A stretch of 56,877 bases of DNA, counting the filler, from Dugesia japonica (Eukaryota): NCBI GenBank assembly GCA_001938525.1. It is 5 parts of 5 records of this genome, joined end to end, with 100 filler letters (N's around TTAATTAATTAA, not from the genome) between each part and the next. Parts side by side here need not be neighbours in the genome. Positions count along the whole stretch, not along the records: positions 8,879 to 18,864 come from MQRL01623119.1; 4 more parts are not named here. One strand, written 5' to 3'. Of this stretch, positions 1-56,877 are shown piece by piece. The notes beneath the pieces were generated by a model. The model saw nothing but the letters and a program-made list of their open reading frames with translations. It was not told where the DNA came from and ran no database searches. A program made the position numbers and the translations under genes. Position 1 is the first letter of the stretch. Every line of letters starts with the position of its first letter.

Positions 1-706
1 TATGGGCGGAAGAAAATCCACATGAGATACGTGAAGATAGTTTTCAATATCAGTTTTCATTGAACGTTTTGGTTAGAATTGTGGATAATTTTTAATCGGA
101 CCGGTGATCCTACCAGGAATACTTACCGCTGAGGTATACCGCAATTTTTTGGACAATATGCTACATGAGTTGCTTGAGGATATACCATGGGCAATGAGAA
201 AAGTAATGTGGTTTATGCATGATGGACCACCAGCGCATTTTAGTAGACTTACTCGTGGGTCACTAAAAGCAACATATCATGATCACTGGATTGGTAAAGG
301 TGGACCTCATGCATGGCCTGCTCGATCTCCGGACTTAAATCCGGTTTATTTTTTACGGGGCTATTTAAAATCTTTAGTTTATAACACGCTAGTGGAAAAT
401 GAAGATTCTATAAGGAACATTCCTGGTGTTTTCAAAAGAATGCGTGATTCAATGACGAGAAGATTAAATTCCTGCATATTAGCTGGCGGAGGTCATTTTC
501 AACAGTTCCTGTAAGTTAAAAAATGTAAATAAATAAGTTTAAGTAAATATTACGCTTATTGAACTTGTTTGTGTTTTTAAAATCTTTAAATGAGTGTATC
601 TTTGAAACGAGACGAGCTAGAAAAAGTGTTACTATATAATTATTCATAAAATAAGGCAAGGAATAATTCTTTAAATATTTGGCTCACGTTTAACTAACAC
701 CCTGTA
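1..706 (+). mobile_element. Tc1/mariner-superfamily (IS630-Tc1-mariner) transposon, 3' part: decayed DDE/D transposase C-terminus (ORF 104-514) and right TIR
   Basis: Motifs WFMHDGPPAH, WIGKGGPHAWPARSPDLNP and GGHFQQFL. The element ends ...ACACCCTG-TA at 701-706, the reverse complement of the TA-CAGGGTGT terminus. Confidence 0.85.
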
Positions 707-1153
707 TATAAAAATTAAAAAATCTCAGACATTGGAAATCCATGAATCGACCTCACATACCTAATAATGTACCTGGTTGTTTATTTTTATTTGCTTGTGT
801 GCATTTGTATTTTATGGTAAGTAAAGTCAAATTGCATGGATATATTACGTAAAACTGATTATACAATGCAGCACGTATTTTGTTCACATTAATCGTATTT
901 TGAACTCATCTATTGTTCGTTCCCCTGGTATAAAGGACAAGATAGACCATATTTTGAAACTTTTTAAATATATTTTGAAAATTTTTAAATATATTTCTGC
1001 AAAAACCTGTATTACTAATTTCCTTTCTTTATTATTAATAAAATTCATGAAAATAATGAAAAAGTGCGATATATTGATAAAATTTCAAAATTTAGTCATT
1101 ATCGAGTAATTATCAAGAACTTAATTATCATTTTTACATATTGATCACTAATA

Positions 1154-3814
1154 TTAACCATTGAATTCATTACTGAGTTCAATTAATAATTTATCGACTC
1201 TCCTTACATTCTCCGGATCAAACGGACGTTTCAAGACGATATCAATTATTCTTTTGCAACATTCATAGATGTTTTTAGTTTTCGAATTCATTGTTTTCAA
1301 ATTGTATTTTTTATCTAATTCTACCTTGTAATTTTTGTAACTTAAAATATTTTTCTCGAGAATATTTTCATATTTTCCGTACAAAATCATCAACACAATC
1401 CAAGCAAACGAGTAGATCATGCTCAATTTTTTTTCGCCTATTGAGATTATTTGATCATTGTGAGGATATTTAAAAAATATATCATTGCATAATTCACCAT
1501 TTTCTAAAGTAAATTTCCATTTATAAAATTCTTGTATGGTTTCAGATAATTTTATTTCAATATCAACTTTAGGCTTGAGAACACAGAATATCATATCTGA
1601 TCCGAAATTGTCCAATGGAATGTCAGCATCATTTAATTTATTAATTATTTCAAGCAATTTAGATAATAAATGAATTTGGTTGGTTTCGGTTATTTTTTGA
1701 AAAACCATTCTTAATGGTTGAAATTCGCCAAGTTTCGTTATAAAATAAAGCTCATTTTTATTCTCACAGTAAAACGTATAATGTTCCAATAAATCATTAC
1801 TAATAAATTGAGATCGTAAAAAGTACTGAATAATTACAAAATTTTTACTAGTAACTTTGTCAAATTGAAACTTTTCTCGTTTGATTATCATTTTATCATC
1901 GATAATTAAATTTTCATTTGATCCATTAAATTTTTTAATCAAATCAAAAATCTTAGATTTCTCTTTTATCAATTCGATAAAGTTATTATTTAATAACAGC
2001 CACATTTTAAAGTCTTCCATGATTTTTTTAATTTCCAGTTCGGTATCTTGTTTTGTTTTTTTATATGATAAAACGATTTCATTGGTTTTCTTTTCAATAG
2101 CATCAATCAAATATTTTCTTTCTATATCTAATTTAATTTTTAAATAATTTTCAACTTCCGGCAAAATATCTTCGATATCATACTTTAAATGTTCTTTTAA
2201 ATATTGTCTATAGTTTTCTATCGACTGTAATTCATTATAATTTTTTTCTAAAAAATGTTGTTTTAATTGATCATCAAAATATTTTTCAATTACTGAATTT
2301 AGATTATAAGTGTCATTTTCTTGTTTTAATGTGCAAAATGTATGAGGAAAATAGCGTTCTAATTCATTATTTTTTATTTCATTACAAAATGAATTAAATG
2401 AAATTCGATCTAAATTTTCTTGAATAATATTGGAAAACAAATTCGTATATCGATTAATTAAAAAATTTATTAATGATTTTGTGATTTTCCGTAATTTAAT
2501 ATTAATCAATATATCTTTGATTTGTTTTTCCTGGTTTTTGATAATCTCATCAATAGTACTTTTTAATTCGAATTTATTTTGATTTTGTGGGTTTAGTTTG
2601 ATTTTTTCATGAGTTTCATTGAATTTTAATAAAAGTTTTGCTTTACCAATATTTCCTATTTTTACGCCACGTAAATTGGTATCTCTCGTACAAATAATCT
2701 GTCCATAAACTGATTTAAAAACAGTATATAAATAAAATTTACAAAATTCGAATAAATCCCTAATTGTTTCTAAATTAATCAAATTGATTTGATTTGTGAT
2801 TTCAGTAAAGAAGTCGACATGTTTCCATAACAGAAACGGTAATTCGTTTTCTTTTTTCGTTCTCCAAGATTGTACTAACTTGCTGGAATATCCAAATAAA
2901 ACTATTATCTGTTCATGACATAATTTCTCCTTGATAGAATTGTAATGTATTTCATAATCTTTTGTGTAAAGGTCTAAATTATGTTTGTCTTTATTCAAAT
3001 CCATATTACTTTCATCATCTGTATCATCACCTGTATCATCATTGTCATCATCTGATTTATTCTCTTCAGAATCGTCTGAACTTTCGAATGTTCTCTCACG
3101 TGTAAATGCGTTATCGTATTTATTAAAAAGAAAAATTTTCTTTAATCTTTTTCTCGACTCAGCTATCAATGTTGTACAAAATGCTTCATCGGTGACCGTA
3201 AATTTCGGCCCAGCATCATAAATATAAACAATTAGCTGCGGATTAAATATTTTAACATTTATAAAAAATGTATCAGTAAGTTCTTTAGTTTCATTTAATC
3301 CAGGAGTATCAATAATATGAAAATTTTCATCATTAAATGTATATGGAGTTCCGATGTGATAAATAGTTCTCAGATCTATTTTCGAATCGGGCATTAAATC
3401 AGTTCTTCCCACGTATATTTCTTTAACGAATTTTCCATCAAATTCAAATTTTCTAATTATATTATTAGCTGTTTCAGAATACAAAGTAGGTTCTTTAGAA
3501 TAAAATATATGAGAAAAAAATGAAGTTGTCGGAGTACTTCGACTTGGTAAATTCACTTTTCCTGAAAGAAATTCCATGATACATCGGGATTTACCTGATT
3601 TCACTTGACCACAAAAAATTATTTTAATATTTCCTTCATTGAGATCGACAATATGACTTTTGCATTGATCTTTAGTATTTTTATCGATTTTATCATTAGA
3701 TTTAATTTTCATATAAAATCGATTAAACAATTCATAGTTTTCTTTGTAAATTTTGCATTGATTTCGAATATTAATTTTTGCTTCGTTTACTGCTGAATTG
3801 AAATTATTAGACAT
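1154..3814 (-). CDS. Dynamin-like GTPase + coiled coil + C-terminal kinase-like (probably pseudokinase) protein, DSTYK-like architecture
   Basis: Uninterrupted ORF of about 2.66 kb; first ATG at 3814 (MSNNF). GTPase motifs G1 GQVKSGKS, G2 LPSRSTPTT, G3 DTPG, G4 NKYD. An acidic insert follows. The C-terminus resembles kinase subdomains VIa/VIb (LLEIINKLNDADIPLDNFGSDMIF), IX (SMIYSFAWIVLMILYG) and XI, but lacks HRD and DFG. Confidence 0.8.
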   Translation of the reverse strand: MSNNFNSAVNEAKINIRNQCKIYKENYELFNRFYMKIKSNDKIDKNTKDQCKSHIVDLNEGNIKIIFCGQVKSGKSRCIMEFLSGKVNLPSRSTPTTSFFSHIFYSKEPTLYSETANNIIRKFEFDGKFVKEIYVGRTDLMPDSKIDLRTIYHIGTPYTFNDENFHIIDTPGLNETKELTDTFFINVKIFNPQLIVYIYDAGPKFTVTDEAFCTTLIAESRKRLKKIFLFNKYDNAFTRERTFESSDDSEENKSDDDNDDTGDDTDDESNMDLNKDKHNLDLYTKDYEIHYNSIKEKLCHEQIIVLFGYSSKLVQSWRTKKENELPFLLWKHVDFFTEITNQINLINLETIRDLFEFCKFYLYTVFKSVYGQIICTRDTNLRGVKIGNIGKAKLLLKFNETHEKIKLNPQNQNKFELKSTIDEIIKNQEKQIKDILINIKLRKITKSLINFLINRYTNLFSNIIQENLDRISFNSFCNEIKNNELERYFPHTFCTLKQENDTYNLNSVIEKYFDDQLKQHFLEKNYNELQSIENYRQYLKEHLKYDIEDILPEVENYLKIKLDIERKYLIDAIEKKTNEIVLSYKKTKQDTELEIKKIMEDFKMWLLLNNNFIELIKEKSKIFDLIKKFNGSNENLIIDDKMIIKREKFQFDKVTSKNFVIIQYFLRSQFISNDLLEHYTFYCENKNELYFITKLGEFQPLRMVFQKITETNQIHLLSKLLEIINKLNDADIPLDNFGSDMIFCVLKPKVDIEIKLSETIQEFYKWKFTLENGELCNDIFFKYPHNDQIISIGEKKLSMIYSFAWIVLMILYGKYENILEKNILSYKNYKVELDKKYNLKTMNSKTKNIYECCKRIIDIVLKRPFDPENVRRVDKLLIELSNEFNG

Positions 3815-5043
3815 GATTTGTATTAGCAATAAAACATAAATTTAATAATCATCCAAGGTTCAATATTGATTTTTAAAGGATGTCGATTTGATTCGTCAAT
3901 TATATATGCCATTAATGTGCTAATAAATGAAATCAATAACTAGTTATTATTAATTTCTATACACATTTTAGTAATTATTTAATTGACATTATTTTAATAA
4001 ATCTAAAGATAAAAATTATTAACTAAATTTTCATTTATAAAAAATTAAAAGTTTTTTATACTGAGTAATTTATAAAATGTAATAATTAATTAATAATTTA
4101 ATAATAATTAATTAATTGAAACCGTTTAATAAAAAATAATAACCGAATTTGCGATTGAAACAATGGCTTTTTTCTTTCAGATATAAAACTTGAAATTTAG
4201 AATTATATTGTAATAATGTTTAAAATTGTCTGGGTTCAATATGAATAAACATTATTAGTATATGACTTTAAATTGTTTCTTTAAATAAAAAATAAACAAC
4301 AGTTAATCAAGTTTAATTGGAATAAATTACAATGATATGCAGGAGCAATAGTGATTCACAACAAACCAATGATTATTATCTGAATCGGTAGGCAATGATT
4401 TGATGAAATCAACATTATAAATTAAATTAATATTTGCAAGTTTTATTATCTCTTTAATTTNNNNNNNNNNNNNNNNNNNNNNNNNNNNNNNNNNNNNNNN
4501 NNNNNNNNNNNNNNNNNNTCTAACATTTCGTAAATTTTTTTTCAAATTCATCCTAGTCTATATCCATTCTTATCCAAAATTTTATCCCATTTTTTTCTAT
4601 TCCAACTAGTTCATATAATATTTCTTCTGGTGTCCGAATTTTTCAATTATTTATTTTGGTTATTTATTCAAATCTCTAAATAATTTATTTTCTTCAATAT
4701 TTCCGATTTTTCAACAATATTTTGGTAAATATTTTGATTCTACCACCAAAGTATGCATTGTGTTCTAATTTTAACAGTCAATTTCAAATAAAACATTTGG
4801 ACTTTTGCAACTCCGTTATTATATTTTATTGAATTCATTTTCTTTTAATTATTAATTTATTTTTGATTTACTCACCGGCTTATGATTTTAATAATATAAT
4901 ATAATTTTATTTACATTTATAACCTATATCAGAAATGTCCAAGCATTTTGAACATAAAGCTAGTTTTGTCGATAGAAAATTTCAAAGAGTTGCAAATATC
5001 AAAATTTACAAAGTTAAAAGAAGTATTATTATAATTTTAAAAA

Positions 5044-5095
<52 letters not shown>
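5044..5095. repeat. Compound (TC)n(TA)n microsatellite
   Basis: Directly visible. Confidence 0.95.
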
Positions 5096-5098
<3 letters not shown>

Positions 5099-6371
5099 AC
5101 ACATTGAACCATCTCCCTCCTCCCTTCTGGTTGAGAAAATTTTTTGAAAATTGGTTCAGTATCCACCAATCACATTGCAGGAAAGTTTGCTTGCACACCA
5201 TGTATGTGTGTATAACTTTCCGTGTATGCATGTATAGTTTCAATCGAGCGATGAGACATTTATTGTCTTTCGCTGTTAGTGTGTCATAGTTGGTTAGTTA
5301 TTTAGCTAATTACAAATTATTTTCATTTTTGGCTGATGATTTTCGCAGATAACATAATATCCACTAATTAGAATGCAGCAGTTTTCGTAAATGACTATGT
5401 ATCCATCAATTTGAATGCAGTAACATGGGGAATTTAAATAATATTTATCCATACTTTAGAAAATAATGATAAAACATATAGAAAATCATTCTAACACCAA
5501 CAGGGTAGATTTAACATTAATATTCTCCTTGCAGACTTAAAATTAATGTTTAATATCCCCGGACGGATTTAATATTAATATATGATATTCTCCAGGAAAT
5601 GTTAATTTAATGATAACAATGTATTAACCAAATCAAATATCCATAAATCAGAATGCAAGTGATTATCTATTAACTAGCCAAAATGCATCTTTATTACAAG
5701 GTATGTGTGTATCAATATTACATCACAATTTCAAACCTGAACCAATTATTTAAGCAGAATAAAGATAGTGTACTAATTATAGGCATAGGAACACGGTGTC
5801 AAGAACTAAATGCAAATCCTGCGTTCAGTAAATGTGACTCACGATGAAATCAAGAAAAAAATACATAATACATATACATATATTACACAAATACGATACA
5901 AATGTCATAACATACGAACATACCAACACAATATTCGTATCGATCAAAGTAATATTTGAAACTGACCAATCAACCAATTAGTCAATATTCGAAAGTCAAA
6001 ATAAAATATATCTACAAATTAATTAATATAACAACATCTGTTAATTTTTTGGAATAATATGTGATTAACAATCTGAAATTTATGAACAAAATGTTTTAAT
6101 CAATTATTTTTATTTAAACAGCTGAATAATGAATGAGACTGAATAGTTCTATGTATGTATGCATTGAAAATTAGTATACATACTGATCTGTTTTGGTTAT
6201 ATTTTGAGACTTGTAATTTTACTAAGAACTCTAATATCTTTGAGCAGCATTTCTTTTTAAAACAAAATGAGCTAATAATATTAAGTACTGTGAAGTATGT
6301 TATTCATCAAAAATATTATTTAAAAAGGTATATAATCTTATTTCATATAAGGCAACTACATATATTACCAT

Positions 6372-6435
6372 CAGGGCCGGCCTTTGACACAGGCAAAGCA
6401 GGCAGCTGCCTGAAGCGCAAAATTAAGGCATCACT
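6372..6435 (+). mobile_element. Isolated hAT-like (Tip100-type) terminus
   Basis: CAGGGCCGGCCTTT...AGGCAAAGCAGGCAGCTGCC...GCGCAAAATT, a GC-rich start typical of hAT/MITE ends. No partner end was found. Confidence 0.4.
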
Positions 6436-6487
6436 TAAAAAAGTTCCATGTATTTAATCTTCTAACCGTTCTTCAAATACATGTAGT

Positions 6488-8778
6488 TAGGGAATCCAAT
6501 ACCTGACGAAAAATCAATACCGGCATTTCGGTAATAAAGAATTATAATTCCAGGATTCAGAATCATAAGAAATTAATTGAATCACTCTTTTTTCAAAGAT
6601 TATTCATATAAAAATAATTCATTAAAATAATAATTAAATTAAACATAAGGAACTTAAAAATCACAATTCATTAAAATATATTTCAATGAAAAATTTTGTT
6701 GGTCTATTTTGTAGAATACTTATTGAATAGTTATTTATCTCCTTTGAAATACCCTCTTAAAAAACAAAAAGCATCCAAAGTTATGTCATCCATTCTGCAT
6801 CGTAACTTATTTAAAATTAGAAATAGCCCTGTCGGATTCAACGCTGGTTGGGTGAACCGTTAAAAGAAGTTTGTAAACCTGTTGGAGATATTTTCCACGC
6901 ACACCTTCATTTTCAAACAGGCTCTTTTCATTTTAGGTATTTGGTGGGATCCCCTCCGTGTTCTGTTAGTTTTCTGACTTTACAACTTTTTTGTTTCAAA
7001 GTGGCTGCGTCTAACGGCTTCTTCAATAAAATTTCAGATTTTTTTGTTGTTTCATCAATCTCAACCTCACTGACCTCTGAATCTATAATTTCATCTGCCT
7101 GCTCTTCAGGAGCTGTGTTTTGATTCCAATGTCCCATTTGATTTTTGGTATTTCTTTTGGTGGCCACTTTTTAACTATCATATCCAAGAGCTTTATGCGG
7201 ATAACCAATTAGATCAGACAATTTCGTTCTTCTTCGAAGTATGCGTTCTTTCAACGCCGTAAGAAGTTCTTCGCTCAGTGATGACTTAATTCCACTTAGC
7301 CTATCAAATATAAATTTGATTGTAGTATCTGTAGAAAGTAAGTTGGCGTTATCGCGACATTGTGACTCAACAGCTAATTTTACCGGCAAAAGGGCTGAGA
7401 TTGTGACTGAAACTGTTTCAAAATCGGCATCAGTAAAATTTATACCTAGTTTTAAATCTATATCTGATTTTTGAATGCTTGATTTTAATTTGTGAAAACA
7501 TTTAAGCATTGCTAATAGACTATTCCAACTAGTCTTGGAATCTAAGATTAAGCAATATTCGTTGCCAAATTTGAGATTTACATAATTTTGAAGTCTCCTT
7601 TTTTGTTGGTGAACGTTTAAATATTTTCACAATTTTGATGTCTTTTTGTATAAGCGGACCAAGCTGATTATGAGTTATGTCCGTACCTCGTCCCTGTATT
7701 TCGTGATCCATTACTAATTCATCCTCATATGCATATACATCTCCTCCGACTGCATCATAATAATTGGATTCTTTAGTTTCGGAATCTGAATCAATATAAA
7801 TTACCTTCGGACTGATGTTTCTACCTTCACTTGCATCTTTTTTATAAAGAACATCTACGACCGCAAGTTGTATCGTATAAGCCAAATACAATTGCTGAGT
7901 AATGGGTACTAATTTGCCTACTTTTTGCATAACTGCAGCACTGTCATTTGTTAAACAAATGATATTATTCTCCCATGACAAACTATACTGATTCAATTTG
8001 TCATTTAAAACTGAAACACATTTTACTGCAGGTAAACTTCCATTGATACGGAGAAGTTCTAAATTCTAAAATTTTGATTCCGAATGAAGAATCTCATTTA
8101 TGTATTGAAGATTCCTTATAAAGATCCACTTATCGAAAGTAATACTAAACCCCTTTTCTTTTAATTTATAATCCTAGATTTCAGTAATTATTAATTGACG
8201 AATGGTTTTGCTATAATTAATGACGATTTTTTGTATGGTGATGGCTGATTTTGGAAGTTTATCACTTAAATTTAAGACTTTCAGTGATGTTCAAAGATCA
8301 TCGAATGTTATAAAAATTCTGAATGGGAGCCCATCGCGTGCTGTCAGTCTAGCTAGGATCGTTGCTAGTGAGTCGTCCTTGGTATTTCTAAAATATTTTG
8401 TAACTTTTGGAGAAGGCTTATCAGATTTTGAACTAGATCCAACTACAAGTTCAACAGCAACACGTTTTCGTGAAATTACTTCAAGTTTGGTCTTTAAATG
8501 AGTATGGAGGCCGCTTATCGAGCCACCTCCGGTTTTTATAATATTTGCGCACTTCTTGCATTTTGCGTAATCTCCTTTTTCTTTGAGAAATAAAAACCAG
8601 ATCGAATTTTCATCTCTGCCTATTGAATGATGAACAAACTTCCTACTCGGACTCTCTATGAACTAAATTAGATTGTTAAAAAAAATTAAAATTATATATG
8701 ACTTATAAAATTTTAATATTTAAATTTAATTTAAATAAACTTACCAAAGTTGTGCTAATTAAATATTTTCACAAAAAA
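6488..8778 (-). mobile_element. hAT DNA transposon with decayed BED-finger transposase (coding about 8665-6740)
   Basis: Minus-strand fragments: BED finger (SIWFLFLKEKGDYAKCKKC..LHTHLK), FSITFDKW, ICLTNDSAAVM, SWNSLLAML, PTSVES and TLDAFCFLRGYF. Stops and frameshifts are present. A GT..AG intron lies at about 8744-8665. The probable terminus TAGGGAATCC is near 6488. Confidence 0.85.
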
Positions 8779-8878
8779 NNNNNNNNNNNNNNNNNNNNNN
8801 NNNNNNNNNNNNNNNNNNNNNNTTAATTAATTAANNNNNNNNNNNNNNNNNNNNNNNNNNNNNNNNNNNNNNNNNNNN
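8779..8878. other. Artificial contig linker N44-TTAATTAATTAA-N44
   Basis: The same 100-bp pattern occurs at 8779, 18865, 29344 and 38267; the 12-mer carries stops in all six frames. Confidence 0.95.
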
Positions 8879-8932
8879 AAATTATTACGTTTCACAATTT
8901 AATATACTACGTTGTGGTATTTTAAAATTATT

Positions 8933-9075
8933 GATACACCTTTACAAAGGGGATAGAAAAAAATTATGATACACCTTTACAAAGGAGATAGAAAAACTAA
9001 AATATATGCATACAAAGGTGAAAAAAAAATTATTTTGACATTATAAAAGTAGATACTTCTTATAAATTTTCACAA
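8933..9075 (+). promoter_or_regulatory. Probable Pol II promoter of the spliced gene/PolB unit: two direct repeats plus TATA box
   Basis: GATACACCTTTACAAAGGRGATAGAAAAA occurs twice (about 8933 and 8968), with a partial third copy TACAAAGGTG. TATAAAAG is at 9042-9049, about 45 bp before the ATG at 9089. Confidence 0.5.
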
Positions 9076-9088
9076 TTTTATTAAAACT

Positions 9089-9990
9089 ATGAACAATCAA
9101 AGCATATTGAGAACATTGTTGAGTGAAGAAACGGTAAACTAATGATTTTTATTATTATTAATTAATTGTTTTCAGGTTATGAACAATATAAATCATAAAC
9201 GAAATGTGAATTCGACAAGTTTAATGATAGATAATGTAAATTTACTTTTATTATTTAAGGATTATTAATTTTATTTTAGAAATATAATAATTCAAATCAA
9301 AGTAGAAGAGGTATCAAAAGAAAGAGTTTAATTAAGGTAAATTTATTATCAACAGTTGATAGTTGTTAAAGTTATTTATTTTAGAATTATGATTCTTCTG
9401 TTAATGCTGCTCCTATTTATGATAAAAGTTAGTTTGTATTTATTTTATAATTTAATTTATGATAATTTTTAAATGAAATTTTAATAATTTTTTAAAATGT
9501 AATCAACTTATTTTTTCCAGAATTTTGTACAATGTATAAACATTATTGTACAAATCGGACTCATAAAGGCGACTGCCATACTATTATGGAGAGATACTAT
9601 GCACAATCCTTTTATGGGGAAAAGTATTACATATTTCCAACATGTAAATCTATAGAAATAGCTAAATATTTAGACTTTTATAGGTTGCATGCAGACCACT
9701 TAGGGACTTTTACAATAAATAAGAAACAATTATTAAGGATGATATTAGATAAAGAGATCGCTGTTCCACCAATGAAAAAACGAAAAGAAGATTTAATAGT
9801 TATCTCAAATGAGGAAATAAAGGTGAAATCTCAGATAATTGAAGATGATTGGAGCAATTTTCAAATCATAGATGAAATGGATGAAGAAGATATTGCTATG
9901 CAAAGTTTTATAGATGAAGAAGAAGCAAAATTTGGTGGCTCTCTCAATGAAAATGTGATAATAGAAAGTGACTTATATAAATGTCACTAG
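9089..9990 (+). CDS. Five-exon ORF (9089-9133, 9176-9235, 9280-9336, 9385-9427, 9521-9990), probable N-terminal part of the Polinton PolB polyprotein or an upstream element gene
   Basis: Four GT..AG introns of 42, 44, 48 and 93 bp. Phases 0, 0, 0 and 1 join with no stop (MNNQSILRTLLSEET/VMNNINHK...) into track ORF 9532-9990. That ORF is in frame with 10000-10374 across a single TAG. Confidence 0.65.
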
Positions 9991-9999
9991 ATATTAAAA

Positions 10000-12900
10000 A
10001 TGGATGTTTCAACGTGGAATACGAGAGAAATCGTTGTACCAAACTCCTTGATTGAGCAGTTTTTCAAAATTATTGAAGAATTGAAAAATGTCAAGATCCA
10101 ATTTGAGATAAATGTTGAATTCGAAAAAGAAGAAGAAACAAAAACTTGTAGATTGTCGAATCGAGCTGTTGTATTAAGCGATTCTTTTTTAGAAGATGGA
10201 ATAAAACAGTTAAATGAAAAGATAGCTATACGAAGTGAACTTGGGTCTAGTTGGATACTGAGCCGCATACTGGAAATAAATTTTAAGATTATCAAGGTAT
10301 CCAATATTAGCCGATTATCTGGCCATAGTTATATACCTACCCCAGTCAACCTTTATAAGAAAAGGCAATTTTAAATATTCAGAACACTGAGAATAAGTGT
10401 TTTATATATAGNATCTTGGCTATTCTTAAACAAGATAAAGTTAGAGATAATAAATGTAGGATGTCCAATTATCAAAAATACATGTCTGAACTTGTATTTG
10501 ATGAAGGGGACATGCCAATGAAGCTTACAAATATACCAAAATTTGAAAAGCAAAACCCGGGTTTATCAATTAATATTTTATCATGGAATTCTCAATCAAT
10601 TGAGGACGATGATGATGTTATCATGAAGCATCCGAATTTAGACATTATACGTTGGTTTAAATGCGATGGAGAAAAGATTAATTTATTGTTATTGGAAGGT
10701 TCCAACAAATTTCATTACACTGCCGTAATGAATTTGAATACATTGATGAACAGGGATATTAAAAAGGGTGTGTTCGAATTCAATCAATCTGGTGCGAAAA
10801 TTGTCTCTACGAATTCAAGGATAATACTGCTTACAATACTCATGAGCCAATTTGCGAGAAAATTCAGACGGGCATCACATTATACAAGATGCCAACAGAA
10901 AAGAATCTGGAGTTTCAGGATTACTCCAAAACTATAACTCCATCCTTTGTTATATATGCTTATTTCGAATCAGTATTACCAAGCGATGAAAAGCATTTCC
11001 AGAAACATTTACCTGTTTCAGTTGGACTGTTTTTGGTAAATAATTTTACCAATGAAGTCAAATACACCCAGTTTATTGGAAATGAATGNNNNNNNNNNNN
11101 NNNNNNNNNNNNNNNNNNNNNNNNNNNNNNNNNNNNNNAAGGCTGTGGAGGAAATTGGTAATAATATAGTATATCCATATTATATTAAAGAAGGAAAAAA
11201 GAAACGAATTATAAATCCGGATCAAGAAATGGAATTTAAACATAGTACAATATGTTATTTGTGTAAAAAACCTTTAACTAATCCAGTTCGGGATCATGAC
11301 CATTTTACAGGTAAGTATATAGGAGCCACCTGTAATAAATGCAATTTGAGCAGAAGAATCAACTATCAATTACTAATAGTCTTCCATAATTTGAGAGAAT
11401 ATGACCTTTACCATATATTAAAGTACGGATTAAATAAATTTCTGCATTGGACCATGTCTTGCATACCAACAACATCACAAAAATTTCTATGTCTCATTGG
11501 ACATCTGAAAGAAATTACAATCAGATTTATTGACTCGTACCAATTTATTAGCTCTTCATTGAACGCAGCAGTCAAATCCTTAAAAGAGACACCTTTGACA
11601 ACAAATGAATTTAGAGATAGCAGAATAACAATGTTAAAGGGGATATTTCCTTATAATTATGCAACCAGTTTGCAAGTTCTGGTTGAAACAACAGCAATGC
11701 CACCAAGATGGGAGGAAGTTAGTGAGCAAAATTATCAAAAAACAGTGGAAATGTGGACTATAACAGGATGTGACAATCTATTGGATTATATGCTAGTATA
11801 TTTGAAACTAGATGTGTTTTAGTTAGCCGATTTCTTTCAACAGTTCAGGGCAAAATGATTGGCACATAATAATTTGGAGCCATTAACATTCTTTGGCATC
11901 CCGGGTATGAGTTGGGCATTTGCATTGATGTCATTAAATGAGCCAATTGAATTGTTGACAGATAATGATATGTATACCTTTTTTGAAGGGGGTATAAGAG
12001 GCGGGCTAACATTTGTAAATAAACACCATGTTGTTAGTAACGAAAACACGGATTTATTATACATCGACATCAACAATTTATATGGATGGGCATTAAGTCA
12101 GAAATTGCCCTATGCCAATTTCGAGTGGGTATATACTGGATTGGATTCAGTATTGGAAGAATGCAGAAGAGGAGATCTCGAAACGTTACCATATGGATAC
12201 ACATTAAAAGTAGATATAGTTATACCAGCAGAAATTCAAGACAAACTGAATGATTTGCCTGTTGCAGTAGAACATCAAAGTGCTCCGGGTAGTGAGGTGA
12301 TAAAATTGATGCTGACTCATTACCCGAAAGAAAGTTATATCATACACTGGAGATTGCTGCAAATTTATTTGCAATTAGGTGTAAAAATAACAAAGGTACA
12401 TAGAGGGGTTAAGGTCAACCAGGCATCTATTTTCACCCAATATATAGATGTTAACACTAAATTAAGATCAGAGTGTAAATCAGAGTTGGAGAAGAATTAT
12501 TATAAGCTTTTAAATAATAACCTGTATGGTAAAACAGTTGAAAATTTAAAGAAGAGAATGGATTTAAAATTGTGTAATTCAGCTCAAAAATTGATGACAT
12601 ATACATCAAAAGCTGGATTCAGAAAAACCACTAAAATTGATTATGATCTAATAGCTGTTTGGTTGAACAGAGATATTGTTTGTTTGGATCGACCGAGTTA
12701 CATAGGACAGACTGTACTTGACTTAAGCAAATTAAGAATGTACCGATTACAGTACATTGGGTTGGAAAAGTACAGACAGAAAGAGAATTGTAAGATAAAT
12801 ATAGTAGCCGGTGATACCGATAGTTTTTTCTTAGAAGTGGTAGACAAAATTTTGGAAAAACTGACCGGATTAATGAAGAAAGATCAGCTATTAGATACGT

Positions 12901-13268
12901 CCAAATACAACACAAACCATCTCCTTTACAGCAACAGTTTAAATTCAGTAATTGGCAAGTTCAAGGATGAGAGTAAAGGGAAAAAATATCAAAAATGGAT
13001 ATTTTTGAGACCGAAATGTTTTAGCGTACTTAGCGAGAAAGAATCAATGAAAGCTAAGGGCATAACATTGAAAAACACTGAAATTTTTCATCAGCCATAC
13101 CTTAACTGTTATAATAATAATGAAATGGTCTCAGTAGAGCAATTTCGAATAACATCGAAAAATCATCATCTCTACAGTATTAAGAATAAAAAGATAGCTC
13201 TGTCTAATAAGGATGATAAGCGAGTATGGACAGAGAAAAAGTTAAGATTACCATACGGGCATTATTGA
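10000..13268 (+). pseudogene. Maverick/Polinton-type protein-primed family B DNA polymerase with endonuclease VII-like insertion (frameshifted, with stops)
   Basis: N-terminal GSSWILSRI..SGHSYIPTP, NKCF and FHYTAV. Exonuclease motifs VIYAYFES, FHNLREYD and FIDSYQF. EndoVII-like CYLC..VRDHDH..CNKCN. Polymerase motifs YIDINNLYG (A), KLLNNNLYGK (B), AGDTDS (C), KAKG and DDKR..PYGHY. Confidence 0.93.
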
Positions 13269-13500
13269 TTGTAATGCTTTTCCTCAATCAAGATCTATCC
13301 AGCTCAATCATGCTCAATCTAGTCTATCTCAAAGTATGAAATTATTTGATTTTAGATAATATTAAAAAATTTTATATTCANNNNNNNNNNNNNNNNNNNN
13401 NNNNNNNNAACGTGTAACAGTCGTCTTTAGGACCACAAATATTGATTGAGAGTATATAAGTCGTCATTAGGGCTCAAAATTATAATTTCGAGAAAGAGAT

Positions 13501-13830
13501 TTAAACAAAGAACATGCAATACAGATGCAATTCAAGGGGGGAAACCATGAGTCATACTTGTGCAACTTGAATGCAAGTTAAACAAAGACATTGCAACTCA
13601 AATGTAAGTATACAATCAGCATGAGTGATACAGCTGAGCAATAATAATGCAAGTTAAACAAAGAAAATGCAATACAGGTAGAAGTCATCAACAACTGAGT
13701 CATACATGTGCAACTGGAATGCTAGTTAAACAATGACAATGCAACTCAAATGTAAGTATACAATGTGCATGAGTAATGTATTTCGGCAATAAGAATGCAA
13801 GTTAAACAAAGAAAATGAAGTTGCAACAGT
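13501..13830 (+). repeat. Higher-order tandem array, ~75-bp monomers alternating A/B (~150-bp dimer)
   Basis: TTAAACAAWGA recurs at 13501, 13578, 13654, 13726 and 13802. Units 1 and 3 resemble each other, as do units 2 and 4. Confidence 0.85.
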
Positions 13831-14972
13831 GGCCAATATANNNNNNNNNNNNNNNNNNNNNNNNNNNNNNNNNNNNNNNNNNNNNNNNNNNNNNNNNNNN
13901 NNNNNNNNNNNNNNNNNNNNNNNNNNNNNNNNNNNNNNNNNNNNNNNNNNNNNNNNNNNNNNNNNNNNNNNNNNNNNNNNNNNNNNNNNNNNNNNNNNNN
14001 NNNNNNNNNNNNNNNNNNNNNNNNNNNNNNNNNNNNNNNNNNNNNNNNNNNNNNNNNNNNNNNNNNNNNNNNNNNNNNNNNNNNCGAAGATGTACCAATG
14101 ATAGAAGAAGAAATACTGATAATTAAAGGTGCGGACCTTTAGAAAAATAAACAGATATTTTTGACTATTTTGATTGTTAACTATATGTTATCAAATAAAT
14201 ATTTGTTTGAAAATTGTTTGAAAATTATTTACAATTTATATGATTGTTATATAAGTAGAATTATAAAGAAATAATTATTATAATATAATAAAAAGATNNN
14301 NNNNNNNNNNNNNNNNNNNNNNNNNNNNNNNNNNNNNNNNNNNNNNNNNNNNNNNNNNNNNNNNNNNNNNNNNNNNNNNNNNNNNNNNNNNNNNNNNNNN
14401 NNNNAATATAAATAGAAAAGATATTATTCGTAAAATAAAGTATTAAATATTTAAAATGTAAAAGATATTATTATTTTGTAATTATTAATTTTATTATTAT
14501 TAGTTAAATATTATTATTTGTAAAGAAAAAAATCTGAATTATGAGAAGAAAGTTTTATATCGTTTAAAGGAATACAAATTAAATTAGAATTAAATATTGT
14601 TAGTAAATTATTTATATTTATTTATTGAAATATCGGTAATTAAATCTGTAAAACAGAGTTTCCAAAATTATTATTTTAAGTGATAAATATTATTAAAATT
14701 ATTATTATTCAATAAATATAATTAAATTTGATGAAAGAAATATATTTTGGTAATAAAAATTATATGAAAAGAAAGAGAAATCAATTTTATGTAAAAATTA
14801 ATTAAGGATATTTGATTATTTATATTTGTTCATTTAGTTATTTGTATTTATAAATCATAAACAAGTTTTCTAAAATTATTATTATGATCGATAAATATTA
14901 TTTTTACAAGCCGTGCAAGTTCCAACCAGTAAATTATCAGAAGTTTTGTTGACATTTACAATTAGATTTTTT

Positions 14973-15249
14973 TGAGCACCGTGTATTGCAGTTACATAAA
15001 AATCAATGATGCTGATGACATTTACAATCAAATGTGTCGGGTGAGCACCGAACAGTATATTCAACTCAAAATTATACGTGTCCGGTGAGCACCGCACTTT
15101 GTTAATAAAATAATAAAAATCTACAAAATCTATGAAGCCGAGTGAGCACTGGTAATCATACAGAAACATTGATAAAGTACGGATAATATGATGAAAAAAT
15201 AATCATGACTAAATATAGTCATTTATATAGAATCTGCGAGTGAGCACCG
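14973..15249 (+). repeat. Cluster of five (G)TGAGCACYG motifs
   Basis: Copies at 14973, 15041, 15085, 15142 and 15240 with irregular spacing. Confidence 0.75.
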
Positions 15250-15588
15250 CACGATTCTGCAAATATTTGAAGTGGACACCCACAAACTTGTCAGTCTCTG
15301 ATGGTAGAAAAATTACTGTAAAAGAAAATGCAAAAATCAGACAAAAAACGTAACACAAAAACTAAAAAATCTTATATTTCATCTTAATTTTGATAAGCTC
15401 ATTAGAGACATTTATCTCTTTAAAAATTTTTGAAAGGAATCGTGAAAAAGTAATTTTCTATTATTATTTGATAAAATATATGAACGGAATACTGGGATGG
15501 TGTTCATCGTTGACGAGCGCCGCTTGCAACGATGGACATCAGGGCTCAGAGATCCGTATAATGAGAGATCATTCACCAACATAGAAAC

Positions 15589-15745
15589 CTGATGATAAGA
15601 GATATANNNNNNNNNNNNNNNNNNNNNNNNNNNNNATATATGAATATGAGAGTTAAATCTAAGGATAAGAGATATATGATTATGAGAGTTAAATCTGATG
15701 ATAAGAAATATATGAATATGATAGTTAAATATGATGATAAGAGAT
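15589..15745 (+). repeat. 36-bp minisatellite
   Basis: Unit GATGATAAGAGATATATGAATATGAGAGTTAAATCT, about 4 copies, partly N-masked. Confidence 0.85.
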
Positions 15746-16593
15746 GGAGATGCGGAATATATGAAATGGCAAATGTTTATGAGAGATGAAAGTCACCATG
15801 AGAAATGTGATTATGAGAACTGATAACGATTAAATGTTAATGAATTATGAGATATGAGTGCAAAATAAATAATGTATATGCGAGAGGAAAATTAAATGTT
15901 TATGTAAGAGCTGTGATTAGTTATTGAATGAAAAAGATGATGGTGGTTAGAGAGATAAGTAGCAATCATGAAAAATTGTTGATAGTATGATAGTCAACGA
16001 ATGTATATGCATATGAAAGAGATGTGTAAGAGATAGTGCGAGATGATGAATGGACAATAGTGGTGTTGGTTGAATCCTTTCGAGATAATTTTGTTGTTCT
16101 AATGATTTATTTGTGTATACAGTTATGACAAGATTGTAAATGTGGTAAAAATATTAATTTATTTTATATTTAGGAATGCCTTTTATTTCATTATGTATCT
16201 TTAAATTTTAGATTAACATACAAATAAATTCTTAGATATCTTTTACCTTTAGAACTCTAAAAGATAATGCCAGTCGCAGGAGCACCATCCATCAGTTTGA
16301 GGGATATGGATCGTCAAATGAATTAAAATATTGTTCGAACGATTGGATAGAAAGTTTGATCCCATCGAAATGATCATTGTAATGACTCGATATTAAGTAT
16401 AAGGAAGATTGAAGAACAATGAGGCGATCAAAGATGAAAGCAAATGAAAGATGATCCACTTTTAACCATATTGACGGGTGATCGATGCTGTGCTGTAAAA
16501 AGATACTTTTGTAAATATTATTTGATGATAGTTTATATTAAAATATTGTTATATTCTTAACTAATATGTAGTATTAGTTGTATTTCCATCTAG

Positions 16594-17124
16594 ATGACTA
16601 AACAATTTATCAAACTAGAAGCTATGCAATCCTTAGAACCAGCTGGTTGTACATTTGAGACAAATTTATGCAATAACATGCCACCAGTTTGGGATTCAGT
16701 AAGCACCAAAGGAACAGAGAGCAATCCGTGGTGGATCACTCAAGATCAACTACAGATAAAGAACCAAGAGATAAGAGCAATGCGCGAGGAGGTAATCAGA
16801 CAGCGCCAGCAGTTCTCCGACCAAATCCAATGCATAAATAAACTGCAAATCTAAGTAGACGAACAGGAACAGCGGTATCAGTTTCAGCTTACGTAGCTCT
16901 TAGAATGGCAACAAGAGCAAGAGAAGGAGTTAGTCTCGCTATTAATTCGATCAACAGAACTCGCGAAGCAACAACAACATGTGATCCAAGTAATGAGAAC
17001 CGCCCAATTAGAGGCCGAAGAGTATTCCAAACTGTCAGAAAGGTTGAATAGCAAAGTAGAAGTAGTGCTACAACACGTGCTTATGATATTGGACGAAACA
17101 AATATTGTAGAAACTACAGTGTGA
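16594..17124 (+). pseudogene. Orphan Q/E-rich coiled-coil ORF with in-frame stops
   Basis: The frame of ORF 16594-16854 continues past two stops (..QI*VDEQEQRYQ..ETNIVETTV*). An AG acceptor lies immediately before 16594, and GC is higher than in the flanks. Confidence 0.45.
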
Positions 17125-17396
17125 TAAATCTGTGTGTTAAAATCAATACAGTTTTCTACTTCTAAGTTATTTTAATTATTTAATGTGTCAAATTCTAACG
17201 TAATATTCATGACCTTTTTTATAATCAATTGCAACTGATAATATTACCGTAATAATTAAAATAAAAGGCTCGATGCTAACATAAACTAAAATGAAAAATT
17301 GAGGTGTCAGTATTAAACATAAAGATCTTTTATTATACCTCATAATGAAATTAATTACATCTTACGTTAATAAAATGTTTACTATAATTAATAACA

Positions 17397-17714
17397 GTGT
17401 ATGATGTAAAACAACTAACTGATACCTCAATGGCGGATCTTCGAGCAAAATGGTGTGCTATGCAAAAGAAATTAAAGAATAAAATTATAAAGCTCCAACA
17501 TAAGAATACTCAGCTTTGGAACAAAGTAAATACCCTTAAAGAACGAGATCTCGCGTTGTCACAAAGATGTCGAGCCATGGCGGATATCAACAAGGCTTAC
17601 ACGGACATGGAAGAAGTGTTGATCGCAACTGTAAAGACATTAACTCAGACAGTAAAATCAACGTCAAAAGTAGTCGGAGGAAAGCTGAAGGAAGTTATTG
17701 AATTGGATGAGTAA
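17397..17714 (+). CDS. Orphan coiled-coil ORF, probably a terminal exon
   Basis: 105 codons with a heptad-like pattern. It is preceded by an AACAG acceptor and followed by AATAAA. Confidence 0.4.
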   Translation: MYDVKQLTDTSMADLRAKWCAMQKKLKNKIIKLQHKNTQLWNKVNTLKERDLALSQRCRAMADINKAYTDMEEVLIATVKTLTQTVKSTSKVVGGKLKEVIELDE

Positions 17715-17836
17715 TAAACATTGGATGAGTGATAACCATTGATTCGAATAAAATTTTGTAAAGAATGTATTTTGAATTTTCGATGATTAAGAAATGATAC
17801 TTAAGAGAAGAAAGAACGGTGGTCGAAAGATGAATA

Positions 17837-18543
17837 TTAAAGATCAGTAGAAACAATATTAAACAACCTCAAAAAGCCTAGTAACCCAACAACTGTATGA
17901 TTTACTGGTTTCTTATAATTTCGATTTGTAACTCTCGAGTAACTTCTAACTGCACCAACTCGATCTCTGTTTTTCTCTACTCGATCTAATAACTTCATTG
18001 TTTCTTCAATTTCTTCTATATTCTCTAGTTTCCGCAAAGTCAATTCTTCTTCTACTTTTTTGTTATCTGAACAATATACTAGCATCTTTGCAACCATTTT
18101 TTCTTCGGTAAAATCTTTACTTGTAAATAATCTTTTTACTAAATCTTTTAAAATTGTAAAATAAACTTGAATCTCTTCATTTCTACGCATGTAGTTAATC
18201 AAATTTTGAAAATCTTTGATAACATCTTTCTTTTTCCCAAATGCAATACGTAAGAAGCCTGAAAACCTTCAACTTCTTTCAAAGTCTTTGCATATTCTTC
18301 CAACAAATCTTCATCTAACAAACACAAAACTAATCTCTCCTGTGGTTTCCCATATGTGATGTTTTTAGCTTCAAAATATAATTCACAACGCTTGATGAAT
18401 TTCTCAATATCATCTCCTCTGCAGAATAAATTCGGCAATAAACTCTCTGTAATAGAATCGGTATTTACCGCTGCCACCATGTTAGGTATAACTTCAATTG
18501 GTATTTCATTTTGCAATTCACTCCTAATATTTTGAGACATCAT
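17837..18543 (-). mobile_element. Ty3/Gypsy gag-like pseudogene (frameshifted, 3'-truncated)
   Basis: LLPNLFCRGDDIEKFIKRCELYFEAK...LVLCLLDEDL and MRRNEEIQVYFTILKDL (major-homology-region-like). Confidence 0.6.
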
Positions 18544-18864
18544 TTATTTTACGACTACAAATCAAGTTTAATATAAATAATATTGAATACAGGCATTTCA
18601 ATATTAATATTTATATAACTCTATTTCTATCAAGTAAAATTATTAATTAATAATTATTTCCTCATAAAGGTAGTATTACTACTTCAAATTAATATTTGTC
18701 TACTGTAAAATGGTTTCATGTATAATTGAGTATTCAATATTTCACCAAGTTATTTTTGATTAAACTGTCCAGAAAAGGAAACTGGAAGTCAATTGACTTC
18801 TTTAAATTGAATTTCATGTTATCATTAATACGATTGGCTTTTCTAAATTTTTTTCTCTAAAGGA

Positions 18865-18964
18865 NNNNNNNNNNNNNNNNNNNNNNNNNNNNNNNNNNNN
18901 NNNNNNNNTTAATTAATTAANNNNNNNNNNNNNNNNNNNNNNNNNNNNNNNNNNNNNNNNNNNN
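18865..18964. other. Artificial contig linker
   Basis: N44-TTAATTAATTAA-N44. Confidence 0.95.
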
Positions 18965-20640
18965 AAATAAATTTTTGATTCTAATGTATTCTAAAATTGT
19001 TTTTGATAAATTAAATTAAAGGGAAAAATGTTGAACCCGAAGCAAAGGTATACATGTGTGCACCTCAAATAAATGTTGGAGGTCAACCACTCTATACCGA
19101 AAATCTAAATAGGGACTTAAGTTCAAATTCTTGAAAGAGTGCTGGTATAAGGTTATCCAATTTAGTAGCCAATTCTATTCGTTGGATATGTTATCTCTGA
19201 TTGAAGGACAAATGATTCCTTCAACTTTTCGCTCCATATTCCATAAGTTATAAACAATGTAGGTACTTTGTACTTAATAATATTTCATTGACTAGCTTTC
19301 TTACTCTAATTTCAAAATTTCGTTATTTTCTTTTTGGTTTCTGAATTTTTTTTGACAAAATCGAAACTAAATCAACTAATGTTTCTTAAATTATGAATGA
19401 TTCTTGAAACCAAAGTTCACAAATTTCATTAGATAATTTTTTAACTTCTTTTGTTTTTCGAAAAAAGGTTTGTCGTTCATCTTTTTCTTTCTTTGCCATC
19501 GTGTTCACTGTAGCGTGATCGTCAGTTAGAACACAAGATTCTTCCATAAATATTTATTTATTAAAATTCAATAATAATTGAAAAACTGATAATATTTAAA
19601 CAAAGTTTTACAATTAAAATAATATTAATAATTTTCTAAATTATTAAACCATAACTATATATCTCTTCTAGAGTTAATTTTAAAAAAAAATATAAATCTA
19701 TTGAGTTATTATTCAATTTTATCTAAGTATGAAGTTGAATATCAGACTTTTTATATATGTAATTGCAATTTTACTTAATCTGTCATTTCATTCAGTTGAG
19801 TATTCACAAATAAAATTAAATAAAATCCATTTAAAATTTAAATCTAAGGGTTTATTCTTATTCATATTTCATATTAATTTAAGCTTTAAGATTTCACGTC
19901 AATGTGCTTTTATAATGAATATAAAGATAAATTTACAAGTTTATTATTTTTATTGAATAATTTTGTCATAATTTTTTTTAAAAATAATAATAGACAAATT
20001 TGAATTTTTACTACAATTACAATTTATTAATGTTATAATTTTAACTAGAACATTTCAATAACAGTTTAAAATTAAGTAAATAAATTTTCATTGAAATGAT
20101 TGAAAAATAATTTCTAATAATCATTTTACATGTAAATAAAATTAAAAATTGTTTTATGCTACTCATTTTTATGAATATTAAAACGATTTTTCTCCTTTTG
20201 AATATAGAATATATTTTCATATGAGAATAACTGTTGAAGTTTAGTAATAATTACTATTCTAGATTGTTCAAAGTTGAATAAATTGATGATTTAGTCTAAT
20301 ATCAGGTCTCAGGTTCAATAATTCAACATCATATGCAATATTTGCAATATAATATATTATGCAATATATTTTCTCCATGCAACCTATATTAAATGAAACT
20401 TTATCTAGATTATTAACTGAAAATAAAGTAGAATATCCAGTTTTATTGCTCAATCAGTAATCATATTCACAATTTGATGAAAGAAGAATTGTTCCAAGTT
20501 AAGTAATTAAAGTTAGTTTAAATTATTTTAAACTAGTAAAATATAGGTAAGGTAGGTAATATAAAAAANNNNNNNNNNNNNNNNNNNNNNNNNNNNNNNN
20601 NNNNNNNNNNNNNNNNNNTTAAAGGTACCTTTTTGTTATC

Positions 20641-21109
20641 TAAAGGGGCCAGTCTACTAAATTTATTCTTTTTTAATTTTATTTAGATTTTATTTTGTGC
20701 CAAGTTTCCCCATATTCTGATGTTATCCAATTTTAAATTTCACCGTAATCTCTATATTTTTAAATCCTCTCTGGCTGCGTTATCCTTTTCCTCTTTCGAC
20801 TCCTCGTCCTACTCAAAAGAAATATGTACACATTAACTTTGTTGTGTGTGTGTGCTTTCATTGGATTGCCTAATTTTCGTTTGAATACAATACAAACCAA
20901 AATTATAAGTGATTAGTTTGATGAATAATTAATTATTTATAATTATTAGAAAACCGATATAATAAAATTAGTGCGATTTCAGATGAATACGTTAATAAAA
21001 ACCACAAGTATAAAGAAGTATATAAAAGTGATTTTAGAATACAGTACCAAAAAGACAGGTTTCTATCATTAGAGGGGTGAGCCTATTTGAGACATTAGTT
21101 CATAATTTA
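20641..21109 (+). repeat. Interspersed repeat copy 1 (probable non-autonomous DNA transposon end)
   Basis: Collinear with 27005-27511, sharing TAAAGGGGC..GTCTACTAAATTTATT, GGCTGCGTTATCCTTTTCCTCTTTCGACTCCTCGTCC and a (TG)n tract. Confidence 0.8.
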
Positions 21110-21434
21110 CTAAAATTGTAGTGTTCACTAAAATTTTAGACATAATTTTATTGCGATATTTGTAACTAAGATATAGATGCAAAATTAATTAAAAGAAATA
21201 ACAATCGTAGACTAAAATTTCTTACAAAGACAAGAAAAATTGTGTGAAGACTAACGTAACAAAAATTCGTTCCTCCATTTCACTTTTACATAAAAATGAA
21301 AATAATGATTAAATAAATGCGTTTAAACCTATCACTGCCTCTACAGACACAGAATTTTTTTAACCACAATGTGACATACATATCACATTAAGTAATTTAA
21401 TAAACAACTCTGACACTTGTACACATTAATACAT

Positions 21435-22093
21435 TTATTGAATCATTGATTCCACCGTGATAATCACTGGGTCTTGTGCCTCGGTCGTGACCCCAGTGTC
21501 ATCCATCAGCTGCTCCAAAACCTTTTCTTCGATCTTCTCCATCACGAAGCGGTGCTCAATTATTTGCTGGATCGCTGTCGAGAGCTCACGGACAACCGCT
21601 TGTATTTCTAGCCTCTGCTGCGCCAATTGTATTTCCAACTTTTCCTTATCTGCCCTGACTCTTTTCTATTGTCGCCGCAGCTGAAGGTGACGTTTCATTT
21701 GCTCCTGTTGACCCGCTCGCATCTCCTGTTTCTCTTTCTCATAAACGGCTTTTTGATCATCTAGCAGCTCGACTGCATTTCTCCAGGGACCCGGAATATC
21801 CCTTCATCCTCGTCATTGGAGAGCACTAAAATGTGTGCTTTGAAATATGCTGTCATTTTCTATTAAATGAAAAATTATCCTATGTTCTGATATTAATATT
21901 TAATATAATTTCAAGCAGAAAAAAATAAAAAATTAAACAGCGGACGTTTCTTCGGCATGCGGCCTAACTGTTCTTGTTCCTCGCTCCTAACATGCGAACC
22001 AAAGAAGATGGCGATTTGTAACCACCATATTTTCTCGCTCCCATGTTTGCAGAACTCTTGAAGGAGGTTCTATAAACGACGAATTTAACAAAC
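21435..22093 (-). pseudogene. Orphan spliced coiled-coil gene relic
   Basis: Upstream exon-like block at about 22093-21940. The terminal block reads KMTAYFKAHIL..PGPWRNAVELLDDQKAVYEKEKQEMRAGQQEQ..LEIQLAQQRLEIQAVVREL..ESMIQ*, with a stop and frameshifts. Confidence 0.45.
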
Positions 22094-24769
22094 CTATGAC
22101 ATTTATATAAATAGAAAAAAAATAAAACTCTTATAGTAATCATTAAATAAAAATTCTTTTAAATTAAATAAATCAAAACGTTAAAATCATGTGTATAATA
22201 TTTTATTCAAAATTATTCATAACTAGATAACGAAAGAATAATAGCATTTTCTTATAATAATCAAGCTCCCAAGACACGACTCTTGCATTTTCAATATTCA
22301 TCATTTTCTCAACTTTTTTAATATANTGCTATTTGCCAATGTGCGACAACTATTCGAACCTTCTAATTGACAAATTTTTGATAAATTTTTTAATCATACG
22401 CTCCCTTCAATTTTAAACAGTTCTACAACATTTCTACTCTCCTTTCTTCAGATATTTCTATCGTGTAATTTCCAAACGTTTACTAGTTTCCGCGGTAGGA
22501 TTGTCAGAAATTTCCTCGACCTTTCTGCTGACCAAATTTTCCAAGTATTTTGCGATTTTCCATTGAAGAAATGACAATTAGTTTTACGACGTTTTTGTTG
22601 ACTAAATTTTCTAAATAGTTGTAGTTTCTCAGTTACCTAATTGTGTATTAATTTGAGGACGCCTCCGTTAATAATTTTCAAATATTTTCACTCAAATCTC
22701 TCTCTATTTTCTCTTGGTCCTCACTAGATTCACGCACTTTCTAAGTTGGTGCTGATATTCTATTTAATGAAGAATGCACTGAAAGAAAAGACATGATTAA
22801 ATTCTTCTAGATAATAGATAATAAAAAATTGCTTAAAAAGAATTTTGTATGAATCCTATATCAGGCTTAGTATTATTAACGAGTACAAAAAAAAGAGTAT
22901 GTGTGTTTGTATCCGAGTTTATAACGAGAGAGTGTTGCTGATCAGGTGAAAATGAGATGAGAAAAATCAGGCGGGCGTTTTGGTCGATGAATTTACTTAT
23001 CATAATTTTATCGAGACGATTTCTGCACGCATATGTGATCGGAATTCATGTTCTAACAAGATGACTAATCCTGTTAGTTTAGTCCTGACATACGTAGGTC
23101 ATTTATTCATATCTAGTAATAATAAAATTAATTCTAAAATTCTTTTTTAGACAAAATAAATCATCCGTAAATCAGTAAAAAATTTTATTAAGATTTTCAT
23201 CAAATAACAACAACAATTAACATTGAAAAACAAGAATTTTTTGCTTACTTTCAATCTTAATTTATTCTGCAACGGGAACAGTTTTCAATTAAATCTACTA
23301 TCGATTTCTGCTGCGAATGTTTTCTTCCGATACTGGGGAAATGTTTATCCACTAGCAATTTACTAGAGATTCCGATTAATTAATTTAATACGAATTGTGA
23401 TCTTACAACGATTAATATGAAAATCGATTTACGAATTTTTNNNNNNNNNNNNNNNNNNNNNNNNNNNNNNNNNNNNNNNNNNNNNNNNNNNNNNNNNNNN
23501 NNNNNNNNNNNNNNNNNNNNNNNNNNNNNNNNNNNNNNNNNNNNNNNNNNNNNNNNNCGATACAACCCGACATCGTTGCTATTGGGCTATTATTTTTGGT
23601 TCAAAATGCATATTTTCCATTGGTTCTGGGGCTAATTTTCAAAAATTTTCGTAGAGTTTTAGAACTCTTATTGGCCACTATTTTTAAATTGCCATGTGAT
23701 GTACGGGTCTTTGTTCTATGTTTATTTTTCAGCCCCTTATTGGCCTGTTTTTCCGATGCTTATAGGGGTCTTCCTGGTAATGACACGATTTTCTCATTAC
23801 CGAATCTTAATGTCCCCGATCTTTTCTTTCCNNNTTTTCTTTCCCCGAGTCTCTGTGATTATTTGTAAAAACGGATTTTTTGACTAATTTTAATTTATTT
23901 TCTGATAAAATTAATTACTATTTCTTTACTAATTAATTATTTTCTTAATAGTAATTTTTCTTCTTTTTATGATAAATTCTATTTTTCCTTAATTAACAAT
24001 GAATGATCGGGCTCGAATTTATTCCGTTTGAGATTCTCTTTCTGTCATATATATTTTCCTTGGTTTTTTAACATAGGTGCCATAAGTTTTATCCCATTCG
24101 CTATGTATTCTGGTCGATTTGTCTTTCTAAATTCTTCCACTCTATTTCTGAATTTATCCTTCTGTCTTTTATTTTTCTTCATTAACCAGTGTTTCACCCC
24201 AACAATATCAAACGCTAAATAGCGTGAATATAGTAATGAAATAGAGTCGTAGAGACCTCTTTTTAATAAATTATTATAGTACAGTATATTATTTTTATTA
24301 TTTAGTTCGTAATTTCCTCTTAGTATATATAATTTATATAACCGTCTCGCTAAAATTGGGTCTTCTACGCCCGATTTTTCTTTTCCGATCTTTTCTATAA
24401 TTCCAGATTAATTATAATAATGATAATTATAATAGTAATAATAATCTTGATAATACTTCCTGGTCCAGTTTACATTTCTTATTAATACTTTCATTGTTCG
24501 TTATTGTTTTCATTATTAATCATTTTAATTATTTATCATTTTCATTGCGTTCTAGCCCAACACTTTTAATTCTCCCAAAGTTAATTTAAACTCATTAAAA
24601 AATAGAGATAGAATCAATTAAAGTTGATGTATCAAGGCGTCAACATATCAATAAAAAATATGACAAAAATTTAATACAGACGATATATTTACATTCTTGT
24701 GGTGACTTGACCACCACAATAACATAAACATAAAAAATTCAGGACATTTACTCTAAATTATTTTTTGAC

Positions 24770-27003
24770 TTAAAGAAATGTTTCAAAAAGCACAAATTAT
24801 CAATTGATTTATCACTTAATTTTGAACGAATGTTTGTGATAAACAGTCCCGCNNNNNNNNNNNNNNNNNNNNNNNNNNNNNNNNNNNNNNNNNNNNNNNN
24901 NNNNNNNNNNNNNNNNNTATTTAAATTTTCAGTACGCTTTCCAGTGGCCTCGAAAATATTTATTTTCTTTGAGGTTTTTTAAATCGTAATGCTTACCTAG
25001 AATTGATGTTTCACCTTCCACCCGTTTGACATTACAAATAGCAGCATTCAATATTTCCTGAAGTGTTAAATCAACTTCGCTAAATTATCTTGAGGCAGCC
25101 GGCCGAAATATCAATGAAATGTCGTCTTCATTACCACGACTCTCGTCTATTTCTTGATTTTGTGCCGAAGTATTACTAGCATTCTCAATGTTTTGCCTAG
25201 TGAAGTTTTTTAACTGTTGCATGTAATGCACATTTGGATGGCAAGACCAATTTGGAATTGATATCTTCCGATTCATAATGATAATTTGACGGGCGGTTTA
25301 AAAAGTTTATTAAGCCTTCTGCTTCAAGTAAAGTAGCATTGCTTCTTCCAAGCCTTTCTAATCCAATTTGTATTGGCTGCAACGACTTTATTATTGTCTT
25401 CATTACTGCATATTCCTCATCGGAAATATCGAAAGATTCTGTTAAATCGATCATTGCTTTTAATACACATGTTTTTAATTCAAGGAATCTCTAGCATCGC
25501 AACAAGACTGTTCCATCTTGTTTTTGCATTCAATATTAACTTAAGTTTTTTTATCAGTTTTCATTTTTAAAAGATGATTTACTTTTCGAACCTTTTCTAT
25601 CATTTGCGAAATATTTACGTGATTTTGTAAATCATCAATGAAGTTAGAACTTGTTGAGCTGTATGAGTCGTCATTTTGTCCTAATTGATCAAATACAATT
25701 ATATCATCACACTTATCATCTTCACTATCATTTTCTTCAGAATCTTGAAACTGCAAACCTTTACTTTTAGTTTCAATATATGTTGTATCTGAAAAGGTTG
25801 ACTTTTTATATAGGACATCACAAACTGCTAAATGAAGCCCATGAGCATAACATAGTTGGTGGTCAATACTGCTTAGTCTCCCAAATTTTTTCATTACGGA
25901 TCCCCCGTCGGTGACACTTGCTACAATGTGCGTTTTCATCGATAAATTGAAATCTGACAATTTATTATCGACAAGAATCTCATTTTTTNNNNNNNNNNNN
26001 NNNNNNNNNNNNNNNNNNNNNACCCAAGTTCCAAAACTTGGTTGATAAGTGCAAATTCAAATTCAAATAACGTCGATTTTTTAAAGATGTATATTCATCC
26101 ATTGTAATAGAAAATCGTGTCCCAGTAGAAATTTGCTTATTAAATCCAATAACACACGTTGTATTGATAAATTACATTGTTTTTTGTTATCATATTCATG
26201 ACATGGAATGCATGTTTTGGTAAAACCATGCCTTTGTCAGACAAAGATTTTCGAATAAATTCACTTTTGGATATAGCATTTATGGAAAACTATCCACCGT
26301 GGCTAACTTCGATACAATCTCCTCGATAGTTTGCTGTTTAATAAATTTAGTGATTTTTCTTTGCACGTTGCCTGTCTCCAATCCATCGTCTTCATCTTCC
26401 CGTTTAATACCCAATTCTTTGTGAGCGTTATTTAAATGACGAAGGAGCCTAATTGTGGAAAACCCTTTGCACATTATCTTTTTATTGCACTTTTTGCAAG
26501 TGGCAGTTATTAGTAAAATATTGCCATGCTTTCGATCCTCCACTTACTATCGACCTGATTATAATAACGATTTTTTCATAAGACTAATTAAATCGATTTT
26601 TGATGGTAGTAGTCTAAAGATAATAAAATAATCGATAAATTAAATACAAATATCATTTTAAAACAAATAGACTATTACATTTCGATTTTGATATGGTAAA
26701 ACAAATAGACTACTACAAAATGTTCTTACTTACATTTCGATTTTGATACGGTAAAATGTATACATTTAACTTACAATTTTTTCAAATAAATTCAATAAGC
26801 TATTGATGACTAACTAGTTTTTCAAAGTTTCAAACTGCAATGCATTTTGCACTCTCATTTATGTTTATGAATAAACTATCTTACATAATTAAAAATATAA
26901 GAAGTTAAATTAAACAAAAAAATTGGTTTCCCGGGATATATTACTTATATCCCGCGTTTCAATTTTATCCCTTTGATCCCGGGATTCCGTTTAAGAAACA
27001 CTA
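24770..27003 (-). mobile_element. hAT DNA transposon with decayed BED-finger transposase (similar subfamily to 6488-8778)
   Basis: ATCKKC..LLRHLNNAH, FSITMDEYTS, SVTDGGSVM, CYAHGLHLAV, KTRWNSL and SIDNLCFLKHFF. The 5' terminus TAGTGTTTC.. is at 27003, with subterminal CCCGGGAT motifs. Confidence 0.85.
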
Positions 27004-27004
27004 C

Positions 27005-27511
27005 TAAAGGGGCTCGTCTACTAAATTTATTGCTTTATAACTTTATTTAGATTTTAATGAGTGCCAATTCGTCCAATATTCTGATGGTATCCAATTTTAA
27101 ATTTCACTATAGTTTTTGAATACTCTTTGGCTGCGTTATCCTTTTCCTCTTTCGACTCCTCGTCCTTTTCAAAATAAATTTGTACACATCAACTTTGTTG
27201 TGTGTGTGTGCTTTCATTGGATTGCCTAATTTTCGTTTAAATACAATACAAACCAAAATTTTAAGTTATTTATTTTTTTAAATAATTATTAATTTATAAT
27301 TTTAAAAGGAAAACAACAACTGAGAAATTTTTAAGTAATTGAGAGCCAGGAAACCGACATAGTAAAATTCGTGCGATTGCAGATAAATAAATTAATAAAT
27401 ACCATGAGTATAAAGTACATAAAAGTGATTTTAGAAGACATTACCAAAAAGACAGGGTTATATCATTACAGGCGTTGGTTGAGTCTTTTTGAGGCATTAG
27501 TTCATAATTTA
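27005..27511 (+). repeat. Interspersed repeat copy 2
   Basis: Diverged copy of 20641-21109. Confidence 0.8.
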
Positions 27512-28099
27512 GGTGTCGTTGATATTTTAATAAATATCCAACACTTGCAGTTTTACTTTATGATTTAATGAAAATATTAATTCTCTCTAAACATATTTTA
27601 CCCATGTCCTAGACCAACCAAAAGTAATTATTTAAAACTAGGTTTTTTCTAAAATCTATAATTGAAATTATCAGAAAATTAAATCGCAAAAAGAAGTAGT
27701 GAAAAAAAATTTTAAAAAAAGAAACGGAAAAATTATTTTTTTAAGAAAATGAAGAAAAGGTAAAAAAATGGAAGAGAAATAGCTAAAAAAAGTAAAAAAA
27801 AGACTACTAAAAAAACTTTTAGGAGGGAGGGGTAATTAAATCGACATCTGCATTTATTGTTTAAAAAAAAATCTGTTGCAGAAACCTCACTACAAAAATT
27901 ATTAGTAAGTACCATGTTACAATTTTGTTTTAAATATGTATTTATTTTCTAGTTAATAATCTCATTGAATATTAATCTATGATTATATTGTCAACTTTAT
28001 TTTAAAATTATAAAATAAAACATTAATGAGTTGGTAATATCGTTAGTCAGGTGTTATCGCTGAATTCTTGTCATTACGTCTCATAAAGTATTCGTTATT

Positions 28100-29343
28100 T
28101 ATGATGCCATCTCATCACTACAACATTCTCAAGGCTGAGTAATGTCAGAAATGTCAAAAACCAGGTTTTTACTATCACCACTCATGTACTACAAGCTCAC
28201 CGATCCATTATTTTCATTCATTTAAATGATCTGGGTAGCAATAAAAAAAAACATAGTAAGTGTGTAGACAGAGCAAGCGATGAATGAGTCACTCCTAATT
28301 TATCCAAACATCATGATTGCATTATGAAAAATTGAATATCGATTTATTTTTTGTCAACGACGTTTTTGCCTCCGGATAGTTGTCTACGAAATTTATCAAT
28401 TAGAAGGTACCTCTTTATTGAATCTGAGTACACACATGACAAAATCTGATGTAGATGCATTCGCCAACATCTAAAGTTGAATTACGATGAAGAGAAATTT
28501 TATTGAAATATTATTTCACAGGTGCATAGGTTTCTCCACTCCTTTCTCTCAGCCACGTTATCTCTGGATGACCGTGAATAATTATATAATTCTCTGCTCG
28601 TGCGAAGTGAGTAACATTCTGTCTCCGTGAATTCATCGTGTCTTAAGTGTAACTGCGATTACTATGATCAATGCTCGCTAAACTAGCATGAGTATGATTG
28701 TCTCGATTCCTGTCCTACATAATAAAGTTGATTAGCATCGTGACTTTGTTACTTCTTCTCATCTCTCTAGTATTATATTATCACTAGTCACATCATAATT
28801 GTTGTTAATTGTAATGCCCAATTGATATTATTATTATTAAAGTAGTGGTTTGATTTTAATACCCATATCTGTGTCATTGTCGAGGCCATTATCGTTATCA
28901 ACCCCATCATGACAATCATTCGTATTATTACATTAAATAATATTAAATTTTAAATAAAGTGCATTTTATAATCCTGATCATTTTAGGGACATTAATATCT
29001 TCAATGGTTGGATCTATGATTATCGTTAATTATTGGGATAGGGTTATTGTCCTCATGAAACGGGACCTGCTAACGAATTCAATGTCCTAAGTTAGACATA
29101 GAATACCGTTAGCCTCAGCTACAAGTAGTATGCATTTTTTTTAAACGCGATAGGGTCGACATCAGTGTTGCAATTACGGGGTTAAGTTACTGTCTTCTTG
29201 AGGAATCACTATAGCTCGATTACCTGTTTAATTTTAATTTAAGTGTTTTAACTCCGTGGCCTTCATAAATAGAGTAAATTGATAGTGAGGAAATTGCGAG
29301 CCCTCCATCTTCCAAATTAATATAAACAAAACTAAGATACATT
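28100..29343 (-). mobile_element. Highly decayed Gypsy pol (RNase H to integrase)
   Basis: Fragmentary motifs DPIAF..AEAN, an H..H/C zinc-finger-like region and KLGVTH. No long ORF. Confidence 0.45.
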
Positions 29344-29443
29344 NNNNNNNNNNNNNNNNNNNNNNNNNNNNNNNNNNNNNNNNNNNNTTAATTAATTAAN
29401 NNNNNNNNNNNNNNNNNNNNNNNNNNNNNNNNNNNNNNNNNNN
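29344..29443. other. Artificial contig linker
   Basis: N44-TTAATTAATTAA-N44. Confidence 0.95.
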
Positions 29444-29547
29444 TTAAAAAATAACAAAACTTGACTTAAATAACATGAACCCATAAATGATTTTGTCAGT
29501 GAACCTGAACCTAAACCTAACCCAAATTTGAGTGGTTTGCAACTCTG
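29444..29547 (-). mobile_element. Probable hAT-type terminus
   Basis: The minus strand starts CAGAGTTGCAAACCACTC and continues with GGTTCA/GGTTTA subterminal repeats. Confidence 0.35.
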
Positions 29548-30779
29548 GTTTGTAGCTATTTATTAGCTCTCAATCATTGGAATTACTAAAGATTTTTACA
29601 CAACACAGAATTCCATAAATAATTTCGATTCTACTTAAATTAGTTCAGAAATAAGATGTGACTTTTCTAATTTCTGTGTGAATTTCATTGCATACATTAA
29701 CTTATTGGTGTTTCTTTATTTTCAATAAAATTTTCATAAAATTTTGTCTGTAGTTTTAGACAAAATACAATGCGAATTTTGTCAGTCTAAATTTTTAAAT
29801 GTTTACTTATATTTTGGACACTTGAGAGTATCCATACTTTGTGTGTACAATGTTTATGTGTTCAGGATCCTTGTTTCTTGAGATTTACTTTTATATGACG
29901 TAGTTTGACGTCCTCTTAGTTTTTTAAAAATTTTAAATTCATTTTAAAAAGTATGGAAAATATATTTTATGTCACAAGTTGCCATTTTTATGCATTATGA
30001 GTAGGCAGATAGGCGAGCATCGTCACAACCCCCATTCTCTTTCCCAGCAAACCATAATGAGTTTACCCGATAACGTAATAGAAATGGAGTGTGACAAGAA
30101 TTTATTAAGCTCTGACGTGATCGATATTTACCAGTGGCGTCATTAATATACTATTACATTATAATTGTGCAATCATTACCTGAAAATTTAATTTCCTGTT
30201 AAAATTAGTGAAATTCATTATTTTTCTTTTAAATTAACCGATTTTTAAATATTTTTTGTTTAAATTGACCGCAATTTAATTTCTAAAGCAAACTATTATA
30301 AAATTTTGGTTTAAATTAGGTAAAATTTATGATTTTATTAAGTTACCCATAATTAGACGCGAAATCTTAAACTGATTAAGAATATCATAGTTTAAAACCA
30401 ATAAACTTTATACACAACAAATAAAATAGATAAATCATTAAAAGAAACATGTGTAATTAAGTGAAATTCCTCCGAGCAATATTAACATTAAAATATTTTT
30501 ATTTTAATTTTAGAAGTACAATCATATTTTACTCGTCAACCTCTCGTCTAATATACAAATCTAAGTCTATACCTACCCTCGGATTCGTGGCGTATACGCC
30601 ATGCTGAAAATTCTTTTTGGAATTGGGCACGATTGAAAAGAAACAAAATGTAAGCTTATATTTATACAATATTGAATACAGGATATAAAACAAATATATT
30701 ACAAACACAAAAAATAATGGAGGATAATAAACGATTACATATTATAATTAATGAAAAGTAAGAGTAACATTATAATATT

Positions 30780-32660
30780 GATTTCAAGATCACTTTCTTT
30801 ATAGCAAAAGTTTTCTACATTTAAATGAAGCAAATTTATCAATAATGTCTTAAAAATTAATATGTAAAATTTTATTTTCTATAAACATCATTGATAAATT
30901 TTGCAAATGTTATTGACCAAGACTATACCTTAGATAATTATTTGTGTTTAAGGACGCAGAATGATCGCTCTCCTGTTACATTGCATATTGGTAATGTTAA
31001 AATTTTTTTTTAAATAGTTTCATCATTAGAAAAGGTTGATTGCAATCCATCAATTATTATTTTATACATTTTGAAAAGGCACTCAATATTTCCTCTTTAA
31101 TGAATTTAAAAAAATGGTGAACTTTGTCATTGAAATAACATGTATCAATGTAATATTTATACAGTTCAGCTAATTTCGAAATAAATTTGTTTATTTCGTC
31201 ATAGGTCATGTCAAGATTTGAGAATAGCTTAAAATGATTTAATACCATCTTGTAGATAACCGATCTAGTAGAAATTTCTGTTACAATTTTTCCCAAATTA
31301 AGTTATGGGTTTCTACCACAAAAAATTCTCGCCCCACCAGGCTCATACAATTTATATGTGATTCATCGAACTGCATTTTTGTCTTTATACGTCTTTCTTT
31401 ACAACTTATATTATCAGTTAATAAAACTGCCTCATGTTCTATACTTTCAAAATCATTTACGCATTGAAATAAATTTATTTAAAATTGTTGTAATGAATGA
31501 CTCGTGATGTTTATTCTCTGCAATAATTTATCCCATATAACGGTTTGCTATGCATTTTCATACGTGTCTAAACAATTAAATAATTTTTTTGCTTCTAATT
31601 TAGTGATCGGTTATTCATTGACATTTTCGATAATACTATTAAAAGTTGTTTTAATATTTTTATAATTAATTAGTAAAACAAAAACTGCATCAGCTCTTGC
31701 TGACCATCTAGTCTCGTTAAGTCTTTTTATAAGTTTTGAATTATTATTGCTATAACTATCAACAAGCAGATTTCATCTATACATAGACGAAGATAAAAAT
31801 AAATAAATGATTTAAATTAAATCGAAATAATAAGCAGCTGAAGAACAAGCCTCAGCAGCAAAATTTCTAATTAAATTTAGGGAGTGACTTTTTAAATTTA
31901 AAAAGTGGCAGATTTTTTAAAATTCTTTATTCTAGCTTGCAAACCATTATACTTGCCAGCCATATTAGCTGCATTGTCGTAACTTTGCCCACGGCAATCT
32001 TTTAGATCTTAAGACAAGTTATTTAACTTTTTGGTAGTAATTTCTTAGAAATATTTGGATTCGTGACTTTTAATTTCCAATAAGCCAAAAAATTGTTTCT
32101 TTACATATCCCTCTTTGTTAACGTATCTTAATATAAATGTTAATTGATGTATATGGCTTATATCTGGTGTAGAATCAACAATTATCGAATAGTATAAAGC
32201 TTCCTGAACCTTTGAAATTAGTTTCCCTTTTAAATTAATAAATTCATCACATTTCGTGTGAGATAAATAGTTAACTCTGCCACTTCCGATATTGTCATAT
32301 CTCTCTAAGTTGTCTTGAAGAAAATCGTCAAACTGTGCCAAATATTCTGTACATGTTATAAAATTTCCATTTCTATGTGAGTCAACACCTTCTCTGTGTC
32401 CTCGAAATGCTATACCCAAAATAGCTAATAATTTCACTGTTGCTGCAATTCTCTTTAAAACTTCTCGCCAATATTTTTGTTCGGTTTCAATTTGTTAACT
32501 AATGGGGAATAAATGCGTCAAGTTAATGATAATCTTTTTTTAAACGTTAACATTAAAGAAAAATGGTCTTTAGAACATTTATGGTCTTTTAATGTACGAT
32601 TAATATTTTTTCAGTCATTATAACGAGTTATAAATTTATTATTAGAATGAATAAAAAGTT
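30780..32660 (-). mobile_element. hAT transposase pseudogene (ZMYM1/DUF4371-like, Tip100 clade)
   Basis: IAFRGH..GNF, YYSIIVDSTPDISH..QLTFILRYV, CRGQSYDNAANMAG, ETRWSARADA and LPICNVTGERS. Confidence 0.88.
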
Positions 32661-32709
32661 TACAAACATATTAGTAGATCGAAACTTTTATTTTAAATGA
32701 ATTAATTGT

Positions 32710-33041
32710 ATTTTCAAAATTAATCACCATTGTAAATGATTGTAATTGAATATTAAATATTACTCAGAATCTAATTTATCAAGGAGGCGATCATAAAACC
32801 CGTAACTTAAATGTACAACACTTGGTTCTATTTAAAAATTTAAGAGATCAAACAGTTGTTGGTTTTCTAGCAAGACAAACGTATCCAAGCAATTGACAAT
32901 TTGTTATGAATGCATTCAAATATGCATAAGTGAATCCACACCAATATCTTTTTTCTAAACTTTATACAACAATGTCTTAATGAACCTAGAGTGAGAACTG
33001 ATATTTTTAATCCAAAAGATGTTACAATATACAAAGAATAA
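32710..33041 (+). pseudogene. Maverick/Polinton packaging ATPase (A32-like), C-terminal half
   Basis: ITQNLIYQG..NLNVQHLVLFKNLRDQ..FLARQTYP..YLFLN..RVRTDIF with internal stops. It is not in the ORF track. Confidence 0.8.
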
Positions 33042-33412
33042 ACGTAATTTCTTATTTTATTTACAAATGGCAAAATTTGCAAAAGTTTTAGTTTATCGAA
33101 TCAAGTGTAAAGGAATTGAACAAGGCAACATACAAGATAGTATTCAAAAAGATATTAAAACAATAAAGAAGACAACAAAGAAATTAACGAAGATTGTTAT
33201 TAAAAGGAAATCAACAAAGAAGAATCAATCCAAGAACTAGTTGAATAAATTCAAGACACTGTCAAAAGGTTTTTGAAAGAAGCTATCAAATGTAAACGGA
33301 AATGAATATTAGTCTAAACAAATAACTAAATGTTTTAATTAATAAAAACTATGAAATTTCAAAAAAGTCTTCTGTTTTATATGTTTTACTCAAGGCTTTA
33401 AAAGAGTCTAGA

Positions 33413-33680
33413 ATGAAAATATTACAGTCATTTCCATCGCTTTTGTTAACGATTTACTAGTAATTGTTGAAAAGTCTTTCATGGTAATGTAGTTATAAGT
33501 ATAGGTAAAAGACAAGCATTGTAGAAGCCTAAGAAATCATTGCTACAATGAATTGGACATTGATAAGGGAATTATTGTATATACGATATGGCGGTTTTAT
33601 AGCTGGATTACTACCAATTGTATTGAATGCATTAGGTCTAGCAAATTTTGCATAAGCAATAGGTAACTTGGAATCATTAT
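33413..33680 (+). pseudogene. Small conserved Maverick ORF (PW/core-protein-like) relic
   Basis: HGNVVISIGKRQAL..K and GGFIAGLLPIVLNAL, located between the ATPase and the integrase. Confidence 0.5.
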
Positions 33681-33719
33681 AACGAATTGATCTCCAATTT
33701 ACATCAAATTACTGTAATG

Positions 33720-34700
33720 GACAAAATCATAACGATATGGACTGATCATTAAAATCCAGTAGGATCTAAAGGAATTGAAAACCTATGGAAAGCAACGTAA
33801 AATTCAAAAACGATATGAAAAAGTGATTATCGAATCAGTTAGCATACAGTCTGAACAAACCAATGTTGAAAGGTTTTCCAATAAGACTGTATAAAAAATT
33901 TCGTACAGATGATTTATATCAAACTAATTTGATTGAGATGATTCCATATTCAAGAATTATTAAAAAATATACGTAAATTTTGACACATGTTGAGGTATGT
34001 AGTGGATTTACGAGAGCTGTTCCAGTTAAATCAAAATATGCAAATGAAATGAGAGCTGCAATCAGGTTAATATTCATAAAATGACATACAAGTTGATTTA
34101 GGAAAGGAAGTTTACATTTCAAAAGTTAAGAATTTTTTTTCACATCTCGAAATAAACGACTATTCTGTATTCTCAAGACACAAAGCAAATTATGTTGAGA
34201 GATTTAATCGTATATTGAGAGATGCTTTGAAAAAGTACTTTGTACATGAAAGTTATAATCACACAAGTCATAAGAGATTAAGTGGTGCAAGACCCGTAGA
34301 TTTATCATTTGAAAATTCAATGAAATTATGGTTATTGAGACAAAAACCAAAAACAATTAAGAAACCAAAATATAAAGTTGTTGATCATGCAAGAATCTCA
34401 ATGATATCAGCTTCCCGATTCATCAAGAATTTCGATAATAATTGGAGTGATGAAGTGTTTCAAATATCGAAAATCAATGCCAAACAAAATCTAATCATGT
34501 ATATGATTAAGGACTATGAAGATAATATTGTTCAAGAAAAATTCTATGAACAGGAATTCCAAGTGATTCTACCACCAACAGTATTTAGAATAGAAAATAT
34601 TTTCAGATTATAGTAAAGTAATGAGAATAAACAATTATATGTAAAGTGGCAAGGATACAAAAAACCTACTTGGATAACACCATCTCAAAAATTTAATTCA
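33720..34700 (+). pseudogene. Maverick retroviral-like (RVE) integrase with C-terminal chromodomain
   Basis: LSNQLAYSLNKP..FP..DDLYQTNLIEM, RAVPVKSK, YVERFNRILR, KPKYKV.DHARIS..NWSDEVF..FYEQEFQ and LYVKWQGY..TWI. Confidence 0.85.
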
Positions 34701-34739
34701 ACAAAGAATAATTTTTCAAATAAAAATAAACAAAACGAA

Positions 34740-35090
34740 TAATTTCTATACAGTTTTACCGAGTAATAGCTGTCCATTTATTCATCCAAATAATAATGGT
34801 AGTAATTCTCAAATATGATTTTTCTGGTTAGTCAATTTCTAGATTTCACCTTTGTATATTCTACTTTTCCATTTTATAGCAAATCCAATATTGAATACGT
34901 AATTGGAAAAGATGAATGGAAGGAAATACTTGTTGCAATTGATAACAAAGAAAGAAAATGAGTACAAATGATGTTGTTGTTGAAGAATTTGGAAAAACAA
35001 ACTTGCAAATCAAATTAATAAACCACGATTATGATTTGATATTTGATTATCTTGAGAATATAAACACCACAACAAAATTAAATTAATCAA
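34740..35090 (+). pseudogene. Maverick minor capsid-like (PX) N-terminus relic
   Basis: FYTVLPSNSCPFIHPNN immediately after the integrase matches the usual FY.TLPSNS start of the gene at that position. Confidence 0.5.
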
Positions 35091-36491
35091 ATTAGATTTG
35101 TTTACTGGACTTTCATTTGCTTTCAGCCAAACATTTTCAAATCTAAAATTCTCTGAAAAGTGAAAAATTTAAAAATACAAGCACTATGAATTTTCAACCA
35201 TACTTAAGTTTCATTTATCATTCTTCTCATAAAAATAGTTTTTATCTTTCAAGTTAATTCGACAAATGTATTATTTTATTTCTACAAATCTAATTTTTTG
35301 TTGAAAAATATTTTAAATATTGATTTTTTCATTTTGTAATTTTATTATTAAATCTACAAAATATTTTCACAAAATTATAATTCCTACAATAAAATATTTT
35401 TTCTCTTTCAAATTAAATTGGCTAAGCTATAATTTTATTTTGATAAAAAGGAATATTTTGTTTTAAATCAGTTTAAATATTGATTTTTCATTTTGTAATA
35501 TGTTAACAATTTAAAATTTTTTGTAAAAAAATATTTCTGTGGAAACTATTAGAATGAAGAAATGTTGTTTGTTTTATAAATTTTTGAGTAATTAAAAATT
35601 TGTGAGTAAAATGTTTTAATCTTAATGTCAATGATGTAGTTAAAATTTATTCCATCGCTTCAGTATTTGAAAAGAGAATTTGAAATAAATGTTATTACCA
35701 AAATTTGAACAAACACATTAATGACATAATAATGACTAATATTGATTGTCAATTGACTTACCATCTTCGACAACGGTTGGTAACCTTTGACCGTAGCCGG
35801 TCTAAATTGGCCCATATCTTTTATTTGTTTCAATGATATAAGCCCATTCAGAAGCATAAGCAGATAAATGAGTAGAAAACTATCATGAAATTTACCGATG
35901 ATTAATTTTTTCATTGCTTGCATTATCTTAATATTATTATACAGCGCGTTAGCAAATTACGTTTTGAACAAGATTTGGCATTAACGTTTTCTCAGAACTT
36001 CTTTTTCATAGACGTCACACAATTTCTTTCGCAAATAAATCGCATTACTACGGTTTCGTTAATTAAACAATAATATATATCTAAAATGCAACTTTTCAAA
36101 GTTCATTTTAAATGTGCTAACAAAATAATATTTGATATATTAAAACAATTTTTAAAATAATTCATACTAAAACTATCAATTTTTAAAATGGATATTTATA
36201 TAATAATTTCTGACGATAGCTAATGCCATAAAATAGGAAGTAAATATACATTCGAAAAAATTGAAATTACTTTCCGAAAAACCCAATAAATCCGTTCATT
36301 CTTTTTGATAATAATTCAAACTTTATTGAAACAACAAAGCCCGATTTTGTCACTTTATTTCTTGCATATGAATAGTGTTCCTAAAAAATCAATGTGTGGC
36401 CGTTGATTTAAAGGTTTTTAGATTTTAGTAGTGTGTGCAAAATGTTTCGTTCTCTAGATTTACAAATTTAGATAAAATGATTAAATATATC

Positions 36492-37200
36492 AGTAGATAG
36501 ATAGTGGCACACCGGCACAATTTAATTTGGTCACAATTTTTTTTAATGAGTTATCGCACCCTTTTCTCCGAGGGGCTCGGAAACACATTACGCTTGAGCT
36601 GCGTTTTTTTCTAAGATTTTTGGGATCAAAAAATTTTAATCGGATCAAATTTTTTTTTAGTATTTGATGTATTTTTGGTTATTTTTTCGGTATTTTTGAA
36701 TAGGGAAGGGTTGTTTTTTAATATTTTCGAAAGGTGATTTTTTTGAAAACTTTTTTGGAAGAAAATTCAAAAAAATATATTTTGGTTGGAAATTTAAAAT
36801 TTCAATGGGAGAAAATCTTTTTAATATAATTTAATTTAATTTAATTTAATTAATTCATTTATGTAAGAGATGGGACAGTCTTGATATTTTGCAAGGGTCA
36901 AGGATGTCTCAATATTTAGCATGGGACGAGGGGAGTTTTGATATTTTGTAAGATATTTATGCATGGTATGGTCAGTCTTGATATTTTTGAGGATATTTTT
37001 ACAAGATATCGGACAGTCTTGATATTTTTAAAGATATTATTACAAGATATTTATGCATGGTATGGGCAGTCTTGATATTTTTAAAAAACTTTTTTGGCGG
37101 GAAATTTAAAAAAAAATTTTTTTTCGGGAAATTCAAAAAAAAATATTTTTGCTTTCTTTTTTTTATCTTTTTTTAATTTTTTTTAAGGTTTCGATGATGA
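36492..37200 (+). mobile_element. Probable Maverick/Polinton terminal inverted-repeat region
   Basis: Starts AGTAGATAGATAG (AG terminus with short repeats). It contains TTTTGGCGGGAAATTT and related motifs, and about six GGACAGTCTTGATATTTT-type repeats at 36872-37085. Confidence 0.55.
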
Positions 37201-38266
37201 TTTTGTGTAGGGTTTCTAAATCTGTATCTAATGTCATATATAAATTTTTACGGAAATGTTCCTCTTGGTTACAGTGACGTTTTATTGGATTTCGGTTTTA
37301 AGTGTCTAGTGTTGGATTTTTTGTTGGATTTTGATGAATTTTGATTTTAATGAAAGGGGAACATGAAGGAAATATGATGGTGTAAAGGATTTGTATTTTG
37401 TAGATTATGGTTTATGCGCGTGTAAAAGTGTATTTTTTATAATGAAAATCACGACAAAATGGGTGTCGGGTGATCATTTCTAGATTTCGAAGGTATACTT
37501 GAGTTGGTAATCAAAATTGGTCTATAGATATAATGAGATTAAAAATTGTAAAAATTATTTGATACGTTATTTTGGGTGATTGTGTGTTGCTTATATGTTG
37601 TATCTGAGTTGTATCCCTATTGTAATAATTAATATGTTTACATTTTTTTATTTACTACTTAAAAATTAAAAGCCTTTGCAGTAATAAACATTTATTTTTA
37701 CAACATTTTAATTTTTCTTCTTCTTTTTCATCAGTTTTCTGTTACTCTATGTTGTTCTTCATTGGTTTCAGGTATGCTTCGGGCCAATCTAGAACCAATA
37801 ATATTTTATACACACATAATCGTTAGTATCTAAAGATAAAGTTTAAATTATATTTCATTATTTCATCATGTTTTAAAAAAATAACAGACTTTAAAAAAAT
37901 CCCGTCCCGGCAATTTTAAATGATGAAAGAAATTGAGATATACAACAAAGACAATGAAGATTACAAGGAAAATTCCGATTATGAACTAAAGTTATACACT
38001 GACTATGCAGATGTGTAGTAAATAAAGCAGAAATATTAAAGATGCATTATAATTTGGATCTATTTTACTTTGAGAGAAATCCTATAAAATAGTTCAGAGC
38101 CGCTATATGTTAAATTTTTACTTAGTTGCTCTATTTCTGTTATGTATAATCTATCTTTCAACTGTATAGTATGATAATTTACTTTAGAATAAGCTATTTT
38201 AATTTTTCCATTTTCTATTTAAGAATCATCTTTAAATAATGAATACAAAATCTGATAACATCTATC

Positions 38267-38366
38267 NNNNNNNNNNNNNNNNNNNNNNNNNNNNNNNNNN
38301 NNNNNNNNNNTTAATTAATTAANNNNNNNNNNNNNNNNNNNNNNNNNNNNNNNNNNNNNNNNNNNN
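38267..38366. other. Artificial contig linker
   Basis: N44-TTAATTAATTAA-N44. Confidence 0.95.
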
Positions 38367-38397
<31 letters not shown>

Positions 38398-39617
38398 AAA
38401 ATTTTATTTCGTTAAACAAATTATAACAAGTGAAATAATATCCATAATTTTTGCAAGGAAAAGCCTAACGTTGGACAACTTTTCGGATCTCATTTTTGTA
38501 CCAATCCGGGGGTTTGGAGTCAAAGAACATTATGAGGCTATTCTAACGGGTTTCTCTATTCTTAAAGCATCATTATCGGAGAAATAATGAATCGATCGAA
38601 ACAGATGAAAGCGAAAAGCCGCATAGTCATATGGTAGAAAAGCTCTTATTCCTACTCAAATTAACAAACAGAACAAAAACAAAACGTAAATATATTATTA
38701 ATATACAAAGAACAAAATAAATTGCTGGTTGATTAATAGATTACAATAAAATTAATTGATTCTGTATTTTCATTAATTGCGTATAATAAAGGAAAATGTC
38801 TTGTAATAGGATTCNTGTCGTTTTTATGTATCTAAAATTGTTAAAAAAAAATATTATACATAAAAAAGATAAAATGACAGTTATTCAAGGAGTAATGGCT
38901 TGATTTTTGCAGACTGGAAACATTGTAGTTTTTAGAGAATTCAAAGAAAAAAATAGTATTGGTGCTATTATTTTATGTACGTTTTTAATAACATTAAATT
39001 TAAAATAAAATGGTCAATTATTTTTCATATATTGAAAATGAATTTATAAAGAATTATTATCAATTCGGCAAATCAATGTAATTAATATCTAGAAATTAGA
39101 ACGATAAAAACATTGGTAACAGTATAAATTTCATTAGGGCGATTTTGATAAATTCTTTGAGTGAATTTAACTACAATTATTTCACATTGATTAATATTTC
39201 TATAATTATAATTCGACTGATATTATTTTAACGTTCATTAATTTAGTAAAATCTCGCAATAAATATAATTAAATAATATTTTATCATTTTTATTTAAATT
39301 GACGAGCCAAAAATAGCAATTTGTTGATTTTTATTATTTTCAATGTTAATTAGATAAATTATTAGAAATCTGAAATTTATCAGCTGCAACTAGCACAATT
39401 CATAATTTTAAATTTTCATATAAGATGGAAAAAATATACAAATATGATTTTCATATTTTCTATATAATTGAGAATGAATGAAATTTTCAATTTATATTCT
39501 TGGGAAGCAATTTAAATTGGCCTCTTAAGCTGACGATCGCGGTTTCCTGATTAAAATTTTCTGTACAATAATTTTTTAAATGAAATATATTGATTCATTT
39601 AATTTAATTCCAAATAA

Positions 39618-41160
39618 TTATTTCATATCTGAAATTGTGATTGCTTTCTTGGTTGTGAAAATAATGGCCATATAGACTGTAATGAAAGTGAATCTAATCT
39701 TTCTTCTTTTCTTATCTTTCTGTGAAAATACTACTCTGATTTCATAAAAATTGGAGTCAATATCAAGTATAACCTCTATGTTAATGTCAGGGAAGCACAA
39801 TATGTAAACAGTCACTAGAGCTATCTTCAAACTTTCGAAGNNNNNNNNNNNNNNNNNNNNNNNNNNNNNNNNNNNNNNNNNNNNNNNNNNNNNNNNNNNN
39901 NNNNNNNNNNNNNNNNNNNNNNNNNNNNNNNNNNNNNNNNNNNNNNNNNNNNNNNNNNNNNCTTGATCTATTTTTGCGAAGTCTGTAAGTATGCGCCTCA
40001 GAAATATGATTTCGCTTTAAAATAGCTGACACTTCTCCTTGTTTATTCTAATTCCAGCCTTCTTAATTTCAGATGGTATGCTGTTGATTACTTTATAGTG
40101 TTGATCAATATTTTTCATAAATAACAAGATGTCGTTATAATCTTCTGAAATTAATTCAGTGCTGCCTTGATATTTGGGTTTATCCAATTTGTCCAGAATT
40201 TCATCAAGGTTAGTCATTGGAAGTTTCTAGTGCTACCTTCAATTTTCTGAAAAAATATCCTTCTAATTCTTATTCCACAAACAAATCAAAGATGTATTCA
40301 ACTGAGAATTGAAATTCCTGATGATATTAATTTTACACATGCTTTGAATAGTTTCTTCAATTTTAGTTTCTAACTTTATTGGTTGTCAGTACGGTTTTAC
40401 ATTGATTGGTTCACCAATTTGGCTTTGTCATATGTATGAGCCCTAAATTCCATTTGTCTGCCATGAAAACAAGTTACTTACTCCCGATTATTTCTATCAA
40501 TCTATAATCATTTATGATTTGAAGATTATTTACGACTTGTGATAAACGTTTCTATTTTAGATCTGGCTCCAAAGTTTTGAAATAATAACACAAATGTAGT
40601 TTCTGGCTTGTTTATCAGTTACATTTTCCACTCTTTTCACAAGCTTGTATCAAAAAATCTACCAAACAGATCTGGTGTCACTGTTTCAGCCACTAAGAAA
40701 GTAAATTCTTTGCNNNNNNNNNNNNNNNNNNNNNNNNNNNNNNNNNNNNNNNNNNNNNNNNNNNNNNNNNNNNNNNNNNNNNNNNNNNNNNAATATATTT
40801 AACAATTCAAACTCATAACAATAATACGCGCCTGGTATCTAAACGACATTCGAACGTATTCCTTTTAATTGATACCGTGAGATTTGTTCTCCTTACTGCC
40901 TCTTATTGTAAAATATGTATGTATTCTGTTCTGCTTCGATTATTCCAACTCATTGTGTTCTTCTATAATCCACAATTTTCATACTTGAGAAATCTGTATA
41001 TCATCTTACTTTTTGGCGCTCTGAGGATAATCGATCAATTCAGTAATGAGTGGGTGGCTCTGCTCAACTCTTCAAATGAAGGATTCCTGTCGTTTGGATA
41101 CGGCCTGCTAAATCGTTTTCATCTGCTTCCTCATATACATCATTTGTATTATTCGTCATC
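39618..41160 (-). mobile_element. Decayed Ty3/Gypsy gag-pol (protease, RT, RT-RNase H linker)
   Basis: FECRLDT (protease-like), EPINVKPY..KIEETIQSM, NLDEILDKL, IKKAGIRINKEKCQLF and KIALVT..ILCFPD..VILDIDS..VFSQ. Confidence 0.7.
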
Positions 41161-41379
41161 AAGCGCGTGTATAGTGACTGTTAGATGAGTTTTGAGAACT
41201 CGGATAAAACTTATTTCAAATAAAAACTATAACCATCATTATTTATTTAATCAAACAAATTAAAACTTCATGCTCTACTCGGAAATTATTTTTCACAAAT
41301 TTAAAAATTATGATTTAAATTAATTTGATAATTTACAGGAAATAATTATTTTTTAATAACACATCATTTTAAAATTTTC

Positions 41380-41570
41380 ATAAAATTTAAAAAAAATGAT
41401 CATTCGTACTAAATTTTTACAAAATTTTAAAACAATAAAATGATCATTCATACAAACATATCTTTTAAAAAATTTTACGAAATTTCAAAACAAAAAATGA
41501 TCATTTGTTAATAATATATCCTTTAAAATTTTCACAAAAACTTTCATAAAATTTTCAAAACAAAATGACT
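41380..41570. repeat. Degenerate ~45-65-bp tandem repeat
   Basis: AAAATGATCATT..AAAATTTT units at about 41395, 41439, 41496 and 41563. Confidence 0.5.
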
Positions 41571-42758
41571 TGCTATTAAATTATCATTTCCACAAATTTT
41601 AATTTATTTTAATTTCTTAATTAAATTGTGATTTTGATTTTTTTAAAAAAGATTTTTTAAAAACACAATTTCCAACCAGAGCACAAAAAAGTTTAACTTG
41701 CTTCTAAACTACTCACAGTGACTATATGTTTAATAGATTCCCATAAGACCCAAGTTTCTTAGTTGTTATTCTCATTATCAAATTGGTATATCAATTTTCT
41801 GCTCTATGTCCAGCTTTATCCACATTTCTTGCCTTTCACTTCTTGACATAACATTCTAATGTAGCCCATTTATTCACAACCAAAACATTTATGAAACTAA
41901 TCTCTTATTCAAAATATCACAAATTGGAAAAAATTTACAAACTCTTACTTCTTATTTTTATTTATTNNNNNNNNNNNNNNNNNNNNNNNNNNNNNNNNNN
42001 NNNNNNNNNNNNNNNNNNNNNNNNNNNNNNNNNNNNNNNNNNNNNNNNNNATTATGATTAGAAAAATTCTACAAAAATATTGCTTTAAAAAAGATGATAA
42101 AATTATCAATTTAACTGTTTAATTTAAATAAAGATTGATAAATCTAATAACCAAATAAATAAATTATACATTATCCTATGAAAAAGTAATTAATATCTGC
42201 AACAGCCGGAAATTCATATTCTTCAATATCAATTTATAGAAAAAATATTATCAGTAAATAATTGCTGATAATAATTTAGTNNNNNNNNNNNNNNNNNNNN
42301 NNAATAAAGTATATAAATTGGATGTCTCAGATTAAAAGTTACAATATTCTATCAAGTTATTCATCTGGAAATTTATTTAAACCATTTTACATTGAAAAAT
42401 TTCAAAGTAAAAAATTGATTTATAGCTAAAAAATAAAATAGGCAATTGGACAAAAATAAACAAAGTAATTTTTAATACAGTAATAAACGACCAGGAATCA
42501 CAAAACTGGTATCATAAAAGGCATCTAAAATTATGTATCCTATTAATGGCCTCCTTTGCAATATTGTCATTCCATTAGCATTACATAAAAAATTAAATGT
42601 TGGTTAGAACTTTTTTTTACCTAAATGTAATCTAAGCTATAATGCAGTTATTTACTTACCATTATATAATAATAATAATAATAACAATAATAATGTAATC
42701 AATTTTTCAACTAATTTAATCAAAAATTATATTATAAATAAAATAAATTTTTAATACA

Positions 42759-42968
42759 ATGCCACGAGAAAATAACAACATCAGCAATGAAATTCGAGAA
42801 GAAATTTGCAGAAAATATGTAGATGGTAAATCATTGGCCTTGATTTCATCAGATTTTAGTCAAATCATACCAAAACAGTTGCCTCAATTATCCGTATTTA
42901 TAGAAGTGCCGGAAGAAAAATTAGAAATAACAAAGGTGCACCACATAAATCAGTATTTGGTTTATTAA
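42759..42968 (+). mobile_element. IS630/Tc1-like transposase N-terminal HTH fragment
   Basis: MPRENNNISNEIREEICRKYVDGKSLALIS, followed by a frameshifted KTVASIIRIYR. Confidence 0.5.
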
Positions 42969-43496
42969 GATAAAATTTGATTGAGATCCATTAAAATCAC
43001 ACGCTTTATTTTTTAAATTGAAAGAAACTGTAAATTTGTATTATGACATGTATATGATACACGACTTTAAAAATTCAGTTCAGTTGAATATTAAATAGAA
43101 TATAATTAATAAAAATAAAAGTTTAAGAAATACGTCATGCTTTAACCATAATATAAAAATTTCAAAAAATATATTAATTTGAAATTTAAGACTTTAAATT
43201 TAAGGATTTAATGAATATTTAAAAAAAATTATATGAAAAAATATATTATTATTCTTTATTATTATATTATTAATTATATATAACACCGAATCTAAATAAA
43301 ATATTGAAATTTAATTTCCTTCACATTAAAACACAAAAAGCTGAAATGAACTCCGTTAAAGCATGTTCATATAACACAAAATCCATTTCCAAAATTTCAT
43401 GCGTACATAAAATACAATCCATTAAAATTTATAAAATACATTAAAATATTAAAAATTGCTTTTATTTTGTGAGAAAAAACCAAACTCTTACACTAC

Positions 43497-46400
43497 CTTT
43501 CTTTGCTTCTTCTGGACTTGTTTGATCTAAACAGAAACAGAAACACGATTAGAATGTTTTGTAAAACATGTTCTATAAAATGATAAGCATTACTAGCATC
43601 TACGAGGGCTTCGTTTATTTCTTCCTTTGGTAGTATCTTATTATTATTTTTTTCTTCCTTATCCAGCTGAATATAATTTATTATGATAATCAAAGTTAAT
43701 ATTCTACTGAAATTGAAAAACTATATCACATTTTAATTAAATTATAAACACATTAATTAATGATTATTACAATAAAAATGGATAACAAAATGAACTGATA
43801 TTTTTATTAATTGCAAAATATGTTTCAACTGTACAATTGTCATTCTATCCAATCAAAATTATTAAAAAATTTATTCAGAAATTTAAAAACCATCTTTTTA
43901 ACAATTTTAAATTATTTTTAATGTAATAAATTAAATGTATTTAAACATTTTAAAAAATTCATTATTTATAAATTTTAAAAAATTCATTATTTATAAATTT
44001 GCTATTTAAAATTTTGATTTTCAAAAATTCAATAAAAATTTAATATTTATTACTCATTTTTTAAATAAATAATTTAAAGAAAAATTTCAGTTGAAATCAC
44101 CAAAAATTTTACTTTTTCTTTAACCAATCTCATAGACATCAAACTTTTGAACGCACTTGCGATTTATAGGTTAGTCAAATATCAGTTTGCCACTTTTTAT
44201 TATTATCGAACAATTAAAATTTACGTTTAATGTAAATGATTTATATGTGAAATTTGATGATAGTTACAATTTTATTACAAATTATAAATATTTAATCTAA
44301 TATTATTTTTCGAATTGCAGTTGAATTTACATATAAGTTAGATAACTCAATTTATCGAGAAGATAAATTCAATTACTTCAAGTATGTTCTTTATATAATG
44401 CCACAAGAAGGCGTCTACTACAGATATGATTATATGTATTAATGAATAAATTGTTTCTTTCACAGAGAATCTAAGTATTGTATTTTTACAATTACAATTA
44501 TTGCGAGAATAATTGTTGGACTTAACTATTGGTAGCATTTGAGATTTCATTGAAATAATAGCTACGATCAAATACAATTTTTGTTATATAGATATTCGAA
44601 TTTTAGAGACGATTATCTTCTTCCGGAATAACTTTTTGATAGATTTAAATGTTATTAGAAAATTTTTTCATAATAGTTTGTATTTTATTAAAACTTTATT
44701 GGATGATTTTAATAAAATTTAAATTTAATTTAAACTTTAAATGTTATATTATTAAATTTTATTTTTTTAATAAATTTTTATTTTAATTATAATCATCATA
44801 AACTACATTAATTTTGGAATTAATATTTGGAATTCATTGAAAATAAAAGCTTCGATCAAAATTTTGTGTTTTTTGGTATTTGATAACAATTCGATATTTC
44901 GACTTTGTCTTCTTCAGGAATTGACTTGTAAAATGTAAAGTCAATTCCTGAAGAAGACAAAGTCGAAATATCGAATTGTTTACAAAAACCAAAATAAAAA
45001 CAAAATTTTGATCGAAGCTTTTATTTTAAATGAATTCTCAAAAACGATCAAAGTTATGTCGAACAATTATTCTCGCAATAATTGCAATTTTATATTAATT
45101 TTATTCAATTAAAAACAGAAAATATAAAAATATATTTTTTATTATTAAATATTATATTTTTTGATTAATTTTAAAATTTTTATTTAATTTAGTTTTGTTT
45201 TATNNNNNNNNNNNNNNNNNNNNNNNNNNNNNNNNNNNNNNNNNNNNNNNNNNNNNNNNNNNNNNNNNNNNNNNNNNNNNNNNNNNNNNNNNNNNNNNNN
45301 NNNNTTTTTATTATTAAAATTAAAATATTTTATATTATTTTTAAATATTATAATTATTATAAACCACATTGATTTTAGGTTTATCCTCTTCAATCAATAT
45401 ATGTTCATGTTTCTACCTGTGAAGTGTAGAAATGTAGTTTATTCTTAATGTTTTCCATGTTATATGATGTTTTTCTGGTGAAATATTATGTTAGTGTTGA
45501 AAGTGTTTGAAGACTTCACTTTCTTTTTGTTTGAGATGTTCTTTAATTCTTGTATGTATGATTCTGTATGTTTCTCCTATATATGTTTCCTTACATATAA
45601 GGTGCGTATTATTTTATAGGTGATATTTTTCTTATTGCATATATTTCTACAATCACAAATGCATTTGGGACCACAAAGGTTTTGTCTTGGTTTCTGTAAT
45701 TGGATACCCAAAGATGCTTGCATTTAAAATATAATTCTTGGCTTGTGTTTTAGTTTTGATTTATTTTATTATATTTATTTTATTATATTTTGCATGATGT
45801 AGTTACATTTCATTAATAATACATTTTATTAATAATACATTTTCATGCAAAATATAATAAAATAAATCAAAACTAAAACACAAGCCAAGAATTATATTTA
45901 AAATGCAAGCATCTTTGGGTATCCAATTACAGAAACNNNNNNNNNNNNNNNNNNNNNNNNNNNNNNNNNNNNNNNNNNNNNNNNNNNNNNNNNNNNNNNN
46001 NNNNNNNNNNNNNNNNNNNNNNNNNNNNNNNNNNNNNNNNNNNNNNNNNNNNNNNNNNNNNNNNNNNNNNNNNNNNNNNNNNNNNNNNNNNNNNNNNNNN
46101 NNNNNNNNNNNNNNNNNNNNNNNNNNNNNNNNNNNNNNNNNNNNNNNNNNNNNNNNNNNNNNNNNNNNNNNNNNNNNNNNNNNNNNNNNNNNNNNNNNNN
46201 NNNNNNNNNNNNNNNNNNNNNNGTTTTGCCTTACTTTTCATACATTAGAAATGGCATTAGTGATCAGTTTGTAGAAATACGAGGAATGTGATTGAATTCA
46301 AAAAATTAAATCATTGATTATTCCATTTTATGATGAGTGTATGATGGGTTCATTAATATAAGCAAACCTATATCAGAAAAGGAAGGGTCCTTTGTAATAT

Positions 46401-48406
46401 ATTGCACCATTTTTCATTTAATAATTTTTATATACAAATACAACTTTGGTGTATACGAAATTTTCATTAATTAAATTATGTTACACATTGTAATGTATTT
46501 ACTGTATTTTCCACAAATAAATTATGCTAAGTGCAAAAAAATTCTAGCACCTTGAATGTACTAAAATTTAGTAAATAAAGAAATTTTTTTCTACAATAAA
46601 AAAGTCAGGTCTGAAGTTAAGGTAAGAGTGGTGGAAAATGTTGTACAAAGAATGAAAGTAACTTGCGTGTACTAATAATTCCTCGTTCATGTAAAATAAC
46701 ACGAGTTAACTATTATGAATTAATAATAATAATACTTTCACAAAACACCTAAGGATACTAAAATACAAAAAAGCAGGTAAATCTTTTGACAATGAATTTA
46801 GCGGAGTCAATGAAAAGGTCAAATAATACTATTAAGATTAATTTAAAAAAAGAAACTAATGTATTATGAGAAGATAAATCGAATCTTGTTTATAAGTGAA
46901 TAAAATTTTTTGAGTCATTACTTTTTACTGAATTAATATTCATTATAATTTTAAAAAATAAAGAATTTTCATATTAAAAGCGAAATATAAAAAGGTTTTA
47001 TAAATAGATCACTTAAAAATGATCTCTACATTTGAAATGTAACTTTAAAAATCTGAAACTGTTAAAATAAATCTTAACGATTATTACAGTTTACAGAAAT
47101 TTCAGTTCTAATAACTCTTAAAATTTTCTATGTAACAAAATAATGTTTTAACAGATTGTTTAATAAAATTAACATAGATTTTAATAATACAGATTAGATC
47201 AACCAATTGTGACTAAAACAACTCAATCTCACTATCTAATATTTAATATATTTTAATGTTTAAATTTCTTTATATGATTTTAAAAATATAATTTTTAATT
47301 CATTAAGATTAGAGTTAAATTTTATTAAGTATTAAAATAGGATTTATATCTGAGTTTGTGAATATTTATTAAATTAATGAGGGTATTTTTTTGAATATAT
47401 TAAACTTTTAAATCATTTAGGTTGCAGCGATTTTTAAAAAAATTTTTAAAAATTATGTTAAAATAATCATTGAAAGATAGAAAATTGAGGAAAGGCAATT
47501 TCATGGCAGGTAGTATACAAAAAGTTTGGAAGCTATTGTCAAGGATCAAATTGTTGTAATGATTAAAATTTATGTTGACAATTTCTAAATTTAATAAATA
47601 AATTTAGTAACGATTTTCAATTGTTTTAAATTAAAACTTTTAATAAAAATCTTATTTCAAAATAATCATTTATCTTTGTTTATTCTAAACTATTTTATTA
47701 TTTAAAATATTTCTGCAAGTTACAAATCATTTTTAAAGTTTTAGACCTTCTTTTGAGTCATTTAAGAAGAAAATCAATGTAATAATAAAATGTTATCATT
47801 GATTTACATATTTGTCAAGTCTAATTCTTCGTGAATAATATAGTAACATAAATAGAATAAATTAAAGTTATAACCAATCATTTCTCAATTTTTACGTTGA
47901 TGCTTAGAAGAATAATTAACAACTAATTTTAACCTTCGTCTTTCTTCGGCTTCTTTTGGTCTTTCTATATTTAATGTATATGAAAAATGCACTGTAATTT
48001 ATAATTACACTGCTTGCTTCAAAATGTCACTAGAATGTGTAATATTTTAAAATTCAAAAAATATTCGCTCCACAAAAAAATCTAGTTAAAATGGAATAAT
48101 CAAGATAAATACTATTTCACTATTGAGAATAATTTTACAATTAATTTTAAAATTATTTAAAAACTGAATTTTTCAATACAGATTTGATTGACAAGTAATG
48201 GAAGTAAATCATTAATTAATTTTTACATGCTTAAAATTAGATATTAATACAAAAAAAAACAAATATAAAATGTTTATTTAATTTTTTTTTAAGAAATTGA
48301 GGGATTATTTAAAATTATTTATTTAAAAAATTAAATTACTTTCATTTAATGAAATACAAAAACTTACCTCCTTGTTTTTTGAAACACAAGAACAAGCATT
48401 ACCCAT
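43497..48406 (-). CDS. Partial host micro-exon gene encoding an N-myristoylated/palmitoylated K/E-rich protein
   Basis: Exons 48406-48368 (MGNACSCVSKNKE|gtaagt) and 47964-47934 (KDQKKPKKDE). Candidate exons 43666-43594 (LDKEEKNNNK..) and 43526-43497 (QTSPEEAKK). A 46-bp 5'UTR intron lies at 48464-48419. Linking the two exon pairs is an assumption. Confidence 0.5.
44887..44923 (-). ncRNA. Minimal type I hammerhead ribozyme (Penelope-associated type)
   Basis: Minus strand: CAATTC-CTGAAGA-A-GAC-AAA-GTC-GAAA-TA-TC-GAATTG. Confidence 0.75.
44942..44978 (+). ncRNA. Minimal type I hammerhead ribozyme (Penelope-associated type)
   Basis: Stem I CAATTC/GAATTG, core CUGAAGA, stem II GAC/GUC, GAAA, palindromic AUAU stem III and AUC cleavage triplet. 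Confidence 0.75.
45345..45935 (-). mobile_element. Penelope-like retroelement 3' fragment (GIY-YIG endonuclease) with an inverted copy
   Basis: Minus strand: CGPKCICDC..KNITYKI..KETYIGETYRIIHTRIKEHLKQKESEVFKHF..EHILIEEDKPKIN. The segments at about 45691-45797 and 45844-45935 are inverted repeats. Confidence 0.8.
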
Positions 48407-50222
48407 GATAACTTGATACTAACAATGAAAAATAAAATGTTCAAATAAATCTAAAAATTCTTACTTATTAATAATTCCACTGGTTAAATTCCACTATAAT
48501 TACTTAAGCACTGTAAAATTCAAATATATAGATCCCATTTATTTATTCACTTAAAGAAATCGATAAACAGTTTGTATGTTAAGGTTTAAGGAAGAGAAAT
48601 ATTTCATACTAAAAAAACTCTGAAAATGAAGTAGAAATTATGTATCTGACTGTCTCTTGATATGAACGGTGTATGTGTGTGTTTATGTCTGTTAATATTT
48701 TATTTAACACATTTTCTTCATTAACTGTGTAGTCGAAATCAATAGCATTAACAATAAATATAAAATGCTCTTGTTTCTAGGATATAGAACTTAAATTTGA
48801 AAATTCAATTAGTGTGTAAATATACAACGTAATTGTAATATTATTTTAGAAAAATTATGACTAATTGTTGTTGTAANNNNNNNNNNNNNNNNNNNNNNAA
48901 TATTATAAAATATAAAATGTATTTTTTAAAAATCAAATTATTTTAGGAATTAGTGAGAAAATACTTATAAAATTAAGAAGCAAATTTTTAACAATTGATA
49001 TACTTGCATTTGGTTGTCGTAACATTTCCGGTTTAATAATTTTCACTCAGATTTTGGTTTGAAAACTAATCTATATTCTTCAATGTAATTTATCTATAAA
49101 TGAGGTTCGAGAAATACATTTTATTACTAAATTTTATTACTATAGAGTTATAACTATGCTAAATTTATCGATTAACAATCAAATTTATCACCATAAATAA
49201 ATAATTATTAAATTAATTAAAAAGTTCAAGTAATTTTATAATTACAATTGGACAAATTATGACGCTTATATTTTAAAATCCATCATTTTTTGTGATTTTC
49301 TCATGGTATCTTTTTGCAAACTAAAGTTGTGTACATAATTAAAAGAAATCGCTGTGATTGAGTTATTAATCGATACTTTTTTTNNNNNNNNNNNNNNNNN
49401 NNNNNNNNNNNNNNNNNNNNNNNNNNNNNNNNNNNNNNNNNNNNNNNNNNNNNNNNNNNNNNNNNNNNNNNNNNNNNNNNNNNNNNNNNCACTCTCAATG
49501 CTTTTATTTAATATTGCTATAAATTCAGTGCTATGGGAAACTGATAAAATAGATATCAATAATAAACTCAACCAATTGGTATATGCTTAGTTCTTATAAG
49601 TTATGATAAGAATATATTAAGATATGAAGATAATAAGAAAAGGCGTCCAAGTTTTTTGTGATAATCAATTGTATCCGGACATTCAGATAACAGATTCATT
49701 TAAGAAGAAGTATATTGTCGCCTATGTAAAACGTTCATTCGATTCAAATTTAGGCTATGAGAGTACGGATACCAAGAATAAAGAAAAATATAACATGACT
49801 GTGAGAGAAACAGAAAAATCTCTAGGTTCAACATGGTAATTCTCTTTGCACACAACATTAGAAGCTCGATGTCTTAATATATGGAAAATAGGAAACTATT
49901 ACAATCAATAGGATTTAAGACTACCGAAGTAGATAAAATTCTATAAGATTGTGTGTTTTCAGCGATAAAAGAGGTCTCCAAAAAGATGGAAAAATTATAT
50001 AACTTATGCAAGATGAAAATTATTGGGAATACAAAAAATGGAGGAAAAAATAGAAAGAATTACGTTTGTGTCCTGTAGATTGCGTCTCAACCTGCAGACA
50101 ACAACTGTAGCCAATGAATTAATTTAAGGTCGTCTAGGAACTGAGTGTTATTTTGTTGTTTAATAAAACTTTGTATTATATTATTATATATGGTTATCAA
50201 ATAAATATATATAAATATCAAA

Positions 50223-50300
50223 TATAGTTAGAACCTGTTAAAACACGGTTCAATAACACACGAATTCGCTTAACACATGGTCGTAACATGTGGTCGCTCC
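50223..50300 (+). mobile_element. Possible pogo/Tigger-like TIR remnant
   Basis: TATAGTTAGAACCTGTTAAAACACGGTT..ACGAATTCGCTTAAC resembles TA-CAGT..AACC termini with an internal repeat. Confidence 0.3.
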
Positions 50301-53216
50301 CAATGTTACTAAGCAATAGTTAATTGTGACGTCACTTATCGATTGATAAATTCAACCGTTAATAGAAAAATAAACTTTTCTTAAAGTAAATATAGATAAA
50401 ATAATTTTCAATTACTATTTGTTATAAAACATGTTTCGTGTTGTTTATAATAAAATAAATTCTCTAAAGTTGATTTTTAAAAGATCGATAAACACATACT
50501 ACTAGTATCTTTTATTATGGACGAATTACACATATTCACCGTAATTCGAGGCTTACTTATCAAACTGTATATAAANNNNNNNNNNNNNNNNNNNNNNNNN
50601 NAAAAGTTTAAAGGCGGGTCATTTACAAGAAATCATTTTTTAATAAAAATGCTATGAACCAATATTTAACATAAATCACATTGATATCTTATACTGTTTT
50701 CTTTTTATTTCAAATTAAAATTATATAGGTGTTATTTGATAACCCTATATAATAAAAATGTATTACTATTTAAATAAAAAATATATTTTCAAAATAATTT
50801 ACTGAATTCATTAAAAATCACAATTAAAAAAAGTTAAAGTTATTTAAAGTTCATTACTTTACTATGAGATTAGTGTTAATTTTCATACATTTACTTAATA
50901 TCACAGAAAAATAGTTATCCTAATTCATTTCAACAAATCAATATAAAATTCTATTTATAATTTTAATATTAAAAATATTTGAAATAATTTTTAAGAAAAA
51001 TAATCACGCGACTTAATTAAAATTACAAGTGAAAACTTCGTAATCAATTAAATTGTGATCTATTTCAAAATTAATTTACAGTCACACTTCACCTACCTAC
51101 ATGTCTAAATTTAATGTAAATTACTAGCCTCGATCTGATTTGGCTTCCTTAATTGATATAAAAACTGAGTGAGAAGAATGACAGAGTCCAAACGTCATAA
51201 ATCATTTTAAATAAATAATTAAATTTGCTAATATTCACAAATTTCTTTTCGGTGACTGTGTAAATTTATTTAACAAAAAAGGTCTAATATCGGTTTTATA
51301 GTACACTACAATATTTAATTATATTCTAGAAAATCTTTAAACAGACACTGTTTGTGTTTATGCTTGTTTTCGATATCACTGAATACTAATTTTGTTGAAA
51401 GATTAATTACCACAATTTTAAATTCTTTGAACTACTCAAATTATAAAGCACTCAAATGTATAAGAAATGTTTTCAGTTGTTTCTGTATCTTCAATAATTA
51501 TTTCAAAACTTAAATGATATTCATATTAAAAAAGTTAGTACAAGTTCTATTAAGTCTGTAGAATTCAAGACTTATTTAAATTCATAAATTATTTGACAAA
51601 AATTTTTTTTATGCAAGTAATTAAACTATAGACATCTCAAGCACAGTTAAAAAATTTGGAAAATCAACTACAATTTCAAAAATAATTAATATAAGAAAAC
51701 CCGGTGGTGTATGTTTGGTTGTGCGTCATGCTCAATATTATTCAAAACATTTTAAAAATTGTGATTTTTTATTTTAGGTTTTAAAATTTCGATTAATATA
51801 TTAAAAACTCAGTGGTATATTTTGTTCCTTTGTATGTGGGTGATGATCAAAATTTCAAAAAGATATAATGGTGTGTTAATTTATATTTTGCAATTAATAA
51901 TTTTTTAAGAAAAGTTCGCACACAAATTAAGTGGAGATAACTTAAATAAACCTTTAAATCCCAAAAAATATAAAGAAACTAAAGGCATATTGTTTATTTT
52001 GGAAAATAATGTTAGAAATTTCGATAACGAAACATTTCAATACTTCTTTTCAAAAAAACTCAAACTCATTTAAATATCCCTATTTTTAAAAACATTCATT
52101 TATTAATGCAATATTTTATTTTTAATAGATACATAATAACATATTAAAGGCTCCAAATTGTATTTTTAAATTACAAATGGCATCAATGTATTATTTTATG
52201 ATTTATTAGATCCAGATAAAATTAATAATAGAAGTTAATGATATTCTTAAATTGATTTTAAGTCATATTTTATAAAAAAGAATAAATAAAATTCCAATAA
52301 TTTAATTTTAATAAAAAAAATAAAATCAGAAATATTACCATTTATTAAGTATAATTTACAAATTTAACAATTTTACAAAACAGATGAAATTTTACCTAAA
52401 TTGTAACAATAAATCCAAAAATGACAAAACAAATTATTGGAAAAATCTTCAAATTGAATATATCTGAATAATAACGTTAATAATGAGAAATTAGAATAAT
52501 TATTCAAGTTATTGTGAATATTTAATGAAGAATTAACGTAAATGACATCACCAAATGTTTAAACCAATTAAAAATGGATAACATGTGTATCGATTAATTA
52601 AAAAAAAATACGATGTGATAAATTTGAAAATGTTTTCGGTTTAATGCAATTAACCTGAAATATATTTTGAAATAAATATTGTATAAGACAAAAGTTTATT
52701 TAGAAAATTTTTTAAACAATTTAAATTTAAAATTTAAAACAAGAAAAAAAAGAAGATTAACTATAATTCACTTTTGTTAACCTACTCTATAGCTCGTGAC
52801 TTTGATTTTTGTAAATTTCGTAAGGTTTTATGGAAAAAATATCCACGTAACTCTTGTAGTACTAGTAAACAAACCACTAAAAACTGGGGAAATGGTTTAA
52901 TTTCAGTCATTAATTTTAGTTTGTAATTCATTCATATACTTTTGTTTTTTTAAAATCATTTGAGCTGAACTGTTGGAACTGAAATTTAATTGATTATTTG
53001 CATTGGCCATTAGAATATTTCTACTTGTGTTCTTCTACTTTTAATAGGTACGGAAGCAGAATATATTATATATTTTATGTATTAAAATGTAAATAATGTA
53101 AACACTCAAAATATAATAAAAGCGACAAGCTGATTTTTGGAACATGTACCAGTTTAAATCCCTCGACTTTGTTTAAATAATTTATATATGATAAACAACT
53201 TAAGATAAATTTTTTT

Positions 53217-54369
53217 GTTACTTACTTAATAACGCCACCGTAGCAGAAGTTGCGCTAATGCGCCAATAAAGAGCAGCCTTGTTCGCGCGCGCACGCAGTT
53301 ATCTGACTTTTTTGCTGATTTTTGACGCCATTTTTTAGTGCTACGAAAATGCGTATTCGGGATTTGCCAAAAACAGAACAAGATGCAATTTTATTTTGTC
53401 AGGAGCAAAATATTTTACCAAAAAAAACGAAAATGTAACAATTCCCATGACATGAAACTTTATTTTGGTAAACGTAAGTTTTGGAAATGTAATTTAAGAC
53501 ATTATGATCAGCAAGTGGGACTTAGAAAAGATAACTAGTTTGACGGAAGCAGAATTCCATTTTATTCAGCTTTGAGATTTATATACTGCTGGGGCCAGGA
53601 GTTGACGTCGATTAAATTTTGTGAAAAGCAACTTGATTTATCGGATAAAACTGTTATACATTGGAACAATTACATGTGTGAATTATGTGTTTTGGATATG
53701 GAGAATAAACCAAACAAGAAGGTAAGTGGACTAGATTACATTGTGGAAATTGATGAAAGTTTGTTTACTAAACGTAAAAATAATTGTGGTCAAGTATTAC
53801 CCGAACACTGGGTGTTTGGTGGTATATGTAGAGAAACAAAATATTCGTTTGTTGTCACTGTTCCTAATAGAACTGGCTCTACCCTTCTTGATAAAATTAT
53901 TGAAAACATTGCAGATGGTTGCACAATTTATTCTGACAGTTGGAAAGGTTACCAAACAAAAAGAATAGAAATAGAAGGATTCCTAGATGCTAAAGTTAAT
54001 CATAAATACAATTTTATTGATCCTGATACAGGAGTTCATACACAAACAGTTGAGAGAATGTGGAACATTGTTAAATGGAGAAACAAGAAACGTAGGGGGA
54101 CAGCAAGACATCATTTGGAATCTTATTTATCAGAGTTCATGTGGTGACAGCATCAGGTGAAAGAAAATAGAGACTGTTTTTAATCAATGTTAAACTCTAT
54201 ATAGGCCCATTTTCCACCGAAATTCGATTGACTACTTTGTTTTTAAATAAAGTGTTTTGATTTTAAATAAATGTTTTTATTTTATTTGTCGCAAAAATTT
54301 TAGGTGTAGATTGGCGGCACCTAAAAACCGCCAAATCTGTAGCTGCGGTGGCGTTAATACGTAAGTACT
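53217..54369 (+). mobile_element. Merlin (IS1016/ISXO2-like) DNA transposon, near full length, transposase pseudogene from ATG 53349
   Basis: VEIDES, WVFGGICR, IYSDSWKGY, VNH..FIDPDTGVHTQTVERMW and YLSEFMW. TIRs: TACTTACTTAATAACGCCACCGTAGC on the left and its reverse-complement match on the right. One frameshift and several stops. Confidence 0.92.
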
Positions 54370-54529
54370 CTTGTTTTATTTGTAAAATTTAAAAATAGTT
54401 TACAAAATAGTTTTATATAAAAATTAGGTACTATCATGTTAACGGTACACAAAATTATTATTATCTAAATTAATTATAGTCATTTACAGATTTATTATAA
54501 TTCTCAGCCAATAGAATAAATATAATTAT

Positions 54530-55370
54530 AAATGAAATGACGGAGGCCAGAAAAATTTTTATAGAATTCAAAATTAATTCGAATGCATCGTTATTTTCGA
54601 CAATGCTGTTTCCAAATGAATTCGGCCATGTATGATACCAAATGCTGACATGCTGTTTCATCGTGTCGTTGGTTTCTTAATTTAGCTGATCCCAAAAATC
54701 TCTCGAGAATTTTAGTGTGAACACCAGTGTATGAATCGACGAATATTATATTGATGATTCACTTCAGAATGTCGAAACCAAGCTTCTTCCTATGTCCCAG
54801 TCTTGTATGAACGCATACTATCAGAATATATAACCGAACCAGTTTCAATATTTTTCGAAATTATCGACATCAATATCTTAACACTCCAATCAGGTACTTT
54901 GACCCAAAAACTCTTGCGCGTCTCCTGAAATAGTTCATCGAAGATCCACGGTGAATAAATCACTCAACTGGTGTGATTTTTGAGCTAAGTGAATAAGCTT
55001 TAATCTATTTCTATAATCAAACCTTCGCCAATGATCTTCGGTTTTGGCATTTCAAAGTTTCGGCAAGAATTTCTTGATTGTAATTATTCCAATCGATGGC
55101 TGTGCTTTTGTTCATGCCAAATTCTTCGCTGCACAGTTTGCTCGACGAGAATTCGTTTAACCAAAAATAAAAGAAACGAATGGTTGTTACAAATTTTATG
55201 TGACTCCCGGTAAACTAATTTACAACGCGGATATTGACTTTTCTTCATGAGATAGACTTTCCAAAATTTAAGAAAATACACGACCCTTGGTAGAGTCACA
55301 TTTCGTGACGGTTTTGACAAACATCTTGTGAGGAAGGATGTCGCATTTTTGTAAAAAATTTTAACCACTG
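54530..55370 (-). mobile_element. Decayed Gypsy integrase fragment
   Basis: RESHKICNNH (zinc-finger-like), DLFTVDL and NSFGNSIVE (P.SNG.VER-like). Confidence 0.5.
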
Positions 55371-55689
55371 CTTCTACAGTACGATGTAAAAAAAATTAAT
55401 AAAACCAACAAAGTAATAATTAATTTAATAAAACAAATGAAACTTTAATAAAAATATAATAATAATTTTGCCTCACGTTAGCGGGATAGTACCAAAAATA
55501 AATAAACCATGAATAAATTGTAAGATATAAAATGCATTTTCATAAATAATACAATCATTTCTTGCATAGAACGAGAAAGATTTAAAAATTAATGAACAGT
55601 CTATGAAAATAAAAACAATTAATAATAAATTTTATTCATTTAAATTGTAAATTAATGAAATTTGTGTCAAAAAATAATACAAACTATCA

Positions 55690-56150
55690 TTTCTTGCAAA
55701 TTTTCTGCGCCAAACGAATTGATCCAAAAACTTATAAACATAGAACGAGAAGTACCAAGTTCTTCTTTATGCCTTCTTTTTAAATGCGTAGAAGTAACTT
55801 CGATTGTTTGGGTATGAGCACCTGAATAAGGATCAACAAAATTAATGGAATGATTAACAGCTAAATGAGTGTATATTCAAGTAACACGAAAATATTAAAA
55901 TGTTCTCCAAACATTGAAACTATAGTAGTATAAGAATTTAAGAATCTCTGTATAATTGGATAAATCAAGTTGCTTTTTACAAAATTTATGAATCGGATAA
56001 AAAAATTGGTAATAATGTAATTGTATTACGATTAACAACTGGAACGAGTAAACACTGACTTGCTCTTTTTTCCACACCATCAAAGGAATTATTGCTGAAA
56101 AAATCGAAAATAATCTGTACACACCACTCTATAAAATTTATTTCAAACAG
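55690..56150 (-). mobile_element. Second, internally deleted Merlin transposase relic
   Basis: FCKKQLDLS and NFVDPYSGAHTQTIE..FVWRRKF parallel the copy at 53217. Confidence 0.7.
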
Positions 56151-56877
56151 TAATTGTCGTTTTTGAAGTACTACTGTCATGATGTTGCTTATCAAACTTC
56201 ACATATTCTTGTGAATGAGTTGGCCTGAACCAAAAATAACTTAACTAGAATATTTCTTTCGTAGTTAAATGGATCTTCAAAAAAGTATTTATAAATGCAG
56301 TGGTTAAATGAAGATCCGAAAAATTGTAAAATGTAAAGAAGTGAAGATGTTCAAAAAAAATTGGATATTTAAAAGATACATGGATAAATTAACATAAATA
56401 CTAGCGTGATCGTTTTATTGCTAATTAGTTTTTATGGTTGTTCGGAAAGAAGAATAGGTCAACGATTTCTCAACTTAGTTTATCGTAATGTAAATACATT
56501 ATTACCAATTACCCATAGATACGTACATCTTTATACTACTATATTTTACGTTATCCTAATTACCCGATTTCTATACTCATTTAACAGTTAATCATTCCAT
56601 TAAACTTGTTGATTTTTATTTATGTGCTCATAGTCACACAATTGAAGGTACCTGGATGCTTACTTTGAGGCATGAAGAACCTGATAATTTTCGTTATATG
56701 TTTATTATTTATGGAAGCATATTTAAATGAATAAAATTTAAATGAAAATTTATTATTCATTTTTTTATTTTCATAAACTATATATTAATTTTTACATCTT
56801 TCTCATTATTTATTCTCATTAGAATTTATTCATCATTTATTAATTTTTTTTAAAAACAATTTTATAAACTATTAATA

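What the first reader, a model, noticed from the sequence alone, without database searches (positions are those of the whole stretch)
1154..3814. Intact intronless dynamin-like GTPase fused to an apparent pseudokinase (reverse of DSTYK activity pattern)
Seen: this is the only long unbroken ORF among decayed elements, so it is probably under selection. It has a complete G1-G4 set (GQVKSGKS, T, DTPG, NKYD), a D/E-rich insert after G4, a long helical stalk and a kinase-shaped C-terminus lacking a recognisable Gly loop, HRD and DFG. Known: animal DSTYK/Dusty pairs a diverged dynamin-like N-terminus with an active kinase, and dynamin-superfamily GTPases (Mx, GBP, bacterial DLPs) often act in membrane remodelling and immunity. 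Inference: this may belong to an uncharacterised, lineage-expanded GTPase-pseudokinase family, possibly innate-immune. Lacking introns in a genome with many tiny introns suggests retroposition or horizontal transfer.
Basis: partly seen in the sequence, partly recalled or inferred. Interest (0 to 1): 0.72.

Follow-up and report, generated by a model that had tools for sequence, protein, structure and literature searches.

The report
Expressed dynamin-like GTPase fused to pseudokinase
This is a real, transcribed, intron-free single-copy animal gene whose protein joins an intact dynamin-type GTPase, through a long helical stalk, to a C-terminal domain that folds like a protein kinase but has lost the usual catalytic motifs; it is a rare, fast-evolving variant of the little-studied DSTYK-like "dynamin + kinase" layout, not an expanded immune family.

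Summary
On the minus strand, 1157-3814 (stop 1154-1156) encodes 886 aa. A frame this long has a chance probability of about 10^-35 at this base composition.

- **GTPase:** residues 61-240 pass Pfam Dynamin_N (46.8 bits, cut-off 27). They align to bacterial dynamin-like G domains at 99.4% hhalign probability. G1-G4 are intact and invariant in the one full-length homologue.
- **C-terminus:** residues 620-886 fold (pLDDT 73, pTM 0.75) into a protein-kinase fold. At least 500 Foldseek hits are all kinases or pseudokinases, with Z 15 to IRAK4, JAK/TYK2 JH2 and BRAF. No sequence method detects a kinase. GxGxxG, HRD, DFG and APE are absent.
- **Expression:** stranded oligo-dT RNA-seq covers only about 1100-3824, on the gene's strand, with no splice joints.
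- **Origin:** the gene is single-copy, has host-like GC3, and lies between high-copy host transposon remnants. It is therefore not a contaminant or recent transfer.
- **Family size:** an exhaustive search of 1.84 billion representatives found only two relatives (46% and 32% identity). "Lineage-expanded" is not supported.
- **Nearest architecture:** protein-language-model neighbours are Dynamin_N+Pkinase proteins of cnidarians and molluscs and DSTYK-like kinases.

An immune role, retroposition and true catalytic deadness remain untested. K645, D735, D740 and E758 are invariant, so atypical activity is possible.

The parts
1154..3814 (-). Complete intronless coding sequence, 886 aa plus stop (ATG 3812-3814, stop 1154-1156)
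   Evidence: ORF list and translation. Full-length 45-46% identical homologue P0001 with the same start.
1000..3830 (-). Approximate transcription unit. The 5' end lies within about 10-20 nt of the ATG and the 3' end at about 1000-1100. No splice joints.
   Evidence: Stranded oligo-dT RNA-seq (X23, X24) has depth 4-50 across 1116-3824 with the first mate on +. Depth is about 0 above 3825 and low below 1115. No joints are reported.
1028..1033 (-). Candidate AATAAA polyadenylation signal in the 3' UTR
   Evidence: Read in the sequence. Coverage falls in the 987-1115 bin. The exact cleavage site was not determined.
3635..3814 (-). N-terminal helical lead, residues 1-60
   Evidence: Helices 4-38 and 45-60 in the low-confidence model. 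Residues 41-60 are included in the hhalign match to the helix that precedes bacterial DLP G domains.
3095..3634 (-). Dynamin-type G domain, residues 61-240
   Evidence: Pfam Dynamin_N E 4.5e-12, 46.8 bits. hhalign to 12 bacterial DLPs: probability 99.4%, E 3e-21, residues 41-241. 58% identity to P0001 makes it the best-conserved part.
3587..3610 (-). G1 / P-loop GQVKSGKS (residues 69-76)
   Evidence: G69, V71 and K72-S76 are invariant with P0001; position 70 is Q/E.
3524..3535 (-). G2 / switch I TPTT (residues 94-97)
   Evidence: Invariant. Aligns to the PTTA motif of bacterial DLPs.
3299..3310 (-). G3 / switch II DTPG (residues 169-172)
   Evidence: Invariant. Aligns to the DTPGLN motif of bacterial DLPs.
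3113..3124 (-). G4 NKYD (residues 231-234)
   Evidence: Invariant.
2960..3094 (-). Acidic, probably disordered insert, residues 241-285 (18 D/E in 45)
   Evidence: Only 28% identical to P0001, but acidic in both.
1925..2959 (-). Helical middle region ('stalk'), residues 286-630, with no recognisable family
   Evidence: Predicted almost wholly helical, but model pLDDT is 33.6. No Pfam, NCBIfam or PDB sequence match. No hhalign match to bacterial DLP stalks. 49% identity to P0001.
1157..1924 (-). Protein-kinase-fold domain lacking canonical motifs, residues 631-886
   Evidence: AF2 pLDDT 73.1, pTM 0.75. Foldseek gives at least 500 hits, all kinases or pseudokinases. VIA Z 15.1 with 217-237 residues aligned to IRAK4, TYK2/JAK JH2 and BRAF. 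ESM Atlas TM 0.62-0.66 to Pkinase clusters. No Pfam hit at E<=1.
1586..1618 (-). Catalytic-loop equivalent PLDNFGSDMIF (residues 733-743). D735, N736, G738 and D740 are invariant in all three homologues.
   Evidence: Alignment A1/A2. hhalign places it on the HRDLKxxN segment, with the register uncertain by one residue.
1538..1549 (-). DFG equivalent LSET (residues 756-759). Invariant E758 stands in place of the DFG Asp.
   Evidence: hhalign column E <-> D of DFG. Invariance.
1880..1882 (-). Invariant K645 in the strand that precedes the modelled alpha-C helix; a possible beta3 Lys
   Evidence: Invariant column. Strand 642-648 and helix 656-674 in the model. The register is not verified, and a low-confidence hhalign alternative exists.

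Best explanation
The locus is a functional, single-exon, single-copy host gene for a soluble 886-aa protein with five parts:
1. an N-terminal helical lead;
2. a catalytically competent-looking dynamin-superfamily G domain of the bacterial-DLP/mitofusin-like class;
3. an acidic disordered insert;
4. a helical stalk of about 340 residues;
5. a C-terminal eukaryotic-protein-kinase fold, TKL-like by nearest structures, that has lost the Gly-rich loop, HRD, DFG and APE.

It is a highly diverged, lineage-restricted variant of the Dynamin_N-kinase (DSTYK-like) architecture.

Inferred mechanism, not shown here: GTP binding and G-domain dimerisation, as in other dynamin-like proteins, change the stalk conformation. 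That in turn controls the exposure or pairing of the kinase-like domain. The kinase-like domain acts mainly as a regulated docking or allosteric module, in the manner of JAK JH2, IRAK3 or MLKL, rather than as a conventional phosphotransferase. In short, it would be a GTPase-gated pseudokinase switch, functionally analogous to ROCO proteins.
For: - **Real gene:** 886-codon ORF, chance about 10^-35. Strand-specific oligo-dT RNA-seq is confined to about 1100-3824 with no joints. It is held by 20 runs from 9 studies of the same organism.
- **Selection:** the full-length homologue is 45% identical, with dN 0.45 and pS saturated at 0.80. Between strains, 13 synonymous against 19 non-synonymous codon changes over 484 S and 2174 N sites give pN/pS of about 0.33, with no stops among the listed variants.
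- **G domain:** Pfam Dynamin_N 46.8 bits. hhalign 99.4%, E 3e-21, to bacterial DLP G domains. G1-G4 are invariant apart from Q/E at position 70.
- **Kinase fold:**
- **Missing motifs and failed kinase HMMs:**
- **Solubility:** the maximum 19-residue Kyte-Doolittle mean is 1.41, so no transmembrane segment is predicted.
- **Host origin:** GC3 is 0.211 against a host mean of 0.225. The flanks are host repeats with at least 163 and at least 152 copies.
- **Architecture relatives:** ESM-Atlas feature neighbours are Dynamin_N+Pkinase clusters (0.90, 211-212 of 256 features shared) and DSTYK-like clusters (0.85). DSTYK's kinase groups with IRAK and RAF (PMC9573974), the same group as the best structural matches here.
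Against: - No sequence-level link to DSTYK-like proteins was found. Exhaustive phmmer returned only two family members plus G-domain-only, mostly bacterial-type DLPs.
- The language-model neighbours may reflect shared domain content rather than common descent.
- The N-terminal and stalk model failed (pLDDT 33.6). The stalk fold and any BDLP- or mitofusin-like bundle are therefore unverified.
- Dimerisation, GTP hydrolysis and lack of kinase activity are all inferred.
- K645, D735, D740 and E758 are invariant at or beside catalytic positions. This argues that the site may still bind nucleotide or metal.
Confidence: 0.6

Rival explanations
1. The C-terminal domain is an atypical but active enzyme, either a kinase or another nucleotide-dependent transferase. 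It would use invariant K645, D735, D740 and E758 in place of the VAIK Lys, HRD Asp, catalytic-loop Asn and DFG Asp. The protein would then be a GTPase-regulated active kinase, like DSTYK or LRRK2.
For: These four residues are invariant across three homologues that share only 30-45% identity. The D735-to-D740 spacing (+5) equals the canonical Asp-to-Asn spacing. E758 aligns with the DFG Asp. From background knowledge, several proteins once called pseudokinases turned out to be catalytic (WNK, SelO, FAM20 family).
Against: There is no Gly-rich loop and only two strands before the alpha-C-like helix in the model. That helix has no invariant Glu; its invariant residues are N658, I662 and Y664-F665-L666-R667. 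hhalign's own register puts N736, not D735, on the HRD Asp, and a non-conserved M/I on the catalytic Asn. No APE motif is present. Kinase HMMs fail completely.
Confidence: 0.25
2. It is simply this lineage's single, extremely diverged DSTYK orthologue rather than a separate paralogous family.
For: The domain order and total length are similar (886 aa against about 970-1020). DSTYK-like clusters are among the nearest feature neighbours. It is single-copy. The best structural matches are in the TKL group, where DSTYK belongs (PMC9573974).
Against: phmmer and word-based searches do not reach any DSTYK-like protein. The genome holds another intron-containing family of dynamin-type exons with the same GQVKSGKS and IIDTPGLNE motifs, only 20-22% identical to this gene (L002, L048, L049). 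That family is an alternative candidate for the canonical gene. Canonical DSTYK kinases keep their catalytic motifs (PMC9573974), and this protein does not.
Confidence: 0.25
3. It is a recent retrocopy or horizontally acquired gene (bacterial DLP plus captured kinase) that is drifting, not a selected host gene.
For: The gene is intronless. Outside the family, the best G-domain hits are bacterial-type DLPs, for example P0003 (E 1.8e-8), which lies in an operon with an M48 peptidase and a second DLP. The third homologue, P0002, may start at a splice acceptor, which hints that relatives have introns.
Against: The frame is intact in two strains and conserved over its full length with a 45% identical homologue. 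GC3 is host-like. No poly(A) remnant was seen in the 3' flank, and the repeat search found no flanking direct or inverted repeats bracketing the gene. The gene is embedded between host repeats. It is transcribed from a discrete unit. Many host kinase domains and ORFs of 770-1195 aa are also uninterrupted. No bacterial protein matches the stalk or the kinase-like part.
Confidence: 0.05

Closest known systems
DSTYK / Dusty and the uncharacterised Dynamin_N+Pkinase proteins of cnidarians and molluscs (ESM-Atlas clusters)
   Same: N-terminal dynamin-type region, long middle region and C-terminal TKL-like kinase fold, with a similar length. They are the nearest protein-language-model neighbours (0.90 and 0.85).
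   Different: No sequence similarity is detectable by phmmer. Here the G domain keeps all of G1-G4, while the kinase domain has lost GxGxxG, HRD, DFG and APE and fails Pfam. DSTYK keeps most catalytic residues (PMC9573974). I found no paper in the searchable library that describes DSTYK's N-terminus as dynamin-like.
Bacterial dynamin-like proteins (BDLP, DynA, LeoA class) and mitofusin-type DLPs
   Same: G-domain homology at 99.4% hhalign probability, including the preceding helix, the PTT switch I, DTPGLN and NKxD. A helical region follows the G domain.
   Different: No match beyond residue 241. No PADLOC or NCBIfam hit. No transmembrane or paddle-like hydrophobic segment. It carries a kinase-fold domain that these proteins lack.
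ROCO proteins (LRRK2 and relatives: Roc GTPase-COR-kinase)
   Same: One polypeptide that couples a dimerising GTPase to a kinase-fold output domain. This is a resemblance in how it may work.
   Different: The GTPase class is different: dynamin-type, not Ras-like Roc. Pfam Roc scores only 19.1 bits against a cut-off of 27, over the P-loop alone. There is no COR domain, and the kinase domain is degenerate.
Stand-alone or tandem pseudokinase domains (JAK/TYK2 JH2, IRAK3, HER3)
   Same: They are among the best structural matches (Z 14.6-15.1). They share loss of canonical catalytic motifs with retention of the fold.
   Different: Those domains still pass kinase HMMs and mostly bind ATP. This domain is invisible to kinase HMMs and appears to lack the first beta-hairpin and Gly-rich loop.

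Membership tests
Dynamin superfamily (Pfam Dynamin_N; BDLP/mitofusin-like class) | Score above the curated Pfam Dynamin_N threshold | tested here: met
   46.8 bits against a cut-off of 27, residues 65-231 covering model positions 1-166 of 168. The own-genome scan gives 51.1 bits.
Dynamin superfamily (Pfam Dynamin_N; BDLP/mitofusin-like class) | Intact G1 (GxxxxGKS), G2 Thr, G3 (DxxG) and G4 (N/TKxD) motifs | tested here: met
   GQVKSGKS, TPTT, DTPG and NKYD are at the expected spacing. They are invariant in P0001 apart from Q/E at position 70.
Dynamin superfamily (Pfam Dynamin_N; BDLP/mitofusin-like class) | Profile-level homology to established DLP G domains | tested here: met
   hhalign probability 99.4%, E 3e-21, residues 41-241 against 12 bacterial-type DLPs.
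Dynamin superfamily (Pfam Dynamin_N; BDLP/mitofusin-like class) | Helical bundle or stalk following the G domain, homologous to DLP stalks | tested here: inconclusive
   Predicted helical, but the AF2 model has pLDDT 33.6. hhalign finds no match beyond residue 241.
Dynamin superfamily (Pfam Dynamin_N; BDLP/mitofusin-like class) | Nucleotide-dependent G-domain dimerisation and stimulated GTP hydrolysis | not testable with these tools
   Needs biochemistry. No complex prediction was attempted because the monomer model already failed.
Eukaryotic protein kinase fold / pseudokinase | Bilobal ePK fold including the alpha-F to alpha-I helices | tested here: met
   Model pLDDT 73.1, pTM 0.75. At least 500 Foldseek hits are all kinases. 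Z 15.1 with 217-237 of 267 residues aligned. ESM Atlas TM 0.62-0.66.
Eukaryotic protein kinase fold / pseudokinase | Match to Pkinase or PK_Tyr_Ser-Thr HMMs | tested here: not met
   No Pfam family at E<=1 for residues 572-886. No PDB profile hit at E<=10. hhalign against 18 host kinases gives only 9.3% probability, though the alignment is colinear.
Eukaryotic protein kinase fold / pseudokinase | Canonical catalytic motifs (GxGxxG, VAIK Lys with alpha-C Glu, HRD, DFG, APE) | tested here: not met
   All are absent as motifs. Possible surrogates K645, D735, D740 and E758 are invariant, but their register is uncertain.
Eukaryotic protein kinase fold / pseudokinase | Absence of phosphotransfer activity (the definition of a pseudokinase) | not testable with these tools
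   Requires ATP-binding and kinase assays.
DSTYK / Dusty family | Dynamin-like N-terminus, middle region and C-terminal kinase-fold domain in that order | tested here: met
   Domain order. Neighbouring Atlas clusters carry PF00350+PF00069 or are named DSTYK-like.
DSTYK / Dusty family | Detectable sequence homology to DSTYK-family proteins | tested here: not met
   Exhaustive phmmer over 1.84 billion representatives returned no protein combining a G domain with a kinase domain. A direct profile comparison with DSTYK sequences could not be made, because no tool gave me DSTYK sequences.
DSTYK / Dusty family | Catalytically competent TKL kinase domain | tested here: not met
   Motifs are lost. DSTYK retains 9 of 12 critical residues (PMC9573974).
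ROCO (Roc-COR-kinase) | Ras-like Roc GTPase followed by a COR domain | tested here: not met
   Roc scores 19.1 bits, below the cut-off of 27, and covers the P-loop only. There is no COR hit.

The most novel reading that the evidence does not exclude
The protein is an independently assembled, lineage-specific signalling switch. A bacterial-DLP-class GTPase would gate a radically remodelled kinase fold that either scaffolds partners or carries out non-canonical catalysis through a K645 / D735 / D740 / E758 site without any Gly-rich loop. That would make it a dynamin-based counterpart of ROCO proteins, and a new, sequence-invisible branch of the kinase fold.
Probability: 0.2. Interest if true: 0.7.

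Novelty: new variant of a known kind. Interest (0 to 1): 0.5.

Why it matters
Fusions of a dynamin-type GTPase to a kinase (DSTYK-like) are present in animal databases but are essentially uncharacterised. I found no paper in the searchable library that treats DSTYK's N-terminus as a GTPase. This gene is a natural variant with the opposite pattern: the GTPase looks fully competent and the kinase fold is stripped of its catalytic motifs. It could therefore show what the GTPase module does on its own, and how it talks to the kinase-fold module.

It is also an example of a kinase fold that no sequence HMM detects and only structure prediction reveals. The family is tiny (three known members) and evolves fast, so its biological reach may be narrow.

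Tried and rejected
- **N-terminal and stalk fold:** AF2 on residues 1-625 with a two-sequence alignment gave pLDDT 33.6 and was unusable.
- **More family members:** three word-indexed searches (full length, C-terminal profile, G-domain region) found only P0001 and P0002. This agrees with the exhaustive search.
- **Sequence comparison with solved structures:** only a weak Der GTPase hit for the G domain, and nothing for the C-terminus at E<=10.
- **NCBIfam and PADLOC:** no hits.
- **DSTYK sequences for a direct test:** no tool gave me any, so orthology stays open.
- **Literature:** searches on DSTYK with dynamin, dynamin-like or GTPase, on dynamin-pseudokinase fusions, and on the three SRA run accessions of the homologues found nothing on point, apart from DSTYK's TKL/IRAK-like placement.
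- **Downstream kinase exons for the paralogous dynamin-type exons L002, L048 and L049:** none visible, because the contigs are short and full of gaps.
- **Overlap of contigs between the PF00350 and PF07714 hit lists:** I compared the two lists by eye and saw none.
- **Transposon carriage or retrocopy hallmarks:** the repeat search found no terminal inverted repeats or flanking direct repeats around the gene, and I saw no poly(A) remnant in the 3' flank. The upstream 630 bp match elsewhere in the genome only weakly (68-83% identity over 64-224 bases), which I read as AT-rich low-complexity sequence.
- **Contaminant:** rejected.
- **Chance ORF or decaying pseudogene:** rejected.
- **Complex prediction of a G-domain dimer:** not sent. 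The monomer could not be modelled and the result would not have changed my odds.
- **N-lobe register:** hhalign in low-threshold and global modes suggested an alternative N-lobe alignment at near-zero confidence. I do not rely on it.
Full report
**1. The observation**

The piece (1-8778) is AT-rich: 17-39% GC in 500-base windows. It has one assembly gap at 4461-4518. Only one long ORF exists. It lies on the minus strand from the first ATG at 3814 to the stop at 1154-1156 and encodes 886 aa. With this composition a stop is expected about every 11 codons, so the chance of 886 open codons is about 10^-35.5.

- G1 GQVKSGKS (residues 69-76)
- G2 TPTT (94-97)
- G3 DTPG (169-172)
- G4 NKYD (231-234)
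- an acidic stretch at residues 241-285, with 18 D/E in 45 residues

**2. It is a working gene of the host**

The sequence is held by 20 runs from 9 studies labelled with one organism (coded). I laid raw reads of two stranded oligo-dT RNA-seq libraries on 600-4460.
- Depth is 4-50 across 1116-3824.
- Almost all first mates lie on the + strand, which for the usual stranded chemistry means the RNA comes from the minus strand.
- Depth is essentially zero above 3825 and low below 1115.
- No joints were reported.

The mRNA is therefore a discrete, unspliced unit of about 2.75 kb. Its 5' UTR is very short. An AATAAA lies at 1028-1033.

Those reads come from a strain about 1-5% different from the assembly. 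Among the best-supported differences, 13 codons change synonymously and 19 non-synonymously, over 484 synonymous and 2174 non-synonymous sites. That gives pN/pS of about 0.33, and none of the listed changes creates a stop. This is a partial sample, because 59 further differences were not listed.

Both flanks are high-copy host repeats:
- A Tc1/mariner-like DDE fragment at 104-514 has at least 163 mostly decayed copies.
- The ORFs at 7171-7996 have at least 152 copies.

The ORF's GC3 (0.211) sits inside the range of 21 other host ORFs (mean 0.225, range 0.14-0.34). Contamination and recent horizontal transfer are therefore rejected.

**3. Family size**

The gene is single-copy in the 854-Mb, 648,594-contig assembly. 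The only other hit is a weak G-domain exon (E 2.7e-4).

An exhaustive phmmer scan of 1.84 billion representatives found two relatives:
- P0001 is 888 aa, 45-46% identical over the full length (45% by BLASTP; 46% by phmmer), and has the same start.
- P0002 is 371 aa and 32% identical to residues 512-881.

Both come from Logan assemblies of other runs, with clearly different base composition (GC 0.37 and 0.34 against 0.25), so they belong to other species. Three further word-indexed searches added nothing.

Against P0001, dN is 0.45 while synonymous sites are saturated (pS 0.80). Conservation is graded:

| Region | Identity to P0001 |
|---|---|
| G domain | 58% |
| Stalk | 49% |
| Kinase-like domain | 37% |
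| Acidic insert | 28% |

This is purifying selection over the whole length on a fast-evolving protein.

**4. The N-terminal half**

Pfam Dynamin_N passes its gathering threshold (46.8 bits against 27).

All other significant phmmer hits match only the G domain. Every one I scanned carries Dynamin_N, and two of them also carry the bacterial dynamin-like helical domain. The best of them, P0003, sits in a bacterial-style operon with an M48 peptidase and a second DLP, and it matches PADLOC LeoA.

A profile of the window protein plus P0001 aligns to a profile of 12 such proteins at 99.4% probability (E 3e-21) over residues 41-241. PTT, DTPGLN and NKxD are in register. Nothing aligns beyond residue 241.

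The G1-G4 residues are invariant between the two full-length homologues, apart from Q/E at position 70 in the P-loop. The G domain therefore looks competent.

The AF2 model of residues 1-625 failed (pLDDT 33.6). It predicts helices almost throughout 286-624, but the stalk fold is not established. No transmembrane-like segment exists.

**5. The C-terminal domain**

Sequence methods see nothing here:
- Pfam finds no family at E<=1.
- A PDB profile search finds nothing at E<=10.
- The genome-wide PF07714 scan does not list this contig among its 150 listed matches; 8 more were not shown.

AF2 on residues 620-886 with the three-sequence alignment gave pLDDT 73.1 and pTM 0.75.
- Foldseek against the PDB returned at least 500 hits, and every listed hit is a protein kinase or pseudokinase, at probability 1.00.
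- The VIA re-alignment gives Z 14.4-15.1 over 217-237 residues for IRAK4, IRAK1, IRAK3, TYK2/JAK1/JAK2 JH2, BRAF and RIPK4.
- The ESM Atlas shape search gives TM 0.62-0.66 to Pkinase clusters.

So the fold is a eukaryotic protein kinase fold, closest to the TKL group, although those Z values are tied.

A profile-profile alignment to 18 canonical kinase domains taken from this same genome is weak (probability 9.3%, E 0.0035). It is nevertheless colinear through the whole C-lobe.
- LYFIT falls on beta5.
- (L/I)DNFG(S/P)D(M/I)IF falls on HRDLKxxNIL.
- IKLxE(T/S) falls on KIxDFG.
- SMxYSxxW falls on the DxWSxGV helix F.

GxGxxG, HRD, DFG and APE are all gone. The modelled alpha-C-like helix has no invariant Glu.

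By sequence criteria this is a pseudokinase. However, K645, D735, N736, G738, D740 and E758 are invariant in all three homologues.
- The D735-D740 spacing equals the canonical Asp-Asn spacing.
- E758 aligns with the DFG Asp.
- The alignment register is uncertain by one residue: hhalign puts N736 on the HRD Asp.

I therefore keep an atypical-activity rival at 0.25.

**6. Relation to DSTYK**

A protein-language-model search of the whole protein returned these nearest clusters:
- Two families of about 1000-aa proteins carrying Pkinase (100% of members) and Dynamin_N (98%), from Cnidaria and Mollusca (score 0.90, 211-212 of 256 features shared).
- Clusters named 'dual serine/threonine and tyrosine protein kinase-like' (score 0.85).

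This shows that the architecture exists elsewhere and that the model independently 'sees' both domains. It is a lead, not proof of descent.

DSTYK's kinase groups with IRAK and RAF kinases (PMC9573974), the same neighbourhood as the best structural matches here. No paper in the library describes DSTYK's N-terminus as dynamin-like.

No tool gave me DSTYK sequences, so orthology could not be tested directly. phmmer does not reach such proteins.

The genome holds another family of intron-containing dynamin-type exons (L002, L048, L049). They share GQVKSGKS and IIDTPGLNE with this gene but are only 20-22% identical to it. They could be the canonical gene(s), but their contigs are too short to show downstream exons.

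**7. Intronlessness**

The RNA data confirm it, but it is not unusual here. Dozens of PF07714 matches span the whole kinase model within one stop-free frame. ORFs of 769-1195 aa are uninterrupted.

I saw no poly(A) remnant in the 3' flank, and the repeat search found no flanking direct repeats or terminal inverted repeats around the gene. The upstream 630 bp match elsewhere in the genome only weakly, which I read as AT-rich low-complexity sequence.

P0002's ORF is preceded by an in-frame stop four codons upstream and by a possible AG acceptor. That relative may therefore have an intron near residue 508. This is a hint, no more.

**8. Mechanism**

What is shown:
- a competent-looking dynamin-type G domain;
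- a helical middle region;
- a kinase fold without the canonical motifs;
- a soluble protein that is expressed and conserved.

What is inferred from what dynamin-like proteins and pseudokinases generally do: nucleotide-dependent G-domain dimerisation drives stalk rearrangement. That rearrangement controls the pairing or accessibility of the kinase-like domain, which acts as a docking or allosteric module. This would be a GTPase-gated pseudokinase, working like a ROCO protein but built from different parts.

An immune role is pure speculation at this stage.

**9. Verdict**

This is a new, sequence-divergent variant of a known but uncharacterised architecture. It is of moderate interest.

Noticed in passing
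window 104-514 (+): A 136-aa ORF with weak DDE_3 (Tc1/mariner-type) similarity. At least 163 mostly stop-ridden copies occur across the genome at 52-82% identity, so it is a decayed interspersed transposon family.
   Followed up: partly
window 7171-7996 (-): Two adjacent ORFs (112 and 155 aa) have no Pfam hit, but the second has at least 152 copies in the genome. A few copies lie in ORFs of up to about 500 aa. By eye it resembles the middle of a hAT transposase (my reading, not tested).
   Followed up: partly
G000 contigs C560296 (L002:931-1725), C601012 (L048:288-1016), C558046 (L049:2218-3027): Three loci in G000 carry closely similar, intron-bounded dynamin-type exons. They share GQVKSGKS and IIDTPGLNE with the window gene but are only 20-22% identical to it. 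Downstream exons are not visible on these short, gap-filled contigs. They may belong to the canonical Dynamin_N+kinase gene(s).
   Followed up: partly
G000, many contigs (e.g. C545246 = L051:305-823, C473728, C308417, C643824, C589998): The genome gives at least 121 Dynamin_N matches. They include a multi-copy set of short ORFs (about 165-180 aa) covering model positions 7-145, often with stops and, in the one copy I read (L051), a degenerate P-loop. This is an unexplained, partly decayed dynamin-like family.
   Followed up: partly
G000, e.g. L042:1766-5350, L043:502-3252, L044:955-3543: At least 158 PK_Tyr_Ser-Thr matches, dozens of which span the whole kinase domain in one stop-free frame, and uninterrupted ORFs of 769-1195 aa. 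Intron-poor kinase genes are common in this genome.
   Followed up: partly
L004:120-140 / L005:33-53: The ORF of the third homologue (P0002) has an in-frame TAA four codons upstream and a possible AG acceptor just before the conserved sequence. It has no ATG. It is probably the last exon of an intron-containing relative, or a truncated copy. The two runs hold it at 100% identity.
   Followed up: partly
window 1566-1574 (codons 747-750): Four consecutive codons differ non-synonymously between the assembly and the RNA-seq strain (KPKV to NSSD). They lie in the loop between the two strands that follow the catalytic-loop equivalent, which is also the most variable spot among the homologues.
   Followed up: no
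G000, e.g. C463910/C463911, C458572/C458573, C462498-C462500: Neighbouring contig numbers give identical hits. The assembly therefore contains duplicate (haplotype or redundant) contigs, and copy counts from it are upper-biased. The window gene nevertheless appears only once.
   Followed up: no

Follow-up and report, generated by a model that had tools for sequence, protein, structure and literature searches.

Evidence for a mini-exon start with host-like GT-AG introns in a Maverick-type DNA polymerase gene of Dugesia japonica

Adenoviruses are proposed descendants of the Polintons. In the passages cited here, the core genes of the Polinton/Maverick elements are described as intronless, both in intact vertebrate Mavericks (PMC8097293) and in a nematode Maverick (10.1101/2022.07.12.499685), and their annotation, in the parts of the sources used, routinely relies on gene callers of the prokaryote type (PMC8097293, PMC10120064). 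Introns are known from the neighborhood of this group: according to the cited portion of PMC11304566, the coding sequence of adenovirus pTP is split over two exons, and the introners of dinoflagellate Maverick-Polinton-like proviruses are, in the cited text, intron-generating transposons mostly inserted after integration (PMC11957031). In the literature searched, we found no mention that the polymerase gene of a Maverick contains introns; they may be noted in the original descriptions, in Repbase or in supplements. The gene considered here departs from the intronless state that PMC8097293, in the section cited, gives as a descriptive trait of Maverick core genes. It lies in a stretch of 56,877 nucleotides joined from five records of the Dugesia japonica genome (GCA_001938525.1; hereafter, the window), in the part derived from MQRL01623119.1, and all its features are on the plus strand. 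We put at about 0.8 the probability that this gene opens with mini-exons separated by GT-AG introns that the host spliceosome likely removed from a likely RNA polymerase II transcript, giving one predicted polyprotein.

The DNA_pol_B_2 family (PF03175) is detected above the cut-off in the window (E 1.5e-8) and in a sister copy, L174 (E 9.8e-21), and the polymerase aligns with the full-length protein P0079 at 33% identity over 713 residues. The PF03175 match begins within 11139-11819, a segment that also holds an Endonuclease VII-like insert (PF02945, E 1.4e-5). No integrase was found within the window at 13269-18864, and the part of the window that carries the gene opens at the contig start, 210 nt before the ATG; on a sister-family contig (L175, ~66% nucleotide identity), an rve integrase match is located upstream of the polymerase, at E 0.003, below the cut-off. 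Broken frames of L175 resemble, by what we take to be the characteristic motifs, a packaging ATPase, capsid proteins and a protease, and none of these frames yielded a Pfam match. The assignment of the window gene to the protein-primed DNA polymerases of Maverick/Polinton type, as a broken copy, is supported.

The original prediction posited four small introns that join their exons in frame, and this is confirmed. The coding part of exon 1 (9089-9133, 45 nt, opening with ATG), exon 2 (9176-9235, 60 nt, with in-frame ATGs), exon 3 (9280-9336, 57 nt, with a basic KRK motif), exon 4 (9385-9427, 43 nt, that is, 3n+1) and exon 5 (9521-13268, the remainder of the gene) are separated by introns at 9134-9175 (42 nt), 9236-9279 (44 nt), 9337-9384 (48 nt) and 9428-9520 (93 nt), all GT..AG, 81-89% AT and in phases 0, 0, 0 and 1, the last of them ending 5 nt ahead of the first conserved Cys codon. 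The joined exons form a 675-nt frame free of stops up to a TAG at 9988-9990. Introns 1-3 are 63-69% alike among themselves, a resemblance that T-rich composition can explain in part; the leader region is ~75-89% AT and repetitive, and the genome is AT-rich. The predicted TATA box was located upstream, at 9042-9049 (TATAAAAG), where it may function as such, and the conserved motif TCACAATT at 9070-9077, judging from its spacing to that box, likely marks the transcription start region. In two copies of a sister family, B (L156 and L164), a TATA-like box lies 28-29 nt ahead of the TCACA(A/G)TT motif, as in the window, and L175 has this motif without a clear TATA.

Two traits of U2-type introns, GT...AG ends and a T-rich 3' tract, are present as in host introns, the lengths being 42-93 nt compared with 45-80 nt in ten host myosin introns (GC 6-22%, of the same GT..AG type); two of the four are shorter, by 1-3 nt, than the shortest of these ten. 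Under a splice model trained on the ten host introns, no four-intron chain with this last acceptor scores higher than the proposed one (score 54.5). So could such a chain result from GT..AG pairs that occur by chance in AT-rich, tandemly duplicated non-coding DNA ahead of an intronless polymerase ORF? The composition and the repeats of the region would suit this explanation, as would the lack of junction reads described below, but among 400 dinucleotide shuffles, only 33 gave any chain and none reached 54.5 (maximum 42.9); furthermore, the probability of 68 codons without a stop after base shuffling is 0.0004.

The close copies, 57 after the removal of duplicates of one contig and of the window's own contig, retain the predicted splice dinucleotides in proportions that range from 34/43 up to 25/25 (GT and AG, respectively: intron 1, 25/25 and 25/27; intron 2, 25/31 and 30/34; intron 3, 33/38 and 37/42; intron 4, 34/43 and 51/53). 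These sites are barely more conserved than others (0.107 vs 0.134), a small margin that is expected because the copies are dead; the exon-5 segment 9523-9987 is open in just 7 of 44, so the sampled copies are largely decayed. Length changes in exons 1-4 are multiples of three in 30 of 42 copies vs 12 of 65 for introns (Fisher p 6e-8 by copies, which are not independent), and among shared length classes, the corresponding values are 4/5 and 2/12 (p 0.03). The change in exon 1 is 0 or +3 in 13 of the 14 spanning copies, and the common length variants of exon 4 are -3, +12 and +15. Codon columns with a majority of stops are absent from the spliced frame, whereas the two alternative frames have 9 and 11. 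No amino-acid selection was detected in exons 1-4, where 7 of 37 shared codon states are synonymous (19% vs ~25% if neutral) and codon-position diversity shows no third-position excess, with a weak one in exon 5. The added basic and acidic leader that had been predicted is retained in part: the spliced exons do supply the KRK (basic triplet in 29/33 copies), which likewise ends the family B exon matching exon 3, whereas PPMKKRK and the acidic patch belong to exon 5. The initial Arg of RRGIKRK is shared with the window copy by just 2/35 others.

Distant copies (35-63% protein identity; 25 loci minus L145, a member of the window's own family, hence 24) have AG 5 nt before the conserved Cys codon in 22 cases, compared with at most 3 at any other position from -40 to -8. 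The interiors of these introns are unrelated (39% ungapped identity). Further U2-type traits, restoration of the frame upon removal and retention of position while the interior diverges, are present as well. Support from position and frame comes for intron 4 from these 22 of 24 copies, for intron 3 from family B, L175 and L146, and for introns 1 and 2 from the frame alone. In family B, which has six introns, the 45-nt phase-0 exons are mutually 80-82% identical and belong to tandem exon-plus-intron modules; 9 of its 15 loci contain 1-3 module matches and 6, mostly truncated, contain none. A phase-0 intron followed by an Asn-initial exon, as at intron 3, is shared by family B and L175, and L146 has an exon of this kind; the combination of a 3n+1 Asn-initial exon with a GTTAG/GTGAG donor recurs in L175 (~977-nt intron), L146 (427 nt) and L142 (114 nt). 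A search up to 1.5 kb upstream gave a matching penultimate exon in 3 of 10 loci, one of which belongs to the family of the window copy, and the phase pattern 0,0,..,1 holds across the families parsed. A metagenome relative, L102, is open for 659 codons only after the removal of three introns (52, 44 and 52 nt; GC 8-19% vs 38-43% in exons), and its joined product aligns collinearly over two junctions with the continuous protein P0016 (37%, E 6e-23); its introns are placed behind the Cys/His module that is encoded at the start of exon 5, whereas those of the window precede the module. Given an acceptor fixed amid unrelated intron interiors and a relative readable only with its introns removed, we consider a chance origin of the GT..AG pairs highly unlikely.

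A HMMER scan gave 77 matches. The 25 proteins inspected lack an N-terminus like exons 1-4, so the leader is without support from database proteins; those with long N-terminal extensions mostly have tandem Cys/His modules. A word-indexed search of longer proteins returned 1 match among 2552 candidates, and the 9 pattern matches in viral contigs include no relative. In the protein calls of alignment A1, Met-x-Cys is called at the codon split by intron 4 in 8 of 17 relatives.

One might suppose that the spliced ORF of 224 codons is a separate upstream gene ending at the TAG, given that a coral polinton and adenoviruses have split TP and polymerase genes (PMC11161782, in the portion cited). This is refuted by the sister copies, where the codon is a stop in 4 and sense in 46 of 50, and is further contradicted by the location of the TAG inside the start of the TP-like domain and by the continuity of P0001, P0079 and L102 at this position; we assign it virtually no probability. 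The premature TAG at 9988-9990, confined to few copies, is, as far as sequence comparison can tell, copy-specific decay. The predicted continuation of the frame past the TAG into PolB holds up, P0001 and the full-length P0079 being unbroken from the Cys/His module into the polymerase. With the TAG unconserved and the relatives continuous, a fusion rather than a separate upstream gene is indicated, and the sequences support one predicted gene comprising leader, Cys/His module, linker, terminal protein and polymerase. The window copy is broken further, by frameshifts near 10360-10374 and near 10760-10800 and by stops at 11820 and 11856.

The Cys/His module (9523-9765), likely zinc-binding, has invariant Y, C, F, H and H in 26 aligned sequences and a structure model with pLDDT 87. 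Its window member matches 0 Pfam families, and the structural searches gave no clear PDB match (best VIA Z 2.9; Foldseek none at E<=0.001; weak C2H2-type rows only), which does not establish a new fold. The linker (9766-9975), basic and then acidic (PPMKKRK, D/E-rich), is modeled with low confidence, with pLDDT below 50 for most of residues 81-108 and 131-139; an acidic linker is present also in P0001. The TP-like domain (9979-10305; model residues 153-261) has as its best VIA match the LF/PAD domain of PolIV (4IR1 chain F; Z 7.5, rmsd 2.5, 91 aligned, a Z below 8 being moderate), and Y-family polymerases fill ranks 1-6; TP and LF/PAD are compared also in PMC11161782, in the section cited. The model thus places a predicted TP domain N-terminal to the polymerase, a Polinton/Maverick trait, and the best viral match is an adintovirus protein (E 2e-4). 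Between TP and exonuclease, Cys and His motifs can be made out by eye in the relatives' alignment; we presume that they belong to vOTU.

Where would translation begin? The introns could be real and yet lie in a non-coding 5' UTR, with the polymerase starting at an exon-5 Met, either at 9532 or at the downstream MxxYY motif. This reading draws on the lack of amino-acid selection in exons 1-4, on the retention of the 9532 Met in 48 of 53 close copies and on the MxKYY Met, from which 4 of the 17 A1 relatives are called. However, both Mets lie downstream of the first Cys, and of the 24 distant copies, 22 retain this Cys and just 2 the 9532 Met; the exon indels preserve the frame; the in-frame ATGs of exon 2 (9179 and 9224) are kept in 26/28 and 26/30 copies; and the phases are regular in the families parsed. 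A scanning ribosome would reach the exon-2 ATGs first. We therefore regard a purely untranslated leader as unlikely.

The RNA data contain no junction at any of the four introns in three raw runs and one contig set. The depth is low, with 14, 407 and 46 reads aligned, on both strands, from the 6-25% of each run that was read, and none of the aligned reads is at least 99% alike, that is, they come from other copies. Three joints were found in total, none at an intron and none GT..AG, and in run X8, ~10 reads fall inside intron 1, indicating that unspliced molecules are present.

It is also conceivable that exons of a host gene were captured by, or fused to, one inserted copy after its integration, as exaptation or cargo. 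The introns do resemble those of the host, and Mavericks carry host-derived, intron-bearing cargo genes (10.1101/2022.07.12.499685, in the part cited), but dozens of copies scattered over separate contigs have the leader, and at least three further families have a diverged version of it, so that it replicated with the element; we find capture by a single copy scarcely credible, and an ancient capture, predating the family split, may have taken place.

Thus, sister-copy and cross-family evidence supports the predicted host-style multi-intron transcript of a Maverick-type polymerase, and the host-like GT-AG introns, with the last splice site fixed across distant sister families, suggest that the element likely needed host splicing. 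Under the mini-exon reading, transcription would start near 9070 and translation at an ATG of either exon 1 or exon 2, giving a product with a 69-residue Asn/Lys-rich leader, the probably Zn-binding Cys/His module, the basic/acidic linker and TP, followed by vOTU, an exonuclease with the EndoVII-like insert and palm; if the case described in PMC11161782, in the portion cited, is a guide, vOTU would cleave off the N-terminal part. Splicing would serve mainly to provide a start codon and to add the first Cys, with the leader likely constrained mostly for frame and perhaps additionally through the KRK motif, a possible nuclear-import signal. While the element was still active, symmetric phase-0 exon-plus-intron units were likely duplicated in tandem, lengthening the leader.

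If its replication gene has inherited spliceosomal introns, the element would be transcribed in the nucleus by Pol II and would rely on the host to splice its message, as adenoviruses do; it would also follow that N-termini in databases have been missed or truncated, including the conserved Cys/His module beside the terminal protein. In family B, the introns multiplied through tandem duplication can be counted, one genome holding many dated copies, so this debated route of intron gain becomes directly testable. A broader proposition, which we consider an even bet, is that an entire clade of animal-associated Mavericks relies on the host spliceosome to produce its polymerase. The N-terminal extension of pPolB, centered on the uncatalogued Cys/His zinc module, would then serve as an intron nursery, with introns gained independently at various sites and multiplying together with an adjoining exon inside a self-replicating, virus-like element. 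If so, each lineage would be tied to hosts that splice ~45-nt introns, and ORF-based annotation would have cut off the true polymerase N-termini.

How, then, does this gene compare with known systems? Like the TP-vOTU-Exo-Palm pPolB of Polintons/Mavericks (adintoviruses), as described in the cited parts of PMC11161782 and PMC8502044, it combines PF03175 with a TP-like LF/PAD fold, Cys and His motifs that, judged by eye, may be placed as for vOTU, and occurrence as a multicopy dispersed repeat, to which the sister-family contig adds its weak integrase match; it differs from those descriptions in the extra Cys/His module and linker before TP and in a coding start split over mini-exons. With the adenovirus E2B transcripts for pTP and Ad-pol, as presented in the cited part of PMC11304566, it shares a host-spliced message for a protein-primed polymerase and TP with several small 5' exons. 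In adenoviruses, however, TP and Pol are separate proteins from separate mRNAs with a common leader and, in the junction quoted there, a 3.9-kb intron (PMC11304566), whereas here a single fused gene contains at least four host-size introns of ~45 nt, which multiply through tandem duplication; the two splice layouts are unlikely to be homologous. The introners (PMC11957031, in the text cited) are likewise spliceosomal introns within Polinton-like elements, but the introns considered here are inherited with the element, fixed relative to the conserved Cys and, as seen in family B, duplicated along with an exon. This fits tandem duplication better than introners, which would leave many near-identical introns at unrelated sites and no accompanying exon. 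Finally, the nematode cargo genes wasp and krma also have introns carried in a Maverick, but, as the cited passages of 10.1101/2022.07.12.499685 have it, they are accessory host-derived genes, whereas the gene in the window is a core replication gene.

The polymerase copy in the window lies in the part 8879-18864 (28% GC), the first base of which is base 1 of contig G000:C623119. It opens with exons at 9089-9133, 9176-9235, 9280-9336, 9385-9427 and from 9521 onward, separated by GT..AG introns of 42, 44, 48 and 93 nt, just as the original prediction had placed them. The introns are 81-89% AT, with phases 0, 0, 0 and 1, and the spliced frame extends for 224 codons to the TAG at 9988-9990. Under a splice model built from 10 introns only, all of a single host myosin locus (45-80 nt, 6-22% GC; their removal opens 89 and 487 codons), the same chain is the top four-intron chain ending at the last acceptor, with a score of 54.5; among 400 dinucleotide shuffles that held this acceptor fixed, 33 yielded any chain and none attained 54.5 (maximum 42.9). 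Exon-plus-intron units 1/2 and 2/3 are ~60% identical, a likeness matched in 0 of 500 shuffles, for part of which composition could account.

The leader region is a dispersed repeat with at least 65 matches (40 of 1388 candidates scored). In an alignment of 57 close copies, duplicates removed, donors and acceptors are mostly kept: GT and AG are found in 25/25 and 25/27 of the aligned copies at intron 1, 25/31 and 30/34 at intron 2, 33/38 and 37/42 at intron 3, and 34/43 and 51/53 at intron 4. The copies are, however, 87.5% identical on average in pairwise comparison of exon 5 and mostly decayed, with the segment 9523-9987 open in only 7/44, so that the retained splice sites reflect inheritance more than selection; diversity is 0.107 at the splice sites versus 0.134 in the intron interiors. 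Codon 9988, through which the frame had been proposed to continue, is a sense codon in 46/50 copies and a stop in 4/50, and the TAG is therefore a product of decay.

Among close copies, the informative signal is the frame. Length changes are multiples of three in 30/42 cases in exons 1-4 versus 12/65 in introns (4/5 versus 2/12 when counted by shared length classes, p 0.03), and codon columns with a stop in half of the copies number 0 in the spliced frame versus 9 and 11 in the two alternative frames. No amino-acid selection was seen across exons 1-4 (7/37 shared changes synonymous versus ~25% expected under neutrality), and the leader looks like a low-complexity spacer under frame constraint, in which the basic KRK motif of exon 3 is a possible import signal. 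The main rival explanation, namely that the same introns are untranslated, has to be set beside both the frame counts and this lack of visible amino-acid selection, and appears improbable to us. An extra fifth intron is located just 5' of the first ATG in seven close copies (L004, L009-L013, L018) and is missing in the window (9079-9089) and in L002, L003, L005 and L007; it is missing there through an imprecise deletion that takes upstream sequence too, and not through precise intron loss.

The search for RNA junction reads gave no support for the prediction: three raw RNA runs (14, 407 and 46 reads) and one contig set of uncertain kind (575 records) contain no joint at any of the four introns. 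None of the raw reads reaches 99% identity, both strands are represented, and ~10 reads sit inside intron 1, a picture compatible with background transcription running through dead copies or with carried-over DNA. This test is weak because of the 43-60-nt exons, the 10% divergence and the three-read threshold, but it is still a negative.

When the homologous exon from a metagenome relative served as query, 25 loci were retrieved, and 24 of these belong to families other than that of the window (35-63% protein identity). An AG lies exactly 5 nt upstream of the first Cys codon in 22 of these 24; at every other position between -40 and -8, AG is present in 3 of them at most, and the interiors of the introns show no relationship (39% ungapped identity). 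Conservation of the Cys extends to 22/24 and that of Met at 9532 to 2/24, and in 5/24 the stretch from the last upstream stop to the Cys holds an in-frame ATG, at scattered positions. Given so few in-frame ATGs and an acceptor fixed before the Cys, the start of the Cys/His module depends on an upstream exon. Sister family B (L150-L164) has six introns: the first exon is followed by up to three 45-nt phase-0 exons, 80-82% mutually identical including their introns (Z about 8 for these repeated units versus shuffles), then by a 45-nt exon that ends near KRK, one of 49 nt with Asn as its first residue, and a phase-1 intron of 114 nt. The exon-plus-intron module is duplicated in this family, its motif being present one to three times in 9/15 loci and not found in 6/15, mostly truncated or rearranged. 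In the sister-family contig L175 (G000:C544374) and in locus L146, the last leader exon is likewise 3n+1 nt long, with Asn first and a GTTAG donor, and the intron that follows measures about 977 nt in L175 and 427 nt in L146; an automated search found such an Asn-first 3n+1 exon in 3/10 loci and not in 7/10. The window, family B and L175 share a TCACA(A/G)TT motif ahead of their first exon, and the predicted TATA box is indeed present as a TATA-like box 28-29 nt 5' of this motif in the window and family B. Directly 5' of the box, a ~35-nt unit occurs in two direct copies (window about 8933-8997).

Metagenome contig L102 (1/23 loci of its search) has a Cys/His exon that begins with its own ATG and, 3' of the module, three phase-1 introns of 52, 44 and 52 nt (8-19% GC versus 38-43% in exons). 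Among all chains that can be built from four candidate introns, the sole one that opens the frame comprises these three, giving 659 codons to the contig end, and the spliced product aligns with residues 5-127 of the continuous database protein P0016 (37%, E 6e-23), gapless at the first junction. The same N-terminal extension thus has introns at different places in different lineages. Two other metagenome contigs, L122 and L123, are distant pPolB relatives matching database protein P0001 in pieces with frame changes, which may reflect introns or decay.

Exon 5 opens with the 80-residue Cys/His module, which is present in many relatives, with two or three tandem N-terminal copies in P0019, P0027, P0028, P0043 (where C2H2-like fingers precede them), P0052/P0079, P0061, P0062 and P0069. 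Structure prediction for the module was confident (pLDDT 87); a Pfam search gave no family and comparison with PDB no clear match, and the residues suggest zinc binding. A basic and acidic linker of low model confidence follows, and then a domain that in structure comes closest to the little-finger domain of PolIV (4IR1; Z 7.5, rmsd 2.5, 91 aligned), with which polinton terminal proteins have been compared in PMC11161782. EndoVII-like and PF03175 matches lie 3' of this terminal protein-like domain. P0001 (48% identity) and P0079 (1286 residues) run uninterrupted from the module through the polymerase, showing that the module is fused to the polymerase; in the window, breaks interrupt the copy at 9988, near 10360-10374, near 10760-10800, at 11820 and at 11856.

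Upstream of the spliced-leader polymerase, decayed frames in L175:1-6600 have motifs resembling those of the ATPase, integrase, capsid and protease genes of Mavericks; the sole scored match is a weak one to rve (E 0.003, below cut-off). By eye, no introns are apparent in these frames. No element ends were found. Tandem repeats 3' of the polymerase stop (window about 13540-14220), common to sister copies L177 and L168, are possibly subterminal sequence, and a 190-nt segment common to window 18479-18667 and L175:4104-4295 (79% identity) is apparently a small repeat inserted into the capsid-like region of L175. Elsewhere, the window carries transposon fragments with an ISXO2-like transposase domain (53539-54147, plus strand, E 5.3e-12) and DUF4371 (32045-32494, minus strand, E 7.2e-9), and, in the part 1-8778, an unbroken 895-codon frame (1154-3841, minus strand) with a Dynamin_N match (E 4.5e-12), which is long for a host rich in introns.

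The predicted chain of exons and introns is real, and its likeliest account, to which we would give roughly four chances in five, is a host-spliced leader on a one-polyprotein polymerase gene. Transcription would start from a Pol II promoter near 9042-9077, the host spliceosome would remove the leader introns, translation would initiate in exon 1 or 2, and the message would yield a single polyprotein, from which the vOTU protease domain might free the N-terminal part, by analogy with the proposal for polintons (PMC11161782). It is speculative that the introns help the gene to be expressed or to escape silencing.

How does this arrangement compare with known systems? Introns in a Maverick polymerase went unmentioned in the passages searched of PMC8502044, 10.1101/2023.08.22.554363, PMC12220804, PMC8363768 and PMC6431247 and in the literature listings searched. 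Genes of intact vertebrate Mavericks are reported to be intronless (PMC8097293), a nematode Maverick combines intronless core genes with intron-containing cargo genes (10.1101/2022.07.12.499685), and endogenous protist viruses were annotated on the assumption of no introns (PMC10120064, PMC8547959). Dinoflagellate Polinton-like proviruses contain introners (PMC11957031), and the adenovirus pTP and Pol messages carry small spliced 5' exons (PMC11304566).
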